DNA of 64,000 nt from Bacteroidota bacterium (lineage in GTDB: Bacteria; CLD3; SB21), in contig JBBIJR010000003.1 in the NCBI GenBank assembly GCA_037445875.1, forward strand, positions 13,109 through 77,108. Reading direction: 5' to 3'. The position numbers and the translations under genes were made by a program. Under the pieces are notes generated by a model. That model saw only the letters and a list, made by a program, of their open reading frames with translations. It had not been told where the DNA came from and did not search any database. Of this stretch, positions 1 to 64,000 are shown in pieces (position 1 is the stretch's first letter; the number at the start of each line of letters is the position of its first letter).

Positions 1-108
1 GTCCGAGGCCACATCGTCCTCGAAAATCGATTTCACCTCGTCGCAACCGGCGGCCAGGACCAGCGAAAGACCGCCCGTGATCAACAACCGGAATACGTGG
101 GTACGCAT
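1..108 (-). CDS. N-terminal part of a lipoprotein (signal peptide with lipobox LAAGC); the gene continues beyond the window start
   Basis: Reverse complement reads GGAGGAG RBS, 8-nt spacer, then ATG MRTHVFRLLITGGLSLVLAAGCDE... The ORF runs off the window edge, so only about 36 aa are visible. Confidence 0.35.
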   Translation of the reverse strand, partial: MRTHVFRLLITGGLSLVLAAGCDEVKSIFEDDVASD

Positions 109-292
109 GGTGTGACTCCTCCTCTTGTGACCGGGAAATGGCTGAGTATACTCACAAGCGACGGGCGTGTCAATAGATTCCTTCTTCCCGTCGGTGAAAA
201 ATCGTGGCCTCGTTGAAAACGGTCATGTATATTGCGGCATTCGGCCGCCGCCCGCTCGTGTGGACAGGTTTGGCCGTCAACACGGAGGAACG

Positions 293-973
293 ATGTCCTA
301 CGTTACGATTCGCAGAACCGGCGAACGACTGCCGGTCAGCAAGATCCTTTGCGTCGGCGCCAATTACGCCGATCACATCGCGGAGATGAACCCGGGTAAA
401 CCCGTGGTGAAACCTGTGGAACCCGTGATCTTTATGAAACCGCCGTCGGCCATCGTCCGTGATGGAGGATCCATTCTCATTCCGCGCGGGTCCGGGGAGT
501 TGCACCATGAGGTTGAGTTGGTCGTGGTCATCGGCCGGGAAGGAAAACACCTCACCCGGGATCGTGCGCTGGATCACGTGCTGGGTTTTGCGGTGGGCGT
601 GGATCTGACCCTGCGGGATCTGCAGACGGAGGCGAAGAAAACAGGGCGTCCGTGGACGATTGCCAAGGGCTTTGATACTTCGGCGCTCATCTCCGACGCC
701 GTACTGAGGGAAGAGGTACCCGGACCGGCCTCGTTTGAACTGAAGCTGTCGGTAAATGGAATCGTGCGTCAGCGAGGCCTGACCTCCGGAATGCTCTTCG
801 GCATCCCGGAAATCCTGATTTACGTGTCGACCTTCTTTACGTTGTGCCGCGGCGACTTGATCTATACAGGGACACCGGCCGGTGTCGGACCGCTAAAAGA
901 GGGAGACCGTGTGAAAGCGGAACTGGTGAACCGGGCGGTAGTAGAGGGCGTGGTGGGACACGCGAGCGGTTAA
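293..973 (+). CDS. Fumarylacetoacetate hydrolase (FAH) family protein (2-keto-4-pentenoate hydratase / HpcE-like)
   Basis: ORF 167..973. A GGAGGA RBS precedes ATG at 293 (MSYVTIRR). KILCVGANYADH, VIFMKPPSA and EVELVVVIGR are FAH-family signatures. Confidence 0.85.
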   Translation: MSYVTIRRTGERLPVSKILCVGANYADHIAEMNPGKPVVKPVEPVIFMKPPSAIVRDGGSILIPRGSGELHHEVELVVVIGREGKHLTRDRALDHVLGFAVGVDLTLRDLQTEAKKTGRPWTIAKGFDTSALISDAVLREEVPGPASFELKLSVNGIVRQRGLTSGMLFGIPEILIYVSTFFTLCRGDLIYTGTPAGVGPLKEGDRVKAELVNRAVVEGVVGHASG

Positions 974-2349
974 TCCGTAGCCGTGGACAGCTTCTTCTCC
1001 AGGATCGCAATCAGATCCGGAACGGACTTGCTTCCACCTTCCTCCAGGGCTGCCAGAAAAATCTGGAAGTTCCCGTTCCGGTTGGAGCAAAAGACAATCC
1101 TGGTGCCGTCCGGGGCGAAATGCGGGAACAGGTCGTCCTTGTCGTCAACGGTGATCCGCGTCGGCTCGTTGCCATCCGACTGCATACGATAAATCTCGTA
1201 ATTGCCGTCGCGGTTGGTGGTGAAACAGATGAAGGCGCCGTCGCGGGACATGTTCGGCTGGAAGTCGTTGCCTTTCGATTTGCTCAGATTGACCGGCTCT
1301 TCCTTGCCGTCGGCAGTACCGAGAAAGATCTCGTAGTTACCGTCGCCCTTCTTGCCCGCAAACACGACCTGATGGCCTCCCGGCAGCATGTGCGGGTCCG
1401 TGTAAAACGTCTTCTCATCACCGAATATCTTGAACAGGAAGTTCCCGTCTTTTTCGATACTGTATATGCCGGAGGCCTTGTCCCAGAAGGGGTTGTTGCT
1501 GAAATCGAGCCGGTCGCTGGCAAACACGACGCTCTGGGTATCCACGAACACCGGGTTCCAGTTGTCCGCGCCGTAACTCGTTGTGATCTTTTTCTGGTTC
1601 TTTCCGCTGTTGTCCATGTAGTACACTTCACGGATGGGATACCGCTTGCCCGTCTTGTCCTCACGCGTGGACGAGAACGTGATGAACCGGCCGTCCGGTG
1701 AATAGGCGGGGTTTTCGTCGGCGGAGGCATCGGTGGTCAATCGGGTGACGGAAGCTTCTCCTTGCGATACAACCAACGTGTACACATCCCAGTTGCCGTT
1801 CCGGTTGCTCTGGAATACGATCCGGGAACCGTCGGGGGAGAACGATGGGTCGATGTCGTCGAAAGACGAGGTCGTCAGCGGCGAGATATTGAACGCGCTC
1901 GAGAATCGGGCGGCAATACGGTCTTTGTAGGCCTCTGCCTTGTAGTCTCTCAGCACCTTGAGGTAGCTTTCGTACGCCGAGCGGCGACGATCCATGGCCA
2001 GCAGGAGTTCCGCCCGGGCAAACTGTACATCCATGTTGGTCGGGTCGGTAGTCAGGGATTTGTCCAGATACTTCAGGGCGTAGGGGCGCCGCTGCAGGAG
2101 CAGGTACTCCTGGGCGATGTCGTAGCAGATGCTGGCGCTGCTGTCTTTGTAGTACTGATGAAACAATTCCGTCAACCGGTCACTCAGGGTTTGGGTGGTA
2201 TCCAGCACATACGCAGGTCCCGTGGCTATAGTTGTGTCCCCGACGCCCGATACGAAAGCCGAGTCCTGGGCGCGGACCTGGGGAACCGCCGTGATCAGGA
2301 GAATGGACCATAGGATCCACATGCGGACACGATCCCTGCGCAACGTCAT
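970..2349 (-). CDS. TolB-like periplasmic protein: N-terminal TPR region plus WD40-like (PD40) beta-propeller repeats
   Basis: ORF 970..2394. Start at MTLRRDRVRMWILW..., a signal peptide with a GGAGG RBS upstream. Repeated PxFSPDGxxIxFxS (PD40) motifs throughout. Confidence 0.75.
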   Translation of the reverse strand: MTLRRDRVRMWILWSILLITAVPQVRAQDSAFVSGVGDTTIATGPAYVLDTTQTLSDRLTELFHQYYKDSSASICYDIAQEYLLLQRRPYALKYLDKSLTTDPTNMDVQFARAELLLAMDRRRSAYESYLKVLRDYKAEAYKDRIAARFSSAFNISPLTTSSFDDIDPSFSPDGSRIVFQSNRNGNWDVYTLVVSQGEASVTRLTTDASADENPAYSPDGRFITFSSTREDKTGKRYPIREVYYMDNSGKNQKKITTSYGADNWNPVFVDTQSVVFASDRLDFSNNPFWDKASGIYSIEKDGNFLFKIFGDEKTFYTDPHMLPGGHQVVFAGKKGDGNYEIFLGTADGKEEPVNLSKSKGNDFQPNMSRDGAFICFTTNRDGNYEIYRMQSDGNEPTRITVDDKDDLFPHFAPDGTRIVFCSNRNGNFQIFLAALEEGGSKSVPDLIAILEKKLSTATD

Positions 2350-2585
2350 TGGAACGTCAACCTCCATAAGGGTCTTTGGACATGAGTAACGCAAAATGTT
2401 AGGGAAAAGGACCTATAAATGCAAGCGCTTTTTAGGCTTACACACGAGGGGAACTTGTCCGCCGCCGGCACGTTTAAATGCCGTGCAGAACTTTTCTGTT
2501 TTTAATGTCCCCGCCTTTCATATATTGGCAACCGTCTTGCGATACCCGCACGCTTTACGTTGACGAATCAAGAAAGGGTTTTCTC

Positions 2586-4472
2586 ATGCAGGAACTGAAC
2601 CATGAATGGATTGGGATCGTGCTTTTGATGGTGCTGACGGTACAGGCCGCATTTGCCGATGAAAAGGACCGAAGCAAGATCCCGGACCGGTACAAATGGA
2701 ACCTCGCCGACCTCTATGCCTCCGACGAAGAGTGGACCGCCGCCAGGGAACTCCTGGGCAAGGACATCGGAGGTCTGGCCGCCTACAAAGGCACGCTGGC
2801 CCAGTCTCCCTCGCGATTGGCAGGCTGTCTGGACCTGTACTTCCATTTGGCCCAGCGCTATTCCAAGATATACGTCTATGCGTCGATGAGCTCCGACCAG
2901 GACACAAGGGTCTCCAGGTACCTCGCCATGCAGCAGGAGATGAGTCAGCTTGGGGCGACGTTCTCCGCGGAGGCGGCGTTCATCGAACCGGAGATCCTGG
3001 CGATGGACAGGGCCGTGCTGGACGGATTGGTGAAAAGCGAAAAGAAGCTGGACGTCTATCGCCACTATCTCGATGACATCGTGCGGCGTAAGGCCCACAC
3101 GGGTTCGGCCGGAGAGGAAAAGATCATCGCCGATGCCGGACTGATGTCGGACGCCCCGGGCACGATCTACAACATCTTCTCGAACGCGGAATTTCCCTAT
3201 CCCGAAGTGACCTTGAGCGACGGCAAGACGGTACGGCTCGATCCATCCGCCTTCAGTTTCCACCGGACGCTGACGAACCGCGACGACCGCAAGAAGGTTT
3301 TTGCCGCCTACTTCAGCAAGCTCAACGAATTCCGCCGTACGTACGGAACGCAGCTCTTCTCCCAGATCAAGCGGGACCTGTTCTACATGCGCGCTCGGAA
3401 CTACGCCTCAACCCTTGAAAGTGCCCTCGATGCCAACCACGTTCCGGTCGAAGTCTACCACAGCCTGATCGGAAACGTGAACGCCAACCTCGCCACGTTT
3501 CATCGCTATTTGAAACTCAGGCAGCGCATCCTGGGTGTCGATCAACTGCATTATTACGACCTCTACGCTCCGTTGTTGTCGAACGTGGATTTGCAGTATG
3601 AGGTAGAAGACGCGCAGAAACACGTGCTGGCCTCCCTGAAACCGCTCGGTACGGACTACGTGGAAACCGTTCAGAAAGCCTTCAACGAACGCTGGATCGA
3701 TATGTATCCGACGGAAGGCAAGCAGAGCGGGGCGTATTCCAACGGCGGCGCCTACGACGTGCATCCCTATATCCTGATGAACTACAACGGCACCTATAAC
3801 GACGTGAGTACGCTGATCCACGAATTGGGCCACACGATGCACAGTTACTATTCCAACAAGAACCAGCCGTACGTCAACGCCCAGTATCCGATCTTTCTGG
3901 CCGAAGTGGCCTCGACCTTCAACGAAGCGCTGCTCATCGACCACATGTTGAAGAACATCAAGGACGATCAGGTTCGTCTCTCGCTGCTGGGCAACTATCT
4001 GGAGGGCATCAAGGGAACGGTCTTCCGGCAGACGCAGTTCGCCGAATTTGAACTTAAGATCCACGAGCTGGCCGAGAAGGGCGAGGCCCTGACCGGCGAC
4101 CGCTTCAACGAGATTTACGAGGAGATCACGAAGAAATATTACGGCCACGACAAAGGCGTATGCATCGTGGACGACGAAATAAAGGCCGAGTGGATGTTCA
4201 TCCCTCATTTCTATTACAACTACTACGTCTTCCAGTATGCCACGTCGTTCACCGCTTCGCAGGCCCTGTCGGAGAAGGCGTTGGCCGGTGATCAAGACGC
4301 GGTTAGGAAGTACAAGTCGTTCCTGTCGGCGGGAGGTTCGGATTACCCGATCCAGCTGCTCAAGACCGCCGGCGTGGACATGACCACGTCCGAGCCGTTC
4401 GATCTGACGATGAAAAAAATGAACCGGGTGATGGACGAGATGGAGGCGATACTGAAGAAGATGGGGAAGTAG
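2586..4472 (+). CDS. pepF: Oligoendopeptidase F (M3B family metallopeptidase) with N-terminal signal peptide
   Basis: ORF 2478..4472. HELGHTMH zinc-binding HEXXH motif. Signal-like N-terminus MQELNHEWIGIVLLMVLTVQAAFA. Confidence 0.85.
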   Translation: MQELNHEWIGIVLLMVLTVQAAFADEKDRSKIPDRYKWNLADLYASDEEWTAARELLGKDIGGLAAYKGTLAQSPSRLAGCLDLYFHLAQRYSKIYVYASMSSDQDTRVSRYLAMQQEMSQLGATFSAEAAFIEPEILAMDRAVLDGLVKSEKKLDVYRHYLDDIVRRKAHTGSAGEEKIIADAGLMSDAPGTIYNIFSNAEFPYPEVTLSDGKTVRLDPSAFSFHRTLTNRDDRKKVFAAYFSKLNEFRRTYGTQLFSQIKRDLFYMRARNYASTLESALDANHVPVEVYHSLIGNVNANLATFHRYLKLRQRILGVDQLHYYDLYAPLLSNVDLQYEVEDAQKHVLASLKPLGTDYVETVQKAFNERWIDMYPTEGKQSGAYSNGGAYDVHPYILMNYNGTYNDVSTLIHELGHTMHSYYSNKNQPYVNAQYPIFLAEVASTFNEALLIDHMLKNIKDDQVRLSLLGNYLEGIKGTVFRQTQFAEFELKIHELAEKGEALTGDRFNEIYEEITKKYYGHDKGVCIVDDEIKAEWMFIPHFYYNYYVFQYATSFTASQALSEKALAGDQDAVRKYKSFLSAGGSDYPIQLLKTAGVDMTTSEPFDLTMKKMNRVMDEMEAILKKMGK

Positions 4473-4542
4473 ATTCCCGCCAATAAGTGACCGCCTCGCC
4501 GGACGGTGACCGGGAACTCTTGACTGTAAACGTTTCGCGAGC

Positions 4543-4580
4543 AAAAAAACCCGCCAGGTCAGACCCGGCGGGTTTTTTCT
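4543..4580. terminator. Bidirectional rho-independent terminator between convergent pepF and the BNR-repeat gene
   Basis: GC-rich hairpin cccgccaggtc..agacccggcggg, flanked by an A-run 5' and a T-run 3' (aaaaaaa / ttttttc). Confidence 0.6.
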
Positions 4581-4600
4581 TGCGAGGTCCTTGTGGTTTT

Positions 4601-6418
4601 TTATCTGCCCCGGAAAATGCCGCTTCCGTTGGTTCCCGCAAAGACCCGTCCATCCGCACCGGCGACCAGACACAGGACATCCGGATGGAGGAGCCCGTCG
4701 TCGTTCAGCGTCCACGTGTCGGCACCGTTGGTCGACAGGAAAACACCCTCCGGCGTTCCCGCAAAAAGGTCTCCGTCCGGTGTGACCACCAGGGCGTTTA
4801 TGATGTCCGAAGTCAGGTTGTAGCTGCTGTGCGACCATGTGCTGGAGCCGGTCACGTAGCGGAAAATGCCGCCGAAGGAAGTACCGGCGAACAACGTGCC
4901 GCCCGAATTCATGGCCAGTGCGTTGACCGTCCCGTCCGGCAGCCCTTCGTTCATTTCCGTCCAGCTGGCGCCGTTGTCCGTCGAGCGGAAGACGCCGTCG
5001 TTTTCCAGTCCGGCGTACAATGCTCCCGTCCCATCGATCAGAATGGCCTTGATCCGGTTCCCGGTCAAACCGGCATTGACGGCGGTCCAGTTGGTTCCGT
5101 TGTTGGTGGACCGGAATACTCCGCCGCCGTTCGTACCGGCAAAAACGTGGCCGCTTGCGTTAACGGCGAGCGCGTTGATGCGATCGTTGGACAGGCCGGA
5201 GTTGATGGCGACCCAGCTGTTCCCGCCGGTTGCAGAGAAGAACGCGCCGTCGCCGTTGGTTCCGAGAAAGATGCCGGACGCGTTCATCGCGAGGGACCGT
5301 GTGTCCAGGGTGCTCAGGCCCGAGTTGGCCTGTGTCCACGAACGTCCGTTATCGGACGAATGGAATACGCCCGATTGCGTGGCGGCAAACAACCGTCCCG
5401 ACGGATCGAACGCCATCGCCCGAACCCGCGTGCTCATCAGGCCGCTGTTGCCCTCGGCCCAGACATTGCCGTTATCGGTGGATCGAAAGATTCCGCTGCC
5501 GTTCGTCCCCGCCAGGATGACATCCGGCTCACGGTAGGCGAGGGAACGGGTTTCTGGATTCGTCAGGCCGATGCTGACGGGAATCCACGAGTTGGCCGTA
5601 TCGACGGACCGGAAGACTCCGTCCGACTCGGTCCCCGCCAGCAACGCTCCCGTGGGCGTGACCAGGATCGAACGGATGACGTCGTTACCGGTGATACCCG
5701 AACCGGCCGGCTGCCAGGTGCTGCCGTTGTCGGTGGAGCGAAAGACCGCATCGCCGTCCGTTCCGGCGAAGAGTACATCTCCGGCATTGATCGCGATTGT
5801 GTGAATCACATCATCGGTCAGCCCGGTCGTGAGTTGGGTCCAGGTGAGACCCTGGTCCATGGACCGGTACACGTAATCTCCATCGGTGGCGGCAAAGAGG
5901 TCCCCGTTTGAATTGATCACGACCGCGGTGATGTTCCTGTTTTCCAGGTCGGCGCTGATCCGCGTCCACGTCATGCCCAGGTCCGTCGACTCGAAGATGC
6001 CCTGTCCATCGATACCTGCGAGGATGGAACCGCCGGTCACGGTCAGGCTGAGCACGGCGTCGCCGAAGGTGGCGGCCTGCGTCCACGTGCTGCCGCCGTT
6101 GCGCGAAACGAAGATCTCACCCGTGTTTGTCCCGGCAAATAAACGCCCGTCGCTGATCGTGATGGAGCGGATATCGTTCTCGATGAGGTCGAGGCGCGTC
6201 CAGGTCTGGCCGCCGTCTTTGGATCGAAACAGTCCGTCGGACGTTCCGGCATAAGCGGTACCGTTGGAGCCCACGTAGAGCGTGTTCAGCACGGCGCCGA
6301 ACGGTCCTCCGGCGCTGCTCCAGTAAGTTCCATCCTTGCCGTCTCCGCACCCGGCATACAGAAATGCGCAAAGAGCGATTAGCAAGGCCGGATGGATGGG
6401 TCGTACCAAGCGGATCAT
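4601..6418 (-). CDS. BNR/Asp-box (Ycf48- or sortilin-like) repeat beta-propeller lipoprotein
   Basis: ORF 4601..6472. AAGGAG RBS before MIRLV. Lipobox FLYAGC. More than 12 repeats of the S-x-D-x-G-x-T-W motif. The antisense ORF 4487..5911 is rejected. Confidence 0.8.
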   Translation of the reverse strand: MIRLVRPIHPALLIALCAFLYAGCGDGKDGTYWSSAGGPFGAVLNTLYVGSNGTAYAGTSDGLFRSKDGGQTWTRLDLIENDIRSITISDGRLFAGTNTGEIFVSRNGGSTWTQAATFGDAVLSLTVTGGSILAGIDGQGIFESTDLGMTWTRISADLENRNITAVVINSNGDLFAATDGDYVYRSMDQGLTWTQLTTGLTDDVIHTIAINAGDVLFAGTDGDAVFRSTDNGSTWQPAGSGITGNDVIRSILVTPTGALLAGTESDGVFRSVDTANSWIPVSIGLTNPETRSLAYREPDVILAGTNGSGIFRSTDNGNVWAEGNSGLMSTRVRAMAFDPSGRLFAATQSGVFHSSDNGRSWTQANSGLSTLDTRSLAMNASGIFLGTNGDGAFFSATGGNSWVAINSGLSNDRINALAVNASGHVFAGTNGGGVFRSTNNGTNWTAVNAGLTGNRIKAILIDGTGALYAGLENDGVFRSTDNGASWTEMNEGLPDGTVNALAMNSGGTLFAGTSFGGIFRYVTGSSTWSHSSYNLTSDIINALVVTPDGDLFAGTPEGVFLSTNGADTWTLNDDGLLHPDVLCLVAGADGRVFAGTNGSGIFRGR

Positions 6419-6779
6419 GACTGCTCCTTTGTCTTCCATGTTAAGAAATTTGATGTGGGCCCGTGAATCCATCGGGAAAAGTATGCGAGGTTTCTCGGTG
6501 TTCCTGCACTTGCGTTGCTACCCTGGATATCTTGCACTTCCTGGGTCGTGCTCGGCCTGACGCCGGCCGGCTTTGTCGGGCGGTGTGTTCTGTCGAACGA
6601 ACAAAGACATTTTGGGCGGGGTCGACTCCTGTGCCCGATCTGCCGTCGCAGGAAACGGCGTGTGGATCTGTGTCGAGAACCGGATGAATCGAGAACCGTA
6701 AGGTGCAGGGAAGCGTAAGGAAGAAGCCGCACGGCCACTGTGACGGGCGTCACAATGAGGAGGTCCAGGATTCATCGGA

Positions 6780-8678
6780 CTAGTTTTCGCTCACGACAAT
6801 GATCTTGTCCTCGGGCTCAAAGGTCACGGTGTCCGACTTCCTCGGATTGACCACGATCCCGTAGGCCTTGCCCGGGTCCTCCTCATACCGATGGAGCCGG
6901 TAACCGATGACGGACTCGTTCTTCTGCAATGCGGACTCGGCCACAGTGTAGAAATCCACCGCGACTCCGGTGCGGACGTAGTTGGAGACGGGCTTGATAT
7001 AGATCTCGTTGCCTTCCTCGTCGAACAGGTCGTCGTACACGGCCTTCAGGTCCCGGTTCTCCGACAGCTGGGCCAGCATCAGGCTGGTCAGCTTGTCGCT
7101 GACGATGAAATCGTTCACGCGCGTGACCGTGGCCAGTTCGCGGTTGCGTAGATCGAGCATTTCGCTCACGATATTGACCGGACGGCCGCTGCGGTCGATC
7201 ATGTCGCGCAGGTGGAGCAGGGTGATCAGCGTGAGGGAATCCGCTTCCTGGGGAGGAATATCGTCGTAACACAGCAGGACGACGTTCTGGAAGTCGAAGA
7301 TGCCGAGTTCCTCCAGGATCTCCCGGTCTGTGGTGTCGGCCCTTCGGAACGTGACGGTTTGTCTGTTGAGATGCGTTTTCAGCCGCTCGACGGCTTCGCC
7401 GACGGCTTCCGAGCGGGCGACAACGACCGCTTCCGAACCGGGCGTCACGTAGTCGTCGAGGTTCATGATAATGGACGGGGCTTTGTGGTTCCAGCCCAGG
7501 AGCAGCGTACGTTCCTTGCGCGGGGAAGGGGGTGTTCCGCTGGTGATAGCGTCGCGCCGGATTTCGGGCGGTGGTCCTCCGGAAAGCCGGACCGTATCGT
7601 CGTCCTCCGATATGGCGATCACCGAGTCGCCGGACTCGACCTTCGTATCGGGCGCAGGGTTCAGTACGACGGCTCCGTTCTTTCGCTGAAGGCCCATGAT
7701 CGCGGAGTCTTCGTAACCGAGCACGGCCTCGCGGTACGTCTTGCCGGCCAGCGCGGGTTCCTGCTGGAAGTAGATCTCCACGCCTTCGAAATCGAGCAAT
7801 TCCGAATACACCACGCTGAGGCCGCTGTGGCGGCACGTCTGGACGGTGATCCGGGAGATCAGGTCGTCCGACATCAGGACGCAAAGTTCATCCTTGCCCA
7901 CCATCTGGGCCACCGGTAGGTTCTCCGGATGCTGGATTTCGGCCACGATGTGGTACTTTTCTTTCTTGCGTCGAGGATTGTTCACGAGTGCGAGGATCGA
8001 CTTGATGACCTGCGCATCGGCGTTCTCGTCCTCCGGGGATAGGATGATGATCGACCGGGCCGCATTGGGATTGGCGATATGGAGGTGGTCCATGTCGATG
8101 GCCGTACCGCTGCGGCAGATGACGCGTGTATTGCGCGTGTCCGGGATTTTGAGGCGCAGTTCCTCCTCCATTTCCACCTTGTCCCGGTCGGCGAGGATCA
8201 CGATGACCGCGTTGCGCCGGTTGCTGTTGGCCACGATCAGCTCGCCGATGATGGAAAAGATCTTCGACGACCAGCTGAGGATCAGCGTGTGGTCGGTTTC
8301 CACGACGAACGAGCGTCCTTTGCGGAGTTCATCGAGTTTGGTTTCGATGGCGGAGGTGACGATACCGATGAGGATGCTGACGAGGAAGATGCCGACTATG
8401 GTCATGAGCAGCATGAGCAGGCGCGGCCCCCAGGCCTCGTCTCCCGACAGGTTGCCCGCATCGAGCGTGCGCATGAGGCTCTTCCAGAACAGCTGGAGAA
8501 AATTGGCCTCCTCGGTCTCCTCGGTGATGCCCAGGACGGTGGCGATACCGGCCACGATGGCGGTGGCGGCCAGCGAAATGATGGCCAGCCACTTGATCAG
8601 GGCGACCGTTCCGGCGGACATCGTGTTGTCGAACCGGTAGCGCCATCGCTGGCTCAGGGAGATGCGGGACTCCTCCAT
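6780..8678 (-). CDS. CASTOR/POLLUX-related putative ion channel: two N-terminal TM helices plus tandem RCK/TrkA-like domains
   Basis: ORF 6780..8711. Start chosen at the second ATG (MEESR), which has a GGAGGAG RBS 9 nt upstream. TM segments LIKWLAIISLAATAIVAGIATVLGI and LLMLLMTIVGIFLVSILIGIVTSAI. The cytosolic part is RCK-like. Confidence 0.65.
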   Translation of the reverse strand: MEESRISLSQRWRYRFDNTMSAGTVALIKWLAIISLAATAIVAGIATVLGITEETEEANFLQLFWKSLMRTLDAGNLSGDEAWGPRLLMLLMTIVGIFLVSILIGIVTSAIETKLDELRKGRSFVVETDHTLILSWSSKIFSIIGELIVANSNRRNAVIVILADRDKVEMEEELRLKIPDTRNTRVICRSGTAIDMDHLHIANPNAARSIIILSPEDENADAQVIKSILALVNNPRRKKEKYHIVAEIQHPENLPVAQMVGKDELCVLMSDDLISRITVQTCRHSGLSVVYSELLDFEGVEIYFQQEPALAGKTYREAVLGYEDSAIMGLQRKNGAVVLNPAPDTKVESGDSVIAISEDDDTVRLSGGPPPEIRRDAITSGTPPSPRKERTLLLGWNHKAPSIIMNLDDYVTPGSEAVVVARSEAVGEAVERLKTHLNRQTVTFRRADTTDREILEELGIFDFQNVVLLCYDDIPPQEADSLTLITLLHLRDMIDRSGRPVNIVSEMLDLRNRELATVTRVNDFIVSDKLTSLMLAQLSENRDLKAVYDDLFDEEGNEIYIKPVSNYVRTGVAVDFYTVAESALQKNESVIGYRLHRYEEDPGKAYGIVVNPRKSDTVTFEPEDKIIVVSEN

Positions 8679-8946
8679 GGTTAGGCTCCTCCTCGATATG
8701 GATGCGGTCATCGGAACGACCCGCCCGGCTCAATGGCCGCGGGCAGGTTCATAGACAGGCGGTTACGCGGACGATCCTGCGAGGCACGAATCGTCACGAC
8801 GGAGAAAGATGAGGTATTTTCGTGTAAACGGCAATGGGAAATGTATCGGAGAATCCCTCGACACGAGAGCCGAAAGGAGAGATTGACACGCGGAGGTATC
8901 ATAAAAAGAGTAGTTTGCCCGATTCTTGAAATCGTCCTAGCTTCGG

Positions 8947-9461
8947 ATGGAGAGTCTCGAAGATGAAAGGCAATTTGACACATTCCAGATTGAAAGGGAA
9001 ATCACTTCGCCGGACAGCAACCGCAAGATCATCGCCGAATTGGCCAAGTACGCCCTGTTCTTCGAACAGGAAAGAGGACGTTTCCCCAAGACGCTGATCT
9101 TCGCGACCAATGATACTCAGCACGTCTCTCATGCCGATACGATTGTTCAAATGTGCAAGGAGACCTTTCATCGGGGAGATGATTTTGTCATGAAGATTAC
9201 GGGCAATCCCAACGTGGACCGTCCGCTCGAAAAACTGCGCCGATGGATCGTGTCTTCAAAGACAAATCTCTGACGGAAGAGCAACATATCTGGATCGACT
9301 ATATCAAAGAATTCCAGATTCAGAATCTGACCATTGAAGAACAGGATTTGAAAGACGCTCCGATCTTTGAGCGGCATGGCGGGCTTGCAAAATGTAAGAA
9401 AGTTTTCAAGACCGACTACAAGTCTCTGATACAACAAATCAATACAGCAATTGCTGCGTAA
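8947..9461 (+). pseudogene. hsdR: Remnant of a type I restriction enzyme R subunit (hsdR): a helicase C-terminal fragment and an EcoEI_R_C-like C-terminal fragment in two overlapping frames
   Basis: ORFs 8947..9273 (..KTLIFATNDTQHVSHADTIV..KITGNPNVDRPLEKLRRW) and 9243..9461 (EcoEI_R_C-like DRVFKDKSLTEEQHIWIDYIKEF..). The roughly 700 aa of N-terminal nuclease/helicase core are absent, and the two pieces are in different frames. Confidence 0.5.
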
Positions 9462-9471
9462 TTGTTGCGTG

Positions 9472-9500
9472 GATAGAGAACCCCATCGGGGTTCTCTATC
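9472..9500. repeat. Perfect 13-bp-stem palindrome (gatagagaacccc atc ggggttctctatc) just after the hsdR remnant; a REP-like CCCC/GGGG family member or terminator
   Basis: Self-complementarity read directly from the sequence. The outer gtggat/atccac arms extend the stem. Confidence 0.6.
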
Positions 9501-9526
9501 TGTAGTCATCCACGAATTAGAAGACA

Positions 9527-10036
9527 TTTAAACCCCGTAGGGGTTTTATTTCAAGGCCAAATACCTATTCACCAATCTACATCCACATCGTATTTTGTCC
9601 GAAGGGACGCGCCAATCTGATTCCGCAAGAGCATGAGGAGGAATTGTACAAGTACATCACGGGCATCGTAAGAAATAGAAACCAAAACTACTTGCGATCA
9701 ACGGCATGCCGGATCATGTTCATATCCTTCTCGGGCTTAAACCCGACATAGCCGTGTCCGATCTGGTGCGCGATGTCAAACATTTTTCGAGCACGTTTAT
9801 CAATGATAAAAAGTGGCTTTGCGGCAAGTTCAACTGGCAGGAAGGATTCGGTGCGTTTTCATATTCGCGATCTCAAATCAGTTCGGTCGCCGAATACATA
9901 AAGAACCAGAAAGAACATCATCGGAAACGGTCGTTTCGAGAGGAATGCTTTGGGATCCTGAATGAATCTGGGGTCGAATATGATGAGAAATATCTCTTCG
10001 AATGGATTGAATGACATAAAACCCCTACGGGGTTTG
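9527..10036 (+). mobile_element. Decayed IS200/IS605-family (RAYT-like) element: Y1 transposase pseudogene flanked by oppositely oriented hairpins
   Basis: aaaccccgtaggggttt at about 9530..9546 and its reverse complement aaacccctacggggttt at about 10018..10035 bracket the tnpA remnant. Confidence 0.6.
9560..10014 (+). pseudogene. tnpA: IS200-like / REP-associated tyrosine transposase (Y1 HUH transposase), N-terminally truncated and frameshifted
   Basis: A frame with no start codon reads ..YIHIVFCPKGRANLIPQEHEEELYKYITGIVRNRNQ. The frame then shifts near 9677 into ORF 9706..10014 (KLLAINGMPDHVHILL HUH motif..; catalytic Tyr context AEYIKNQKEHH). The whole is collinear with Salmonella IS200 TnpA. 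Confidence 0.7.
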
Positions 10037-10067
10037 TGATCCTATGACTTCGATGCTTTACAGACAT

Positions 10068-10086
10068 GAAACCCCTCCGGGGTTTC
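10068..10086. repeat. REP-like palindrome copy (gaaacccctccggggtttc)
   Basis: Family CCCC-N3-GGGG, same orientation as the 10018 copy. Confidence 0.5.
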
Positions 10087-10157
10087 AGGCCATGGTGTAT
10101 AATGAAAGTTCAAACACGAAATCATTCGTGAGTTCAATCACTTACCATCAGATGTAT

Positions 10158-10176
10158 CAAAACGCCGTAGGCGTTT
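10158..10176. repeat. REP-like palindrome copy (aaaacgccgtaggcgtttt), diverged
   Basis: CGCC-GTA-GGCG variant of the same hairpin, in the orientation of the 9530 copy. Confidence 0.45.
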
Positions 10177-10211
10177 TATGTCTGTAACAGCAACAAAAAG
10201 GAACTCAGCGT

Positions 10212-10228
10212 AAACCCCGTAGGGGTTT
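10212..10228. repeat. REP-like palindrome copy (aaaccccgtaggggttt) abutting the hsdM fragment
   Basis: Identical to the 9530 copy. It sits immediately 5' of the hsdM N-terminal coding remnant. Confidence 0.55.
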
Positions 10229-10552
10229 CATGTAAAGGAGACCCTGTCCGACATCGTCAATAAACTCTGGGGATTCTGCCACACCCTGCGCCATGACGGC
10301 GTGGATTACGGCGACTACATCGAACAGCTTACATATCTGCTGTTTCTCAAAATGGCCGATGAACGCGAAGTTCATGTGCCCAAAGGCTACGATTGGAACA
10401 GCCTGAAGAAACTTTCCGGCACGGAACTCACCGACCACTATTCGGAAATCCTCCGCAAGCTCCGGGAAAGAGGCATCCTTGGAAAGATATTCACTCAAGC
10501 CATGCCGCGTATCAATAATCCGGCACGAGTCCCGGACAAACGCCAAAAATAG
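10226..10552 (+). pseudogene. hsdM: N-terminal fragment (about 100 aa) of type I restriction-modification methyltransferase subunit HsdM
   Basis: ..IVNKLWGFCHTLRHDGVDYGDYIEQLTYLLFLKMADERE.. is the HsdM_N signature. The frame is open from just after the palindrome (ORF 10301..10552 uses an internal GTG). It stops after about 100 aa, whereas full HsdM is about 500 aa. Confidence 0.6.
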
Positions 10553-10772
10553 CCTTTCGCAGTCGCAGGTAGTCTCAAGTAGTCTCAAAATTTGAAGTGC
10601 CCTGTGCCGGGCCTTTATATTGCCTACGTTGATTTTTTAACGAGGCAAAATAAAAGCGATGGAAACTCCGGTCATAGAAAACGAAGAAGAATACGAAAAC
10701 TTGGATGTCGCCGAAGAAACACTTAAAACAAAAAGACCAATGAACATTGTTAACTGCTCATTGGTCAGTGTG

Positions 10773-11148
10773 CGGTGGAGACGACGGGAATTGAACCCGT
10801 GTCCGAGAATAAGCCACCTGAGATTTCTACGTGCGTAGCCCGCTTTGGGTTCTCGCTCCGGTATCGAAAGCGGACGAAAAGCGCCGGAGCCAGCTCGATG
10901 TCCCGACGAATCGGGTTCTCACCTCAGGCCTCCGAGCATTGGCCTTCGGCTAGTCTGTTTGAAATGACGCCCTGACCAACCCCGACAGACGAGAGTCAAC
11001 CAGAACGGACTGCAGAGTGTTACCTCTTAGGCAGCCAACGCGTAAGCGTTGTTGTTGTTTGTTTTTTCCCCGCTTGTTTAACGAGCACGCAGAGAAGCTC
11101 GGCACGCCGTCCCAGGACGCCTAGACCCGTCGAATCCAGTTCGTCCCC
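10773..11148 (-). ncRNA. ssrA: tmRNA (ssrA), about 376 nt, CCA not encoded
   Basis: Reverse complement gives 5' GGGGACGAACUGGAUUCGACGGG.. and 3' ..GGACACGGGUUCAAUUCCCGUCGUCUCCACC. Both are close matches to E. coli tmRNA ends (G3:U70 alanine identity pair preserved). Internal tag reading frame ..AAC AAC AAC AAC GCU UAC GCG UUG GCU GCC UAA (NNNNAYALAA stop). Confidence 0.85.
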
Positions 11149-11161
11149 GGAAATGCATCAC

Positions 11162-11190
11162 AATATACAACGTAATATTCACAAAAACAA
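11162..11190 (-). promoter_or_regulatory. Putative sigma70-type promoter for ssrA (TTGTTT-N17-TATATT on the minus strand)
   Basis: Reverse complement of 11150-11200 reads ttgttt ttgtgaatattacgttg tatatt, ending about 13 nt upstream of the mature tmRNA 5' end. Confidence 0.35.
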
Positions 11191-11205
11191 TCCAGGCTGC
11201 TTGAT

Positions 11206-11230
11206 TTGATAATTGACAATTGATAATTGA
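11206..11230. promoter_or_regulatory. Direct repeat ttgataattga (x2, 3-nt spacer) in the AT-rich spacer between ssrA and the arginase gene; possible operator
   Basis: Exact 11-nt direct repeats read from the sequence. Confidence 0.3.
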
Positions 11231-11280
11231 TGGGGCCTTGGATATATTGGCATCCGATTTCTTCATCGTTCAAGGAATTC

Positions 11281-12183
11281 ATGAACACGATCAGGGTCAT
11301 CGGCGTGCCGTTGGATCTGGGCGCCGGCCGGCGGGGCACGGACATGGGACCGTCCGCGATCCGCAATGCGGGGCTCTCCGAACGCCTGCTGGAACTCGGT
11401 TACACGATCCGGGATACGGGGGACATCTTCACCAAGAACCCCGAAGCGCTCGACGTGGGGGACGAAAAACTCCGATACCTGAGCGCCATCCTGAAAGGCG
11501 TGTCCACGCTGGCCCGAACGGTCGAAGAAAGCCTGGCGGCGGGTGAGTTTCCTCTCGTGCTGGGCGGGGACCACTCGATCGCCATCGGCACGATCGCCGG
11601 TCTGGCGGCCCATTTCCAATCGAAGCCGGTGGGTGTGATCTGGGTGGACGCCCACGGGGACATGAACACGCCCGAAACATCCCCGACAGGGAATGTGCAC
11701 GGCATGCCGCTCGCGGCCGCTCTGGGCATGGGCCACCCCAAACTCACGTCGGTGGGCGGGGATCGTCCGAAGATCAAAGCGGCCCACACGGTCATCGTGG
11801 GCGCCCGCACGCTGGACGGCGGTGAGGTCGAACACATTCGCCGGCTGGGGGTCACGGTCTTTACCATGCGCGACATCGACGACCGGGGCATACACGACGT
11901 CATCGACGAGAGCATACGGATAGCCGGAAACGACACGGCCGGCGTTCACGTGAGTTTCGACGTGGACAGTATCGATCCCTCGGTTGCACCGGGTGTGGGA
12001 ACGGCGGTCCTCGGCGGTCTCACGTATCGCGAAGCCCACTATATTATGGAATCGCTTCACAACAGCCAGCGGGTCGTCTCCATGGACCTGGTGGAAACGA
12101 ATCCAACGCTGGACGTCCGCAATGCAACGGCAAGGATCGGCGTGGACCTGGTCTGTTCGCTGTTCGGAAAAAAGATACTCTGA
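11281..12183 (+). CDS. rocF: Arginase (ureohydrolase family)
   Basis: ORF 11227..12183. ATG at 11281 (MNTIRVIGVPLDLGAG) with an AAGGA RBS. GGDHSIAIGT, DAHGDMNT and SFDVDSIDP are the Mn-binding motifs. Confidence 0.9.
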   Translation: MNTIRVIGVPLDLGAGRRGTDMGPSAIRNAGLSERLLELGYTIRDTGDIFTKNPEALDVGDEKLRYLSAILKGVSTLARTVEESLAAGEFPLVLGGDHSIAIGTIAGLAAHFQSKPVGVIWVDAHGDMNTPETSPTGNVHGMPLAAALGMGHPKLTSVGGDRPKIKAAHTVIVGARTLDGGEVEHIRRLGVTVFTMRDIDDRGIHDVIDESIRIAGNDTAGVHVSFDVDSIDPSVAPGVGTAVLGGLTYREAHYIMESLHNSQRVVSMDLVETNPTLDVRNATARIGVDLVCSLFGKKIL

Positions 12184-12198
12184 GTGGTTCGAGGCATT

Positions 12199-14868
12199 AT
12201 GAACATCAAGAAGCTGACCTCCCTCGTGGCCTGTGCCGTCCTCCTCGCCGCCGGATCCGTCCTGCGCGGCCAGGACGTCCGCTTTCTGGGCGAGAGCAAC
12301 GGATACGACGAGCAATTGCTTGCGTCTTACCTGGGGCTTTCCGAACAACGGCTCCTGCTGGACCTGGCCGGCGAATGGACGGTCACGATCGAAGGCAAGT
12401 CGCGCGCGGTCCGCGTGCCCAGCAACTACGAATACGAGGGACGCGTCGTGTACCGTCGCACGTTCACACCCGGGCCGGAATTCCGGAACCGCCATTTCCG
12501 GCTCACGTGCTTCGGCATCAATTTCAAGGCGGACCTCCGGATCAACGGAGAATTCATAGGCAATCAGAACGGCGGCTACCAGCGGACGGATTACGACTTG
12601 AACGAAGGGCTCATTCTCATCGAGGAGCCCAACACGATCGAGATCACGGTGTACGGCGACCTCAATGTCAGCAGTTCGATCCCCAAGCGGTCGAGCATGC
12701 TGCTGCCGCGGGCGTACGCAGGGATCTTTCGAGAGATCTATCTCGAGGCCATGCCGAAGACCACCATCGACCGGTATACGGTTAACTACACGCCGTCAGT
12801 GGACCTCAAGCGATGCGATTTCACGGTCGGTCTGCAGATCCGCAATTACGACTTCTCCTATCAGCGCAAAGACACGGCCGCTTTGCCTCATCCGGACGCC
12901 GGCCGGAAGACCTGGCGCTACGTCGTCGAACTCTATAACGATGAGGACCCCGCACCGATCTATACCAATCGCTACAAACGATATCGATACACGTGGGAAG
13001 CACCCAGGATGCCGGAACTGAACGACGAAGCGGTCCTCGAGTTTGAGCACTACACAACGGCCGAGGCGCGTTTTTCCATCGAAAAACCAAGCTACTGGCA
13101 CACCGAAAGTCCCTACCGGTACCGACTCGTGCTCTCTCTGTATCACGGGGAAGAGCTGGTAGACCGGATTCAACAATGGATCGGATTGGTCCGCATCGAG
13201 ATCAGCGAGCAGTATGTTCTGGTGAACAACCGGCCCCTGACGGTACGCGGTCTGGTGTACTATGAAGACTATCCCGGCTGCGGGAACACCGTGCCGTTTG
13301 CGATCATGGAGGAAGACGTTCAGCGGATGAAAAAGCTCGGCGCGAACGTGATCTACTTCAAACATCATCCGCCCCATCCGTACTTCCTCGAGCTCTGCAA
13401 CCGCTACGGGCTGCTGGTCCTCTATGAGTCTCCCATCACGATCCTCACCGAACGGACCGTGACGGACGAGGCGTACCTGGAGGATTTCAAGGACTACCTG
13501 CGCAACATGGTCCTGCATGACCGTTTGAACGTCTGCATTCTTGCATGGGGCCTGGGGGCCGGATTGGACCAGGATCTGCCCGCCGCCCAGACGTTTGTCA
13601 AACAGATATCCCAGGTTGTACGGTCCGCCGACGCACGGCCCATTTTCTGCAATCTCGTGTTTGGAAGCGGCCTCCGAATGGACGATGTGGACATGTTAAA
13701 CGTCGACCTCCGGACCAACAACACCCTGACGGCCAATCAGTTCCTGATGAAGGTCCACAACATGTACCGCGGGCGACCAATCGTCTGCACGTACGGGACC
13801 CAGATCTTCTCCAACAATCAGAACGGATACAGCGACCCCATGTCCACGAAATTCCAGGCGCGATTCCTGGTGGACCTGTACAAGAAGATCGGGGAACTGA
13901 AACTGACGGGCGGCATCATTCGTTCGTACAACGATGTGCGGGTCGCCCGCTCGCACATGTATGCCAATCCGAACGCGGACCCGACCGTGCTCACCAGCGG
14001 CCTGGTAACGTTTGATCGGAGAGAGCGGTTCGCCTATGAATACGCCCGGGCCCTGTATACGGAGGACCGCCTCGAACCGATTGTGATGGGTACGTACGAA
14101 GTTCAGTATCCCAAGACGTACCCCATCGTGGGTCTGTTTCTTGTTGTGCTGTTTGTGACCGTGTACCGGCAGAACGACAAGTTCAAAAGCAGCATTTTTC
14201 GATCGGTCAGCAAGGTGGAGAATTTTTTCAGCGATGTGCGCGACAACCGGGTCATCTCCCTGTGGCCGGCCGCGGCCAGCCTGGTGCTGAGTTCACTGGC
14301 CCTGGCCATGCTGTTCTCGATGTTGTTCTTTGAACTCAAGCGCAGCCAGGTGTTCGACGAGTTCATCGGCAGTTTGATTCCCTCGGCGGGTCTCAAGCAT
14401 TGGCTCGACCGGATGGCCTGGCAGCCCGAGGTGTGTGTGTTCGTCTGGTCGCTGGTCATCATGGCCAAGCTGGTGGGTGTGGCGGTGCTGATCTGGGTGC
14501 TGGCGTTCGCTTTCAGGACGCGGGTGACGTTTCAGCAATCGCTCCTGGCGGCGTTCTGGAGCGCATCGCATTTTGTCTTCCTGATACCGCTGGTCATTGT
14601 GTTTCACCGCTTGCTGCGTTACGATGGGCTCCTCGTGACGGTCGTGCTGATCACGATCTGGATGCTGGTGTGGTACGCCTGGCGTCTCGTTCGGATCTTC
14701 CGGATCATGTACGATGCCACCTGGCTGCGGACGGCCGCCATAGTCGGCGGCCTGTGGGGCCTGTGGCTGCTGTTCATCGGCATGCAGTACGCCCAACGAT
14801 ACGACTTCTACGGCACGCAGAGCTATATTCAACATCTGTACGAGAGCGGCAATTACAGCAACGAATGA
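12199..14868 (+). CDS. Secreted GH2-like (beta-galactosidase/glucuronidase fold) domain protein fused to a C-terminal polytopic membrane domain (about 6 TM)
   Basis: ORF 12184..14868. ATG at 12199, signal peptide MNIKKLTSLVACAVLLAAGSVLRG. GH2 TIM-barrel entry motif KKLGANVIYFKHHPPHPYFLELCNRYGLLVLYESP. The expected WSxGNE acid/base motif reads ILAWGLGAG. C-terminal hydrophobic helices from about aa 630. Confidence 0.6.
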   Translation: MNIKKLTSLVACAVLLAAGSVLRGQDVRFLGESNGYDEQLLASYLGLSEQRLLLDLAGEWTVTIEGKSRAVRVPSNYEYEGRVVYRRTFTPGPEFRNRHFRLTCFGINFKADLRINGEFIGNQNGGYQRTDYDLNEGLILIEEPNTIEITVYGDLNVSSSIPKRSSMLLPRAYAGIFREIYLEAMPKTTIDRYTVNYTPSVDLKRCDFTVGLQIRNYDFSYQRKDTAALPHPDAGRKTWRYVVELYNDEDPAPIYTNRYKRYRYTWEAPRMPELNDEAVLEFEHYTTAEARFSIEKPSYWHTESPYRYRLVLSLYHGEELVDRIQQWIGLVRIEISEQYVLVNNRPLTVRGLVYYEDYPGCGNTVPFAIMEEDVQRMKKLGANVIYFKHHPPHPYFLELCNRYGLLVLYESPITILTERTVTDEAYLEDFKDYLRNMVLHDRLNVCILAWGLGAGLDQDLPAAQTFVKQISQVVRSADARPIFCNLVFGSGLRMDDVDMLNVDLRTNNTLTANQFLMKVHNMYRGRPIVCTYGTQIFSNNQNGYSDPMSTKFQARFLVDLYKKIGELKLTGGIIRSYNDVRVARSHMYANPNADPTVLTSGLVTFDRRERFAYEYARALYTEDRLEPIVMGTYEVQYPKTYPIVGLFLVVLFVTVYRQNDKFKSSIFRSVSKVENFFSDVRDNRVISLWPAAASLVLSSLALAMLFSMLFFELKRSQVFDEFIGSLIPSAGLKHWLDRMAWQPEVCVFVWSLVIMAKLVGVAVLIWVLAFAFRTRVTFQQSLLAAFWSASHFVFLIPLVIVFHRLLRYDGLLVTVVLITIWMLVWYAWRLVRIFRIMYDATWLRTAAIVGGLWGLWLLFIGMQYAQRYDFYGTQSYIQHLYESGNYSNE

Positions 14869-15461
14869 GAAACCGGCTTAAGTCCGAGGATGTCCTCGAT
14901 CTGTTTCGGCGGAGCGGTGCTCTGCTGGAAGGTCATTTCGTTCTGACGTCCGGCGCCCACAGTCCGCAGTACTTTCAGTGCGCGCGGGTGCTGCAGTATC
15001 CGAACTGGGCACAGTTGTTGTGCAGCGAGATCGGCCTTCATTTCAGCGACCGCAAGATTCACGTCGTGGCCGCCCCGGCCGTCGGAGGCATCCTCGTCGG
15101 CCACGAGGTGGCGCGGACCCTCAACGCCCGGTGCATCTTCGCGGAGCGGGAGGAAGGTGTCATGCGGTTCCGGCGCGGTTTCGAACTGCACCGTGACGAG
15201 AACGTTCTCGTGGTGGAAGACGTCGTAACGACGGGCGGCTCGGTGCTCGAGGTGATGCGGCTCTGCCGCGAAGCGGACGCCAACGTAACGGGCGTCGGGT
15301 TCCTCGTGGACCGCAGCGGCGGAAAGGCCGCCTTCGACGTCCCGGCCTTCTCGCTGCTCAGCCTGGACGCCGTCAAGTACGATCCGCAAGATTGTCCTCT
15401 GTGCCGGGAGGGTAGACTGCCGCCGGTAAAGCCCGGCAGCCGTACCCTGTCGCCGCGGTAA
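14865..15461 (+). CDS. pyrE: Orotate phosphoribosyltransferase
   Basis: Inside ORF 14400..15461. The start ATG overlaps the upstream stop (ATGA). VVEDVVTTGGS is the PRPP-binding motif. Confidence 0.85.
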   Translation: MRNRLKSEDVLDLFRRSGALLEGHFVLTSGAHSPQYFQCARVLQYPNWAQLLCSEIGLHFSDRKIHVVAAPAVGGILVGHEVARTLNARCIFAEREEGVMRFRRGFELHRDENVLVVEDVVTTGGSVLEVMRLCREADANVTGVGFLVDRSGGKAAFDVPAFSLLSLDAVKYDPQDCPLCREGRLPPVKPGSRTLSPR

Positions 15462-15470
15462 AGAGGACCG

Positions 15471-16253
15471 ATGGAGTCCGACTGGACCGTCTGCGTGCTG
15501 GGGAGCGGCAGCAAAGGCAATTGCATTTACGCCCGGGCCGGCAGTACAGAATTCCTGGTGGATGCGGGCTTGAGGTGCGAAGCCCTGGAATCCCGGCTGG
15601 CCGCGATTGGCGTCCACCCGCGACGCATCCGCCACGTGTTCATCACCCACGAACATGCCGATCACATCGATGGATTGCGAGTGTTTTCCCGAAAATACGG
15701 TCCGAGGGTCCACGTCAGCCGCGGAACGTATCTTCACGTGGGCTCGCTGGTGCCCCGTCCCGCCGAGGTCCACGTCTTTGACGGTCCCTACGACCTCGAC
15801 GGCATCGAAGTGCACCCGTTTCCGGTTTCTCACGATGCTGTTGACCCGGTGGGGTTTTCTTTCGTATCTTGCGGCAAGCGGGTCACGGTCGCGACGGACA
15901 TGGGTTTCGTCGGCGCATCGGCGCTGGCGCACCTCAAGGACAGCGACGTTGTGATCCTGGAGTGCAATCACGATTCCGAACGGCTCATGCAGGGGCCGTA
16001 TCCCTTCATTCTGAAAAAGCGCATAGCGGGCCCGACGGGCCATCTGTCCAACCGCCAGGCTGCCGATGCACTGGTCCAGATTGCAAACGGACGTCTGAAA
16101 TACATCTGCCTCGCCCACTTGAGCCAGGAGAACAACACCCCTCATCTGGCGCTTTCGGCCCTGCAAGGCCTCGAGTTGACTCCGAACGGTGAAGGCGGAC
16201 CGGTGCTGGTGCTCACGCATCAGGACCGCTGCAGCGAAGTCTTACACTTTTGA
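15471..16253 (+). CDS. MBL-fold metallo-hydrolase
   Basis: HEHADH metal-binding motif. Beta-lactamase-superfamily architecture. Confidence 0.8.
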   Translation: MESDWTVCVLGSGSKGNCIYARAGSTEFLVDAGLRCEALESRLAAIGVHPRRIRHVFITHEHADHIDGLRVFSRKYGPRVHVSRGTYLHVGSLVPRPAEVHVFDGPYDLDGIEVHPFPVSHDAVDPVGFSFVSCGKRVTVATDMGFVGASALAHLKDSDVVILECNHDSERLMQGPYPFILKKRIAGPTGHLSNRQAADALVQIANGRLKYICLAHLSQENNTPHLALSALQGLELTPNGEGGPVLVLTHQDRCSEVLHF

Positions 16254-16267
16254 CGGGATCGCTTGCC

Positions 16268-18091
16268 ATGCACGACGGCAATTTTCTGGAGCACATCAAT
16301 CTGGAGAAACCGCTTAGCGAGGTGAAGAACCTCATTGAGACGGATGTTCGTGCGGCGAAGACGGACAGCGGATTTCTCACCGATGTGCTGATGAAGTATT
16401 ACCGACAGCCCCTGCCCTTTGATCCGGATCTGTTCCGTCAGATCGACAGCCAGCCCGTCGGTGTCCGGCTGGCCATCCAGAACGACCCGTACTGGAGCCG
16501 GATCGGCCGGTTCGTCCACATTCTGGACTTCAGCGAAAAAGAACGCCTCAAATTCGCCTCCGAGGCCGAGATCGAGAAGATCGCCATCTTTCTGCTTTTC
16601 GAGAAAGACCTCGACGTACTCGATCGTGTGTTCAACAATGCTACGCTGCCGACCAAGGTCCTGCTCGACTACATCAATATTATCAAAGAGCGCGATATCG
16701 ACCGTGAGGACGACAAGATCCTCCGGCTGGCGCTGAAGATATTCAAACGCCGCAGCCGCCGCATCATCAAGGCGCACGACATTCTGCGCCTGGCGAAGAC
16801 CGAGATCCGGGAAGATCCGTTCATTCAGCTGATCACATACGTGTGCGACGAAGACCCGCTCATCCGGGACGCCGCACTGAACGCCGTATCGTCGGTTCCC
16901 CTCGGACTGGTGGCGTCGGTGCTTCAGTCGGACCAGACGGTCGAACGAATTCGCACTTTTCAGCCGGCGATATCGGGCATTGCCGCGTTGGACATCCTGC
17001 ATGTGGCGGTGAAGCACATTCTTCGCATTCACGACACCCATGCCGTAATGGAATCGGGCCAGAACGAAAAGGTCCCGCCCGCCGGGGTCGATCTGTTCGG
17101 GTTGCTAGAATCGCGCAAACTCAGGGAACTCGACCGGTGCGTGGACGATCCCACCAATCTGTTCAATCTGGGCATGCTGGCATTCTGTCACATGGATCCC
17201 AAGGAGGAGGTCCAGAGGAAAGCGAGGGACATCCTGGCGGTCGAAGACATCCTGGAACTGGCCGGGGACGAGTCCACGCCGCGCGAATTGTCCATCGAGA
17301 TTCTGCGGCTCCTCGACCGGCATCCGGACGAAGACGTCAAGGCCCGCGTGCAGGAAATCCGTCTGGCGGAAGCCGAGCGTGTCAATAAGCGCATGAAGGA
17401 ACTCGAGGTGTCCGTAAACGCCTACTTCGACGTCGTCTTTCAGTCCCTCAACTACGCTCGTATCAACGACCAGAAGGAAGCCGTGCAGGTTCTGCGCGGC
17501 GCGTTGAGCTACGTGCAGCAGTTCAGCGAGACGGTGCAGCAAAAAGACCCGGGCACGGTGACCGTAACCCAGGGGTTCCTGCGGAAAGCGATCGAACACT
17601 ACGAGGGCTCGATTAACAATCTGTACATGGACACGAAGCACGAGATGTTCACCGAACTCGAGGAGATTCAGGGCATCGTGCACCACCTGCTCGATCTCAA
17701 GAACTTCAAGTTTGAGGAGGAGAGCGAGCAGTCCCCCCGGGACGTGGACGAGGCGGTGTTGAACAAGGCCGTCATGATCTGGCGATCCAGCATCAGCCAG
17801 TACCTCGGACGCATCAAGGACCTCGAAGAGATGTTACGCCTGAAATGGACGCGTCTCGTGCAGGAAACCGAGCCGGTCAAGAAGCTGGAACAGATCGAAA
17901 GCGAATTGTACGAGGCGTTCGGCGAAATGGAGAACCAGCACAAGGACGATGTGGACTGCAAGCTCAAGATCCCGTGCCGCGAGTGCAAGCGCCGCGGCTG
18001 CGCCTCGGAGCGATTCATGCTGCAGGTGGACTTCCTCATCTCCGAGATCAACGAGAACTTCAGCAAAGCCAATCACCCCGGGCATGTCTGA
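16268..18091 (+). CDS. Hypothetical alpha-helical (HEAT/ARM-like) protein with a C-terminal Cys cluster
   Basis: ORF 16250..18091. I prefer the ATG at 16268 (MHDGNF). No recognisable catalytic motif. The C-terminus has CKLKIPCRECKRRGC. It overlaps the downstream mpg start. Confidence 0.5.
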   Translation: MHDGNFLEHINLEKPLSEVKNLIETDVRAAKTDSGFLTDVLMKYYRQPLPFDPDLFRQIDSQPVGVRLAIQNDPYWSRIGRFVHILDFSEKERLKFASEAEIEKIAIFLLFEKDLDVLDRVFNNATLPTKVLLDYINIIKERDIDREDDKILRLALKIFKRRSRRIIKAHDILRLAKTEIREDPFIQLITYVCDEDPLIRDAALNAVSSVPLGLVASVLQSDQTVERIRTFQPAISGIAALDILHVAVKHILRIHDTHAVMESGQNEKVPPAGVDLFGLLESRKLRELDRCVDDPTNLFNLGMLAFCHMDPKEEVQRKARDILAVEDILELAGDESTPRELSIEILRLLDRHPDEDVKARVQEIRLAEAERVNKRMKELEVSVNAYFDVVFQSLNYARINDQKEAVQVLRGALSYVQQFSETVQQKDPGTVTVTQGFLRKAIEHYEGSINNLYMDTKHEMFTELEEIQGIVHHLLDLKNFKFEEESEQSPRDVDEAVLNKAVMIWRSSISQYLGRIKDLEEMLRLKWTRLVQETEPVKKLEQIESELYEAFGEMENQHKDDVDCKLKIPCRECKRRGCASERFMLQVDFLISEINENFSKANHPGHV

Positions 18092-18671
18092 TACCCGTCT
18101 TCCGCGTTCCTTTTATCGGCGTCCCACCCTGGATGTTGCACCCGAACTGCTCGGAAAGATCCTCGTCCGGCGCCAGGGCCGGCGTGTTACGTCGGGCCGC
18201 ATCGTTGAAGTGGAGGCGTACTGCGGTCTGGACGATCCCGCGTCCCACGCGTACCGAGGCGCGAGGGCCAGAAACGCCGTGATGTTCGGTGAAGCGGGCC
18301 ATGCGTACGTGTATTTCATCTACGGGATGTACTACTGCGTCAACGTGGTCACCGAGCGGAAAGGGGTGGCGGGAGCGTGCCTCGTGCGGGCGCTGGAGCC
18401 GGTTGAGGGTGCCCGGTGGATGAAAAAACGCCGATGCGTGGAATCGCTGCATGACCTGACCAGCGGACCGGGAAAGCTGTGTCAGGCAATGGCCATCGAT
18501 CGCCGCCTCAACGGAACGGATCTCCTGGGCGGCGAATTGTATCTGCTGGATTCCGGCGCTTCCGTCCGGGTCAAACGCTCTCCGCGCATCGGCATCCGAA
18601 ACGCCGCGGACCGGCCCTGGCGCTTTTTCGCCGAGGGCAATCCTTTCGTGACGAAAAGCAAGTTCAACTGA
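18084..18671 (+). CDS. mpg: DNA-3-methyladenine glycosylase (Mpg/AAG family)
   Basis: Inside ORF 17949..18671. Start MSDTRLPRSFYRRPTLDVAPELLGK... The AAG-family pattern runs throughout (IVEVEAYCG..DPASHAYRG). Confidence 0.8.
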   Translation: MSDTRLPRSFYRRPTLDVAPELLGKILVRRQGRRVTSGRIVEVEAYCGLDDPASHAYRGARARNAVMFGEAGHAYVYFIYGMYYCVNVVTERKGVAGACLVRALEPVEGARWMKKRRCVESLHDLTSGPGKLCQAMAIDRRLNGTDLLGGELYLLDSGASVRVKRSPRIGIRNAADRPWRFFAEGNPFVTKSKFN

Positions 18672-18698
18672 ACGGGCATCCGTGCCGGGCTGAAACTC

Positions 18699-19013
18699 AT
18701 GCGTTCCTTTGAATCACTCTTTGGCGGACGTTGGGTTCCTTTGTGGGGGATCGTCCGGCACCTTTTCAAGTTCGGCCGCCTCTACGGGCGCCTCCTTCGG
18801 GACCCGCGCGTGCCTTTCTATTTGAAGCTTTTGTTTTTCATCCCGTTTCTATACATTTTATCCCCGATTGACCTTATCCCGGAGGCCTTCCTCTCGGTAT
18901 TCGGTTTGGTGGACGATATCGGGCTTCTGCTTTTCATGCTCAAGCTCTTCCTTCGATTGTGTCCGGAAGACGTCGTGCGGGAGCATGTCGAGCATATCGC
19001 AAAACGCGTTTAA
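18699..19013 (+). CDS. DUF1232 / YkvA-family small membrane protein
   Basis: LIPEAFLSVFGLVDDIGLLLFML is typical of YkvA-like proteins. Confidence 0.55.
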   Translation: MRSFESLFGGRWVPLWGIVRHLFKFGRLYGRLLRDPRVPFYLKLLFFIPFLYILSPIDLIPEAFLSVFGLVDDIGLLLFMLKLFLRLCPEDVVREHVEHIAKRV

Positions 19014-19033
19014 ACCGGCGCGAGGCAGCTGGA

Positions 19034-21685
19034 ATGGCGGAAATCCCCAAAGCGTACGATCCGAGGAACATCGAGTGCCGGTGGTATGACTACTGGTTGA
19101 AGCATCGTCTCTTTCAGGCCGATGTTCGCCGGGACCGGACTCCCTACACGATCGTGATCCCGCCGCCGAATGTGACGGGCGCCCTGCACATCGGCCACGC
19201 GTACAACAATACCGTACAGGACATCTACGTTCGCTTCAAACGGATGCAGGGCTTCGAGACCCTCTGGTCGCCGGGCACCGACCATGCCGGCATTGCCACG
19301 CAGACCGTTGTGGAGCGGCAACTGAAGGCCGAAGGGAAGGAACGGAAACAACTGGGGCGGGAAGCATTCGTCGGCGAGGTCTGGAAGCACAAGTCCACCT
19401 ATCGCGACCGGATCATCGGCCAGCTTCAAAAAATGGGTTGCAGCTGCGATTGGGAACGTGAGTGGTTCACGATGGACGAAAACCTGTCGAAGGCCGTTCT
19501 GGAAGCGTTTGTCCATTTCTACGAGAAGGGCTGGATCTACAAGGGGAACTACATTGTGAACTGGTGCCCGTTCTCCCAGTCGGCGATATCGGATGAAGAA
19601 GTCGTGTACAAAGAGATCAACGGTAAGCTCTGGCACTTCCGATACCCTGTCAAGGGGTCCTCCGAATCCCTCGTGGTGGCGACGACGCGTCCGGAGACGA
19701 TGCTGGGAGACACAGCGGTGGCGGTCAACCCGGACGACGAGCGGTACCGCCATCTCATGGGCAAGACGGTCATCTTGCCGCTGGTCGGACGCGAGATTCC
19801 CGTGATCGCCGACGCGTACGTGGACCGGGAATTTGGCACCGGCGCCGTCAAAGTCACGCCCTCCCACGACCCCAACGACTTTCTGATGGGCAAACGCCAC
19901 GATCTGGAATTCGTCAACATCATGAACCCCGACGCAAGTCTCAACGACAACGTGCCGGCCGCCTTCCGCGGTCTCGACCGTTTTGCGGCCCGAAGAAAAG
20001 TCGTGGAGGAAATGGAGCGGCAGGGTTTTCTCGTGCGGATCGAGGACCACGTCAACCGCGTCGGCTACTCCCAGCGCGGAAACGTGCCGATCGAGCCGCT
20101 TGTGTCGGAACAGTGGTTTCTGAAAATGAGCGAACTCGCGAAGCCGGCGCTCGATGCCGTGTTGTCCGGGAAGATACGGTTTCACCCGGAGAAATGGGTG
20201 AAGACGTACGAACACTGGATGCATACGATCCGCGACTGGTGCATCTCCCGGCAGCTGTGGTGGGGGCACCGCATCCCGGCGTATTACAACGACCGGGGCG
20301 AAGTGTTCGTGGCCCGGTCGGTCGAGGAGGCGGAGAAGAAGGCCGGAACGAAGAACCTCCGCCGGGACGAGGACGTGCTCGACACGTGGTTTTCTTCGTG
20401 GCTTGTGCCGTTCTCCGCCATGGGCTGGCCAGCGAAGACGGCGGAACTCGGCTACTTCTATCCGACGAGCCTGCTGGTGACAGGGCCGGACATCATCTTT
20501 TTCTGGGTGGCGCGCATGATCATGGCGGGCCTGGAGTTTACCGGTCGCGTACCTTTCCACGCCGTTTATTTCAACGGTATCGTGCGGGACGAGCAGGGCC
20601 GCAAGATGAGCAAGAGTCTCGGCAACGGCATCGATCCCATCGACGTCATCGACGAATACTCCGCCGACGCGCTGCGCTTCACACTGGTCGACCTCAGCGC
20701 CGAGGGGCAGGACATCAATCTGGCCAGACGGCATTTCGAATTGGGGCGGAATTTCTCCAACAAGGTATGGAACGCATTCCGGTTTCTCGAGATGAACCGC
20801 GATTCGATCCCGCGGGCGCGGCCCGAACTGCCCCCGGCGCGGGACATCGCGGAACTCGCGGATTTGTGGATTCTCAGCAAGTATCACCGCGCCGTCGAAG
20901 GCATCACCGAAGGGCTGGAGAACTTCCGTTTGCACGAGGCGATGGATTCGGTGTACCGCTTCTTCTGGGCCGACTATTGCGACTGGTACCTCGAATTGAT
21001 CAAGGACCGTTTGTACCATGCAGACGAAGCGTCAAAGGAGCGCACACTGTCCACGGCGCTGTACCTCATGGACGGTATCGTCCGTCTGATGCACCCGATT
21101 GTGCCTTTCATTACCGAAGAAATCTGGCAGAGGCTTGACGCACGGAAAGACGGCGAGAGCGTAATGAAGGCCCCGTGGCCGACCTTCGACCGAACATGGA
21201 TCCGCGCCGACGTCGAACGGCAAATGGACACGGTACAGGCGGTGATCGTGAGCGTGAGAAACATACGATCTTCGATGAACATCCCGCCCGCGAGGAAGAC
21301 CGACCTGATACTCAAGACCGCGGACGGTATGACCCGGGAATTGCTGAAAACAAGCGAGCGGTATCTAAAGACCCTGGCGCGAATCGAGGGGCTCACGATC
21401 GATGCCGAAGCGCGGAAACCGAATGGCGCCGCGAGCGCGGTTGTGGCGGGCATCGAGGTGTTTGTTCCCCTCGAGGGCATCATCGACGTCAAGGTCGAGC
21501 GCGGCCGTCTTCAGAAGGAGATTGATCGTCTGATTGCACAGATCGACGGTATCGACCGCAAACTGGCCAACAACGACTTCACGGCCCGGGCGCCGGCCCA
21601 GGTGATCGACAAGGAAAAAGCGAAGCGAGAGAATTTCCGCGAAACCGTCGAAAAACTGAAGGAGAGCCTTGCCTCGCTCGGGTGA
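19034..21685 (+). CDS. valS: Valine--tRNA ligase
   Basis: Inside ORF 18959..21685. Start MAEIPKAYDP. HIGH motif (LHIGHAYN), KMSKS motif, and the C-terminal coiled-coil typical of ValS. Confidence 0.95.
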   Translation: MAEIPKAYDPRNIECRWYDYWLKHRLFQADVRRDRTPYTIVIPPPNVTGALHIGHAYNNTVQDIYVRFKRMQGFETLWSPGTDHAGIATQTVVERQLKAEGKERKQLGREAFVGEVWKHKSTYRDRIIGQLQKMGCSCDWEREWFTMDENLSKAVLEAFVHFYEKGWIYKGNYIVNWCPFSQSAISDEEVVYKEINGKLWHFRYPVKGSSESLVVATTRPETMLGDTAVAVNPDDERYRHLMGKTVILPLVGREIPVIADAYVDREFGTGAVKVTPSHDPNDFLMGKRHDLEFVNIMNPDASLNDNVPAAFRGLDRFAARRKVVEEMERQGFLVRIEDHVNRVGYSQRGNVPIEPLVSEQWFLKMSELAKPALDAVLSGKIRFHPEKWVKTYEHWMHTIRDWCISRQLWWGHRIPAYYNDRGEVFVARSVEEAEKKAGTKNLRRDEDVLDTWFSSWLVPFSAMGWPAKTAELGYFYPTSLLVTGPDIIFFWVARMIMAGLEFTGRVPFHAVYFNGIVRDEQGRKMSKSLGNGIDPIDVIDEYSADALRFTLVDLSAEGQDINLARRHFELGRNFSNKVWNAFRFLEMNRDSIPRARPELPPARDIAELADLWILSKYHRAVEGITEGLENFRLHEAMDSVYRFFWADYCDWYLELIKDRLYHADEASKERTLSTALYLMDGIVRLMHPIVPFITEEIWQRLDARKDGESVMKAPWPTFDRTWIRADVERQMDTVQAVIVSVRNIRSSMNIPPARKTDLILKTADGMTRELLKTSERYLKTLARIEGLTIDAEARKPNGAASAVVAGIEVFVPLEGIIDVKVERGRLQKEIDRLIAQIDGIDRKLANNDFTARAPAQVIDKEKAKRENFRETVEKLKESLASLG

Positions 21686-21724
21686 TGCGTCGCCGCTCGC
21701 AACGCCGATTACGATCTCGTTCCC

Positions 21725-22678
21725 ATGAACTCTCCGGCCATTTCCGTACAGCGAGTTCGCAAGTACTTCAAGGACGTCAAAGCCGTCGATGGTGTCGACC
21801 TCACGATCCGCCCCGGAGAATATGTGGCGCTGCTCGGGCCCAACGGAGCGGGCAAGACGACGCTGGTGGAGATGATCGAGGGCATCCAGCGGCCCGATGA
21901 CGGAGAGATCCTTATCAACGGCAAGTCCTGGAAACAGGCGGAACAGGAGCTGCGGCGGATCCTAGGCATCTCACTGCAAGAGACGTACTTCATCGACAAG
22001 CTGACGACTCAGGAAACCCTGACACTGTTTGCGAGCTTCTACGGGCTCGGTCCGGGGCGCGTGGTGGAAATCCTGCGACTGATCGGGCTGGAGGACAAAA
22101 GGAAGACGTACGTGGTCAACCTCTCCGGCGGCCAGCGTCAGCGCCTGGCGCTCGGCGTGGCCCTGCTCAACGACCCCAAGATTCTGCTGCTGGACGAACC
22201 CACCACCGGCCTGGACCCCACGGCACGCCGGGAAGTCTGGGACATCCTCGTGCATTTGAAGAAAGAGCGCACGCAAACGATGGTGCTGACGACCCACTAC
22301 ATGGAAGAAGCGTCGTTCCTCTGCGATCGCATCGTCATCATGGACCGCGGCCGGGTCCTGGCCGACGGAACGCTGGACGCTCTGCTCTCCGTTCACCGCA
22401 AGGGCGAGATCATCGAGTTCTCCCTCGAAGGGAAGGGCAGTGCCACGATGCCCCCTTTCCTCGGGCCGTACCCCTTGGTGTACGACGAACATACCGAACG
22501 ATGGCGAGTGGAGGTGGAGGACACGGCGCGCGACCTCCCGCGGCTGATGGATCTGCTGAAACAGAACGGACGGATACTTGCGTCGTTCGAATGCCGTAAG
22601 ACCACACTGGAGGACCTTTTCCTCTCGATGACCGGGCGAAAACTCGACCAGGACACCTCCGCGACGGTGACCACATGA
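21725..22678 (+). CDS. ABC transporter ATP-binding protein (ABC-2 type exporter ATPase)
   Basis: Walker A GPNGAGKTT, signature LSGGQRQR, Walker B LLLDEPT. Confidence 0.85.
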   Translation: MNSPAISVQRVRKYFKDVKAVDGVDLTIRPGEYVALLGPNGAGKTTLVEMIEGIQRPDDGEILINGKSWKQAEQELRRILGISLQETYFIDKLTTQETLTLFASFYGLGPGRVVEILRLIGLEDKRKTYVVNLSGGQRQRLALGVALLNDPKILLLDEPTTGLDPTARREVWDILVHLKKERTQTMVLTTHYMEEASFLCDRIVIMDRGRVLADGTLDALLSVHRKGEIIEFSLEGKGSATMPPFLGPYPLVYDEHTERWRVEVEDTARDLPRLMDLLKQNGRILASFECRKTTLEDLFLSMTGRKLDQDTSATVTT

Positions 22679-23769
22679 GAACCCTTTTCCAGCTGATGGT
22701 TGTGCAGTTCAAGGAGTTTGTCAGGGAACCGGGCATCCTGTTCTGGTCGCTGGGCTTTCCGGCCATCATGGCCTGGATCCTCGGTATCGCATTTACCAAA
22801 CAGGGCGAGATTGTGCGCAACGTCGCCCTCGTACGTGGAGAGCGGCCCGCACACGAAATCCGGCAGATGCTCGAAGAGGCCTCGCTGGTCGACAGCGCGG
22901 GCCCGCACCGGGTGTTCCGCTCGGCCGGGGAACCGGCCTCCGCAGCGTCGGGTTCTTTCCGGATTGCGGAGACGACATGGGAAGAGGCGATTGTGCGCGT
23001 CCAACGCGGCCAGGCGATCCTGTTGATGCATGAGCGGCCGGACGGCGTGCACGTGTACTTCGATCCGGTCAATCCGGAAGCCGAGCTGGCCTATCTCCAT
23101 CTCGCAGCGCTGTTGGACACGTCGGCCCGGCGGACCGGGACCGTCATCGCGGAACCGTTGAGCGAACGAGGCATGAGGTACATCGATTTTCTCGTGCCCG
23201 GGCTGATCGCCATGGGGATCATGATGTCGGCCATGTGGGGTATCAGTTATTCGTTGATCGAGAAACGCATAAAGAAGCTGCTGCGCCGCATGGTGGCCAC
23301 GCCGATGCGGAAGTCCGTGTTCCTCCTGTCGCATTTCCTCTCCCGGACGATCCTGAGTGGGATCGAATCCGTGCTGCTCTTTGTGTTTGCCTGGTGGTAT
23401 TTCGACGTCACGATCGAGGGCAGCCTGGCCGCTCTGGCCCTGTTGTTTGTTTCGGGCAACATGGCCTTCACGGGCATGGCCGTGCTCGTGTCCAGCCGCA
23501 CGCGCAACGCCGAAGTCGGCAACGGACTCATCAACGCCGTCGTGTTGCCGATGATGATCGGTTCCGGTATCTTCTTCAGCTACCACAATTTCCCCGAGTG
23601 GCTCGTTCCCTACATCGAGCCGCTGCCGTTGACCATGCTGGCCGACAGCATGCGGATGGTGTTCATCGAAGGTGCGGGCATCGCCGCCGTGTGGATGCAT
23701 GCCCTGGTGCTTGCGGCGATCGGCGCCGTGCTGTTCGTTCTCGGTCAGAGGATGTACCGATGGTATTGA
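22675..23769 (+). CDS. ABC-2 family transporter permease
   Basis: Six TM segments. Its start overlaps the ATPase stop, indicating translational coupling. Confidence 0.8.
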   Translation: MRTLFQLMVVQFKEFVREPGILFWSLGFPAIMAWILGIAFTKQGEIVRNVALVRGERPAHEIRQMLEEASLVDSAGPHRVFRSAGEPASAASGSFRIAETTWEEAIVRVQRGQAILLMHERPDGVHVYFDPVNPEAELAYLHLAALLDTSARRTGTVIAEPLSERGMRYIDFLVPGLIAMGIMMSAMWGISYSLIEKRIKKLLRRMVATPMRKSVFLLSHFLSRTILSGIESVLLFVFAWWYFDVTIEGSLAALALLFVSGNMAFTGMAVLVSSRTRNAEVGNGLINAVVLPMMIGSGIFFSYHNFPEWLVPYIEPLPLTMLADSMRMVFIEGAGIAAVWMHALVLAAIGAVLFVLGQRMYRWY

Positions 23770-24038
23770 GTGCGGCGGCTCCCTCCTTGCTCAAATCTCA
23801 GATGAAGTTGGATCGCCGTTTTCGAGCCGCGCGAAGGATACACCGTTCTGGCTTTCGCCTGAAGAACGATGGCAGGCCGGTGATCTCAAACAGAACAAGT
23901 AAGCCAGCCGCCGCCTGGGTGGCTTGAACGACCTAGAGGTATCTTCTGCTCCTTCCGTAATGTCCATCGCTTCTAACTGACCGCGCAGACGACCACGCAG
24001 CCTCATCAGCCGTTCACGGCGTAGGCAAGGCGGAGTTT

Positions 24039-24590
24039 TTGGTTGACTTACAGGTCGATGTTATAGATATTCAGGTCAGATTATGTGTCATAATAACCTT
24101 GAAGCGTAAGCGAAGCCTTTTCCTCCTCGCCGTTGTCCTCCTTGTTGTCGGCATTCTATTGACCCTGGAAAACTTCAACTTCATCGCAGGCGTCTCCGCG
24201 CACTGGCCGCTATTCCTCCTGATTACGGGCACAGGATTCATCCTGCTGTTTGTCGAACGGGACCGGGGCGACGACGCACTCTTGTGGTTGGGGAGCTTCA
24301 TGGCTCAACTCAGCGTCTTTTTCTATGTGCTGAACTTTACGTCCTGGAACGCGCTCGGCGTCTGGTGGCCGGTGTTCCTGGGACTCGTGGGAGTGAGTTT
24401 CCTTACCGTCGGCATCGTGCGCCGAAACTATGTGTTCACGGTCTTCGGCATCGCCTTCGTCGGACTGTTCTTCGTATTCACGCTCGTGTTCACGGTCTCC
24501 ATGAGGCTGTGGCCGATGTCGCTGGCCATCTTCGGGGCGTGCCTGCTGCTACTCGATTATCTGAACCGAACAAGGAGTGCCCATGGCTGA
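24039..24590 (+). CDS. Small polytopic membrane protein (LiaF-TM-like), start uncertain
   Basis: TTG start per the ORF track. An alternative TTG lies near LKRKRS. Five hydrophobic helices. Confidence 0.45.
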   Translation: MVDLQVDVIDIQVRLCVIITLKRKRSLFLLAVVLLVVGILLTLENFNFIAGVSAHWPLFLLITGTGFILLFVERDRGDDALLWLGSFMAQLSVFFYVLNFTSWNALGVWWPVFLGLVGVSFLTVGIVRRNYVFTVFGIAFVGLFFVFTLVFTVSMRLWPMSLAIFGACLLLLDYLNRTRSAHG

Positions 24591-25977
24591 GCGAGTCGTT
24601 TTCGTCGAACCGACCGGTTCCTTCTCCAACGTGTTTGCGTACTACATGACCATTCCCATGCTCGGCCCGCTGGTGCTCGGGACGATCGCGGAACAGGCCG
24701 GATACGACGTGGCCATACTGAACGAAAATCTCCTGCGCCGGCACATCCGTCCGGAGGAACTGGCCGACGTGGATATTCTGTGTGTGAGTTCCATGACCGC
24801 TACGGTGGAAAGGGGAAAAGAGATTGCCCGCCAGTACCGCGCGCTGCGCCAGGCGGCGGGAAAACCTGCTCGCGCAATCATCGGCGGCATTCACGCCAGC
24901 ATGATCCCGGACGACGTCACGGCGGACTTCGACCAGGTTTTTGTGGGTGAAGCCGAAACGAAGATCCTAGACGTGCTCAGAGAGAGGATCAGGGACAAGA
25001 TCGTGTACGGCGAGCGCGCGGCCGATCTCGATGCGGCGCCGATTCCCAATTTCAAGCTGCTCAAGAATTGGAAAAAGGTCCACTACTGGCCGATCCTCAC
25101 CTCACGCGGGTGTCCGTACGATTGCACGTTCTGTTCCGTGACGCAGATGTTCGGTCGCGGATACCGCACGAAAAGCGTAGAACGCGTGATGGAGGAAGTC
25201 CGGGCGTGCGAGACAGGCTGGATATTCTTCGTGGACGACCACTTTGTCGTCAATAAGAAGCGCACGCGGGCGATTCTGCAGGCCATGCGCCGGGAGAAGA
25301 TTCACAAGGACTGGTCGTGCCAGCTGCGGGCGGAGGTGAGCCGTGACGAGGAATTGGTCCGGGAAATGCGCAGCACCGGCTGCCGGACGGTCTACATCGG
25401 TCTTGAATCGATCAATCCGGCGAGCCTGATCGAGATCAACAAGAAGCAAACCGTCGACGATATCCGGGATTCCGTTCGCATCTTCAAACAGAATGCCATC
25501 AACGTTCACGGCATGTTCATGTTCGGCAGCGACTCCGACCGTCCGGACGTTTTCCGGCATACGTCGGATTTCTGCCGCCGGAGCGGACTCACCAGCGTAC
25601 AGTACCTGATCCTGACGCCCCTCCCGGGCACAGTGCTGTACCGAAAAATCGAGGAAGAGGGCCGGCTGCTCCACAGAGACTGGCGGTACTACGACGCGAT
25701 GCACGTCGTTTTTCAGCCGAAGCAATTGACACCGATCGAGTTGCAGCAGGGCATGATCGAGTGTTTTTCGGATTTCTACACCTATGCCGGCGCGGTCAAC
25801 GAATCGATCAATCTCGTCTACGAATCGTGCCGGGCCCTGGTGCGGCGGCTTTGGGAGAAGGCGTATTTTCCGTCGGTGGCTCCCATGGTGGTCAAGGTGT
25901 TCGGCCGTCCGATCGTGAAAAGCTGGATCCGGTTCAACCGGCCGTATCTGGAATACTTGAGTACGATGCGCCGCTGA
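24583..25977 (+). CDS. B12-binding domain-containing radical SAM protein (class B, DUF4070-type C-terminus)
   Basis: ORF 24577..25977. AAGGAG RBS before MAERVV. N-terminal cobalamin-binding fold (DVDILCVSSMT..GGIHAS). Radical SAM motif CPYDCTFC. Confidence 0.8.
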   Translation: MAERVVFVEPTGSFSNVFAYYMTIPMLGPLVLGTIAEQAGYDVAILNENLLRRHIRPEELADVDILCVSSMTATVERGKEIARQYRALRQAAGKPARAIIGGIHASMIPDDVTADFDQVFVGEAETKILDVLRERIRDKIVYGERAADLDAAPIPNFKLLKNWKKVHYWPILTSRGCPYDCTFCSVTQMFGRGYRTKSVERVMEEVRACETGWIFFVDDHFVVNKKRTRAILQAMRREKIHKDWSCQLRAEVSRDEELVREMRSTGCRTVYIGLESINPASLIEINKKQTVDDIRDSVRIFKQNAINVHGMFMFGSDSDRPDVFRHTSDFCRRSGLTSVQYLILTPLPGTVLYRKIEEEGRLLHRDWRYYDAMHVVFQPKQLTPIELQQGMIECFSDFYTYAGAVNESINLVYESCRALVRRLWEKAYFPSVAPMVVKVFGRPIVKSWIRFNRPYLEYLSTMRR

Positions 25978-26044
25978 GCCGGTAAGCCCAGGGAATTTTC
26001 CTTTCGGTTCCGTGTTATGGAGGGAAACCCGGAGCCTCTCCTAC

Positions 26045-26935
26045 ATGAAACGCCTGCTAGCGGTTCTTCTGTCTGCGAGTTCGTGCGTCGAAACGGAGTA
26101 CATTGGCGACCCGCCCGGTTCCCTCTCCCTTAGGGTGGTGCCCGCACAATCCTACGTACTTCTGGACAGTATGACGGTCTTTTCCGGAGAGCTTGAACAG
26201 GGCGCGCCGGTTGCCGTGAGGTGGGAGAGCGCCGACGGATCGATTGCGACCGTTGATCAGACGGGTACCGCCACGGGCCGTGCGGATGGCCAGGTATTCA
26301 TTCGAGCCCTGTTGGAGGGTGTGGCGAGCGACTCCGCGCTCCTCAACGTCCTGTCGGACACGTCCGGCATCGCCGTAATTACGGTGTCGCCCGAGGACAC
26401 GGTGCTTCGCACCGGTGACTCCATCCGGGCGGTCGCAGCGGCCCGATCGTATCACGGTCAATTGCTCGACGGCCTGGATTTCGCATGGGCGTCTTCCGAT
26501 ACGGCTGTGGCCGTCGTTACTCCGGAGGGCACCTTGACCGCGCGGTCCCCGGGCTTCAGTCTTGTAAGAGCGTCTGTGGGCCCGTTTCAAAGCGCTCCCG
26601 CGATCCTGCGCGTCACAGGCGCTTCCCGCACGGGTTCATTCATGGGATACAGCGGCACACCGGTGTCCGGCACGGCCAGGCTGGACGCCGCGGACGGCAC
26701 CGTCGCGCTGAGTTTTTCCGAAGATTTCCAGTGCGAACCCGGTCCTTCGTTGTACGTGTATCTGTCGCACAGCGGCGCGATCACGGCGTCCAGTCTCGAA
26801 ATCGCGCCGCTGAAGAGCGTGGCCGGTGCGCAAGCGTATACGATCCCGGACGGCGTCGGTCCCGGCGACTACGGCTTCGTGGTCATTCACTGCAAACCCT
26901 ATAACCATACCTTCGGATATGCGCAACTGGACTAG
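26045..26935 (+). CDS. Lipoprotein with two Big_2 (bacterial Ig-like) domains and a C-terminal DM13 domain
   Basis: ORF 26012..26935. Start MKRLLAVLLSASSC (lipobox). DM13-like GTARLDAADGTVALSFSEDFQCEPGPSLYVYLS. Confidence 0.6.
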   Translation: MKRLLAVLLSASSCVETEYIGDPPGSLSLRVVPAQSYVLLDSMTVFSGELEQGAPVAVRWESADGSIATVDQTGTATGRADGQVFIRALLEGVASDSALLNVLSDTSGIAVITVSPEDTVLRTGDSIRAVAAARSYHGQLLDGLDFAWASSDTAVAVVTPEGTLTARSPGFSLVRASVGPFQSAPAILRVTGASRTGSFMGYSGTPVSGTARLDAADGTVALSFSEDFQCEPGPSLYVYLSHSGAITASSLEIAPLKSVAGAQAYTIPDGVGPGDYGFVVIHCKPYNHTFGYAQLD

Positions 26936-27752
26936 CGCCCTGTTCATCCTTCTGCTGGCCTCGCGGGTCTCGGCGGGTGCATGGCCGCAGGAAAAGGGCA
27001 GTGGTTTTTACAAGCTTGAGACTTCGCTAATCGTAGCGGACGAGTACTATCTGTCCAACGGCGACCGGCAAAGTATCCCAACCACAAAGGAATGGACGAT
27101 CGCTCTGTACGGAGAGTACGGATTGACGGATCGTCTGACGGCCATTCTCTATTGGCCGATGAAATCGCTTGCGGTGAACCGACAGGTCGGAAGGCTCAGC
27201 GGCTTCGAATACGCGCCGGGCGGATCCGCAGCAGGGCCGGGCGATGCTCAGCTCGGCTTCCGCTTTAATGTGTTGAAACAAACGGTCTCCGTCTGGAGCC
27301 TCTCGTTCAACGTCGGTGTACCGACGGGTCAGCACAGCAACCGGGAGGGGCTGTTCACCGGGGACGGGGAATGGAATGCGGCGGCCCTGGTCGAGTATGG
27401 TCTTTCCCTATACCCACGGCCGTTGTACCTGGCTGCGCAAACGGGCATCAATCTCCGGAGCGCCGGGTACGAGCATGAATGGCACTACGGTGTGGAATTC
27501 GGCCTGGACGTGAATCGTCGGGTCGCTGCCATCCTGCGCGTTCAGGGCGTTCGGCCGATAGAGTCGGTTCGGTCCAACGCGGCGGTGGGCTCGCTCTATT
27601 CCAACGGCCAGCAGTACCTGGCGTACGGACTGGAATGGGATTACAAGCTCTCGGATCGCCTCGGGCTCGCCGCACAGTTCCGCTCGGCCGTCGGCGCGCG
27701 GAACATCCTCGCCGCTCCGATGTGGAGCCTCGGCCTGTTTGTCAGGTCGTGA
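26919..27752 (+). CDS. Secreted outer-membrane beta-barrel-like hypothetical protein
   Basis: Inside ORF 26826..27752. Start MRNWTSALFILLLASRVSA (signal peptide). It overlaps the upstream gene by 17 nt. Alternating hydrophobic beta-strand pattern. Confidence 0.5.
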   Translation: MRNWTSALFILLLASRVSAGAWPQEKGSGFYKLETSLIVADEYYLSNGDRQSIPTTKEWTIALYGEYGLTDRLTAILYWPMKSLAVNRQVGRLSGFEYAPGGSAAGPGDAQLGFRFNVLKQTVSVWSLSFNVGVPTGQHSNREGLFTGDGEWNAAALVEYGLSLYPRPLYLAAQTGINLRSAGYEHEWHYGVEFGLDVNRRVAAILRVQGVRPIESVRSNAAVGSLYSNGQQYLAYGLEWDYKLSDRLGLAAQFRSAVGARNILAAPMWSLGLFVRS

Positions 27753-27785
27753 TCCGGCACGCAAAAAAAACGTCGGGCGTGATGC

Positions 27786-28757
27786 TCAGAGAAGCGCTTT
27801 GAGCGCGCCCGCTCCCTTGACCGCCGTCTTCCTGATCCACGACCACGACTGCTGCGCGGACTTTTTCGGAAGTGTCACGATCACCACGGCCGCCACAATC
27901 ACGGCGGCGGACAGGAGCGTCCGGACCGTCAGCGGCTCTCTATCGACCAGCCAGCCTAAGAAAACAGCCACCACGGGATTGACGTACGCATAGGTAGCCA
28001 CCCGGGACGGGGTCGTCTGCTTCAACAGCCACACGTAAGCGCTGAACCCCACCAGGGATCCGAAAAGGATCAGATACACCAGGGAGACGAAAGAGGAAGT
28101 TGAAATTCCGCTGACATCCAGGCGATGGTGTTCCCCGCTCAACGCACCCGCCGCCATCAAACACAAGCCTCCTATCGACATCTGCATGCCGGTGGACAGC
28201 ACCGGCGATGGCGGGAGTTCGGCGCGCCGCGAATAGAGCGAGCCGCTTGCCCAGGAGAGCGCCGCTACAACGAGTACTGCGGCGCCCAGAGCATGCACGC
28301 GCCCGCCGCCGATCAATTCTTCCGGTCCGACGAGGATGAACAGACCCACCATCCCCATCCCCACGCTCAGAACATCGCGAAGGCCGGGACGAACGCGGTC
28401 TCCGGTGAACCAGTTGAGCACGACCATCCAGATCGGCACCGTGGCGACCAGCAGCGCCGTGAGGCCGGAGGGAACATATTGCTCCGACCACGTCACACCG
28501 CCGTTACCGCCCAGCAACATCAGCGCGCCGATGAACAGCGCCGACCGCCAGTGAACCCAAGACGGGACCACGTCTCCCCGAAGCCTGGCGAACGTGAACA
28601 GGATCAATCCGGCAAATCCGTTTCGCAGGCCGGCCATGAAGAAGGGCGGAATCGTGTCGATGGCGTATTTGATGAACAAGTACGTCGAGCCCCAGATAAT
28701 GTAGACCGACGCGAAAGCGAGGACGATCCTGAACCTGTGTGACTTCGCGATGGTCAA
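27786..28757 (-). CDS. EamA-family (DMT superfamily) transporter
   Basis: Ten TM helices and duplicated EamA domains. Confidence 0.8.
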   Translation of the reverse strand: MTIAKSHRFRIVLAFASVYIIWGSTYLFIKYAIDTIPPFFMAGLRNGFAGLILFTFARLRGDVVPSWVHWRSALFIGALMLLGGNGGVTWSEQYVPSGLTALLVATVPIWMVVLNWFTGDRVRPGLRDVLSVGMGMVGLFILVGPEELIGGGRVHALGAAVLVVAALSWASGSLYSRRAELPPSPVLSTGMQMSIGGLCLMAAGALSGEHHRLDVSGISTSSFVSLVYLILFGSLVGFSAYVWLLKQTTPSRVATYAYVNPVVAVFLGWLVDREPLTVRTLLSAAVIVAAVVIVTLPKKSAQQSWSWIRKTAVKGAGALKALL

Positions 28758-29242
28758 GGTTCCCTCCCTGTTTCTCCCGAGTTGGCCACGGGAATGTGGG
28801 TCGTTTCTTTCACCGTATTCAGCACAATGGTCGTGCGCGTGGAGAGTATCGTCGGGATGGTCCCTATCTTCGTGTTGAGCAGCCGGCCGAGCTCCTCCGT
28901 GTCTCGAACGCGGACCTTGATGAGAAAGCAGTCCTCGCCCGTGATGTGATGCACTTCCTGCACTTCGGGGAATTCAGCAAGCCGACGCGCATTCGACAAT
29001 TCGCCCACGCGATCCGCGGATCGGACGAAGATGAAGGCCAGCAGTCCGGTTCCTAGCGCTTTAGGATTCAGCCGTGCCTCGTATCCGGCAATCAAGCCCC
29101 GCTCCTCCAGCTTGCGGACCCTCTCCAGCACCGCCGACGGAGCCATCTCCACTCTCCTAGCCAGATCGGCGTTCGTTATTCTCGCATTCTCTTGAAGCAA
29201 TCCGAGAATCACGCGGTCAATGGAATCCAACTGTTCCGTCAT
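28754..29242 (-). CDS. Lrp/AsnC-family transcriptional regulator
   Basis: ORF 28754..29260. Start MTEQLDSIDRVILGLLQENARITNADLARRV (HTH_AsnC) followed by the RAM domain. It overlaps the EamA gene by 4 nt. Confidence 0.85.
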   Translation of the reverse strand: MTEQLDSIDRVILGLLQENARITNADLARRVEMAPSAVLERVRKLEERGLIAGYEARLNPKALGTGLLAFIFVRSADRVGELSNARRLAEFPEVQEVHHITGEDCFLIKVRVRDTEELGRLLNTKIGTIPTILSTRTTIVLNTVKETTHIPVANSGETGREP

Positions 29243-29520
29243 GTCAGCCTCGTTCTGCATTTTTGATATTCATACGAATATACGTTCGCCTTGTTCCATA
29301 AATAAGCGGCATTTATGCGGATGAACCGTCGAATCAGTGAATATACTTCGGTAACATTGGTACCGTCAAGTGCCAATTGCCACAAGAGTGGGATGGTCCA
29401 CTTACCCAAGGATAGTCTGCCAAAGAACTACTTTCCACCGAATTCTGGACACTTATTGGCTTGATAATCCATGACTGAAAGCCTACCTTTGACCATCCAG
29501 GAGTCTGAAAAGGGCCTAAA

Positions 29521-30411
29521 GTGAGTTCCGCAAGCGGAGAATTCCTGACTGCATTAGCCGGGCCGACGCCCTTATATTTGGACGGGGCAACCGGTTCGGA
29601 GTTGGAGGCGCGCGGGGTCGAACTTGTACTGCCGCTCTGGTCGGCCGTTGCCCTCCTCACGTCGGGAGGCCGGTCCATCCTCCAGGGATTGCACGAAGAA
29701 TACGTGCGCGCGGGTGCGGACATCGTTACCGCGAACACGTTTCGCACGAACCACCGTGCCCTAAAGGCGGCCGGACTTCACGCCAGAGGACGAGCGCTGA
29801 CCCAAACGGCGGTAGATCGGGTTCGCCTGGCCATCGATCGCGCCCGGGTTTCGCGCCGCGTGTTTGTGGCAGGTTCGGTTGCACCGGTTGAAGATTGCTA
29901 CCGGCCGGACCTGGTCCCTCCGGATGAGGAACTTCGGGACGAGCACCGACGTCACATCGATAACCTGTTCGATGCCCAGGTGGACGTCATCCTGATTGAA
30001 ACGATGAACACTGTTCGTGAAGCCCGCATCGCGCTGGAGTACGCCCTGCAAACGACCCTGCCGGTCTTACTGAGTTTTGTTTGCGGGGAGAAGGACGGAT
30101 ACCTGCCCGGCGGGGAAAGCCTCGAAGATGCCGTACGGACGGTTGATCTCCTGAAGCCGACTGCACTTCTGTTGAACTGCATTCCTGTCGAACGCATGTC
30201 GGCCAATCTCGCGATCTTGAGCAAAGCCACCGAACTTCCCCGAGGCGCGTATGCGAACATCCTGAGCGGGCAGGGAGGGAAGCCGGTTTCACCGGACCGG
30301 TACGCCGGCCATGCGCGGCAATGGATGCGTGAGTACTCATTGAAGATCGCTGGAGGCTGCTGCGGCACGACGCCGGCCCATATCGAAAGATTGACCGCAC
30401 ATACTGCCTGA
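29521..30411 (+). CDS. mmuM: Homocysteine S-methyltransferase family protein
   Basis: Hcy-binding domain. The C-terminal GCCGTTPAHI zinc-ligand motif. Confidence 0.8.
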   Translation: MSSASGEFLTALAGPTPLYLDGATGSELEARGVELVLPLWSAVALLTSGGRSILQGLHEEYVRAGADIVTANTFRTNHRALKAAGLHARGRALTQTAVDRVRLAIDRARVSRRVFVAGSVAPVEDCYRPDLVPPDEELRDEHRRHIDNLFDAQVDVILIETMNTVREARIALEYALQTTLPVLLSFVCGEKDGYLPGGESLEDAVRTVDLLKPTALLLNCIPVERMSANLAILSKATELPRGAYANILSGQGGKPVSPDRYAGHARQWMREYSLKIAGGCCGTTPAHIERLTAHTA

Positions 30412-30415
30412 CCGC

Positions 30416-33400
30416 ATGACGCGAACTCCCCATATCCTCATAGGTATCGCTCTCCTGACCGGTTCACTGGCGGCCCAGAAATACTCCGTTACGACCTACG
30501 GTGCAGCCGACGGCCTGCTCCCTTTTGCGGTCGAACGGCTGCACCAGGACCCGCTGGGGAATCTGTGGATGACCACGAGCGGCGGTCTCATGATGTATAA
30601 CGGGAAGTCTTTTCGTTCGTTCGGGCCGGAGGAAGGCCTGCCTGCCTATGCGACGCGAGCCATCGCCCAGGACGCAGACAAGGGGATATGGGTGGGAACG
30701 TTGGGTGGAGGCGCTGCACGGATCACCCGGCTGTCGACAGGCGACTACTCCCTCCGGGCCTTCACCAGGGAAAACGGCCTGCCGGACAATTCGGTCCTCT
30801 CACTCCTGGCCGCCGCAGACGGTTCTTTGTGGGTGGGGACCAAAGGAGGTTTGGCACACATTCGTAGAGATCGATCGGACACCCTGCATGTTCTTCGCAC
30901 ATGGCAGGAGCCGATCGTCAATTGTATGTACCAGGCCAAAGACGGCTCGTTGTGGTTCGGCGACATGTCGGGTGCCGTGCACGTGATCGCCGGGGACACG
31001 CTGCGGTCGATTCCCGTATTTCCCCCCCATGCGTCGGGAGTCACCGGACTGGCCGAGGACGCCGTTGGCGACCTGTGGGTGACCAGCTTCGCCGGCGGCG
31101 CACGAAAACTTCATTGGGTTCGCGGTCGATGGGCGGCTTTCTCCGACGCGTCGACGCGCGAGGTGCCCGCCGAGGTCTTCCACGTTCATCGCGACGGGGC
31201 AGGGCGACTCTGGTTTGCTACGTTCGGAGAAGGTGTGGTGAGCTATGACGGCCGGAGGTTCCAGTCCTTTTCTACGGCCAATGGCCTGCCGGAAAACAAC
31301 ACCGTGTGTACCTTCGTAGACCGTCAGGGCCTCTTGTGGGTTGGGACAGCCAATAGCGGCCTGTGCAAGCGTGGCGACCTTCCTTTTGTGTTCTTCGACA
31401 AAGAGACCGGCCTGCCCGGTAACCTGGTCCTCGACGTGATCGCAGACCGTCGAGGTTTCATGTGGGTGTCCTGTTATGAAAGCGGCCTTGTGAGGTTCGA
31501 CGGAACTTCGATTCGGGGCTTCTCGCGCAGGGAAGGACTCACCTCCCGAAAGGTCTACGCGCTGATGGAAACGGCGGATGGCCGGATCTGGGTCTCCACG
31601 ATGGGCGAAGGCGTATTCGTATACGACGGAAAGCGATTCAAGCGATTCCGTTCCTCGTATCTTCTCACCGACGTGTTGTGCATGTTCGAGGACCGGGAAG
31701 GCCAGATTTGGTTCGGTACCGATACCCACGGGGCCGTTCGACTCTCGCGCGACGGATCGCTCCTGCAGTTCACACCGGAACAGGGACTGGCGGGATTGCG
31801 TGTCTTCTCCATTCTGCAGGACCGGCGCGGTCGTATCTGGTTCGGGTGCGGGCAACCGAGCCGTCTCAAAGAAGCAGGCGGAGTCAGCGTATGGGACCCG
31901 GTCCGGTTTCTGAGGAACCTGAGGCCGTTCGTGACCTACGACAAACAGAACGGCTTTCCGAGCAACGAGGTCATTGCGCTGTATGAGGACCGCGACGGTG
32001 CCGTCTGGCTCGGGACCCGCCACCACGGGTTGTTTAGCTTCAGCAACGAGCAATTCACACCGTTTGGCAAGCGGGAGGGCTTGTTGTCCAACACGGTCAC
32101 CGCAATCGGAGAGGACAGACGGGGCCGACTGTGGGTGGGCACGGTGAAAGGCCTGCACGTACGGACGCCCGGCGGGTTTGACGTCTACACCAAGGCACAG
32201 GGTCTTCTCAGCGACGAGATCTACGAAAACGCCATGGCATTGGACCGGGACGGCCGGTTGTGGTTGGGGACGCCCGGCGGGCTGTGCCGGTTCCGGGTTG
32301 ACGACCTCGATGCTCGACCCTCGCCCCCTTCGTTGTACGTGGATCGCGTCCTGTCCAACGGCCAGCCCCTCGAGGCGGACGGGATGACAGACTTGTCGCA
32401 CGCCCGGAACGATATCGATTTTCAGGTAACCGGCATCGACTTCCGCGCGGAGAAACACCTCATGTACCAGTACTTTCTCGAAGGATTCGACGCAAACTGG
32501 CGCGATCCGACCCCGCGAGATTACCTGTCTTACACCAACCTCGAACCGCGGTCATACGTGTTCCATGCGCGGGTGTCCGGCTCTTCGGGTGCGTGGAGCG
32601 ATCCGGTGACGATGCCGTTCATCATCCATCCGGCCTTCTGGCAGACATGGTGGTTCCGCGGAACTCTCCTCACGGTGCTCATCGTGTCGGTGCCCTACGC
32701 GGCCCGGGTTTCACGCTCGGCCTTTCACAGGTTCCAAACGTGGCGGCGAAACCGCACGATCGCCCATTACCGGCTGAAGGGGCTCATCGGCGAAGGAGCC
32801 ATGGGATCCGTGTACGAGGCGTACGACCGAACGGCCCGCAAGACCGTTGCGCTGAAAGTGATCCACCGGCGTCTGATGGAAGATCCGGAGAATCAGTCCC
32901 GTTTTGAACGCGAGGGCCGCATTCTGTCGAAACTCAGCCATCCCAACGTCGTCCGGGTTTACGCAGCCGGGCAATGGATGGGCCGCGGATACATCGCCAT
33001 GGAGGTTCTGCCGAACGGCAATCTGCGCGACTACGTGAGCAAGCATTTTCCGCTCGATCTCAAAACCACGGCCCGACTCCTGACCGAGATCGCCGAAGGA
33101 CTGGCGTACATTCACGGACTGAACATCGTGCACCGGGACCTGAAAAGTGAGAACATCATGCTGGACGAACGCTGGCGGCCGAAGATCATGGACTTCGGTC
33201 TGTCGAAGTCCACGCTCGTGACGACCATGACGCAGGTCGGGACGATCATGGGGACGCTCGGATACGTTGCGCCGGAGCAGGTGACGGGACATAAGGTCGA
33301 CCAGCGCTCCGATCTGTTTTCCTTCGGGGTGATCATGTACGAAATGCTTACGCGGATGCTGCCCTTCCGAGGCGAAAACGAGATCGCCCTGATCCATTCG

Positions 33401-33565
33401 ATTTTCAACGACCTGCCCGAGCTGCCGTCGAACGTCAACCCTACGGTCTTCCGCGACCACGAGTGGATCGTGCTCAAGTGTCTCGAAAAAGATCCCGCTC
33501 ACCGGTACCAATCGTGCGAAGAATTACTCAAGGATTTCCGTTCGGTACACCGGTTGCTGCACTGA
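30416..33565 (+). CDS. Receptor-type Ser/Thr protein kinase: signal peptide, about 10 two-component-regulator-propeller (Reg_prop) repeats, Y_Y_Y domain, one TM helix, then a C-terminal STK domain
   Basis: Repeated GxxxGLxxW / G..G..WVGT motifs. YYY region FQVTGIDFRAEKHLMYQYFLEGFDANW. TM WWFRGTLLTVLIVSVPYAA. Kinase VIb catalytic loop HRDLKSENIML and DFG. Confidence 0.8.
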   Translation: MTRTPHILIGIALLTGSLAAQKYSVTTYGAADGLLPFAVERLHQDPLGNLWMTTSGGLMMYNGKSFRSFGPEEGLPAYATRAIAQDADKGIWVGTLGGGAARITRLSTGDYSLRAFTRENGLPDNSVLSLLAAADGSLWVGTKGGLAHIRRDRSDTLHVLRTWQEPIVNCMYQAKDGSLWFGDMSGAVHVIAGDTLRSIPVFPPHASGVTGLAEDAVGDLWVTSFAGGARKLHWVRGRWAAFSDASTREVPAEVFHVHRDGAGRLWFATFGEGVVSYDGRRFQSFSTANGLPENNTVCTFVDRQGLLWVGTANSGLCKRGDLPFVFFDKETGLPGNLVLDVIADRRGFMWVSCYESGLVRFDGTSIRGFSRREGLTSRKVYALMETADGRIWVSTMGEGVFVYDGKRFKRFRSSYLLTDVLCMFEDREGQIWFGTDTHGAVRLSRDGSLLQFTPEQGLAGLRVFSILQDRRGRIWFGCGQPSRLKEAGGVSVWDPVRFLRNLRPFVTYDKQNGFPSNEVIALYEDRDGAVWLGTRHHGLFSFSNEQFTPFGKREGLLSNTVTAIGEDRRGRLWVGTVKGLHVRTPGGFDVYTKAQGLLSDEIYENAMALDRDGRLWLGTPGGLCRFRVDDLDARPSPPSLYVDRVLSNGQPLEADGMTDLSHARNDIDFQVTGIDFRAEKHLMYQYFLEGFDANWRDPTPRDYLSYTNLEPRSYVFHARVSGSSGAWSDPVTMPFIIHPAFWQTWWFRGTLLTVLIVSVPYAARVSRSAFHRFQTWRRNRTIAHYRLKGLIGEGAMGSVYEAYDRTARKTVALKVIHRRLMEDPENQSRFEREGRILSKLSHPNVVRVYAAGQWMGRGYIAMEVLPNGNLRDYVSKHFPLDLKTTARLLTEIAEGLAYIHGLNIVHRDLKSENIMLDERWRPKIMDFGLSKSTLVTTMTQVGTIMGTLGYVAPEQVTGHKVDQRSDLFSFGVIMYEMLTRMLPFRGENEIALIHSIFNDLPELPSNVNPTVFRDHEWIVLKCLEKDPAHRYQSCEELLKDFRSVHRLLH

Positions 33566-33673
33566 TTCGTCGGTCCGGCGCGCAGGGTCACCGACGAACC
33601 GGGCAGCGGGGCCTATCCACGGCGGAATGTGTTGATGGCCAGAGGATGAAACATTATATTCGAACGACATCCC

Positions 33674-35410
33674 ATGATCAAACTCACCGAAAGCCTCGAC
33701 GACCTTCAGCAGCGCCTTGATGAGTCCTTCAAGGAGATCAGTCATCGTATCTCCGAACTCAATCAGGCGCTGGCGAAAAAAGACACGGCCGGCTGCGAAA
33801 AGCAATTGAACGAACTTTTCCGGATTTTTATGGAACGGCACCGGCAGGTCAATGCCCAGGTGGCCCGGCTCGATGCGGACGTTCGAAAGACGGAATCGCA
33901 GTTCCAGGAACACGTCACCGAGAAAGAGCAGTTCAAGGCGCTCTATAACAGCGGCATGGTGCTTTCGACGTCCAGCGAACTGCAGGGGCTCATAGAATTC
34001 GCCATGGACCAGATCACCTATCACCTGCGCGCGGACCGGGGCTTCATGATCCTGGTGAACGAACAGGGCGACAAGGAGTTTTTCGTACACAAGAATTTCG
34101 ACGGCGACCGGATCGACGACCCCGCAAACGAGGTCTGCCATTCGGTGATCGAAAAGGCCCTCGAACTGGTGCGTCCTCTCAAAGTCACCGACGACTCGGC
34201 GTCGGAAAGCATCATGAAACAGGGTAGCTTCATCCGGCTGGGGCTTCGGGCGGTGCTGTGTGTACCGATCGTCTATCGTAAGGCACTGCTCGGTGTTGTG
34301 TACCTGGACCGCCGCGAAGAGCACAAGGGATTCACCGACAACGATCTGACGTTTCTGATCGCGTTCGCCCGCCAGATTGCGTACCGCGTAAACGAACTCA
34401 AGGAGCTGACGCGCGTTCAGGACGAATTTGCCCTTCGCGACCGAAACCGGCTCCAGGCCCTGCGGGAGAAATATAATTTCTCCGAGATCGTCGGCCGCAG
34501 CGAGAAGCTCGTGCAGGTGCTCGAGATCGCCGCCAAGGTGGCTGCCACGGATGCCACCGTGATGCTCCTCGGCGAAAGCGGGGTGGGCAAGGAACTGATC
34601 GCCCGCGCCATCCATTTCAACAGCGACCGCTTCGAGCAGAAATTCGTCGCCCTCAACTGCGGGGCGATTCCCGCAGACCTGCTCGAGTCCGAGTTGTTCG
34701 GTTACGAACCGGGCGCATTTACCGGCGCCGTAAAAGCCAAACCGGGCAAGTTCGAGCTGGCCCACCGGGGAACGCTTTTTCTGGACGAGATCGCCGAACT
34801 TTCGGTCAATCTCCAGGCCAAGATCCTGCGCGTGCTGCAGACGCATGAGATCGAACGGCTCGGCGGCACGGACACCCGGCGCCTTGACATCCGCATCGTC
34901 GCCGCCACGAACAAAGAACTCGGGAGACTCGTCAAGGAGGGCAAGTTCCGCGAAGACCTCTACTATCGCCTGAAGGTGGTGGAGATCACCGTCCCCCCGC
35001 TGCGGGAGCGCCGGGAGGATGTCGGACTGCTGGTGCATCACTTCATCGCCAGATACGGCGAGGCCAGGGTGACCGAAATCGACGACGATGCGCTGGATGT
35101 GCTGGAGAATTACCGCTGGGACGGGAACATCCGCGAGCTGGAAAACGTCGTGCAGCGTGCGGTCGTGCTGGCGGGCGGTCCCTCCATCACGATCAACGAT
35201 CTGCCGCACGAGATCATCAAGGACGTCGAAAGCGGATACCGCATCCGCAAGGACCTCAAGCTCGAAGACGCCGAGCGGGATTTCCGCCGCTGGTACGTTC
35301 TGCGCACCCTGACCAAAGCCAACAACAACAAGACCAGGGCCGCCGAGTTGCTCGGCGTGAACCGCACCCACTTCTTCAAAATGCTCAATCAGCTGGGCAT
35401 CACCGACTAG
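33674..35410 (+). CDS. Sigma-54-dependent transcriptional activator (coiled-coil, GAF, AAA+, Fis-type HTH) with no receiver domain
   Basis: Walker A GESGVGKE and the GAFTGA loop (GAFTGAV). ESELFGYE. C-terminal [25 protein letters not shown]. Confidence 0.85.
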
Positions 35411-35624
35411 ACTTACTCCCGTACCGTCACCCGACTGCGACACTCCGCCTGCTCATCGGCGTCGTTTTTGTACGACACGCCGAACATCTCTTCTGTGAAC
35501 CGCGACGCGCAACTGCAATGCATCGCGAAGCTTATGGGTACACGTCTGCGCGGGCACAGAAGTTGATTCACTGCGTGTCATTCAAGTCGGCGATTGGTCG
35601 CATTCTACAGGAACAGGTACCACC

Positions 35625-35840
35625 GTGCACAAGCGGGTTTTGATCTTCAACGAGGACATCGAGGAATTGTCGGGATTGAGGCAGTTACTGGTCAAAGAGG
35701 GTTGTGAGGTCATCACCGCCACGAACTGGGAAACAGCGAAGAAGTTGTTCTCGGGCATTCCGATCGATTATGTGTTGCTGGATACGCGGCACGAGGCCAT
35801 TCAAACCATGCTCAACAGCGGCATCCATCGCACGAAATGA
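35625..35840 (+). CDS. Truncated or degenerate response-regulator receiver (REC) fragment (71 aa)
   Basis: VLIFNEDIEELSGLRQLLVKEGCEVITATNWETAKKLF...YVLLDTRHEA matches only the N-terminal half of a REC fold. GTG start. Too short to be a complete domain. Confidence 0.3.
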   Translation: MHKRVLIFNEDIEELSGLRQLLVKEGCEVITATNWETAKKLFSGIPIDYVLLDTRHEAIQTMLNSGIHRTK

Positions 35841-35980
35841 GCGTCAGGGTTTCACACGCCGCTGTCCCTTTGAGGGGCGTATCTCCGCACCGCCTCGAGC
35901 GAGGTTCCGATGGTTGTTGAAATCGGTGTTCTTGTTCTTGTTTCCGTTCTATGCGCTTTTTTACTACTAAGGAGGAGGTC

Positions 35981-38272
35981 ATGAGAACCAGCCAACCAAC
36001 CTTACATGTGCGACCGGTGCCCGTATTCGTCCTGTTGGCGCTGGTTTCCGGAATGCTCTACGCCGGCGATCCCAAGCCTTCCGCGGTCTGGACGTTCAAA
36101 GGAAAGAAATCCATCAACAACTACTCCGAGGTCTGCGGCGGGAAATACTTCTGGACCCGGGAGGGCAACTATGCAGCCGTCATCAACAATGCCGACGGCT
36201 CAACCAGATGGGAAGCCGAACTGAAGGACCTCCAGGAAAAGGCGTTCAGCCTGATATGGAACGATAATATGTTCGTCTTCTGCACGAAGAAGGAGATGGT
36301 GGCCCTGGACCTGGAAACCGGCTCGGAGAAGTATCGCATTGCCCTCGGCAGCGAGGTCGATCCGACGGACTACAACGGGTACCTCAACACCTCCAACGGT
36401 GTGCTGATCGTGTACAAGGACAACGTCGGGTTCTACGACGTTACGAACGGCAAGCAGTTGTGGCTCCGCAAAGACAAGGGCATGACGGTCGACAACTACG
36501 ATCTGATGAAAAACGGCCATTTCATCGGCCTTTACGGCAACGGCGTGGCCATCATCGACTACAAGACCGGCCAGTCCCTCTGGAGTTCGCCGGAACCGCT
36601 GTATTCGGACCTCAAGTACCAGTATTACACGTTTACCAACTCCGAGGGCACCGGCGGTTCGGTGTTGTTCTTCATGAAGAAGTCGACCGCGCTGGTGAGT
36701 TGGGACGGCAAACCGCTGTGGTCCATTGCGGCGCGGGGCAGCGAGGAGCGCGGCGGCCAGAAAAAAGCCGGCGAATGCCAGCAGCGAGTGGGCAACACCC
36801 TGACCGTCTTCCTCGAGAAGCAGATCGTAGGCCTGCACGGCTTGACGGGCGCCGAAGGATGGCGCGAAGACGTGAAAGATGAAGACGATATCGCCGAAGC
36901 CGACGTTTATGCGATCCAGGATGATCAGAAGAACGACCGCTTCGGACTGATCACCGTCAACGGTGCCCTGCTGAACTTCGACGCCCAAACGGGCCAGAAG
37001 CTGTGGCGCACGCCCGATGAGACGTTCGTCGGCCAGATGTGCAAAATACTCCCGATCCAGGGCGATGAGTTCCTCTGCATCTCCGGCAAGCGGGCCTTTC
37101 TGATGACGAACGGCCTGCTTGGCGTCCACATGTACCGGATCAACATGAAGGACGGGAAAATCCTGTGGCACAACCAGAGCCGCGCCATGTGGAGCAACGC
37201 CATCGGTAATTCCGCCAAAACGACGTACGACGGCGTGGCGTCCGGTCCATACCTTTTTCCCGAGATCGATCGAACGGTGCTCGTGACCAACACCGGCGTC
37301 AACGTCTTCACCCTGTCGGACGGCAAACTGCTGAAGGACGGAAAGTGGATGCAGAATGAGGTCGGCAACTGGAAGAAGCACGAGTACACCGTCGACAAGA
37401 CCAACATGGTGCTGAGCGTCTCGCTGACTCCTCCGGTCGGATTGAGCGCCGCGGCGCTCGGTCCGCTCGGTCTGCCGTTCGGCGGTTTCAAGCTCCTTAA
37501 GAGTACCATCATGATCAATCGAAGCGCAGCGCCGGCCATTGTCGGAGGGACGCTATTCTTCTCGGGCGACGACAAGATCTTCGCTTATGATCTGGCCACC
37601 GGCAAGGAGAAATGGGCGGCCAAGGCCCGCGGACCGGTCGTAGCCATGCTCGTGAAAGAGGGTGTTGTGTACGCGATGACGGGTTTGTACATTGACTCGA
37701 ATATCCTGTTCGGTCTGCAGGACGAAAAACCGATGGTCTACCACAACAAGGGCGATTTCGGGTTCATCGCCTTCGACGCCGCGACCGGAAAGGAACTCTG
37801 GAAGTTCCAGGAATTCGAGGCCAACGATCCCGTCTTCCTGACCGGCATCATCGTGGACAAGGCCGACCTCGAAAAGAAGGAAAAGAGCGAGTGCAATCTG
37901 AAGAAGCTCAAGGTCGGGCAGATCTTCAACATGGTGCAGCGCCCGAACTACGTCTTCTTCTGGGGTGTGGACGGGCTGGCGGGCGTGCAGTACGGATCGG
38001 ACCAACCGTGCAAGTCCAACTGGCGTGTCAAGGGTGACGTGAAGAAAGCCCGTCAGACGTTCAGTCTCACGGACGACCGCTACATGCCTCCGGTCGTGCT
38101 GTTCGACAACACCTTCCTGGCCGACTTCGGCGGAGACGTGTATTACTTCGACGAGGCCGCCCAGCAGCTGAAATGGAAGGCCGACGGCGGCGAGCGCACA
38201 CTGTATTCGACGCACAACCGGCTCATCTACGTGATGGATGGAAAAGAATTGACGGCTTATAGATTGGATTAA
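35981..38272 (+). CDS. Secreted PQQ-like (BamB-like) beta-propeller repeat protein
   Basis: ORF 35951..38272. AGGAGG RBS before MRTSQP. Signal peptide. Repeated G.LWS/W motifs (KQLWLR, QSLWSS, KPLWS, QKLWRT, KILWHN, KELWKF, QLKWKA). Confidence 0.7.
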   Translation: MRTSQPTLHVRPVPVFVLLALVSGMLYAGDPKPSAVWTFKGKKSINNYSEVCGGKYFWTREGNYAAVINNADGSTRWEAELKDLQEKAFSLIWNDNMFVFCTKKEMVALDLETGSEKYRIALGSEVDPTDYNGYLNTSNGVLIVYKDNVGFYDVTNGKQLWLRKDKGMTVDNYDLMKNGHFIGLYGNGVAIIDYKTGQSLWSSPEPLYSDLKYQYYTFTNSEGTGGSVLFFMKKSTALVSWDGKPLWSIAARGSEERGGQKKAGECQQRVGNTLTVFLEKQIVGLHGLTGAEGWREDVKDEDDIAEADVYAIQDDQKNDRFGLITVNGALLNFDAQTGQKLWRTPDETFVGQMCKILPIQGDEFLCISGKRAFLMTNGLLGVHMYRINMKDGKILWHNQSRAMWSNAIGNSAKTTYDGVASGPYLFPEIDRTVLVTNTGVNVFTLSDGKLLKDGKWMQNEVGNWKKHEYTVDKTNMVLSVSLTPPVGLSAAALGPLGLPFGGFKLLKSTIMINRSAAPAIVGGTLFFSGDDKIFAYDLATGKEKWAAKARGPVVAMLVKEGVVYAMTGLYIDSNILFGLQDEKPMVYHNKGDFGFIAFDAATGKELWKFQEFEANDPVFLTGIIVDKADLEKKEKSECNLKKLKVGQIFNMVQRPNYVFFWGVDGLAGVQYGSDQPCKSNWRVKGDVKKARQTFSLTDDRYMPPVVLFDNTFLADFGGDVYYFDEAAQQLKWKADGGERTLYSTHNRLIYVMDGKELTAYRLD

Positions 38273-38309
38273 CTCACTATCCTCACCTAACTAAACCATA
38301 GGAGGTTGT

Positions 38310-39092
38310 ATGAGGAGCATAATTGTCATTCTCACGTCCGTTCTTGTTTTGGTATGGGCGGCCGCTGGTTGTGGCGGTGGCGGCGGTGGGGGAGGAACGA
38401 ATGATTTTGGCTCACAGGCCGAAGCTCAACAGGCGTACAATGCGTCACTTGCCTATACCACGCTGGCAGTGTCCGAAGTAGAGGCGGCAGCGGCCCTGGC
38501 TCAGTCTTTCACCGGCATCGCGTTGGGCAAAGCGCGTGGCTCAAAAGGAACGGCAAACACCGAGTTCATCTACAACGCCTCCACAGGCTATTGGGAGGCG
38601 ACGTACAACGAGGGTATTGCCGGTTTCACGGGGACGATAAAGCTTCGCTTTGATCCAAGCGATGCAAACCACCTGCCGGACAACACGACTAATACCATGC
38701 AGTACATCGTGGATTTCGGCTATTCGTCTTCGGAACAGGGTTTTGACTACGACTGGAGTTATGCGTCGGATATGACGGCGACCGGCATTGCGGCTTATCG
38801 AGGTGGCACGGGCAACCTGGTCATCGACGGTACCACATCGTTTGACATTGAAGGAGTGTACTCGAACGTGTATTCCTTATTGTATCGGTACGATATCAGC
38901 ATAAACGATGTGACATTCTCACCCACGAATGACTATCCGCTCAGCGGCACCATCGATTTCACACTCAGGTATGAACAAGATCCGGAGAGTCCTCAATACC
39001 CGAATTTCAATATTTCGGGTACCATTACCTTCGACGGTGACAACACGGTCGTGGTTACCTTCGGTGGATTTGATTTTGTGCTGACCATCTGA
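38310..39092 (+). CDS. Hypothetical lipoprotein
   Basis: AGGAGG RBS. Lipobox AAAGC followed by a Gly run. Confidence 0.55.
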   Translation: MRSIIVILTSVLVLVWAAAGCGGGGGGGGTNDFGSQAEAQQAYNASLAYTTLAVSEVEAAAALAQSFTGIALGKARGSKGTANTEFIYNASTGYWEATYNEGIAGFTGTIKLRFDPSDANHLPDNTTNTMQYIVDFGYSSSEQGFDYDWSYASDMTATGIAAYRGGTGNLVIDGTTSFDIEGVYSNVYSLLYRYDISINDVTFSPTNDYPLSGTIDFTLRYEQDPESPQYPNFNISGTITFDGDNTVVVTFGGFDFVLTI

Positions 39093-39142
39093 CGGCATAA
39101 CGGGACGTACATGCCTCGGTGAGGCTTCATCGGTTGATTCCA

Positions 39143-39177
39143 AACCGTCCCGCTTGCACGGCGGGACGGTTTTTTTG
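39143..39177 (+). terminator. Rho-independent terminator
   Basis: aaccgtcccgc ttgcac ggcgggacggtt followed by ttttttt. Confidence 0.6.
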
Positions 39178-39253
39178 TATATTGTTTCGTATATTAGTTA
39201 GAATGTTCCCCCGATTGGTCCGTTTTTGAGTACCTATTTTGCAGGAGGTGGCC

Positions 39254-40882
39254 ATGAAACACATATCCGCGATTCTTTGGCTCGCCGTGTTCTGCCTGTT
39301 ACCCGCCTTACCGGTCTCCGCCCAGGCGCTCTTCGAAGACCACTTCGAGAACAACATCAACGACTGGATCGTGGAGAGCACGGACAGCTACGAAACGTAC
39401 TTCATGAGCGGCCAATGGGTCATACGCTACAAGAAGGAAACCGGATCGGTCTCCTCCACCAAGAAGGTGGTCGTAGACCAGTCGAGAGACTTTACGATCG
39501 AATGCAACACACGATGGATGTCGGGCATCGACAACAACGGCTATGGCATCGAGTGGGGCCGGCTCAACGGCGATAACCGGATCTACTTCATCATCTCCGC
39601 CAACGGCCAGTACGCCGCGAGCCACTTCCAAAACGGCCAGTACAGCCCGATCGTTCCCTGGAAGGAATCCTTGTCCATCAACCGCTACGGGAGCAATCAC
39701 CTCAAAGTCGAGAAGAGCGGCTACCGGATGAAATTCTACATCAACGGCACGTACGTCGATGAGATGAACTTCATCAACTTCTACGGCGACTACATCGGCT
39801 TCAACGTGAACAAAGGACAGCAGGTGGCGTTCGACGACTTCATCGTCAAACAGACGGCCGGCTACGGATACACTTCATCGGGCGGCTACGGCGGCGGATC
39901 GTCGTGGGTCGAGGATGAATACAAACGCGGGAAGGAGTTCTTCAACCAGAAAAACTACTACCAGGCGGAGACCGCTCTTCGTAACGCCGTCCAGGGATTT
40001 CAACAGTCCGGCGACAGGAAAAAGGAATTGTACGCCTCCGAGTACCTGGCCAAGTCGCTATATCAGCAGAAGCGGTATGACGAGGCCATTACGTTGAATC
40101 TCACGCTGCTTGCGCTGGCCAATTCGATGGGCGACATGGAAGGCGTCGGCCTCGCCAACAACCGGCTGGGCGTCAACTACTATGCGAAGGGCGATTATTC
40201 CAGCGCCTTGATCTATTTCCAGGGTGCTCTGGCACAGACCCGCCAGGAGGGGAAGACGGAAGAGATCAAGACAGCCCTGCAAAACGTCATCGACGCACTC
40301 AACAAACTCGGGCGATACAGCGAAGCCCAGTCCTTTCAGAGCGAGCTGTCGTCTCTGGGCGGCTACGGAACGACGACGGGGTACGGGACGTCCGGCGGCA
40401 CGGGCTATGCCGACCAGACCTACGCCGACGCGGAATACCAGAAGGGCAAAGATTTCTATAACCAGCAGAACTACATGATGGCGGAATCGTCTTTCCGCAG
40501 CGCGATCGCCGCGTATCAGCAGTTGGGGAAGCGGCAGAACGAGCTGTACGCTTCCGAATACCTGGCAAAATCTCTGTACAAGACGGGGCGATACGACGAG
40601 GCGATCTCGCTGAATTTCCAACTCATGGGCATGGCCAGCCAGTTGAACGACATGCCGGGCGTCGGGCTGGCCAACAACCGCCTCGGGCTGAACTACTACG
40701 CCAAGGGCGACTACGGCAATGCCGTCGGGTATTTCCAGGCCGCCCTCTCGCAAAGCAAGCAGACCGGTACCGTCGACGATATCAAGACGGACCTCAACAA
40801 CGTTATCGATTCGTTGAAGAAATTAGGACGGTACTCCGAGGCGTTCATGTACGAGCAGGAGTTGAACAGCTACGGCAAGTAG
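39254..40882 (+). CDS. Secreted protein: N-terminal lectin-like beta-sandwich region plus two tandemly duplicated TPR-like modules of about 150 aa
   Basis: ORF 39239..40882. AGGAGG RBS before MKHISAILWLAVFCLLPALPVSAQA. The two modules start EYKRGKEFFNQKNYYQAE.. and EYQKGKDFYNQQNYMMAE.. and each ends ..LNKLGRYSEA. Confidence 0.6.
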   Translation: MKHISAILWLAVFCLLPALPVSAQALFEDHFENNINDWIVESTDSYETYFMSGQWVIRYKKETGSVSSTKKVVVDQSRDFTIECNTRWMSGIDNNGYGIEWGRLNGDNRIYFIISANGQYAASHFQNGQYSPIVPWKESLSINRYGSNHLKVEKSGYRMKFYINGTYVDEMNFINFYGDYIGFNVNKGQQVAFDDFIVKQTAGYGYTSSGGYGGGSSWVEDEYKRGKEFFNQKNYYQAETALRNAVQGFQQSGDRKKELYASEYLAKSLYQQKRYDEAITLNLTLLALANSMGDMEGVGLANNRLGVNYYAKGDYSSALIYFQGALAQTRQEGKTEEIKTALQNVIDALNKLGRYSEAQSFQSELSSLGGYGTTTGYGTSGGTGYADQTYADAEYQKGKDFYNQQNYMMAESSFRSAIAAYQQLGKRQNELYASEYLAKSLYKTGRYDEAISLNFQLMGMASQLNDMPGVGLANNRLGLNYYAKGDYGNAVGYFQAALSQSKQTGTVDDIKTDLNNVIDSLKKLGRYSEAFMYEQELNSYGK

Positions 40883-41049
40883 AAGAGCCGATTAAGGAGA
40901 AAACGGTCCGTCTGTTGCACGTCCTTTTTATGCGACCGCTTGCTTTCGCGGAGCTGTTTACCGTACTTTGAACGTGACCATAGTTCGCTCGACATAGTTC
41001 CATCCGCACCTATACATAAATCGTCTTTCAATCAGAAGGAAGATTCATC

Positions 41050-42159
41050 GTGAGCAAACGAACTGTTCTGACCCTGACTTGTTGCCTCTTGGCAGCCTGG
41101 AATATCCGAGCCCAGGATCTGAAAGGTGCCATCGAGAATCTCGCAACGGACGCGGCCAGAGCGTACGTCCGGCCGGTGGTGTCCGGCTTCGGCAGCGATC
41201 TTAACACGGGTTGGTTTCATCGCGCGCCAAAAGCGCAGAGGCTGGGATTCAACGTGGAAGTCGGCTTTGTGGCGATGGGTACGCTGTTCAACAAGAAGGA
41301 CAAGCGCTTCTCCGTGACGAAGAATCTGACAATCACGGAAGACGAGGCGACTCGTTTAGCCACGACGTTTGTTGAAAACGATCCCACACTCAGCCAGTTG
41401 ACAGGTACTTTCAAGGACCAGGCGATTGCCACCATTGCAAACGAGATCGCCGATCAGATCGTCAATGTCACGATAGCCGGCGCGACCTTTATCGGGGACA
41501 AAGAGGATACCGTGAAATTGACCATCAACAACGACATCTTGTTCACCTACAACAGTCAATCCTACACGATGCAGAACGGTCAAGAGACCAACCTCGGTGT
41601 GGGCGGATTGCTGGACGCGCCCGTTGTTCCTTTGCTTGCGCCTCAACTTACGGTTGGAACTGTCATGGGCTCTCAGCTGACGATACGCTACGTGCCAACG
41701 GTTAAACTCAAAGATGAGGTGGGAAAAGTCAACTACTTCGGCATTGGCATTCAACACAATCCGGGCGTGTGGTTCCCGCAGCCGCTCCCGGTCGACCTCG
41801 CCGTTGCTTTCTACACGCAGAATCTCAAGCAGGGGAAGCTGTTTGAGGCAACGGCTACGGCCTACGGGATCACAGCCAGCAAGCAGTTCGGTTTCCGGTT
41901 CCTCAACCTCACTCCGTACGCCGGATTCCTGCTCGAGTCGTCGGAAATGAAGTTCAAGTATGACTACTCTTACACCGTACCCGATGGTAGCGGAGGTCTG
42001 GCGACTGAAACGGCCAAGATTTCCTTTACCGAGAAAGGCAAGAACAAGAACCGCATCACGATCGGCACCAATATTCGCTTTCTCATGGTCAACATAAACG
42101 CGGACTACAGTTTTGCGAAGAACTCAGCCTATAGCGCGGGGATAAACTTCGCCCTCTAA
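41050..42159 (+). CDS. Secreted hypothetical protein with a signal peptide
   Basis: GTG start. MSKRTVLTLTCCLLAAWNIRAQD. No recognisable domain. Confidence 0.5.
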   Translation: MSKRTVLTLTCCLLAAWNIRAQDLKGAIENLATDAARAYVRPVVSGFGSDLNTGWFHRAPKAQRLGFNVEVGFVAMGTLFNKKDKRFSVTKNLTITEDEATRLATTFVENDPTLSQLTGTFKDQAIATIANEIADQIVNVTIAGATFIGDKEDTVKLTINNDILFTYNSQSYTMQNGQETNLGVGGLLDAPVVPLLAPQLTVGTVMGSQLTIRYVPTVKLKDEVGKVNYFGIGIQHNPGVWFPQPLPVDLAVAFYTQNLKQGKLFEATATAYGITASKQFGFRFLNLTPYAGFLLESSEMKFKYDYSYTVPDGSGGLATETAKISFTEKGKNKNRITIGTNIRFLMVNINADYSFAKNSAYSAGINFAL

Positions 42160-42180
42160 GCCAACGCCTATTGCATTGAG

Positions 42181-42215
42181 AAGGGCTGGTCGATGGAAGG
42201 TCAGCCCTTTCTATT
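42181..42215. terminator. Possible bidirectional terminator hairpin between convergent genes
   Basis: aagggctg ..13 nt.. cagccctt followed by tctattct. It overlaps the mobA stop codon. Confidence 0.3.
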
Positions 42216-42809
42216 CTGGCGTGCACGGTACAACCGAATGGCCTCCCGGTAATCCTCCGCTGTGTTCATGTTGAAGAAAACGTGAGGATGGGACGCGGCT
42301 GTCACATTCTCGGCCGGAACCACCAGCGTGGGCAGCTGTCCGTACAGCCGTTGGATGGCAAAGTCCTCGCGAACCATCATGTCTTCGATCGTCGAAAGAC
42401 ATTTCTTCGAATAGACCGCGCATAAGGACTCGTACCCTTGCGGCCCCTTCGGCACGACGATGTTGTACGATGCGGCTCGATCCAGTAAGAACGTGCCGGC
42501 CCGATGGTCGAACAACGGCAGGTCGCACGCCAGCACAATGTTCACCTCGTGTTCCGACTCACTCAACCCGGCGTGAATGCCGCTCAATGCGCACTCCGCT
42601 GCGTAGCGGTCTCTTACGATGCGAACACCCACCGGGGGTATTAGCCCAGGCTGCTTGGTCACCACGGCAACGTCCGGCGTCAGACGGCGAAGCTCTCCGA
42701 TCAAGTGTTCGAGTAATGTCGTGTGATGAAAGGGGAGGAGGAACTTGTCGGCGCCCATACGTTCGGAGCGGCCGCCGGCGAGAACTATGGCGCCGCACTC
42801 AGCGGGCAT
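42201..42809 (-). CDS. mobA: Molybdenum cofactor guanylyltransferase
   Basis: Inside ORF 42201..43106. Start MPAECGAIVLAGGRSERMGADKFLL (MobA N-terminal motif). Confidence 0.75.
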   Translation of the reverse strand: MPAECGAIVLAGGRSERMGADKFLLPFHHTTLLEHLIGELRRLTPDVAVVTKQPGLIPPVGVRIVRDRYAAECALSGIHAGLSESEHEVNIVLACDLPLFDHRAGTFLLDRAASYNIVVPKGPQGYESLCAVYSKKCLSTIEDMMVREDFAIQRLYGQLPTLVVPAENVTAASHPHVFFNMNTAEDYREAIRLYRARQNRKG

Positions 42810-43737
42810 CGTCCTTTTCGTATAGCACGGCCTTCCGGAATTTCTCCGGACCGGCCCGGTCGATCCGGTACTCGTACCCGTTGGTCCACAACACGAGCCG
42901 CTCCGCCGACACCTCGAGCCGGGGCTTCTTGAAGTAATTCGTGTAGCGGGTGTTATCCAGGTAGACGCTGAGCACGTCCTGGTCGAAATGAACGTAGAAC
43001 CACAACAGGCGCCCGTCTTCATCCTCTTGCATCGGCTTGATGTTGACCGCCGACAGGTCGACCGGATTCTTGAAGCGCAGCCGCGACTCGATCGTCCCGG
43101 ACTCACGGATCAACGTCAGCGGAAGTTCGATCGTCCTCGGCATCAGCAGATCCTCGGCGCGGAATCTCTGACTGTGTTTGGCCGGGATCGTCTCGGCCGG
43201 CGCGGAGTATGTCTGCGGTCGCGTGACGATCGTTCCTTTCCCCGTGCTCTTTTTTGCCAGAGGGCCTTTCGCCGCGGACTCCTCGGACGGTTTTGGTTTT
43301 TCGGCTCCGGACTCAACCGATGCGGGCGATTGAACCGGCGAGGCCTTTTCTTTGACCGACTCTTCCGCGACCGGGGTTTCGGGCGTCCGGTACACCACAC
43401 GGTACACCAGGTAGGACAACCCCGCCACGATCAGGATCGCCGCAGCTACTTTGAGCAAACGCGGCCGAATCGAACGCGGTGTCGCTCCGCCCTCAATCAA
43501 TTGCAGGACCGGCCCGTCGGACCGGAGTTGGTCCTTCAGCCGTTGTTTCAAGTCGACCCGTCCCTGCTGCCGGACTGCCGCTACGATGGCCTGCGTCAAC
43601 GCCAGTTCCTCTGCCGCGTCGGGATCCGAGGCCAGCAGCCGCTCGAGCCTGCGCCGCTCTTCGTCGCTCAGCCGCCCGAGGACGTATCGATCCAGCACGT
43701 CGTCTTGCTCAAGCCATTGTCTCTCTCGGTCGTTCAT
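42799..43737 (-). CDS. Anti-sigma factor: cytoplasmic anti-sigma N-terminal domain, one TM helix, periplasmic C-terminal domain
   Basis: MNDRERQWLEQDDVLDRYVLGRLSDEERRRLERLL... TM LLKVAAAILIVAGLSYLVY. Immediately downstream of an ECF sigma gene. Confidence 0.6.
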   Translation of the reverse strand: MNDRERQWLEQDDVLDRYVLGRLSDEERRRLERLLASDPDAAEELALTQAIVAAVRQQGRVDLKQRLKDQLRSDGPVLQLIEGGATPRSIRPRLLKVAAAILIVAGLSYLVYRVVYRTPETPVAEESVKEKASPVQSPASVESGAEKPKPSEESAAKGPLAKKSTGKGTIVTRPQTYSAPAETIPAKHSQRFRAEDLLMPRTIELPLTLIRESGTIESRLRFKNPVDLSAVNIKPMQEDEDGRLLWFYVHFDQDVLSVYLDNTRYTNYFKKPRLEVSAERLVLWTNGYEYRIDRAGPEKFRKAVLYEKDDAR

Positions 43738-43741
43738 TCGA

Positions 43742-44335
43742 TCACTTTCGCGGATCCTTCAAGTAGTCCCGGACCCGTTTTTCCAGTTCTTTCTTGCACT
43801 GCCATTTCTTCGCTTTCGCCACGTCGGTGTTGGCAAACCGCATGGCGCGGGCGATTTCTTCCATGCCCTTTTCTTCGAGGTAGAACATCGTAAGAACCTT
43901 CCGGCACGTGGCGCCGAGGGAGTGAATGCACTTCAGTACGACCTGGTACTGCTCGGTATGGATGATCTCCCGGAGAGCATCGATGCGCTCTTCCGCGATG
44001 GGGTGCTGGTCGTCCAGGGGACCCACTTTGCCCACCTTGCGCTTGCTGATCTCCCGCAGCCACTTGTTCCTCACCACCGAATAGACGTACGTGCTGATCT
44101 TGGACGTGAGATCGAAATCGCCTCGCGCGACATTTTCCCAAAGAACAATCAACGCGTCCTGGAGCATGTCCTCCGCATCTTCTTCGCGGCCGCTGTTGTC
44201 CAGGACGAACTTGCGGACCATCAGGATGTTGCTGCGGTAGAGCTGGGCGAGCGCGCTCTCGTCACCGCGGCGCATTCGGTCGATGATCTGCCGGTCCGAT
44301 TCCGCCGTGGCCGTCTCATACGCCGCGGGTTTCAC
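43742..44335 (-). CDS. RNA polymerase sigma-70 factor, ECF subfamily
   Basis: Region 2 and region 4 motifs (DAEDMLQDALIVLW; LTMFYLEEKGMEEIARAM). Confidence 0.85.
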   Translation of the reverse strand: MKPAAYETATAESDRQIIDRMRRGDESALAQLYRSNILMVRKFVLDNSGREEDAEDMLQDALIVLWENVARGDFDLTSKISTYVYSVVRNKWLREISKRKVGKVGPLDDQHPIAEERIDALREIIHTEQYQVVLKCIHSLGATCRKVLTMFYLEEKGMEEIARAMRFANTDVAKAKKWQCKKELEKRVRDYLKDPRK

Positions 44336-44436
44336 CGGGCCTCAGTACGAATTAATATCAGGAAAACCAAAATGTAAACCCGCCATAAGTTTTTCAGGGA
44401 ACAATGCGGCTATATTAACCAATAGACCGGCTTTTG

Positions 44437-45390
44437 TCAACGAGGAACCACCGTCCCGAACCGCTCTCCGCTCTTCACAGCATGCCCTCGAAGGAACTCC
44501 GCAGCAGTCATTCGTCGTTTTGAGGGGGGCTGCAATTCCAGTATCTCCAACGCATCCCCGGCGCCGCAAGCGACGCACATCCTTTGTGTTTCGGCTGTCG
44601 ACACGATCGTGCCCGGCGGCTCTCCGGTCCGCTCGTGGGTGAGGCAAGTCCGGTATACCTTGAAGACCTCGTTACCCAGCGTCGTTGTCGCGCCGGGATG
44701 CGGCGAAAGGCCGCGAACAAAATTGTGAACCAAGCCGGCGGGCTGGTCCCACCGGACGACGCAGGTTTCCTTGAACAGTTTCGGGGCCGCGGTGACCAGC
44801 GACTCATCCTGGGCGAAGGTTTGCACGGTGCCCCCGGCGATCCGATCGCAGGTTTCCGCGGCCACGTCCGCTCCGAGCGCGGCCAGACGATCGTGCAGCT
44901 CGCCGGCCGTCTCGTCCGGTCCGATCGACAGCGCGCGCTGAAGGATCACCGTGCCGGTGTCCACTTTTTCCTGTATGAAGAACGTCGTCACGCCGGTTTC
45001 GGTCTCGCCGCGCACGATGGCCCAGTGAATCGGTGCCGCACCCCGGTACTTCGGCAGCAGCGAAGCATGGAGGTTGACGCAGCCTCTTCGAGGAAGCGTA
45101 AAGACGTCGGGCGGCAGGATCCGAAAAGCGACGACGAAATACAAATCCGCATCCAACAGGCGAAGTTCCTCGATGAAGGCCGGTTCCTTCAGGGAGTTCT
45201 TTTCCGGACCCGGCTGGATCAGCGGAAGGCCCAGCCGGAGGGCGGCGGACTTAACGGGAGTAAACGTTACCTGCTGGCCGCGACCGCGCGGCAGGTCCGG
45301 TGCCGTGACCACCGCGACCACCCGGTGATGACTTTCACACAATCGGGCGAGGGTCGGTACGGCAAAATCGGCCGTCCCCATGAACACCAT
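44437..45390 (-). CDS. fmt: Methionyl-tRNA formyltransferase
   Basis: Inside ORF 44437..45570. Start MVFMGTADFAVPTL. HASLLPKYRGAAPI is the formyltransferase motif. Confidence 0.9.
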   Translation of the reverse strand: MVFMGTADFAVPTLARLCESHHRVVAVVTAPDLPRGRGQQVTFTPVKSAALRLGLPLIQPGPEKNSLKEPAFIEELRLLDADLYFVVAFRILPPDVFTLPRRGCVNLHASLLPKYRGAAPIHWAIVRGETETGVTTFFIQEKVDTGTVILQRALSIGPDETAGELHDRLAALGADVAAETCDRIAGGTVQTFAQDESLVTAAPKLFKETCVVRWDQPAGLVHNFVRGLSPHPGATTTLGNEVFKVYRTCLTHERTGEPPGTIVSTAETQRMCVACGAGDALEILELQPPSKRRMTAAEFLRGHAVKSGERFGTVVPR

Positions 45391-45606
45391 GCGTAGCGGA
45401 TTCACATGATCCTGCAACGATAAACCGGAGTGGATTTCGAACGGTCTAAGATAGTGGATTGCGGTCTCAGTTCCAAATGGTCTGCGGCAGACGCGACGGT
45501 GCTGGCCAACTTCAATTATTTCCGGTACTTTGACGTTGCTTTTCAGAGGTCGAGTCGGTATATTGCCCATCGCAACGTGAGGGTTTACCTCCAGTCCGTC
45601 AGATTC

Positions 45607-46605
45607 ATGAACATGTCAAACACGATCGAAGCGCGATATTATCACACGGACGGAGACACCGTGGTGTGTGATCTCTGTCCTCGCACTTGCACACTCCGGA
45701 ACGGGGAAGAGGGCGACTGCTGGGGGTACCGGAACATCGATGGTAAACTGATCGCCGTGAGTTACGGGCAGCTCGTTGCCGCTTCCTACGACCCGATGGA
45801 GAAAAAACCGTTCTACCACTACTACCCCAACTCGACCATTCTTTCCATTGCGGCCAACGGATGCAACTTGCGTTGCAAGTTCTGCCAGAACTACGGCATG
45901 GCCCTGGAGCGGGCCGACAGCAAACACGTCACGCTGCAGACGCTCCTCGACTACTCCGGCAAGAGCCATTCCATCGGCGTGGCCTATTCTTTCACCGAGC
46001 CGCTCATGTGGTTCGAGTTCCTGATGGATGCCACGCGGAAACTGAAAGGCATCGGCCAGAAGAACATCATCGTCAGCAACGGATACGTCAACGACGAGCC
46101 GCTGAAGGAGATCCTTTCCTACATCGATGCGATCAACATCAGCGTCAAATCGATGCGTCAGGAAGCCTACGACCGCTTCATCGACGGAAAGGTCGATGTG
46201 GTCCTGCGTTCCATCGAATTGGCCAGCCGGCAGACGCATCTTGAGTTGACGTACCTGTTGATACCGGGTGTGAGCGACAGCGAAAAGGACGTCGGCGATT
46301 TCGTGGATTTCGTTGCGGGAGTCAGCAAGGATATCCCGGTCCATTTCAAACGTTTCTTCCCGCACTATCAGATGGCGGATTATCCGATGACGCCCAACGA
46401 AACCCTTGTCCGCGTGTACAAGCAGGCAAACCAGAAACTGAACTACATCTACCTGACCGATGCCGATATTGACGGCGTGTCGGACACGTTTTGTCCTAAT
46501 TGCAAACGTCTGATCATTAAGCGCCGGGATTACCAGTCCAATCTGGGGGGTATGCGCGGGCCCAATTGCAAATTCTGCGGACACCGGATTAATATCAAAT
46601 TCTAA
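45607..46605 (+). CDS. Radical SAM enzyme, pyruvate formate-lyase activase-like (AmmeMemoRadiSam-system type)
   Basis: Inside ORF 45430..46605. N-terminal Cys motif CDLCPRTC. Radical SAM motif CNLRCKFC. Confidence 0.65.
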   Translation: MNMSNTIEARYYHTDGDTVVCDLCPRTCTLRNGEEGDCWGYRNIDGKLIAVSYGQLVAASYDPMEKKPFYHYYPNSTILSIAANGCNLRCKFCQNYGMALERADSKHVTLQTLLDYSGKSHSIGVAYSFTEPLMWFEFLMDATRKLKGIGQKNIIVSNGYVNDEPLKEILSYIDAINISVKSMRQEAYDRFIDGKVDVVLRSIELASRQTHLELTYLLIPGVSDSEKDVGDFVDFVAGVSKDIPVHFKRFFPHYQMADYPMTPNETLVRVYKQANQKLNYIYLTDADIDGVSDTFCPNCKRLIIKRRDYQSNLGGMRGPNCKFCGHRINIKF

Positions 46606-46613
46606 CGCGAGGC

Positions 46614-47960
46614 TTGCTTATTTTCTCATTCGGGTGGGTGAAGAGCCGATCAACCGTTTTCAGGCGTCTCCTGGGATGCCTCGCGGCTGCGGCGCTGGTT
46701 GTACCGGCCGCCTGTGAAGACGGTGTCAACGATGTCGGCATCGAGGGATTTGACCGGGAGGGAGCGTCGGGCACGTTCGTTAGGGACACGCTGTACGTGT
46801 CGGCCCTGCTCAACGATACGTCGTTCGTGGATTCGATCACGACGTCGAGCGCCCGGCGGCTCTATCTCGGATCCGTCGACCAGTACGACTTCAGGATAGT
46901 CATGAAGTTTACCATGTCTTCCGTCGTCGAAAGCGTTCAGGTCCAGCAGGCTCGCATCGAAATGGTTCCGTCCGCATCCTACGGGGAAGGGACTACCCTG
47001 ACCGCGCGAATAAGGACCCTTCGCAAGAATTGGACCGAGTCGGACGTGTTGTGGACAAGATTCGATCCCGATGGTGACGGCGGGCCGGACGTATGGGACG
47101 TGCCGGTGGCCCGGAGCGATTCCGGCGGTACGCTGTGGGTCTGGACCGTGCCGCGGGACACGGTCCAGCAGTGGGTATACGCTCGCAAGGACACAAACCG
47201 GAAGAACTTCGGAATGATCATCGATTTCCAGTCCGGGGCGAACTTTGTGCAGCAGTTTTACAGCGCCAGCGTGGTCAATTCCAGTAATGTGCCCGACCCG
47301 GACAAAGCTCCGCGCCTCGTGTTCAGTTACACGAAACTGGATGGTGATGTTGTGACAGAGGACTCGATCAAGATCTATCCCGCGATCACGCGGACGAGCA
47401 CCGGGTCACAGGTGTATGACGGAGGGCGGAGCGGATACCTGTACCGCGACCGGGCGGCCCAGCCGGCCGACGAGTTGTGGGTGGGCGGGGGTGTCGTGTA
47501 TCATTCGTTCCTCTATTTCAACGCGGAAACCGTCCCCGTAACGTCCACCGTCACGAGCGCTCAGCTGGTGATGCCGCTGGACCCTGCGGGGCGATACCGG
47601 TACTTGCCGTCGGATTCGGTACACCTGCAGGCGGCACGCCTGACGTCGGGCCCCTCCACCTGGCAGGCGGGCAGCGTCACGATCCGAAGCGACGACGCCT
47701 TTTATCTCCTGAACAACGCGACCAAGCGGGCACGCCTGACGGGCCTCATCGCCAATGACACGCTCCGCGTGACCATCACCGAGCAGATGCAGGAATGGGT
47801 GTCCTCGCCCTCGTCCAACTACGGACTCCGGCTGTTCGGGGCGGATGAGCTCTCGGGAGATTTCAACCGTCTATACCGTGTCCGATTCAAACGATCGAAC
47901 ACCGATTCGCTTGGATCGCCGCAGGTCATACTCCAGTACACGAGGCCGCCGGACAACTAG
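46614..47960 (+). CDS. Hypothetical lipoprotein
   Basis: Lipobox VVPAAC. No confident domain assignment. Confidence 0.5.
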   Translation: MLIFSFGWVKSRSTVFRRLLGCLAAAALVVPAACEDGVNDVGIEGFDREGASGTFVRDTLYVSALLNDTSFVDSITTSSARRLYLGSVDQYDFRIVMKFTMSSVVESVQVQQARIEMVPSASYGEGTTLTARIRTLRKNWTESDVLWTRFDPDGDGGPDVWDVPVARSDSGGTLWVWTVPRDTVQQWVYARKDTNRKNFGMIIDFQSGANFVQQFYSASVVNSSNVPDPDKAPRLVFSYTKLDGDVVTEDSIKIYPAITRTSTGSQVYDGGRSGYLYRDRAAQPADELWVGGGVVYHSFLYFNAETVPVTSTVTSAQLVMPLDPAGRYRYLPSDSVHLQAARLTSGPSTWQAGSVTIRSDDAFYLLNNATKRARLTGLIANDTLRVTITEQMQEWVSSPSSNYGLRLFGADELSGDFNRLYRVRFKRSNTDSLGSPQVILQYTRPPDN

Positions 47961-47962
47961 CT

Positions 47963-49174
47963 ATGCATAAGGTGATGTTTACATCGTGGATTCTCTTCGG
48001 AGCCTTGGTGCCTCTGAGTGCCGCCCGCGCGGGGGGTTCGTCGTATTCCTCCAACGGCTACGGACTTACGGACCTTCACGCCAATACGCGCTCCACCGGG
48101 ATGGGGCGACTCGGTATCGCCGTGCCGAGCGGTTCGTCGATCAATCTCTTCAATCCTGCGGCCCTCATGGGCCTGAACCTGGTCCGGATGGACCTTGCCA
48201 TGTACTACGAACAAGTGCAGACCAAGACGTCGGCCGCCACAGCCAATTCCAACACCGTGAATGTCAACCACGGGGCCTTTGCGATACCGTTCGGGACGAG
48301 ACTGGCGATGGCTCTGAGCGTTTCACGCTATACAAAGCTCGGTTACGACTTCGCCGTTCGGGCCGTTACAGAGGACGGCGTTGCATATGAAGAGCGTTTC
48401 ACGGGATCGGGCGGAGCGCAGGTGGTTGGATTTACCGTGGCGGGCAAGCCTGCGGACCACTGGAGTGCCGGCCTGAGCCTTCAATACGTACTGGGGAGCA
48501 TCACTCGCGCGTGGAACGTAACGTGGGACTCTCCGGATTTCGTGGCCACCAACGACGTGCGCGAGGAGCACTTCTACGGGATGCGGTGGACGCTGGGAGG
48601 CTTGTATCAGCAGCCGCGCTATACGGTCGGCGGTTTCCTCGCCGTCAACAACCGGCTGACCAGCGATCTTGATTACAGTCGATCGGCGTCCGATACAACC
48701 GAATCGCGCAGCCGGGGACTGGATTTTCCGGCGGAATTTGGTCTCGGCGTGACTTATCTTCCCTCACCGAGGTGGCTGGCGGGAATGGACTTTGTTTTCA
48801 CAGGTTGGAAATCCTTTGAGATTGCCGGGGAGGATCCCGGTTATCGTAACACGTTTAGAATCAGCGTAGGAGCCGAAAGGGCACCGAGCGCGGAACTATC
48901 GGCCCACTATTTGCAGACATTGCACTATAGAATAGGCGCATACTACCAGACGCTATACGCACGCAATCCCAGCGGCCATCACGCCGGTGAGCTGTTCCTT
49001 ACGTGGGGCATGGGTATACCGGTAGCGCGCGGACGGCACACGCTGGATCTTGGGTTCGAGTTGGGAACACGGGGAACGATCTCCACCAACGAGGTCCGTG
49101 AAACCGTGTTCAGGCTTACCCTTGCCGTATCCGGGGGCGAGCGCTGGTTCCAGGTCAGAAAAAGAAAACCGTAA
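47963..49174 (+). CDS. Outer-membrane beta-barrel protein, PorV/FadL-like
   Basis: Signal peptide. N-terminal G.G..A..NPAAL-type motif (TGMGRLGIAVPSGSSINLFNPAALM). Amphipathic strands. Confidence 0.55.
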   Translation: MHKVMFTSWILFGALVPLSAARAGGSSYSSNGYGLTDLHANTRSTGMGRLGIAVPSGSSINLFNPAALMGLNLVRMDLAMYYEQVQTKTSAATANSNTVNVNHGAFAIPFGTRLAMALSVSRYTKLGYDFAVRAVTEDGVAYEERFTGSGGAQVVGFTVAGKPADHWSAGLSLQYVLGSITRAWNVTWDSPDFVATNDVREEHFYGMRWTLGGLYQQPRYTVGGFLAVNNRLTSDLDYSRSASDTTESRSRGLDFPAEFGLGVTYLPSPRWLAGMDFVFTGWKSFEIAGEDPGYRNTFRISVGAERAPSAELSAHYLQTLHYRIGAYYQTLYARNPSGHHAGELFLTWGMGIPVARGRHTLDLGFELGTRGTISTNEVRETVFRLTLAVSGGERWFQVRKRKP

Positions 49175-49201
49175 GGATTTCAAGAACAAGGAAAACCGGT
49201 T

Positions 49202-50440
49202 ATGAAGAAGCTGAACGGATTGATTCTCTCACTCGTCGTCACGATTGCCGCAGCCTCCCACGGACAGAATGTGAAAGAAGGTACGCCGGAGTTCGAGTGT
49301 ATCAAGACCTGGAGTACGGCCAGTGAGTACTACAAGAACGGGGAATTCCAGAATTCGATCCCATATTTTTGGACGGCGATGACTTGCGATATGACGCTGC
49401 GTCCGCAAAAAGAGAAGCGGCTGTTTACCAGTGTCTACGACAAACTGTCCGATTCCTACTTTCAGTTGCAGCAGATCGACAGCGCCGTTGCCGTCCTGAA
49501 ACTGGGTTACCGCGACCTGGAGGACAACGGCTACATGTACAAGATCGGCGAAATGTTCCACCGCAGCCTCAAGCAGTACGATTCGGCCGCCGTCTACTAC
49601 CGCCGTTACTACGACATGTCCGGCTCTGTGGAGGAATTGAAGCGCATCGCCGGCATGTGGATCGAAGCGGCCAAGTATCAGGAAGCGCTGAAGGTTTACG
49701 AAGAGTACCTGAAGAAGAACCCGACGGACCAGGAAACGTGGGTATACGTGCTGGATTCGTTTAAGAGTTTCTACATCAAGTATAACGGACGGGAAAAATG
49801 GCTGACGGCGTGCGACACGTTCGCCGTCTTCTTTCCTACGGCCTCCAAGGAATTCTACATCGGTGAGAAATTGGACGATCTTCTGAAAAAGGGTGAATAC
49901 GAAAAGGCCATCCGCACCGCCGATGAGATACTGGCCGTCGATGCGAACAGCAAGAGCGCGTGGATGAAAAAAGGCAAGGCACTGGATGCGCTTCGTAAGG
50001 GTAAGGAGGCCATCGAGTGCTATGAAAAGGCCTACGCGATCGATCCGCAGGATGCCGACTTGATATGCGATCTCGCACGCCTTTATCTGGACCAGGGCCA
50101 ACTGGCACGGACGTGGTCTCTGTGTTTGAAGGCCAAAGACATCAAGAAATTCGGCCGGCCGTACTTTCTGATCGGCGAAGCGATTCGCGACGGCATTCGG
50201 CGGTGTTCGGGCAACACGCTGACCATGCCGGCCAAGGAAGCCTATCTGGTCGCGGCCAAGTATTACGACATGGCGGCGGCCTATCCGGACGTGGACGTGA
50301 ACGCGCGCACGATGGCGGGCACGAGCCGCCAGAACGGCCCGACGAAATCCGACTGTTTCATGGGCAGCCTGGGTAAACTGAAGAACGACCCGTGTTACGA
50401 GTGGATGCCCGATCGCGATTATGCCAGTCCGTGCAAATGA
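49202..50440 (+). CDS. Secreted TPR-repeat protein
   Basis: Signal peptide and multiple TPR-like helices. Confidence 0.6.
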   Translation: MKKLNGLILSLVVTIAAASHGQNVKEGTPEFECIKTWSTASEYYKNGEFQNSIPYFWTAMTCDMTLRPQKEKRLFTSVYDKLSDSYFQLQQIDSAVAVLKLGYRDLEDNGYMYKIGEMFHRSLKQYDSAAVYYRRYYDMSGSVEELKRIAGMWIEAAKYQEALKVYEEYLKKNPTDQETWVYVLDSFKSFYIKYNGREKWLTACDTFAVFFPTASKEFYIGEKLDDLLKKGEYEKAIRTADEILAVDANSKSAWMKKGKALDALRKGKEAIECYEKAYAIDPQDADLICDLARLYLDQGQLARTWSLCLKAKDIKKFGRPYFLIGEAIRDGIRRCSGNTLTMPAKEAYLVAAKYYDMAAAYPDVDVNARTMAGTSRQNGPTKSDCFMGSLGKLKNDPCYEWMPDRDYASPCK

Positions 50441-50509
50441 GACCGGGTGCCGGCACGATTTACTTGTGTGCCGGATCGGCAATCAATATCGACCAAAGGA
50501 GGGCTAACC

Positions 50510-51331
50510 TTGAGAACATCCATCCTGATCCTGATAGGGGCCGCCGGTCTCTTGATACGGCCTGCAAGTACCCGCTCGCAAGAGATCGAAACCAAAGGCG
50601 GTTCGGAATCGACGGTGGCAAAGATCGAGCAGCGTCACCTGATCGACGTTCCGACCGCAGGGGTGATGGGCCGGGGACAGTATGAAGTCGGTATGCGGCT
50701 GTTCGATAACGGCGGTGTATTGGCACAGATCAACGTCGGCATCACCGATCGCTTCATGATCGGTATCGCCTACGGTGGAGAGCGGATCGTAGGTTCGGGC
50801 GAGATCAACTTTAACCCGCTGCCCGGCGTGGATGTACGTTACCGTATGATCGATGAAACCGAGGTCGGTCCGGCTGTCTCGGTCGGTTTCAGTTCTCAGG
50901 GATACGGGCCGTTCGTCAAGAATATTCGCACGGCGACCGACACAACGGAAGTGGATCGGTACACGCACAAGTCCCGCGGGCTGTTCGCCGCCGCGAGCAA
51001 GAACTACCGCTTTCTGGGGAACCTCGGCCTGCACGGCGGCATCAGCTGGGCTGCGCATGAAAAGAAAGACAAAGACAACCAGCCGACGGTGTTTGTCGGC
51101 ATGGACAAGAGTATCAACAACGAGCTCTCCGTCGTCGGGGAGTACGACCTGGCGCTGAACGACGACAAAGACCTGATTGGCCACGGGCGGGGATACCTCA
51201 ACGTGGGCGCCAAGCTCAATTTTGGCAACGAGGTCCTGTTTGAACTTATGATGCGGGACCTCTTGAACAACTCAAAGGACTTTGGCAAGTTTGCACGAGA
51301 GGTTCGGTTGTCCATCGTGCGCGCGTTCTGA
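50510..51331 (+). CDS. Secreted hypothetical protein, possibly a small outer-membrane barrel
   Basis: Inside ORF 50447..51331. AAGGAGG RBS, then TTG start (LRTSILILIGAAGLLIRPAS). Confidence 0.45.
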   Translation: MRTSILILIGAAGLLIRPASTRSQEIETKGGSESTVAKIEQRHLIDVPTAGVMGRGQYEVGMRLFDNGGVLAQINVGITDRFMIGIAYGGERIVGSGEINFNPLPGVDVRYRMIDETEVGPAVSVGFSSQGYGPFVKNIRTATDTTEVDRYTHKSRGLFAAASKNYRFLGNLGLHGGISWAAHEKKDKDNQPTVFVGMDKSINNELSVVGEYDLALNDDKDLIGHGRGYLNVGAKLNFGNEVLFELMMRDLLNNSKDFGKFAREVRLSIVRAF

Positions 51332-51422
51332 CGGCCGAACCTCGTATGAAATAAGCTCTTAGCTAAATCGTTCTACCTGTAGGCCGGCCCTGCCGGCAGA
51401 AAAAGAAAGAGCAGGTGGGGAT

Positions 51423-52379
51423 ATGAAGATTCGAGCGTATTCATGGCTCATGGCCTGCGTTGTCACCGCCTTCGCAGGCTTTGCCGTCTCCGGTTGTTAT
51501 ACGGTTTTGAAACAATCGAATGAGTACTATCAGGAGTTCGACGACGGGTCCGGCGAGTACGCGGCCGATGCGGAAGAGGCCGTGGAGGATTCGGTAGTGG
51601 AAGGGGAAGAAACCGATGAGGATCAACCCCAGACGACCATCTACAATCGGTACTATTACGGTTACCATCCGTGGTCCTATCCCGGTTTCGGCTACTACTA
51701 TTCACCTTACCGTTGGACCGTCGCGTTCGGATGGACGTATTGGCCGCCCTATTATTACGGCTACTACGATCCATGGTGGGATTACTATTACTGGGGCAAC
51801 TGTGGTTATCCGCGGTACTGGTGGCACGGGGGATGGCAGGGCCACGGCGGCCTTACTTACAATGTCCAACGGAATTACGGAGTGCGCCAGTACCGGACCC
51901 GGAGTTTCAATCCGGTGCCGGTCGGAGGATCGATATCCAGCGGCTCATCCTCGTCGTCCGGCTCAACGAAAGCAGGACAAACCTCACGCCGAACCTACAA
52001 GAACGCCGAAGGCAAGAGATCCGTCCGTTCGAAAGGCGGCAAAGCCGTTCGCGGCGACGGTAAAGGTTCCTCCACTCGACGGAAGGTCCGCGATGGAGAA
52101 GGCGTGAAGAACGAACCACGCACACGACCCAAGGACGGCCAGTCCGGGTCTCAGGGCCGCCGGCAGCCAAGGGGGGATACGGACAAGCCGAAGCGCAGTT
52201 CTCGTATCAGCTACGACTATGAATCGTTTTCAGGGTCCGCATACCGGACCGAATCGGTGAGTCCGTTCGCTACCCGTCCCTACGATAGCGTCGTCCGAAC
52301 GCCGTTCGTGGATCGTTCGACTTCAACCTCAACAGAATCCGGAGGCTCCGGTACGAGCCGTCGTGAGACCAAACGCTAG
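51423..52379 (+). CDS. Lipoprotein with an acidic linker, an extreme Tyr/Trp/Pro/Gly-rich aromatic segment, and a basic R/K/G/S-rich tail
   Basis: Lipobox FAVSGC. ..YYYGYHPWSYPGFGYYYSPYRW..WPPYYYGYYDPWWDYYYWGNCGYPRYWWHGGWQGHGG.. Confidence 0.55.
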   Translation: MKIRAYSWLMACVVTAFAGFAVSGCYTVLKQSNEYYQEFDDGSGEYAADAEEAVEDSVVEGEETDEDQPQTTIYNRYYYGYHPWSYPGFGYYYSPYRWTVAFGWTYWPPYYYGYYDPWWDYYYWGNCGYPRYWWHGGWQGHGGLTYNVQRNYGVRQYRTRSFNPVPVGGSISSGSSSSSGSTKAGQTSRRTYKNAEGKRSVRSKGGKAVRGDGKGSSTRRKVRDGEGVKNEPRTRPKDGQSGSQGRRQPRGDTDKPKRSSRISYDYESFSGSAYRTESVSPFATRPYDSVVRTPFVDRSTSTSTESGGSGTSRRETKR

Positions 52380-52387
52380 GCCTGACC

Positions 52388-52936
52388 GTGAAAACTCTTC
52401 TCACGCTGGGGTTGCCCGCCTGGTTGGTATTGGTCCTGGCGCCCGGCTGTTATACGGTTATCCGTCACACGGCCCCACCCACGGCCGAAACGACGGATGA
52501 TATCGAGCAAGAAGAAGCGACCGTAGACCATGCGAGCGCCTGTCTGAATTGCCACGAGGGAGCCTTCGACGGTTACGATTACGCCTTCCATCCCCCGCGG
52601 GAACACGTGCAAGGATTCGACCGATGGTCCGACTACTACGGATACGTGACTCCGTGGTGGGTGGTTTACGCGGAAGGTCCAGCAGTCGGAGATACTGAAG
52701 AGGAAGGCGCGCCCTTGCAGAGGAACTACGGTCGACGGAGGAGCGCTGCCCAAACGGAAACAACGGCGACGGGAGCCGGGACCTACCAAGCCGCGGGCGG
52801 GGGGCAAACCGGCGGCGGATCCACTTACGTGGCCAGTTCCGATACATCGCGGCCCCACAACAACGATACGATTAACAAGAGCGGCACGAGCGGAAAGCAG
52901 CGCGACTATGGAACGCGCCGCACGAAGAAAAAGTGA
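52388..52936 (+). CDS. Shorter paralog of the upstream lipoprotein (same GCYTV(L/I) lipobox context, acidic then aromatic then basic layout)
   Basis: Lipobox LAPGCYTVIRHT versus VSGCYTVLKQS in the neighbour. ..DYYGYVTPWWVVY.. NYGRRR... Basic tail. Confidence 0.55.
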   Translation: MKTLLTLGLPAWLVLVLAPGCYTVIRHTAPPTAETTDDIEQEEATVDHASACLNCHEGAFDGYDYAFHPPREHVQGFDRWSDYYGYVTPWWVVYAEGPAVGDTEEEGAPLQRNYGRRRSAAQTETTATGAGTYQAAGGGQTGGGSTYVASSDTSRPHNNDTINKSGTSGKQRDYGTRRTKKK

Positions 52937-52955
52937 GTTCGGAAAGGACGATCGT

Positions 52956-54287
52956 ATGATCAGGCGGATGATTGCAGCGGTTATCGCCATTGGAGTACTC
53001 TCAGGGGGACGGACGTTCGGACAATCGGAAGAGGATGCCGTGCGTCCTTTCCTGCATGAATTCGGTCCCGGGGCGCGGGCGCTGGCCATGGGTGGGGCGT
53101 ACGCGGCGCTGGCCGAGGACTATACGGCCGTCTACTGGAATCCGGCCGGTCTGGCGCAAATTCGGAAGATGGAATTCGCCGCCAGCCTGTCTCACACGCG
53201 GATCAACAACGAAATCGGATACTACGGTACGGTGGCCGACAACACGAACGGTTTCACAAAGTTCAACTCGGTGGGCATGGTCTTCCCGGTGCCGACCTAC
53301 CGGGGAAGTCTGGTGTTTGCGGTCGGGTACAATCGTGTCGGGCATTACGACGATTTTAGCGAGGTGATCGGGTGGGCCCCCCTGTCCACCGGAGGGCGTT
53401 TCTATCAGAGCGAGCGGACCACCGTCGACGGGGGCCTCAATCAGTGGGCCTTCTCCGGCGCCGTGGATCTGACGCGGTCCCTGTCCGTTGGGGCCACACT
53501 GAACCTGCTGGTGGGCGGCGACAACACGGCCATCACCTATCTGGAAGACGACCAGGAGGATGTGTTGACGTCCGAAATCCGTACGGTCGATATCGGCGTC
53601 GACAAGGATTTCACGGGTGTAAGCCTCAAAGCGGGCGCTCTGGGCAAACCGACGGAGAATCTCCGGATCGCCGTCACCGCGACTACCCCGCAGCGCGTCG
53701 TCGTGGAGGAACGATCCACACTCTACGACTACCTGAGATACGATGACGGGGTTGAAGACCCCATCAGCGACGATTCATACCGGAAGTACACGATATACTC
53801 GCCCTGGAAATTCGAGATCGGCGCATCCTACAAGTATCGATTAGCCACCGTGTCGTCAACGCTGGAATTCTTGGACTGGACAGAAAGCGAGTTCCGCTCG
53901 AATATCGTGGATGATGAAGGCCGCGACATCGATGGCGATCTGAACGCCAGTATCCGCAAAAACTATCGAAGCGTCGTCAATGTGAGGATGGGCGGAGAAG
54001 TGCTGGTGCCTGCGCTTGGGGTTAAGGCGATGGCGGGCTATGCCACGCAGACGTCCCCCCTGAAGACGTCGGTCGAATCGGTCAATAGCAATCGCCAGTA
54101 TCTCTCCGGAGGCGTCAGTTTTCTCCTTGACAAGCAGGTGAAGATCGATCTGGCTTACCAATACGGTTGGTGGAAACAATCCACCGTCGACGATCTCTTA
54201 GGACAGGACGATCTCAATCGCTATTACAGTACCAGCGAGAAGATCCGAACGAACAGACTGCTGTTGAGCCTGAGTTATCGGTTCTGA
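52956..54287 (+). CDS. Outer-membrane beta-barrel protein, PorV/FadL-like, with C-terminal Phe
   Basis: Inside ORF 52908..54287. Start MIRRMIAAVIAIGVLSG. ARALAMGGAYAALAEDYTAVYWNPAGLA motif. Ends ..LSLSYRF. Confidence 0.6.
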   Translation: MIRRMIAAVIAIGVLSGGRTFGQSEEDAVRPFLHEFGPGARALAMGGAYAALAEDYTAVYWNPAGLAQIRKMEFAASLSHTRINNEIGYYGTVADNTNGFTKFNSVGMVFPVPTYRGSLVFAVGYNRVGHYDDFSEVIGWAPLSTGGRFYQSERTTVDGGLNQWAFSGAVDLTRSLSVGATLNLLVGGDNTAITYLEDDQEDVLTSEIRTVDIGVDKDFTGVSLKAGALGKPTENLRIAVTATTPQRVVVEERSTLYDYLRYDDGVEDPISDDSYRKYTIYSPWKFEIGASYKYRLATVSSTLEFLDWTESEFRSNIVDDEGRDIDGDLNASIRKNYRSVVNVRMGGEVLVPALGVKAMAGYATQTSPLKTSVESVNSNRQYLSGGVSFLLDKQVKIDLAYQYGWWKQSTVDDLLGQDDLNRYYSTSEKIRTNRLLLSLSYRF

Positions 54288-54324
54288 TCGGTATTCCGAG
54301 CCAATCTTTCTTTATCGACGTCCT

Positions 54325-55335
54325 ATGAGTTGTCCCCTGTCTGTGCGGATCGGGGGACTGCTTTTGATCCTCGGTGCGAGCGCCGCCCAGGCCCAACAAA
54401 CCCTCGATACGCGATTTCCCCTCCTCCGATCGAATTTCTCCGCCATCATTTCGGATTCCGCCCTCATCGAGGCAACTCGTTCGATCCGCGGAGAACGGCT
54501 GGCCGTTCTCATCGACACGCTGGCCAGCGATTCGTTTGCGGGACGGGCCACGGGAAGTGCGGGATACGATCGCGCCGCCCGTTGGGTCGCGGAAAAACTG
54601 ATCCGAGCCGGAGTACGGCCTCTCCCGTCGTCGGAAAGCTTGTTCCAACAGTTCAAGTTGCCCACGGACGATGTTCGATCGCGCGTCCACCTGGATGACC
54701 CGGGCACCGACTCGATCCTGACCGCAAACGTCGTGGGTTGGCTGCCGGGTTCCGACGACAGTCTCTCGCGCGAGTTCATTGCCGTAACGGCGCACCTGGA
54801 CCACCTGGGCCGGAAGGGCGATTCCGTCTTTTATGGGGCAAACGACAATTCGAGCGGTGTTTCTGTGATGCTTACGGTGGCCCAGATCATGGCCGACCAC
54901 GCCGTGCTCCACCGCCGCTCGATCCTGTTTGCGGCATTTAGCGGCGAAGAGGTCGGCCTCAAGGGGTCTGAATACTTCGTGCACCATGCCCCCATTCCGC
55001 TGTCCTCGATCGGGCTGCTCATCAATCTCGATCTGGTGGGCTCCGGAAAGGAGGGGCTCATGCTGCAGGGCCTCGATGTGTTTCCAGGCCACTGGAGACG
55101 GTTCGAGGAAATCAATGGAGGATTGGGTTTCGAATTGAAGACCAGGCCGAACTCGCCGAATTCCGATCACTACCACTTTCACATGGCCGGCGTTCCTGCG
55201 GTCTTCATCTACGCGTACAACGGTACCGTACCGTACCATTCCGTACTCGATCGACCGGAGCGGCTGGATCGAGACGTTCTGGAAAACGTGGCTCGCTTTG
55301 TACTCCTGTCGACCTGGAGCTTCGCCAATCGCTAG
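54325..55335 (+). CDS. M28-family peptidase (aminopeptidase), secreted
   Basis: AHLDHLG..GANDNSSG..FSGEEVGLKGS metal-binding pattern. Confidence 0.8.
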   Translation: MSCPLSVRIGGLLLILGASAAQAQQTLDTRFPLLRSNFSAIISDSALIEATRSIRGERLAVLIDTLASDSFAGRATGSAGYDRAARWVAEKLIRAGVRPLPSSESLFQQFKLPTDDVRSRVHLDDPGTDSILTANVVGWLPGSDDSLSREFIAVTAHLDHLGRKGDSVFYGANDNSSGVSVMLTVAQIMADHAVLHRRSILFAAFSGEEVGLKGSEYFVHHAPIPLSSIGLLINLDLVGSGKEGLMLQGLDVFPGHWRRFEEINGGLGFELKTRPNSPNSDHYHFHMAGVPAVFIYAYNGTVPYHSVLDRPERLDRDVLENVARFVLLSTWSFANR

Positions 55336-55361
55336 CTAAGGCAGGTCGGAGCGCCTCCGCG

Positions 55362-56096
55362 TCAGTGATGGATCAGGGCGGAACTGACCAGGAACAGTAC
55401 GACTCCGAGGAAGACGACCAGGGGCATCCATCGCCATTCGGAGTCGTTGACGCGGGGAATGAGGTCGGTGGTGGACACGTGGATGAAGGTACCCGCTGAA
55501 AGCGCCAGCGCCACGTTCTTGACGGGCAGTGCCTCCGTCTCGAGACCGTAAACAACCAACGTGCCGAGAACGGACGAGACGGCGAGCAGTACCGTGGCCA
55601 GCAGGCCCAGATTACGCCGATGGTGGGAAGCGAACATGATGGACGTGATGGTGAATCCCTCGGGCAGTTTGTGGAGAACGGTCCCTATGAACACCGTGCC
55701 GCCCAGTTTCACACCGCCCATCATGCCGGAAGCAATCGCCACGCCGCTGAAGAAATTGTGCACCATGAGACCGATCAAGGCACTGGTGCTCACCAGTCTG
55801 GACACGAGGTGCTCATGAGTCTCCTCGCCGAAATGAAAGTGGGACGTAAAGACGTGTTCGAACAGGTGCACGGTCAGGTACCCCGCAGCCACCATGAGCA
55901 TTGTGACGTACATCGTATCCCCGGCCGCCGGGATCATGTCGAGCAGCGCAACGGCCAGGATATAGCCGGCACCCAGCGCGATGAAGAAGTCGAGATATTT
56001 GCGGTCCCAGTTTTTGCGAAAGGTGAAAACCCATCCCCCGAACATTATTACGATACCGGAAAGCAGGCTGAAGACCAGCGCGAGCGTGAGATTCAT
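55362..56096 (-). CDS. zupT: ZIP-family metal transporter
   Basis: HNFFSG and HKLPEGF ZIP signatures. Eight TM helices. Confidence 0.8.
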   Translation of the reverse strand: MNLTLALVFSLLSGIVIMFGGWVFTFRKNWDRKYLDFFIALGAGYILAVALLDMIPAAGDTMYVTMLMVAAGYLTVHLFEHVFTSHFHFGEETHEHLVSRLVSTSALIGLMVHNFFSGVAIASGMMGGVKLGGTVFIGTVLHKLPEGFTITSIMFASHHRRNLGLLATVLLAVSSVLGTLVVYGLETEALPVKNVALALSAGTFIHVSTTDLIPRVNDSEWRWMPLVVFLGVVLFLVSSALIHH

Positions 56097-56106
56097 ATGT
56101 GCCTGT

Positions 56107-57009
56107 TCAATCTCCGAACAACCTGACGTTCAGTTTCAGGCCCTTTTCACGGACCGCCATCACCAGGGAGTCGAGTTGGGCCGAGGCCCGGTCCAGGCGC
56201 CGGTACAAATCGTCCTCGTACACGAGTTTGCCGAGCGTCCCTTCACCCGACTGCACCTGGCGTAGGACGCTGTCGAGTGAGGTGGTGATCCCGGCCAGCG
56301 TGCGGGTGACCAACAGAGCGTCGGTAAAGGCCGTGTCCAGCCGGGCGTCCGTTTTCTCCACCAGCGAGCGCAGGCTGCGCGTCGTCTGGCCGAGGCGAAG
56401 CAACAGGCTGTCAATGCGCGCGTCGCTCTTGTTCACGATGTTCTTCACGCGGGTCGTGGTCGAATCCAGATTGTAGACAGCCTGACGAAAGGAATTCGTC
56501 ATGGATCGATCCGAGACGAGATAATTGAGGCCGGTAAGGACGCTGTCCACACGCTCGAGCGTGCCCTTGACGTCGAAGGCAATCTCCCTCATCTGGCTGG
56601 TCAATTCCGTCAAGTCCGGTTCGCGGCTTCCGTACAACCGTCCTCTCGTGTTGAAATCCAGCGTATCCTTGCCCGGCCAGATTTCCACTTTCTTTCCGCC
56701 GAAGAAATCGGTACTGGAGATCACGGCGGACACATCCCGTTTGAGGCGGACGGAATTCGACAGGCTGACCGAGACCAGCACGGAATCGCGGGACAGCGCG
56801 ATGTCGGTGACCTTGCCGACGCGCAGGCCGCTGACCGTCACCGGATCGCCGATCTGGAGCCCCGCCGTGTTCGTGAATAAGATTGAGATTTCAAACGTGT
56901 TGGGCTTGAACGTAATGCCTTTGAGCCATACGATGGCCAACACCAACATCGTCACACCGACCAGAACCGTAATGCCGACCCTAATCTCCAGAATTCGGGT
57001 ATCGTTCAA
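56107..57009 (-). CDS. MlaD/Mce-family protein
   Basis: N-terminal TM helix followed by an MCE domain (PVTVSGLRVGKVTDI). Confidence 0.8.
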   Translation of the reverse strand: MNDTRILEIRVGITVLVGVTMLVLAIVWLKGITFKPNTFEISILFTNTAGLQIGDPVTVSGLRVGKVTDIALSRDSVLVSVSLSNSVRLKRDVSAVISSTDFFGGKKVEIWPGKDTLDFNTRGRLYGSREPDLTELTSQMREIAFDVKGTLERVDSVLTGLNYLVSDRSMTNSFRQAVYNLDSTTTRVKNIVNKSDARIDSLLLRLGQTTRSLRSLVEKTDARLDTAFTDALLVTRTLAGITTSLDSVLRQVQSGEGTLGKLVYEDDLYRRLDRASAQLDSLVMAVREKGLKLNVRLFGD

Positions 57010-57032
57010 TCATCACCTCTGTGCATGGTATC

Positions 57033-58058
57033 CTATTCGAAATCCTTTTCCAGAAACCTGTTCGGTCTGCGAGGCTTGTTGTCCTTGTTGGCAATCTCCT
57101 CCATCAGCTTGGCGGAGAATTCCTGTGCCGCGTCGTAGCCGTAAATCTTGAGCAGGAGATTGAGGGCTATAGCTTCGGCAATGACGGTGATGTTCTTGCC
57201 AGGATAAATCGGCAGCTTGACCATGGGGATTTTGACGCCCAGGATCTCGGTGATATTGTCGTCCAGTCCGAGCCGCTCGTACTCCTCTTTGCCGTCCCAC
57301 AGCTCCAGGTCCACCTGGACTTCGAGTCTTTTCTGAAGGCGGACCGCCCGGATTCCGAACATCTCGCGGACGTCGAGAATGCCCACGCCGCGAATCTCGA
57401 TGAAGTGCTTCAGCGTGTCATGGCCGCGCGCCATGAGGATGTTCTCCGAGATGCGATTGATCCGGACGGCGTCATCGGCGACCAGCCGGTGTCCCCGCTC
57501 GACGAGATCCAGGGCAATCTCGCTCTTGCCGATTCCACTCTTTCCGGTGAACATCATTCCGATGCCGTAGACGTCGACCATAGAACCGTGCACGGCAACT
57601 TCCGGGGCAAAAAAATCGTCCAGATAGCCGGAGATCAGATGGATGGCGTCGGTCGTAGAGAAGGCGGTGCGGATCAACGGGACGGCGTGGGCCCGGCACA
57701 GGTCATGGAGCTCCGGGAACACCTCATTGTTGTTGGTGATCAGGATACAGGGCATTTCGAATTCAAACAGCGTAGCCAGCGCCTGCTTCCGGTCGGAGTC
57801 GGTGAGATTGACAAGATAGTAATTCTCCGTGTTGCCCAGAATCTGGATCTTCTCGTGCGTAAAGAGTTTGACAAAGCCCGCGAGGGCCAGGCCGGGCCGG
57901 TGAAGATCACGCTGGGTGAAGTACCGGGAGTCGATGCTTCCGTCGACCAGCAGCTCGAGATGCATCTTTTCCCTGAGGTCCTCGTACAGCTTCCGGACGA
58001 GCATCTTCTCGACGACCTTGATGTTGCCTTGCTCGATTTTGTAGACGATTTCTTCCAT
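57033..58058 (-). CDS. hprK: HPr kinase/phosphorylase
   Basis: ORF 57033..58079. Walker A GKSGIGKSE, signature IEIRGVGIL, and the C-terminal HprK domain. Confidence 0.85.
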   Translation of the reverse strand: MEEIVYKIEQGNIKVVEKMLVRKLYEDLREKMHLELLVDGSIDSRYFTQRDLHRPGLALAGFVKLFTHEKIQILGNTENYYLVNLTDSDRKQALATLFEFEMPCILITNNNEVFPELHDLCRAHAVPLIRTAFSTTDAIHLISGYLDDFFAPEVAVHGSMVDVYGIGMMFTGKSGIGKSEIALDLVERGHRLVADDAVRINRISENILMARGHDTLKHFIEIRGVGILDVREMFGIRAVRLQKRLEVQVDLELWDGKEEYERLGLDDNITEILGVKIPMVKLPIYPGKNITVIAEAIALNLLLKIYGYDAAQEFSAKLMEEIANKDNKPRRPNRFLEKDFE

Positions 58059-58172
58059 ACGCTTTTTCCGGGCTGCCAACGACGCGTCAATGTAGGCAAA
58101 AAAGATTTGTGGAGCAATGGTTTATTGGGCACTCAGGCGGCGGCACGACTTCCCGAAGATACACGGCCCCGT

Positions 58173-61091
<2,919 letters not shown>

Positions 61092-61260
61092 GGGGCTTTC
61101 CGTTCAGGGGCGGAATCTTAATACAAATGGTAATCTAAGTCAAGAGATCGGGAACAATTGTCGGCGCAAAACATGTGCGGTTCCAAACCGAACATAGCGG
61201 CGCCCGGACTCATTCCCTGAGGCCAGGTGTTTGTTTTTGCCCGTAAGTGTAAAAAAACCC

Positions 61261-61289
61261 TTGCATGGATATGACCCGTACGTTATATT
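61261..61289 (+). promoter_or_regulatory. Putative sigma70-type promoter of the rplM-rpsI operon (TTGCAT-N17-TATATT)
   Basis: Read from the sequence, about 95 nt upstream of the rplM start. Confidence 0.45.
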
Positions 61290-61385
61290 GGCGTCCCCAA
61301 AGTTAACCGGGAGGGTGTCTCATGCCCGGGCCGGAGTTAGCTGGGTGATAAGATCTGAACGATATTCGACTTAAGGAGAACGGAC

Positions 61386-61826
61386 GTGAAGGTTTCATTC
61401 AAGACGGCGATGCCCAAGGCGGACACCATCGAACGCAAGTGGTATGTTGTCGACGCCAAAGACAAGACCCTGGGACGATTTGCGTCCGGAGTAGCAGGAA
61501 TCCTCAAGGGCAAGAATAAACCCTACTATGCGCCCCACCTGGATTGCGGAGATCATGTGATCATCATTAACGCCGAGCAGATTCGGGTCACGGGCCGAAA
61601 AACGAAGATCAAGGAATACCTGCACAACACGCTGTATCCGGGAGGCCAGCGTGTCGAGCGATTCGAGGATCTGATCCGCACCAAGCCTGAACGGATCCTG
61701 TACTATGCCGTCCACGGCATGCTGCCCAAGAACAAGCTGGGTCGCGTTATGATTCAGAAACTGAAGATTTACGCGGGCGATCGCCATCCTCATGCGGCGC
61801 AACGGCCCGAGCCGCTCAATCTTTGA
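61386..61826 (+). CDS. rplM: 50S ribosomal protein L13
   Basis: GTG start with an AAGGAG RBS. KWYVVDA..GRFAS.. L13 signature. Confidence 0.9.
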   Translation: MKVSFKTAMPKADTIERKWYVVDAKDKTLGRFASGVAGILKGKNKPYYAPHLDCGDHVIIINAEQIRVTGRKTKIKEYLHNTLYPGGQRVERFEDLIRTKPERILYYAVHGMLPKNKLGRVMIQKLKIYAGDRHPHAAQRPEPLNL

Positions 61827-61864
61827 TGAAACGTTTTGATTGTTGATCTGACAGGAGACTATTC

Positions 61865-62254
61865 ATGAGCATGGCCATTTCAGCCATTGGAAGAAGAAAA
61901 ACAGCACACGCGCGCGTTCGCCTGGTACCGGGCAGCGGCAGAATCACGGTCAACTCCAAAGATATACGAGAGTACTTCCCTAGAGAATCGAACCAGTTGA
62001 AGATTCAGGAAGCGTTGCAGGCCGTGGAAGCCGGCGCCCGCTACGATGTGATCGCCAACGTCGCCGGAGGCGGCAAATCGGGCCAGGCCGGGGCGATCCG
62101 ACTGGGTATTGCACGTGCGTTCGTGAAGATGGACGAGGAGACGCGCAAGGCGCTTAAACCGCTAGGCATGCTTCGCCGCGATCCGCGTATGAAAGAACGT
62201 AGAAAGTACGGACTGGCGAAAGCGCGTAAACGCTACCAGTTCTCCAAGCGATAG
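61865..62254 (+). CDS. rpsI: 30S ribosomal protein S9
   Basis: GRRKTAHARV.. with the ..KARKRYQFSKR C-terminus. Confidence 0.9.
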   Translation: MSMAISAIGRRKTAHARVRLVPGSGRITVNSKDIREYFPRESNQLKIQEALQAVEAGARYDVIANVAGGGKSGQAGAIRLGIARAFVKMDEETRKALKPLGMLRRDPRMKERRKYGLAKARKRYQFSKR

Positions 62255-62296
62255 TCTTTCAGGCTTCTCGGAGCCCTTGTTAGTATAACCAATTCA

Positions 62297-62335
62297 CACT
62301 TTTCGATTCGGGCAGGGGTGTCCCGGCGACGGGAT
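62297..62335 (+). promoter_or_regulatory. Structured leader upstream of rpsB (9-bp outer stem ttcgggcag/ctgcccgaa enclosing an inner tcccg-gcga-cggga hairpin); possible S2 autoregulatory element
   Basis: Nested inverted repeats read from the sequence, about 50 nt upstream of the rpsB ATG. Confidence 0.3.
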
Positions 62336-62386
62336 TCTGCCCGAAGATGAGAAAAGTGGTCGTTTAACCCGCTAGCAGGAGTACGT

Positions 62387-63298
62387 ATGGTTGAAGATAC
62401 CCCGGTCATCGAATTCGATGCCAAAAAGAAACTGGAGGAACTGCTCGAGGCAGGTGTTCATTTCGGTCATCTGACCCGGCGCTGGAATCCCAAGATGAAG
62501 CCGTACATCTTCATGGAGAAGAACGGCATTCACATCATCGATCTGAAGAAGACGCTTGTTTCCCTGCAGAAGGCCTGCGAAGCGATCGCCAAGGTCGTAA
62601 AGAACGGCGAAAAAATTCTGTTCGTCGGCACGAAAAAGCAGGCCAAAGACATCATCAAGACCGAGGCGCAGCGTTCCCATTCCTTTTACGTCACCGAGCG
62701 GTGGTTGGGCGGGATGCTCACCAATTTCTCGACGATTCGCAAGAGCATCAAGCACATGAAGAACATCGAGAAGAAGGAAACGGACGGGACGTTCGAGAAG
62801 ATCACGAAGAAAGAGCGGTTGACCCTGGAACGCGCTAAGGCAAAGTTGAAAACCGTACTGGAAGGCATCGAGGATATGCGTCAGCTGCCCGGGGCCTTAT
62901 TCGTCGTCGACACCAAGAAGGAAGCGATCGCCGTCCGCGAAGCGCAGATACTCGGTATCCCGGTCTTTGCCATCGTAGATACCAACTGCGATCCCACACC
63001 GATTTCGTTCGTCGTTCCGGGCAACGACGACGCTTCCAAGTCCATCCAGGTGATCACGAAGACAATAGCCGAGGCGGTTGTGGAAGCCAATCAGCATGTG
63101 GTTGCCATGGCCAGGGAGGTCAAGGAGATCGATCCGGAGCGGATCAAGGATGAGACGCGCCAGAAGTATGAACGGGACAACAAGATCGAGCGGCGCAAGA
63201 AGGAGGCTCTGGCCAAGGAAGCCGGCTCTGTCCCGGACAAGGCGACCGACAGCGAGGGGACGCCCGGCGCCGATGTTCAAGCCAAAGAGAATACATGA
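62387..63298 (+). CDS. rpsB: 30S ribosomal protein S2 with a charged C-terminal extension of about 50 aa
   Basis: [14 protein letters not shown].. S2 signature. 303 aa. Confidence 0.9.
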
Positions 63299-63328
63299 TT
63301 TCTGATATTCGACGGCAAGGAGTGGTGA

Positions 63329-64000
63329 ATGTCGACTGAAATATCCGCCGCTGCGGTCATGGAGCTTCGCGAGAAGACGGGCGCCGGCATGATGGATTGC
63401 AAAAAGGCGCTGACCGAAGCCGGCGGCGATACGGAAAGAGCTATCGAGATTCTGCGGCAAAAGGGCCTGAAGAAGAGCGCCGAAAAAGCCTCCCGGGTGG
63501 CGCGAGAAGGCCTGGTGCTTGCGAAAATCAATGAGAACCGGAATTTCGGAGTCATCGTCGAACTGAACTGTGAGACCGATTTCGTCGCCCGCAACGAAGA
63601 GTTTGCCAGGCTCGGCCACGATATTCTGGAACAGCTGTTCAACACACGCCCCGCAAATCTTGACTCGCTGCTGGCGTCCCCGGCCCACTTCAATCACGGC
63701 AAGACCGTGGGCGACAGCGTTGCCGAATTGACCGGAAAGATCGGCGAGAAGATCCAGCTAAAGCGCTTTGCCGCGTTCACGACGAGCGGCGGAGTGCTGG
63801 CCAGTTATATCCACCCGGGGAACAAACTGGGCGTACTCGTGCAGCTGGACGTCGAGAACCTCGAAAACGGCGTCGCCTCGGAAGCGCATACCCTGGCGTA
63901 CGACCTGGCCATGCAGACGGCCGCGATGAGCCCGTCTTTCATCCAACGGAGCGAAATTCCCCGCGAGGTCATCGAGAAGGAGATGAATATTCTGCGGGAA
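63329..64000 (+). CDS. tsf: Elongation factor Ts (partial; continues past the window end)
   Basis: AAGGAG RBS, then ATG MSTEISAAAVMELREKTGAGMMDCKKAL.. (EF-Ts N-terminal UBA-like motif). No stop within the window. Confidence 0.85.
   Translation, partial: MSTEISAAAVMELREKTGAGMMDCKKALTEAGGDTERAIEILRQKGLKKSAEKASRVAREGLVLAKINENRNFGVIVELNCETDFVARNEEFARLGHDILEQLFNTRPANLDSLLASPAHFNHGKTVGDSVAELTGKIGEKIQLKRFAAFTTSGGVLASYIHPGNKLGVLVQLDVENLENGVASEAHTLAYDLAMQTAAMSPSFIQRSEIPREVIEKEMNILRE

What the first reader, a model, noticed from the sequence alone, without database searches (positions are those of the whole stretch)
46614..55335. Eight co-directional, tightly packed envelope genes: lipoprotein, PorV/FadL-like barrel, TPR protein, small barrel, two paralogous aromatic-rich lipoproteins, second PorV/FadL-like barrel, M28 peptidase
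Every product has a signal peptide or lipobox. The gaps are 2-90 nt and all genes are on the + strand. Both larger barrels share the N-terminal glycine/NPA(G/A)L motif seen in PorV/FadL-type proteins, and the second ends in the OMP C-terminal Phe (..SYRF). None of the non-enzymatic members has an assignable function. The unit looks like an outer-membrane complex, possibly a cargo-shuttle or secretion-associated system, that I could not match to a described one.
Basis: inference. Interest (0 to 1): 0.65.

Follow-up and report, generated by a model that had tools for sequence, protein, structure and literature searches.

The report
Outer-membrane assembly genes plus unknown module
The eight genes are real but are not one unknown machine: the first two encode BamH and BamG, recently described parts of the outer-membrane protein assembly machine of Bacteroidota-type bacteria, and four others form a separate, widely conserved set of two barrels and one or two odd lipoproteins whose function nobody has described.

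Summary
In detail: eight co-directional, tightly spaced genes at 46614-55335, each product with a signal peptide or lipobox. The cluster is a composite.

- **g4-g5-g6-g7 are a separate conserved module.**
  - g4 is a 12-stranded barrel (KdgM/FapF-like).
  - g5 and g6 are lipoproteins that start Cys-Tyr-Thr.
  - g7 is a FadL-family barrel closest to BamG.
  - The module recurs without g1, g2, g3 or g8 in Ignavibacteria, Melioribacter, Calditrichota, KSB1 and Latescibacterota. g7 lies near g4 in 68 of 80 species-level loci.
- **g3 (TPR) and g8 (M28) join only in the window's own lineage.** There the whole order, plus an upstream radical-SAM gene, is kept in 13 genomes.

I found no description of the module in the literature.

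My best reading, which is inference, is that g7 docks the conserved lipidated N-terminus of g5/g6 as BamG docks BamH, and that g4 is a partner channel. No T9SS signature is present.

The pair is a new member of a known kind. The module is a new variant.

The parts
45430..46605 (+). AmmeMemoRadiSam-type radical-SAM enzyme (cytoplasmic). It lies directly upstream, is co-directional, and ends 8 nt before g1. It is probably co-transcribed but is not an envelope protein.
   Evidence: NCBIfam TIGR04337 scores 243.5 bits against cut-off 220. It is kept in this position in 11 of 13 genomes of the close lineage.
46614..47960 (+). g1: BamH-like surface lipoprotein with two DNRLRE/CBM96-like jelly-roll domains.
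47963..49174 (+). g2: BamG orthologue, a FadL-fold barrel subunit of the Bacteroidota/FCB-type BAM complex.
   Evidence: phmmer against PDB gives full-length matches: BtBamG 9hiv_F E 8.1e-29, FjBamG 9n2d_B E 2.6e-21, PgBamG 9hjm_F E 1.9e-19. NCBIfam BamG scores 236.6 bits against cut-off 250. The N-terminal S-x-Y-..-GYG extension and the C-terminal ERWF motif both align with BtBamG.
49202..50440 (+). g3: secreted TPR protein, probably periplasmic. It is present only in the window's lineage.
   Evidence: Pfam TPR_14 E 2.8e-15, and only generic TPR hits otherwise. A signal peptide is present. It is found in 11 of 13 close genomes and in none of the distant ones.
50510..51331 (+). g4: stand-alone 12-stranded outer-membrane barrel, first gene of the conserved module. 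The maximal ORF starts at 50447.
51423..52379 (+). g5: long 'Cys-Tyr-Thr' lipoprotein with an acidic N-part, a Tyr/Trp-rich core and a basic Ser/Gly/Arg-rich tail.
   Evidence: Lipobox AVSGC|YTV. 53 long-class homologues have a median mature length of 300 aa, up to 46% Y/W in a 50-aa window, and net charge -9 over the first 70 aa and +15 over the last 120 aa. No Pfam or NCBIfam hit.
52388..52936 (+). g6: short 'Cys-Tyr-Thr' lipoprotein, a paralogue of g5. It carries CLNCH (a CxxCH motif), His at +6 after the lipid Cys, and a PWW motif.
   Evidence: BLASTP g5 against g6 gives E 6e-7. CxxCH is present in 14 of 28 short-class homologues. It co-occurs with His at +5..+8 in 12 of 14 cases, against 1 of 14 without the motif (Fisher 7e-5). 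PWW is present in 23 of 28.
52956..54287 (+). g7: FadL-family 14-strand-type barrel, a distinct subfamily closest to BamG. It is the partner of the Cys-Tyr-Thr lipoproteins. The maximal ORF starts at 52908.
   Evidence: Pfam Toluene_X scores 42.1 bits against cut-off 29.7, over the full length. NCBIfam BamG 71.7 bits and PorV_fam 56.9 bits are both below cut-off. All 21 family members behave the same way. The family profile against PDB puts BtBamG on top at 4.6e-11. In 58 of 66 homologues the gene is directly preceded by a Cys-Tyr-Thr lipoprotein gene.
54325..55335 (+). g8: secreted M28 metallopeptidase, a lineage-specific last gene.
   Evidence: Pfam Peptidase_M28 E 1.8e-36, covering 190 of 193 profile positions. 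It is linked only in the close lineage.

Best explanation
The locus is a composite envelope operon of an uncultured FCB-group bacterium (MAGs labelled 'Bacteroidota bacterium').

(1) g1-g2 encode BamH and BamG. BamG is the FadL-fold barrel that binds the back of BamA. BamH is the surface lipoprotein that docks on BamG and roofs the folding site in the Bacteroidota-type BAM complex. Homology is shown here. The function is carried over from the published complexes.

(2) g4, g5, g6 and g7 are a separate, widely conserved module.
- g7 is a BamG-like FadL-family barrel.
- g5 is always encoded next to g7, and g6 often is. Both are lipoproteins with an almost invariant lipidated N-terminus, Cys-Tyr-Thr-(Gln/Val).
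- g4 is a 12-stranded barrel of the size class that carries a threaded or unfolded polypeptide (FapF, autotransporter beta-domains).

Proposed mechanism, by inference: g7 binds the conserved lipidated N-terminal peptide of g5/g6 at its lateral opening or groove, as BamG holds the BamH N-terminus. The long low-complexity parts of the lipoproteins (Tyr/Trp-rich core, basic tail) are held in, or passed through, g4. The result would be a two-barrel/lipoprotein outer-membrane complex.

(3) In the window's lineage this module has been placed in one transcription unit with bamHG, a periplasmic TPR protein (g3) and an M28 peptidase (g8). That suggests its assembly or function is tied to BAM there.
For: BamG:
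- Full-length matches to all three solved BamG chains.
- NCBIfam BamG E 5e-70.
- The conserved N-terminal extension and the C-terminal ERWF motif align with BtBamG. PMC12578637 names the N-terminal extension as the feature that separates BamG from FadL transporters.

BamH:
- DNRLRE domain.
- An invariant lipid Cys followed by acidic residues. The same acidic pattern is reported for BamH-K.
- g1 ends 2 nt before bamG. Adjacent bamG/bamH locus tags are listed for I. album, S. ruber, F. succinogenes, G. aurantiaca, C. abyssi and C. pinensis.

Module:
- The g4 family was found in 163 species genomes.
- In 80 fetched loci, g7 lies within 10 kb in 68. It lies directly downstream in 59. Only 3 loci with enough sequence lack it.
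- 58 of 66 g7 genes are directly preceded by a Cys-Tyr-Thr lipoprotein gene. This holds even where g4 lies 2.5-8 kb away, as in KSB1 and Calditrichota.
- The lipoprotein-then-FadL-barrel gene order mirrors bamH-bamG.
- BamG is the closest relative of g7, both among NCBIfam families and among solved structures.
- The g4 fold.

Link to BAM:
- The order rSAM-g1..g8 is kept in 13 genomes with only 33-51% identity in g1 and g2. The flanks differ between the window and L002.
Against: - No physical interaction was tested. The structure tools could not model complexes.
- g1 has no sequence-level match to BamH chains or to Pfam DUF4270. Foldseek did not list BamH in its top 50.
- g2 falls 13 bits short of the NCBIfam BamG cut-off. 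I cannot see whether the genome has another bamGH pair.
- The link between the module and bamHG exists in one lineage only. In that lineage a cytoplasmic radical-SAM gene is equally syntenic, so conserved order alone does not prove shared function.
- In all other lineages the neighbours of the module are housekeeping genes (cysS, recN, rsgA, penicillin amidase).
- g5 and g6 lack acidic residues within six positions of the lipid Cys, so they may face the periplasm rather than the surface.
- Latescibacterota loci have g4-g7 with no lipoprotein gene between them.
Confidence: 0.55

Rival explanations
1. All eight genes encode one dedicated machine: a lineage-specific, enlarged BAM complex. In this reading g3-g8 are extra BAM subunits that replace the Bacteroidia- or Flavobacterium-specific BamI-K or BamM/P.
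For: The gene order is strictly conserved with bamHG in 13 genomes. BamI-K and BamM/P are restricted to Bacteroidia and Flavobacterium, so other FCB lineages must complete the complex differently or not at all. g7 is the closest paralogue of BamG.
Against: In 60+ genomes of other FCB lineages the g4-g7 module is never within 10 kb of a BamG homologue. g3 and g8 are absent from those loci. A non-envelope radical-SAM gene shares the same conserved synteny.
Confidence: 0.2
2. g7 is an ordinary FadL/TodX-type uptake channel for hydrophobic substrates and g4 is a small solute porin of the KdgM/NanC type. The module would then be a nutrient-uptake locus, and the lipoproteins would be substrate-binding or accessory proteins.
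Against: No catabolic genes are consistently linked. The closest relatives of g7 are the non-transporting BamG and PorV branches. The invariant Cys-Tyr-Thr N-terminus and the extreme low-complexity make-up of the linked lipoproteins do not look like substrate-binding proteins.
Confidence: 0.12
3. The module is a T9SS-associated PorV/PorQ-like shuttle or attachment complex.
For: All 21 g7 family members hit the PorV/PorQ family model over the N-terminal 75 residues (best E 9e-16), and 20 hit 'PorV2'. The lineages concerned generally have T9SS (established knowledge). A T9SS-tailed cytochrome gene lies near the module in L046.
Against: All PorV, PorQ and PorV2 scores are far below the cut-offs (57 against 90, 42 against 325, 23 against 220-250). 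g5 and g6 are lipoproteins and have no T9SS C-terminal domain hit at E<=0.1. No T9SS gene is linked in the window or in the recurrent neighbours.
Confidence: 0.05
4. The module exports or anchors a surface polymer or fibre. It would be an analogue of GfcABCD/YjbEFGH (a two-barrel GfcD plus lipoprotein plus low-complexity GfcA) or of the FapF amyloid channel. The Tyr/Trp-rich lipoproteins would be the exported, matrix-forming cargo.
Against: The Pfam hit is below the cut-off. The top 150 relatives of g4 are stand-alone proteins of 245-300 aa, not YjbH-sized. No polysaccharide or amyloid genes are linked. The putative cargo is lipid-anchored.
Confidence: 0.08

Closest known systems
BamG-BamH of the Bacteroidota/FCB-type BAM complex (Liu et al., Nature 2025, PMC12611786; Silale et al., Nat Microbiol 2025, PMC12578637)
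   Different: g1 has no sequence-level similarity to DUF4270/BamH. g2 scores just under the NCBIfam cut-off. Here the pair sits in one block with six further envelope genes, which was not reported. g7 is only a distant BamG relative (72 bits). Its lipoprotein partners are low-complexity proteins unrelated to BamH.
PorV/PorQ (FadL-fold cargo shuttle and attachment-complex barrels of the type IX secretion system)
   Same: The FadL fold is shared. The N-terminal G-x-G-A-R-A-x-A-M-G-G-A ... NPAGL region of g7 resembles the PorV/PorQ family model.
   Different: Scores are far below the family cut-offs. The similarity is confined to about 75 N-terminal residues. No T9SS genes or C-terminal-domain cargo are linked.
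FadL/TodX/TbuX hydrophobic-substrate channels
   Same: g7 belongs to Pfam Toluene_X (OMPP1/FadL/TodX).
   Different: g7 has a conserved N-terminal extension, an obligate lipoprotein gene partner, and no catabolic gene context.
12-stranded barrels: KdgM/NanC porins, the FapF amyloid channel, autotransporter beta-domains, and the N-terminal barrel of YjbH/GfcD
   Different: No sequence relative has a solved structure. No coiled-coil or plug as in FapF, no passenger domain, and it is not fused to a second barrel.
RcsF-OmpA/C/F (a lipoprotein threaded through a barrel lumen and assembled by BAM)
   Same: Conceptual only: a lipoprotein with a long disordered segment encoded beside small barrels and, in this lineage, beside BAM subunits.
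   Different: No homology. The resemblance rests on my own knowledge and was not tested here.

Membership tests
BamG (BAM subunit, NCBIfam NF053685) | Whole-protein score above the curated NCBIfam cut-off (250 bits) | tested here: not met
   g2 scores 236.6 bits (E 5e-70), aligned over 394 of 397 profile positions. It is 13 bits short. g7 scores 71.7 bits.
BamG (BAM subunit, NCBIfam NF053685) | Full-length homology to experimentally defined BamG chains | tested here: met
   g2 against 9hiv_F (Bt) E 8.1e-29, 9n2d_B (Fj) E 2.6e-21 and 9hjm_F (Pg) E 1.9e-19. Each match covers about residues 7-400.
BamG (BAM subunit, NCBIfam NF053685) | Conserved N-terminal extension of about 10 residues that separates BamG from transporting FadL proteins (PMC12578637) | tested here: met
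   g2 residues 23-37 (GGSSYSSNGYGLTDL) align with BtBamG 25-39 (NTNSPYTRYGYGDLS), sharing S-x-Y and GYG. This rests on sequence alignment only, not on a structure.
BamG (BAM subunit, NCBIfam NF053685) | Physical association with the back of the BamA barrel; essentiality | not testable with these tools
   Needs a pull-down, cryo-EM or genetics. BamA is not in the window.
BamH (surface lipoprotein of BAM; Pfam DUF4270 in Bt and Pg) | Sequence membership of DUF4270, or similarity to solved BamH chains | tested here: not met
   No DUF4270 hit at E<=0.1. phmmer and a family profile against PDB sequences find no BamH.
BamH (surface lipoprotein of BAM; Pfam DUF4270 in Bt and Pg) | Fold: an elongated protein with a DNRLRE/CBM96-like (8wab-like) domain, similar to solved BamH | tested here: met
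BamH (surface lipoprotein of BAM; Pfam DUF4270 in Bt and Pg) | [quoted passage not shown] | tested here: met
   The window sequence reads C-E-D-G-V-N-D. Cys is invariant, and all 11 homologues have at least two Asp/Glu in that stretch.
BamH (surface lipoprotein of BAM; Pfam DUF4270 in Bt and Pg) | Gene adjacent to bamG (typical outside the Bacteroidia) | tested here: met
   The gap is 2 nt in the window. The adjacency is kept in all 13 close genomes. Adjacent locus tags appear in Supplementary Table 1 of PMC12611786.
PorV/PorQ (T9SS) | Score above the family cut-offs; linked T9SS genes or cargo with a C-terminal domain | tested here: not met
   g7: PorV_fam 56.9 against 90, PorQ 23.7 against 220, PorV 22.7 against 250, PorV2 42.2 against 325. 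g5 and g6 have no CTD hit. No T9SS genes were seen.
OMPP1/FadL/TodX (Pfam PF03349) | Score above the Pfam gathering threshold over the full-length profile | tested here: met
   g7 scores 42.1 bits against 29.7, covering profile positions 24-421 of 421. g2 scores only 15.1 bits.
YjbH/GfcD (Pfam PF06082) | Score above the gathering threshold; about 650-700 aa two-barrel architecture; yjbEFG/gfcABC partners | tested here: not met
   g4 scores 17.6 bits against 24, on the N-terminal 90 profile positions only. g4 relatives are 245-300 aa. No gfc-like partners are present.
c-type cytochrome (for g6) | A CxxCH haem-attachment motif in an exported protein, with a conserved axial ligand | tested here: inconclusive
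   g6 has CLNCH. The motif is in 14 of 28 short-class homologues and co-varies with His at +5..+8 (12 of 14 against 1 of 14, Fisher 7e-5, not corrected for phylogeny). Half the family lacks it. Haem binding cannot be tested here.

The most novel reading that the evidence does not exclude
The g4-g5-(g6)-g7 set is a previously unrecognised outer-membrane machine conserved across the non-Bacteroidia FCB lineages (Ignavibacteria, Calditrichota, KSB1, Latescibacterota and relatives). It would be a second BamG-like barrel that holds a lipoprotein by an invariant Cys-Tyr-Thr N-terminus, working with a 12-stranded channel. It would act either as a lineage-specific arm of BAM for building barrel-lipoprotein complexes or, where the short lipoprotein carries haem, as a minimal barrel-cytochrome conduit across the outer membrane.
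Probability: 0.25. Interest if true: 0.8.

Novelty: new variant of a known kind. Interest (0 to 1): 0.55.

Why it matters
BamG and BamH were described only in 2025, and the subunits that complete the complex outside Bacteroidia and Flavobacterium are unknown.

This locus places a bamHG pair in one conserved block with a second BamG-like barrel, a 12-stranded barrel and peculiar lipoproteins. The same barrel-lipoprotein module is present in several hundred sequence clusters across FCB phyla, including cultured strains (Melioribacter roseus, Rosettibacter primus). That gives a concrete, testable candidate for one of three things:
- new BAM-associated components;
- a new barrel-lipoprotein complex;
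- a small outer-membrane redox module.

If it turns out to be an ordinary uptake locus, the only gain is better annotation of two BAM genes in an uncultured lineage.

Tried and rejected
- **Wide g4 alignment for the genome scan.** A narrower alignment worked.
- **Exact-sequence look-ups of the window's own genes.** They returned a 3.4 kb Logan contig or nothing, so the organism name was not obtained.
- **Promoter and terminator scans.** They found no more sites than shuffled sequence, so the operon boundaries are not defined.
- **g3 against PDB.** Only designed or generic TPR proteins came back, with no BamD-like signal.
- **Neighbour clustering over 82 loci, looking for recurrent BAM, Lol, Lpt or T9SS neighbours of the module.** The recurrent neighbours are cysS, recN, rsgA, penicillin amidase, a TPR protein, DUF4292 and an M23 peptidase. 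This looks like inherited synteny within Ignavibacteria rather than a functional link.
- **Longer relatives of g4 as possible fusions with the lipoproteins.** The extensions are unrelated Lys/Pro/Ser-rich tails.
- **T9SS reading.** Rejected on score cut-offs and the absence of C-terminal domains.
- **Literature searches.** They found no paper describing the g4-g7 module.


Full report
**Observation**

The + strand of 46614-55335 carries eight consecutive ORFs. I call them g1 to g8.
- g1: 46614-47960
- g2: 47963-49174
- g3: 49202-50440
- g4: 50447/50510-51331
- g5: 51423-52379
- g6: 52388-52936
- g7: 52908/52956-54287
- g8: 54325-55335

Two starts need refining.
- g4 most likely starts at TTG 50510, six bases after AAAGGAGGG. 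That gives 273 aa, the length of its 97%-identical homologue.
- g7 starts at 52956, as in the NCBI record of this contig.

The gaps are then 2-91 nt. Every product has a type I signal peptide or a lipobox, read; the lipid Cys of g1 is invariant in homologues.

The co-directional run begins one gene earlier. An AmmeMemoRadiSam radical-SAM enzyme gene ends 8 nt before g1. Consensus scans found no terminator or promoter signal above chance inside the block.

**g2 is BamG**

- NCBIfam gives 'BamG family beta-barrel-assembly machinery protein' at E 5e-70 and 236.6 bits. That is just under the curated cut-off of 250.
- Against PDB sequences, g2 matches only three chains, each over its full length. 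They are the BamG subunits of the B. thetaiotaomicron (E 8e-29), F. johnsoniae (E 3e-21) and P. gingivalis (E 2e-19) BAM complexes.
- The alignment includes the N-terminal extension (S-x-Y...GYG). Silale et al. single this out as the feature that separates BamG from transporting FadL proteins. It also includes the C-terminal ERWF motif.

**g1 is BamH-like**

- It has two DNRLRE-type stretches (NCBIfam E 2.4e-19).
[quoted passage not shown] This is the pattern reported for the surface lipoproteins BamH-K.
- Sequence searches do not reach BamH.
- 8wab is the structure that Liu et al. name as the closest fold to BamH.
- Liu et al. state that BamG and BamH are conserved in six of the seven other FCB phyla. 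Their Supplementary Table 1 lists adjacent locus tags for the two genes in I. album, S. ruber, F. succinogenes, G. aurantiaca, C. abyssi and C. pinensis.

The g1-g2 pair is therefore a new member of a known kind.

**The rest of the cluster splits in two when compared across genomes**

A search with g4 found a family of small outer-membrane proteins. A scan of one genome per species found 163 genomes with a relative, and I fetched 80 loci with 10 kb flanks.

tblastn of all window proteins against these loci shows two patterns.

(a) In 13 genomes of the window's own lineage (MAGs labelled 'Bacteroidota bacterium' or 'bacterium'; g4 is 56-71% identical), the order rSAM-g1-g2-g3-g4-g5-g6-g7-g8 is kept.
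- g1 and g2 are only 33-51% identical there.
- g3 is missing in two of the genomes.
- The flanks outside the block differ between the window and L002.

(b) In Ignavibacteria, Melioribacter roseus, Rosettibacter primus, Calditrichota, KSB1 and Latescibacterota, only g4 and g7 are found. No g1, g2, g3 or g8 relative is linked.

Counts over the 80 loci:
- g7 is present in 68.
- It lies directly downstream of g4 in 59.
- It lies elsewhere within 10 kb in 9.
- 9 loci are cut off by contig ends.
- 3 loci have room but no g7.

**The genes between g4 and g7**

In 59 loci the interval encodes one or two lipoproteins. Their mature N-terminus is almost invariant: Gly-Cys-Tyr-Thr, then Gln (40 cases) or Val (26 cases).

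There are two classes.

Long class (53 proteins, like g5):
- median mature length 300 aa;
- first 70 residues with net charge -9;
- a core with up to 46% Tyr+Trp in 50 residues, and a DP[WFY][WFY] motif in 41 of 53;
- last 120 residues with net charge +15 and 60% Ser/Gly/Thr/Pro/Asn/Gln.

Short class (28 proteins, like g6):
- a PWW motif in 23;
- a CxxCH motif in 14.

Two further points:
- g5 and g6 are weak paralogues (E 6e-7).
- Where g7 is not next to g4 (KSB1 and Calditrichota loci), the long lipoprotein gene still sits immediately upstream of g7. Overall, 58 of 66 g7 genes are directly preceded by such a gene.

The tightest unit is therefore 'lipoprotein gene then FadL-type barrel gene', the same layout as bamH-bamG.

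**What g7 and g4 are**

g7:
- It passes the Pfam Toluene_X (FadL/TodX) threshold over the whole profile.
- Among NCBIfam models, its best hit is BamG at 72 bits. Next are the PorV/PorQ family (57 bits, N-terminal 75 residues only) and PorV2. All are far below their cut-offs.
- All 21 diverse family members behave the same way.
- A family profile against PDB ranks B. thetaiotaomicron BamG first (E 4.6e-11), ahead of FadL homologues, TbuX, CymD, PorV and TodX.
- g2 and g7 are not significantly similar by BLASTP.

g7 is thus a separate FadL-family branch, nearest to BamG.

g4:
- The AF2 model has about 90 pLDDT in the barrel strands and 12 long strands.
- The only sequence lead is a sub-threshold hit to the N-terminus of YjbH/GfcD. 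That N-terminal barrel has been described as FapF-like and 12-stranded (PMC8592465).
- An exhaustive HMMER search finds 820 clusters at 50% identity (606 at E<=1e-10). Almost all are stand-alone proteins of 245-300 aa.

**Mechanism**

Shown:
- homology of g2 to BamG and fold similarity of g1 to BamH;
- the separate conservation of g4, the Cys-Tyr-Thr lipoproteins and g7;
- the fold classes.

Inferred:
- g7 holds the conserved lipidated N-terminus of g5/g6. This follows how BamG wedges the conserved BamH N-terminus and places its acyl chains at the barrel interface.
- g4 accommodates or passes the long low-complexity segments. Its nearest fold relatives include barrels that carry an unfolded or threaded polypeptide.
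- The fusion with bamHG in one lineage points to assembly by BAM, or cooperation with it.

Weak points:
- No interaction was tested.
- The BAM link exists in one lineage, where a cytoplasmic radical-SAM gene is just as syntenic.
- g5 and g6 lack the acidic surface-export pattern.
- Latescibacterota have g4-g7 with no lipoprotein gene between them.

**Rivals**

I considered four alternatives:
- one enlarged BAM complex;
- an ordinary FadL-plus-porin uptake locus;
- a T9SS PorV-like shuttle;
- a Gfc/Fap-like polymer export system.

The T9SS reading is the weakest. Scores are far below the cut-offs, the lipoproteins have no C-terminal domains, and no T9SS, Bam or Lol gene appeared among 30 other window ORFs scanned. 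Recurrent neighbours of the module in other lineages are housekeeping genes.

**Novelty**

Literature searches found only the two 2025 BAM papers and their preprints for BamG and BamH. Nothing describes the g4-g7 module. Public annotations call its members 'hypothetical protein', 'YjbH domain-containing protein' or 'long-subunit fatty acid transport protein'.

- The bamHG pair is a new member of a known kind.
- The module is a new variant of the barrel-lipoprotein theme, with unknown function.
- The eight-gene block as a whole is lineage-specific.

**Verdict**

Interest is moderate at 0.55. Most of that interest lies in the conserved module and in its placement beside bamHG.

Noticed in passing
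window 52388-52936 (g6); homologues in L002, L007, L008, L010-L012, L028, L035, L045, L048, L061, L067, L073, L085: The short lipoprotein carries a CxxCH motif (CLNCH in the window) 21-38 residues after the lipid Cys. The motif co-occurs with a His 5-8 residues after the Cys in 12 of 14 cases, against 1 of 14 without the motif (Fisher 7e-5, not corrected for phylogeny). It could be a small haem c or metal site in an outer-membrane lipoprotein. Half of the family lacks it.
   Followed up: partly
window 45430-46605: An AmmeMemoRadiSam-type radical-SAM gene lies 8 nt upstream of bamH. It keeps that position in 11 of 13 genomes of the lineage. No AMMECR1 or Memo partner gene lies next to it. Why a cytoplasmic enzyme is locked to this envelope block is unexplained.
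   Followed up: partly
PMC12611786 Supplementary Table 1 (Caldithrix abyssi Cabys_3919): Liu et al. list a second 'BamG' without a BamH partner in Caldithrix abyssi. Calditrichota loci here carry g7 homologues, so that entry may be a g7 orthologue rather than a BamG paralogue. I did not test this.
   Followed up: no
window 30416-33565: A 1049-aa protein combines the two-component 'regulator propeller' and Y_Y_Y domains with a C-terminal eukaryotic-type Ser/Thr protein kinase domain (Pkinase E 3.7e-56). Such sensors usually carry a histidine kinase there instead.
   Followed up: no
window 35951-38272 and 41050-42159: Two further envelope-type genes lie upstream of the block. One is a 773-aa protein with repeated PQQ_2 (BamB-like) beta-propeller matches. 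The other is a DUF6588 protein (E 7e-47). An ECF sigma/anti-sigma pair lies at 42799-44335 on the - strand.
   Followed up: no
L078 14574-17170, L072 17503-18738 and 17-19 other Ignavibacteria/Melioribacteraceae loci: A 604-aa TPR protein, a DUF4292 protein and an M23 peptidase recur 5-8 kb downstream of the module. A penicillin amidase gene follows the module in 22 loci. This probably reflects inherited synteny, but DUF4292 may be envelope-related.
   Followed up: partly
L046 6126-8234 (Rosettibacter primus): A 702-aa protein with many CxxCH motifs and a T9SS-type C-terminal tail lies two genes upstream of the module, on the opposite strand.
   Followed up: no
L006 13690-16842 (Latescibacterota): A 1050-aa protein combines Peptidase_MA_2, PD40/Tricorn propellers and an Omp85 domain. 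It lies about 1.6 kb downstream of the g4-g7 pair on the opposite strand, next to a TPR protein.
   Followed up: no
P0143, P0161 (relatives of g4): Some g4-family barrels carry a C-terminal Lys/Pro/Ser/Glu-rich disordered extension of about 110 aa after the terminal aromatic residue. This is unusual for a barrel whose last strand normally ends the protein.
   Followed up: partly

What the first reader, a model, noticed from the sequence alone, without database searches (positions are those of the whole stretch)
51423..52936. Tandem paralogous lipoproteins with an extreme Tyr/Trp/Pro/Gly aromatic block and a basic tail, an apparently new family
Both begin with a near-identical lipobox context (..GCYTVLKQS / ..GCYTVIRHT), followed by a D/E-rich linker. 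Then comes an aromatic low-complexity block: in the first, YYYGYHPWSYPGFGYYYSPYRWTVAFGWTYWPPYYYGYYDPWWDYYYWGNCGYPRYWWHGGWQGHGG; in the second, DYYGYVTPWWVVY. Both share an NYG(V/R)R motif and an R/K/G/S/T-rich C-terminal tail. The composition is reminiscent of Tyr-rich adhesive or cross-linking and phase-separating sequences, plus a polyanion-binding tail. The genes sit directly upstream of a PorV/FadL-like barrel, and the second paralog's stop region overlaps the barrel ORF.
Basis: seen in the sequence. Interest (0 to 1): 0.6.

Follow-up and report, generated by a model that had tools for sequence, protein, structure and literature searches.

The report
Aromatic disordered lipoproteins partnering BamG-like barrel
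Two adjacent genes encode real, lipid-anchored, largely disordered proteins of an undescribed family that occurs in several FCB-group bacterial phyla and almost always lies just upstream of one type of outer-membrane barrel gene, so proteins and barrel probably form one unit whose function is still unknown.

Summary
Both + strand ORFs (51423-52379 and 52388-52936) are real genes. Lipo1 is under purifying selection in its frame; the aromatic block has pN 0.012 against pS 0.254.

The family has no Pfam, NCBIfam or PDB relative, and AlphaFold2 predicts the mature protein to be disordered. It is not rare: a narrow HMM search found only 17 representatives, but searching through the barrel gene showed much more.
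- Lipoproteins starting Cys-Tyr-Thr, followed by an acidic linker, a W/Y/F block and a basic tail, lie directly upstream of orthologous barrels.
- This holds in 12/12 in-lineage loci, 6/6 loci from other FCB lineages (KSB1, Calditrichia, Fidelibacterota, Zhuqueibacterota and two unclassified) and 35/38 testable metagenome loci.
- It holds in 0/15 loci that carry other FadL/PorV-like barrels.

There are two subfamilies. Type A (lipo1) is long with a strongly basic tail.

The barrel is FadL-family and structurally closest to BamG, not PorV. Its likely start is 52956, so the reported overlap with lipo2 is probably an artefact.

My best reading is that these are barrel-docked accessory lipoproteins, analogous to BamH-BamG. 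Their topology and function are unresolved.

The parts
51423..52379 (+). lipo1: type A 'CYT' lipoprotein, 318 aa, including the stop codon
   Evidence: The ORF is. Purifying selection acts in this frame: codon-position differences are 26/17/56 and omega is about 0.22. Homologues were found.
51423..51497 (+). lipo1 signal peptide and lipobox (AVSG-C25)
   Evidence: Read from the sequence. AlphaFold2 predicts a helix only at residues 7-31.
51495..51539 (+). Conserved lipidated N-terminus CYTVLKQSNEYYQEF (aa 25-39)
   Evidence: C-Y-T is invariant and S32, Y36 and F39 are invariant among in-lineage members. There are 3 synonymous and 0 non-synonymous differences from L001. C-Y-T is also present in 6/6 out-lineage proteins that were chosen by adjacency alone.
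51540..51641 (+). Acidic linker (aa 40-73)
   Evidence: The composition is 21% E and 12% D, and aa 26-73 has net charge -15. Length varies between homologues.
51642..51851 (+). Aromatic Y/W/G/P block (aa 74-143), with motifs NRYY, PW, RWxVxFGW, DPWW, YYYWGxCxYP
   Evidence: Composition is. The motifs are conserved. pS is 0.254 and pN is 0.012.
51867..51887 (+). QRNYGVR motif (aa 149-155), the first R-x-Y motif
   Evidence: R150 and R155 are invariant and G153 nearly so. The motif is enriched across the family.
51903..52376 (+). Basic S/R/G/T/K tail (aa 161-318) carrying repeated R-x-[YF] motifs
   Evidence: Net charge is +23 for aa 144-318. In-lineage tails hold 106 R-x-[YF] motifs against 32.6 expected, and in the most regular members they recur about every 28 residues. 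The tail evolves faster than the rest: pN 0.096 and pS 0.304.
52388..52936 (+). lipo2: type B 'CYT' lipoprotein, 182 aa, GTG start
   Evidence: The ORF is. There are 11 in-lineage orthologues at the same position, a Calditrichia orthologue and 18 from metagenomes.
52448..52468 (+). lipo2 lipid Cys21 and conserved CYTVIRH (His at +6)
   Evidence: His+6 is present in 28/31 type B proteins.
52541..52555 (+). CLNCH: a CxxCH motif (aa 52-56), a candidate heme c attachment site
   Evidence: The motif is present in 25/31 type B proteins, 21-37 residues after the lipid Cys. It co-varies with His+6 (Fisher p=0.0044, not corrected for phylogeny). There are weak NCBIfam hits to the cytochrome ExtN/ExtO region (E about 1e-3).
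52625..52669 (+). lipo2 aromatic segment WSDYYGYVTPWWVVY (aa 80-94)
   Evidence: W..YY...PWW is conserved in all 12 in-lineage orthologues.
52718..52741 (+). lipo2 QRNYGRRR motif (aa 111-118)
   Evidence: R-x-Y-G-x-R-R is conserved in all 12 in-lineage orthologues.
52898..52933 (+). lipo2 C-terminal second copy of the motif plus a basic end, QRDYGTRRTKKK
   Evidence: In the alignment of the 12 in-lineage orthologues the two Arg of the motif are invariant; Y/F-G lies between them in 11 of the 12 (L005 reads QRETSGRK). A K-rich end follows.
52956..54287 (+). Partner outer-membrane barrel, FadL family, BamG-like, 443 aa
   Evidence: Pfam Toluene_X scores 42.1 bits against a cutoff of 29.7. NCBIfam BamG scores 71.7 (cutoff 250) and PorV_fam 56.9 (cutoff 90). 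The AlphaFold2 model has pLDDT 88.9. The top Foldseek hit is BamG 9hiv_F, E 5.6e-20. Orthologues are 51-61% identical in-lineage and 33-38% in other FCB phyla.
46614..47960 (+). Context: BamH-like surface lipoprotein candidate (DNRLRE/CBM96 domain; the lipid Cys is followed by EDGVND). The start codon is uncertain.
   Evidence: NCBIfam DNRLRE_dom scores 70 bits against a cutoff of 34. [quoted passage not shown]
47963..49174 (+). Context: BamG orthologue
   Evidence: NCBIfam BamG scores 236.6 bits, just under the cutoff of 250. PDB matches are 9hiv_F at 8e-29 and 9n2d_B 'Bam G' at 2.6e-21.
49202..51331 (+). Context: a conserved TPR protein (49202-50440) and a conserved 294-aa protein ending ...VRAF (50447-51331; probably a small barrel, start uncertain)
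   Evidence: Pfam results are. Identity across loci is 52-70% for the TPR protein and 60-71% for the 294-aa protein.
54325..55335 (+). Context: M28 peptidase downstream, syntenic in-lineage
   Evidence: Pfam Peptidase_M28 at 1.8e-36. Synteny is shown.

Best explanation
Lipo1 and lipo2 are outer-membrane lipoproteins of an undescribed family with two branches, here called type A and type B 'CYT' lipoproteins.

**What they are.** The mature chains are intrinsically disordered. They carry a fixed order of short conserved elements:
1. a lipidated Cys-Tyr-Thr-hydrophobic N-terminus;
2. an acidic linker;
3. a Tyr/Trp/Pro/Gly block;
4. an R-x-[FYW]-[GD]-x-R motif;
5. a basic Ser/Arg/Gly-rich tail.

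**How they most likely work.** They act together with the FadL-family, BamG-like barrel encoded immediately downstream. I infer that the invariant lipidated N-terminal peptide docks on that barrel in the membrane, as the conserved N-terminus of BamH is wedged into BamG. The disordered acidic, aromatic and basic segments would then hang from the barrel as a multivalent, sticky tether. That tether would self-associate, or bind anionic envelope polymers such as LPS, peptidoglycan or phospholipid head groups. Type B probably also carries a covalently bound heme, ligated by the His of the CxxCH motif and by His+6.

**Shown here**
- The genes are real and under purifying selection.
- The family has a consistent motif architecture.
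- AlphaFold2 finds no confident fold.
- Gene adjacency to one barrel orthologue group is tight and specific across several FCB lineages.
- The barrel is structurally closest to BamG.
- CxxCH and His+6 co-vary.

**Inferred only**
- Physical docking on the barrel (my estimate about 0.6).
- Periplasmic rather than surface orientation (about 0.6, because the Bacteroidota surface-export signal is absent).
- Polyanion binding or self-association by the tail (about 0.4).
- Heme binding by type B (about 0.5).
For: - **Real genes.** The window and L001 are 94.5% identical over 4.7 kb. Lipo1 differences fall 26/17/56 by codon position, with omega about 0.22. By region, the aromatic block has pS 0.254 and pN 0.012, and CYT..EF has 3 synonymous and 0 non-synonymous changes.
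- **Family.** An exhaustive HMM search gave 17 representatives sharing the same motif order.
- **Coupling to the barrel.** Synteny lipo1-lipo2-barrel holds in 12 independent in-lineage loci (L003-L015); lipo2 and the barrel are cut off by the contig end in L008. The gene directly upstream of the barrel orthologue is a CYT lipoprotein in 6/6 loci from other FCB lineages, chosen only through the barrel. The same is true of 35/38 testable metagenome loci with a strong barrel match, against 0/15 loci with weak (other-family) barrel matches. Gene spacing in the window is 8 nt and 19 nt.
- **Barrel identity.** Pfam FadL is above its cutoff. The AlphaFold2 model has pLDDT 88.9. The best structural matches are BamG from B. 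thetaiotaomicron and F. johnsoniae (E 5.6e-20 and 5.9e-16, TM 0.61-0.70), ahead of FadL/TodX and far ahead of PorV (TM 0.38).
[quoted passage not shown] The BamH lipid tail lies in a groove on BamG (PMC12611786).
- **Disorder.** AlphaFold2 with a 15-sequence alignment gives mean pLDDT 41.9, with no secondary structure outside the signal peptide.
- **Charge layout.** It is conserved across phyla: heads are acidic, and the last 80 residues of type A carry +7 to +23 in nearly all.
- **Heme site.** CxxCH occurs in 25/31 type B proteins, at 21-37 residues from the lipid Cys. All 25 also have His+6, and 3 of the 6 without CxxCH lack that His.
Against: - No physical evidence links the lipoproteins to the barrel; gene adjacency could reflect co-regulation alone.
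- No complex model could be computed with these tools.
- BamH-type partners are folded, carry the acidic surface-export signal and are surface-exposed. These proteins have no acidic residue in the first six positions after Cys in 45/50 type A and 29/31 type B. So the analogy does not fix the topology.
- Three of 38 barrel orthologues have no such upstream gene.
- CxxCH is missing from 6/31 type B proteins and from all type A proteins, so heme cannot be essential to the module.
- No cytochrome c domain model matches, and no cytochrome c maturation genes were seen in the window.
- In the metagenome set, invariance of C-Y-T is partly circular, because my detection regex required C[YF]T. It is independent only for the HMM-found, tblastn-found and adjacency-found sets.
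- AlphaFold2 disorder from a shallow alignment does not exclude folding on a partner.
Confidence: 0.45

Rival explanations
1. Periplasmic envelope staple, working like Braun's lipoprotein. The lipid anchor sits in the inner leaflet of the outer membrane. The long basic tail reaches and binds peptidoglycan or the inner membrane, covalently or not. The barrel is merely co-expressed.
For: - The Bacteroidota surface-export signal is absent, whereas the BamH-like neighbour has one (CEDGVND).
- The tails are strongly basic and long enough to span the periplasm.
- In-lineage C-termini such as GGRSYKK and GGRSYRK recall the KYRK end of E. coli Lpp, whose terminal Lys is cross-linked to peptidoglycan. 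That comparison is from memory and is a lead only.
- A TonB_C protein, another envelope-spanning component, lies just upstream in three of the six out-lineage loci (L017, L019, L020).
Against: - A C-terminal Lys is present in only 13/50 type A and 18/31 type B proteins; most end in Arg. Lpp-type covalent attachment therefore cannot be the general mechanism.
- No coiled coil or any helix is predicted.
- This reading does not explain the near-obligate, family-specific adjacency to one barrel orthologue group (35/38 against 0/15).
- It does not explain the invariant residues right next to the lipid anchor.
Confidence: 0.2
2. Envelope redox or cross-linking module. Type B is a membrane-anchored bis-His monoheme cytochrome c. 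The Tyr/Trp-rich type A chain is either its redox substrate, undergoing heme-catalysed dityrosine cross-linking into an envelope matrix, or a Tyr/Trp hole- or electron-hopping relay. The barrel anchors both.
For: - CxxCH is conserved in position in 25/31 type B proteins and co-varies with His+6 (p=0.0044).
- There are weak similarities to the heme-motif regions of ExtN/ExtO and a diheme cytochrome.
- The aromatic block (30% Tyr, 14% Trp) is under strong purifying selection.
- The module sits near Bat (aerotolerance-type) operon genes in several loci.
- Peroxidase-driven dityrosine formation and Tyr/Trp hole hopping are established chemistry (from my own knowledge).
Against: - Many loci have only type A with no CxxCH partner (L017, L019-L022, and many metagenome loci).
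- Some type B proteins lack CxxCH.
- No cytochrome fold or domain is detected, and there is no sign of a folded heme pocket. Lipo2's fold was not modelled; the AlphaFold2 disorder result is for lipo1 only.
- There is no direct evidence for heme, for cross-links or for electron transfer.
Confidence: 0.12
3. Surface-displayed sticky proteins exported through or by the barrel. The barrel acts as a dedicated flippase or anchor, in the manner of Slam or PorV. The aromatic and basic chain works outside the cell as an adhesin, a matrix component, or a binder of LPS or eDNA.
For: - FadL-like barrels of the FCB group are known to hold surface proteins: BamG-BamH, PorV with its cargo and PorU, PorQ-PorZ (PMC12578637 and PMC12611786).
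- The lipoproteins evolve faster than their neighbours (25-35% identity against 45-76% between loci). This is typical of exposed proteins, though also of disordered ones.
Against: - No acidic export signal follows the lipid Cys in 45/50 and 29/31 proteins. The rule was established only for Bacteroidota, however.
- The barrel model has an N-terminal helical hatch like FadL and BamG, which leaves little room for a translocating chain.
- The barrel resembles PorV only poorly.
Confidence: 0.18
4. Artefact: low-complexity ORFs miscalled as genes, with the true gene on the other strand or absent.
For: - The composition is extreme.
- Several overlapping ORFs exist in other frames and on the minus strand.
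- The word-index homologue searches found almost nothing.
Against: - Third-position excess and low pN/pS are seen in the + frame.
- Ordered motifs are conserved at 25-35% identity across phyla.
- Signal peptide plus lipobox is present in every member.
- Position and spacing are conserved.
Confidence: 0.01

Closest known systems
BamG-BamH (and the operonic BamG2-BamH2 pair) of the Bacteroidota BAM complex
   Same: A FadL-fold 14-strand barrel is paired with a lipoprotein whose N-terminus next to the lipid anchor is highly conserved. In the cryo-EM structures that N-terminus is wedged into the barrel (PMC12578637, PMC12611786). The barrel here is structurally closest to BamG. Barrel and lipoprotein are operonic, as in BamG2-BamH2. 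A genuine BamH-like/BamG pair lies 3.5 kb upstream in the same gene string.
   Different: The lipoproteins are predicted to be disordered, with no DNRLRE/CBM96-type fold. They have no acidic export signal and an entirely different sequence. The barrel scores far below the BamG family cutoff (71.7 against 250 bits). Outside this lineage the module is not next to bam genes.
RcsF threaded through OmpA/OmpC/OmpF (Enterobacteria)
   Same: A lipoprotein with a disordered, positively charged segment functions in intimate contact with an outer-membrane barrel and with LPS. This comparison is from my own knowledge, not from a tool result.
   Different: There is no sequence relation. RcsF has a folded signalling domain and uses general porins, not a dedicated FadL-like barrel with a hatch. 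It has no aromatic block.
Braun's lipoprotein Lpp
   Same: Both are small outer-membrane lipoproteins with a basic Tyr-containing C-terminus: in-lineage ends are ..RSYKK or ..RSYRK, and Lpp ends ..KYRK (from memory). Both could tether the envelope.
   Different: No coiled coil is predicted. The C-terminal Lys is not conserved. These proteins are much longer, disordered and linked to a barrel gene.
Tyr-rich extracellular loop 3 of Bacteroidota BamA
   Same: It is an unstructured Tyr/Gly/Asn-rich segment of unknown function attached to an outer-membrane barrel in the same superphylum: 12-13 Tyr in 38-39 residues, with no cryo-EM density (PMC12578637).
   Different: It is a loop of BamA itself, not a lipoprotein. 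It has no Trp/Pro-rich motifs, no acidic or basic flanks and no sequence similarity.
Lipoprotein c-type cytochromes (for lipo2, type B)
   Same: Both have a signal peptide, a lipobox and a CxxCH motif with a conserved candidate distal His.
   Different: Type B has a single motif in a chain with no match to any cytochrome domain model. The motif is absent from a fifth of members. Heme attachment is untested.

Membership tests
Bacterial lipoproteins (SPase II substrates) | N-terminal signal peptide ending in a lipobox [LVI][ASTVI][GAS]-C | tested here: met
   Lipo1 has ..FAVSG-C and lipo2 has ..VLAPG-C, which is slightly atypical because Pro is at -2. All homologues have a hydrophobic stretch followed by [GASTNP]-C.
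Bacterial lipoproteins (SPase II substrates) | Actual acylation and cleavage by Lgt/Lsp | not testable with these tools
   This needs globomycin sensitivity, palmitate labelling or mass spectrometry.
BamH (Bacteroidota BAM surface lipoprotein) | DNRLRE/CBM96-like carbohydrate-binding fold | tested here: not met
   There is no Pfam or NCBIfam hit for lipo1, lipo2 or 15 homologues. AlphaFold2 gives no fold for lipo1. The neighbour at 46614-47960 does have the domain.
BamH (Bacteroidota BAM surface lipoprotein) | Acidic lipoprotein export signal: at least 2 Asp/Glu within the six residues after the lipid Cys | tested here: not met
   There are no acidic residues in 45/50 type A and 29/31 type B proteins. 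The rule is taken from PMC12578637.
Braun lipoprotein Lpp | C-terminal Lys for cross-linking to peptidoglycan | tested here: not met
   The last residue is Lys in 13/50 type A and 18/31 type B proteins; Arg is commoner in type A. Lipo1 ends ..ETKR and lipo2 ends ..TKKK.
Braun lipoprotein Lpp | Trimeric alpha-helical coiled coil | tested here: not met
   No helix is predicted in the mature lipo1 chain.
c-type cytochromes (lipo2 only) | CxxCH heme attachment motif | tested here: met
   CLNCH is at aa 52-56. The motif is conserved in 25/31 type B members.
c-type cytochromes (lipo2 only) | Recognisable cytochrome c domain, and covalently bound heme | tested here: inconclusive
   No Pfam cytochrome family matches. 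There are only weak NCBIfam hits (ExtN/ExtO, E about 1e-3, 18 bits against a cutoff of 200). Heme itself cannot be tested with these tools.
OMPP1/FadL/TodX family (the barrel at 52956-54287) | Pfam PF03349 above its gathering score, and a 14-strand barrel with an N-terminal hatch containing the NPA motif | tested here: met
   The score is 42.1 bits against 29.7. The sequence has YWNPAGLA. The AlphaFold2 model has pLDDT 88.9, and Foldseek matches FadL/TodX at E about 1e-15.
BamG family (the barrel at 52956-54287) | NCBIfam NF053685 at or above 250 bits | tested here: not met
   The score is 71.7 bits. The fold is nevertheless closest to BamG. The true BamG orthologue is the gene at 47963-49174 (236.6 bits; PDB matches).
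PorV/PorQ family (the barrel at 52956-54287) | NCBIfam NF033709 at or above 90 bits, and structural similarity to PorV | tested here: not met
   The score is 56.9 bits and covers only residues 47-121. PorV chain 8gl6_F gives TM 0.38 and E 2.4e-6.
T9SS cargo proteins | C-terminal Por_Secre_tail sorting domain | tested here: not met
   No such Pfam hit was found in lipo1, lipo2 or their homologues.

The most novel reading that the evidence does not exclude
The module is a previously unrecognised envelope redox or cross-linking system of FCB-group bacteria. Type B would be a lipid-anchored bis-His monoheme cytochrome c. It would act on the Tyr/Trp-rich disordered type A chain, either through dityrosine-type cross-linking into a protective envelope matrix or through Tyr/Trp-mediated charge relay. 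Both chains would be held on a dedicated BamG-like barrel.
Probability: 0.12. Interest if true: 0.85.

Novelty: new variant of a known kind. Interest (0 to 1): 0.6.

Why it matters
- **A gap in outer-membrane biology.** FadL-fold barrels that hold lipoproteins (BamG-BamH, PorV, PorQ) have only recently emerged as an organising principle of the FCB-group outer membrane. This finding adds a third, widespread and wholly unannotated barrel-lipoprotein module. It occurs in Bacteroidota-affiliated MAGs, KSB1, Calditrichia, Fidelibacterota and Zhuqueibacterota.
- **An unusual partner.** The partners are not folded domains but disordered chains with a strict acidic, aromatic and basic layout. One branch carries a heme-type motif.
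- **Immediate practical gain.** It gives a name and a diagnostic signature (lipid Cys-Tyr-Thr, a W/Y block, an R-x-F/Y-G/D-x-R motif, a basic tail, and a position upstream of one barrel orthologue group) to proteins now labelled 'hypothetical'.
- **Testable predictions.** It predicts barrel docking through the CYT peptide and heme binding by CxxCH plus His+6.
- **Wider interest if confirmed.** It would be a rare bacterial example of a conserved, selected, Tyr/Trp/Arg-rich disordered envelope protein.

Tried and rejected
- **Word-index homologue searches** with lipo1 and lipo2 found only near-identical sequences. On their own they would have suggested an orphan.
- **The exhaustive HMM search** with a three-sequence N-terminal profile found only 17 representatives. 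It badly underestimated the family; relatives in other phyla appeared only when I searched through the barrel.
- **The 17-sequence alignment A3** was too divergent for the locus scanner, so I used a tighter alignment, A4. One of its nine loci, L016 (Porphyromonadaceae), was a spurious low-complexity match with no synteny.
- **Family libraries and PDB.** Pfam, NCBIfam and PDB sequence or profile searches gave nothing for the lipoproteins.
- **AlphaFold2 of lipo1** gave no fold.
- **A coordinate error of mine.** I first used 52957 as the barrel start, which is out of frame. This gave misleadingly low identities and an error. It is corrected to 52956.
- **Radical SAM gene.** I considered that the upstream radical SAM gene might modify the aromatic block. 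It is the AmmeMemoRadiSam-type enzyme (TIGR04337, 243.5 bits), and it is not linked to the module outside this lineage, so I dropped the idea.
- **Lpp-like covalent attachment.** I considered this and downgraded it because the C-terminal Lys is not conserved.
- **Literature.** Full-text searches turned up no description of such lipoproteins.
- **Promoter and terminator scans** were uninformative.


Full report
**1. The observation**

Lipo1 (51423-52379, 318 aa) has a signal peptide ending AVSG-C25 and then YTVLKQS. Lipo2 (52388-52936, 182 aa, GTG start) has LAPG-C21 and then YTVIRHT.

Composition by segment matches the description:
- Lipo1 aa 26-73 has net charge -15.
- Lipo1 aa 74-143 is 30% Tyr, 14% Trp, 17% Gly and 10% Pro. 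Eight neighbouring genes average 4.5% Tyr and 2.0% Trp.
- Lipo1 aa 144-318 has net charge +23 and is rich in S, R, G, T and K.

The two proteins align at E=6e-7 with 28% identity, sharing GCYTV, YYGY..PWW and QRNYGxR.

One detail is doubtful. The overlap of the lipo2 stop with the barrel ORF exists only if the barrel starts at ATG 52908. NCBI's call for this gene (443 aa, P0018) and the orthologue alignments begin at ATG 52956, where the signal peptide starts. That leaves a 19-nt gap.

**2. They are real genes**

A metagenomic contig (L001) is 94.5% identical to the window over 4.7 kb.
- In the lipo1 frame the differences fall 26/17/56 on codon positions 1/2/3, with pN/pS about 0.22. Four neighbouring genes give 0.04-0.16.
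- The constraint lies where the sequence is strangest. The aromatic block has pS 0.254 but pN 0.012. The 15 residues after the lipid Cys have 3 synonymous and no non-synonymous changes. The basic tail is looser, at pN 0.096 and pS 0.304.

This excludes a miscalled low-complexity ORF or a minus-strand gene.

**3. Size of the family**

Word-index searches found only near-identical proteins. An exhaustive HMMER search of 1.84 billion representatives, using an N-terminal profile of lipo1, its close relative and lipo2, found 17 proteins.

The lipo1-type hits share an ordered set of motifs:
- G-C-Y-T-V-L-x-x-S-x-x-Y-Y-S-E-F
- an acidic linker of variable length
- N-R-Y-Y, then P-W, then W-x-V-x-x-G-Y
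- Y-Y-Y-W-G-G-C-Y-Y-P
- R-x-Y-G-x-R
- a basic tail

In these tails R-x-[YF] occurs 106 times against 32.6 expected from shuffling, and in the most regular members it recurs about every 28 residues. Many of these tails end ..GGRSY(K/R)K.

No member matches any Pfam or NCBIfam model or any PDB sequence. The one named database copy is 'hypothetical protein [bacterium]'.

**4. Gene context in the lineage**

Twelve independent loci (L003-L015) come from MAGs labelled 'Bacteroidota bacterium' or 'bacterium'. They keep one gene string:
1. AmmeMemoRadiSam radical SAM enzyme
2. a DNRLRE/CBM96 lipoprotein whose lipid Cys is followed by EDGVND (BamH-like)
3. a BamG orthologue (PDB 9hiv_F at 8e-29; 9n2d_B 'Bam G' at 2.6e-21)
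4. a 412-aa TPR protein
5. a conserved protein of about 290 aa ending ..VRAF
6. lipo1
7. lipo2
8. the FadL-family barrel
9. an M28 peptidase

Not every locus shows the whole string. Two lack a detectable TPR match, and L008 ends before lipo2 and the barrel. Neighbours are 45-76% identical between loci and the barrel 51-61%, but lipo1 and lipo2 are only 25-35% identical.

**5. The family is much wider than the HMM search suggested**

The barrel has full-length orthologues at 33-38% identity in MAGs named candidate division KSB1, Calditrichia, Fidelibacterota and Candidatus Oleimicrobiaceae (Zhuqueibacterota). All of these belong to the FCB group.

I looked up six such barrels, choosing them only by the barrel. 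In all six the gene immediately upstream encodes a lipoprotein with this layout:
- a start of G-C-Y-T-(Q/R)
- an acidic stretch
- a dense W/Y/F/P/D block, for example YDPWWYWWDPYWDYPW
- a (K/R)R-x-F/W-D-R-R-type motif
- a long Ser/Arg/Gly tail

The Calditrichia locus has both a long protein and a short one (CYTIMKHP.., CSDCH), in the same order as in the window.

A metagenome scan with the barrel alignment returned 80 loci. The results were as follows:

| Locus set | Loci with an upstream CYT lipoprotein |
|---|---|
| Strong barrel match (E<=1e-20) and at least 1 kb upstream | 35 of 38 |
| Weak barrel match (other FadL/PorV-like barrels), at least 3.7 kb upstream | 0 of 15 |

A positive here means a lipoprotein starting C-Y-T; in all but a few it also has at least 40% W+Y+F in some 50-residue window.

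One caveat applies. My detector required C[YF]T, so invariance of that tripeptide is independent evidence only in the HMM-, tblastn- and adjacency-derived sets.

**6. Two subfamilies**

| Feature | Type A (50 sequences, includes lipo1) | Type B (31 sequences, includes lipo2) |
|---|---|---|
| Median mature length | 291 aa | 167 aa |
| N-terminus | C-Y-T-(Q/V)-(L/F/V) | C-Y-T-[VILM]-[LIVFM]-x-H |
| His at +6 | not a feature | 28/31 |
| CxxCH | 0/50 | 25/31, at 21-37 residues after the lipid Cys |
| Other | strongly basic tail, usually ending in Arg | P-W-W-type block, an R-rich motif, a Lys/Arg C-terminus |

All 25 type B proteins with CxxCH have His+6. Three of the six without CxxCH also lack that His (Fisher p=0.0044, not corrected for phylogeny). 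Lipo2 has H27 and C52-L-N-C-H56.

This pattern is what a covalently attached heme with a second His ligand would produce. However, no cytochrome domain model matches, and the only similarity is weak, to the heme-motif regions of ExtN/ExtO.

Across the superfamily, R-x-[FYW]-[GD]-x(1-2)-R occurs in 33/50 type A and 16/31 type B proteins, against about 6 and 0.5 in shuffles.

**7. Structure**

- **Lipo1.** AlphaFold2 with a 15-sequence family alignment gives mean pLDDT 41.9. It predicts no secondary structure beyond the signal-peptide helix. The mature chain is therefore disordered, or folds only on a partner.
- **The barrel.** With 39 sequences the model has pLDDT 88.9, a long-stranded barrel and an N-terminal helical hatch. 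Its best PDB matches are BamG of B. thetaiotaomicron (E 5.6e-20, TM 0.65/0.70) and of F. johnsoniae, followed by FadL, TodX and CymD. PorV reaches only TM 0.38.
- **By sequence.** The barrel passes the Pfam FadL cutoff but is far below the NCBIfam cutoffs for BamG (71.7 against 250) and PorV (56.9 against 90).

**8. How it most likely works**

The two cryo-EM studies of Bacteroidota BAM show that BamG, a FadL-fold barrel, holds the lipoprotein BamH by BamH's highly conserved N-terminal residues. The triacyl anchor packs against the barrel. They also show that a paralogous BamG2-BamH2 pair is operonic (PMC12611786 and PMC12578637).

The module here has the same logic:
- a BamG-like barrel;
- one or two lipoprotein genes directly upstream;
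- the strongest conservation in the whole lipoprotein lying in the residues that adjoin the lipid anchor, which are aromatic and hydrophobic rather than charged.

I therefore think the CYT peptide docks on the barrel in the membrane, and the disordered chain hangs from it. This step is an inference from context and analogy, not a demonstrated interaction.

The orientation is open. The Bacteroidota surface-export rule asks for at least two acidic residues in the six after the Cys. These proteins have none in 74 of 81 cases, whereas the BamH-like neighbour in the same window has three. I lean towards a periplasmic orientation. The rule has not been established for KSB1, Calditrichota or the other phyla.

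The acidic, aromatic and basic order, with Tyr/Trp and Arg as dominant residues and Ser/Gly as spacers, suits multivalent electrostatic and cation-pi contacts. These could be self-association or binding to anionic envelope polymers. That is a compositional argument only.

**9. Rivals**

- **Lpp-like covalent staple.** This is weakened because a C-terminal Lys is present in only 13/50 type A and 18/31 type B proteins, and no coiled coil is predicted. A non-covalent periplasmic tether remains possible, but it leaves the barrel specificity unexplained.
- **Redox or cross-linking module** (heme-bearing type B acting on Tyr/Trp-rich type A). This is the most interesting reading that the data do not exclude. 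However, many loci have type A only, and a fifth of type B proteins lack CxxCH.
- **Surface display through or by the barrel.** This fits the habits of FCB FadL-like barrels. It conflicts with the missing export signal and the hatch-plugged barrel model.
- **Artefact.** This is refuted.

**10. Comparison with known systems, and novelty**

The closest known system in how it works is BamG-BamH, or BamG2-BamH2. The lipoproteins fail every BamH membership criterion I could test: fold, export signal and sequence. The barrel fails the BamG and PorV family cutoffs while meeting the FadL family definition. Neither gene should therefore be filed as a Bam or T9SS component.

The lipoprotein family itself is undescribed in Pfam, NCBIfam, the PDB and the searchable literature. 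I classify the finding as a new variant of a known kind: a barrel-lipoprotein module of the FCB outer membrane whose lipoprotein component is a new family of unusual character.

**11. Limits**

- There is no experimental evidence of any kind.
- No complex model could be computed.
- Taxon names come from MAG record titles.
- The association statistics are not corrected for shared ancestry.

Noticed in passing
window 46614-49174 (+): A DNRLRE/CBM96-domain lipoprotein with an acidic export-type signal (C-EDGVND) lies directly upstream of a BamG orthologue, only 2 nt apart. This looks like an operonic BamH-BamG pair. In F. johnsoniae the two genes lie at separate loci (Fjoh_0823 and Fjoh_1412). 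The pair is conserved in all 12 related loci.
   Followed up: partly
window 49202-51331 (+): Two strongly conserved genes of unknown role sit between bamG and lipo1. One is a 412-aa secreted TPR protein (52-70% identity across loci). The other is a protein of about 290 aa ending ..SIVRAF, with a weak YjbH-like match; it is possibly a small outer-membrane barrel. Its start codon is uncertain.
   Followed up: partly
L017, L019, L020 (TonB_C gene one or two genes upstream of the type A gene); L003, L005, L017, L020 (BatD and a BatE-like TPR/SH3 gene, plus BatA in L017 and L020); ComEC-type gene in L003, L005, L018, L021: Beyond the lipoprotein-barrel pair, the wider neighbourhood recurs across phyla: Bat-operon genes, a TonB C-terminal-domain protein, ComEC, and M28 or M49 peptidases. 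This suggests an old syntenic block, or a functional link to the Bat (aerotolerance-type) genes.
   Followed up: no
window 10773-11148 (-) and 8700-10700: A tmRNA gene (Rfam 154.7 bits; tag peptide GEKTNNNNAYALAA) lies next to a stretch of about 2 kb with lower G+C (0.52-0.54). That stretch holds only short fragmentary ORFs, including one that resembles an IS200/RAYT-type transposase (MPDHVHILLGLKPD..; recognised from memory, not scanned). It is probably the remnant of an element integrated at ssrA.
   Followed up: partly
window 30416-33565 (+): A 1049-aa protein combines Reg_prop beta-propeller repeats and a Y_Y_Y domain with a C-terminal Ser/Thr protein kinase domain. Those sensor modules usually precede histidine kinases, so this pairing is uncommon.
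   Followed up: no
window 35951-38272 (+) and 41050-42159 (+): There is a 773-aa protein with several PQQ/BamB-type beta-propeller matches and, nearby, a DUF6588 protein (160 bits) with a weak match to the Lsa36 surface-lipoprotein family. These are more envelope-related genes of unknown role in the same region.
   Followed up: no
in-lineage type A tails (e.g. L003 8001-8891, P0007, L013): The basic tails carry R-x-[YF]-[KRN] motifs about every 28 residues and often end GGRSY(K/R)K. This looks like a degenerate repeat of a short linear motif. The out-lineage tails are instead Ser/Arg runs without this periodicity.
   Followed up: partly
L048, L053, L055: Three metagenome loci with good matches to the barrel (E 1e-45 to 6e-37) have no aromatic-rich ORF on the same strand within 1.8 kb upstream. 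These are exceptions to the pairing and remain unexplained.
   Followed up: partly
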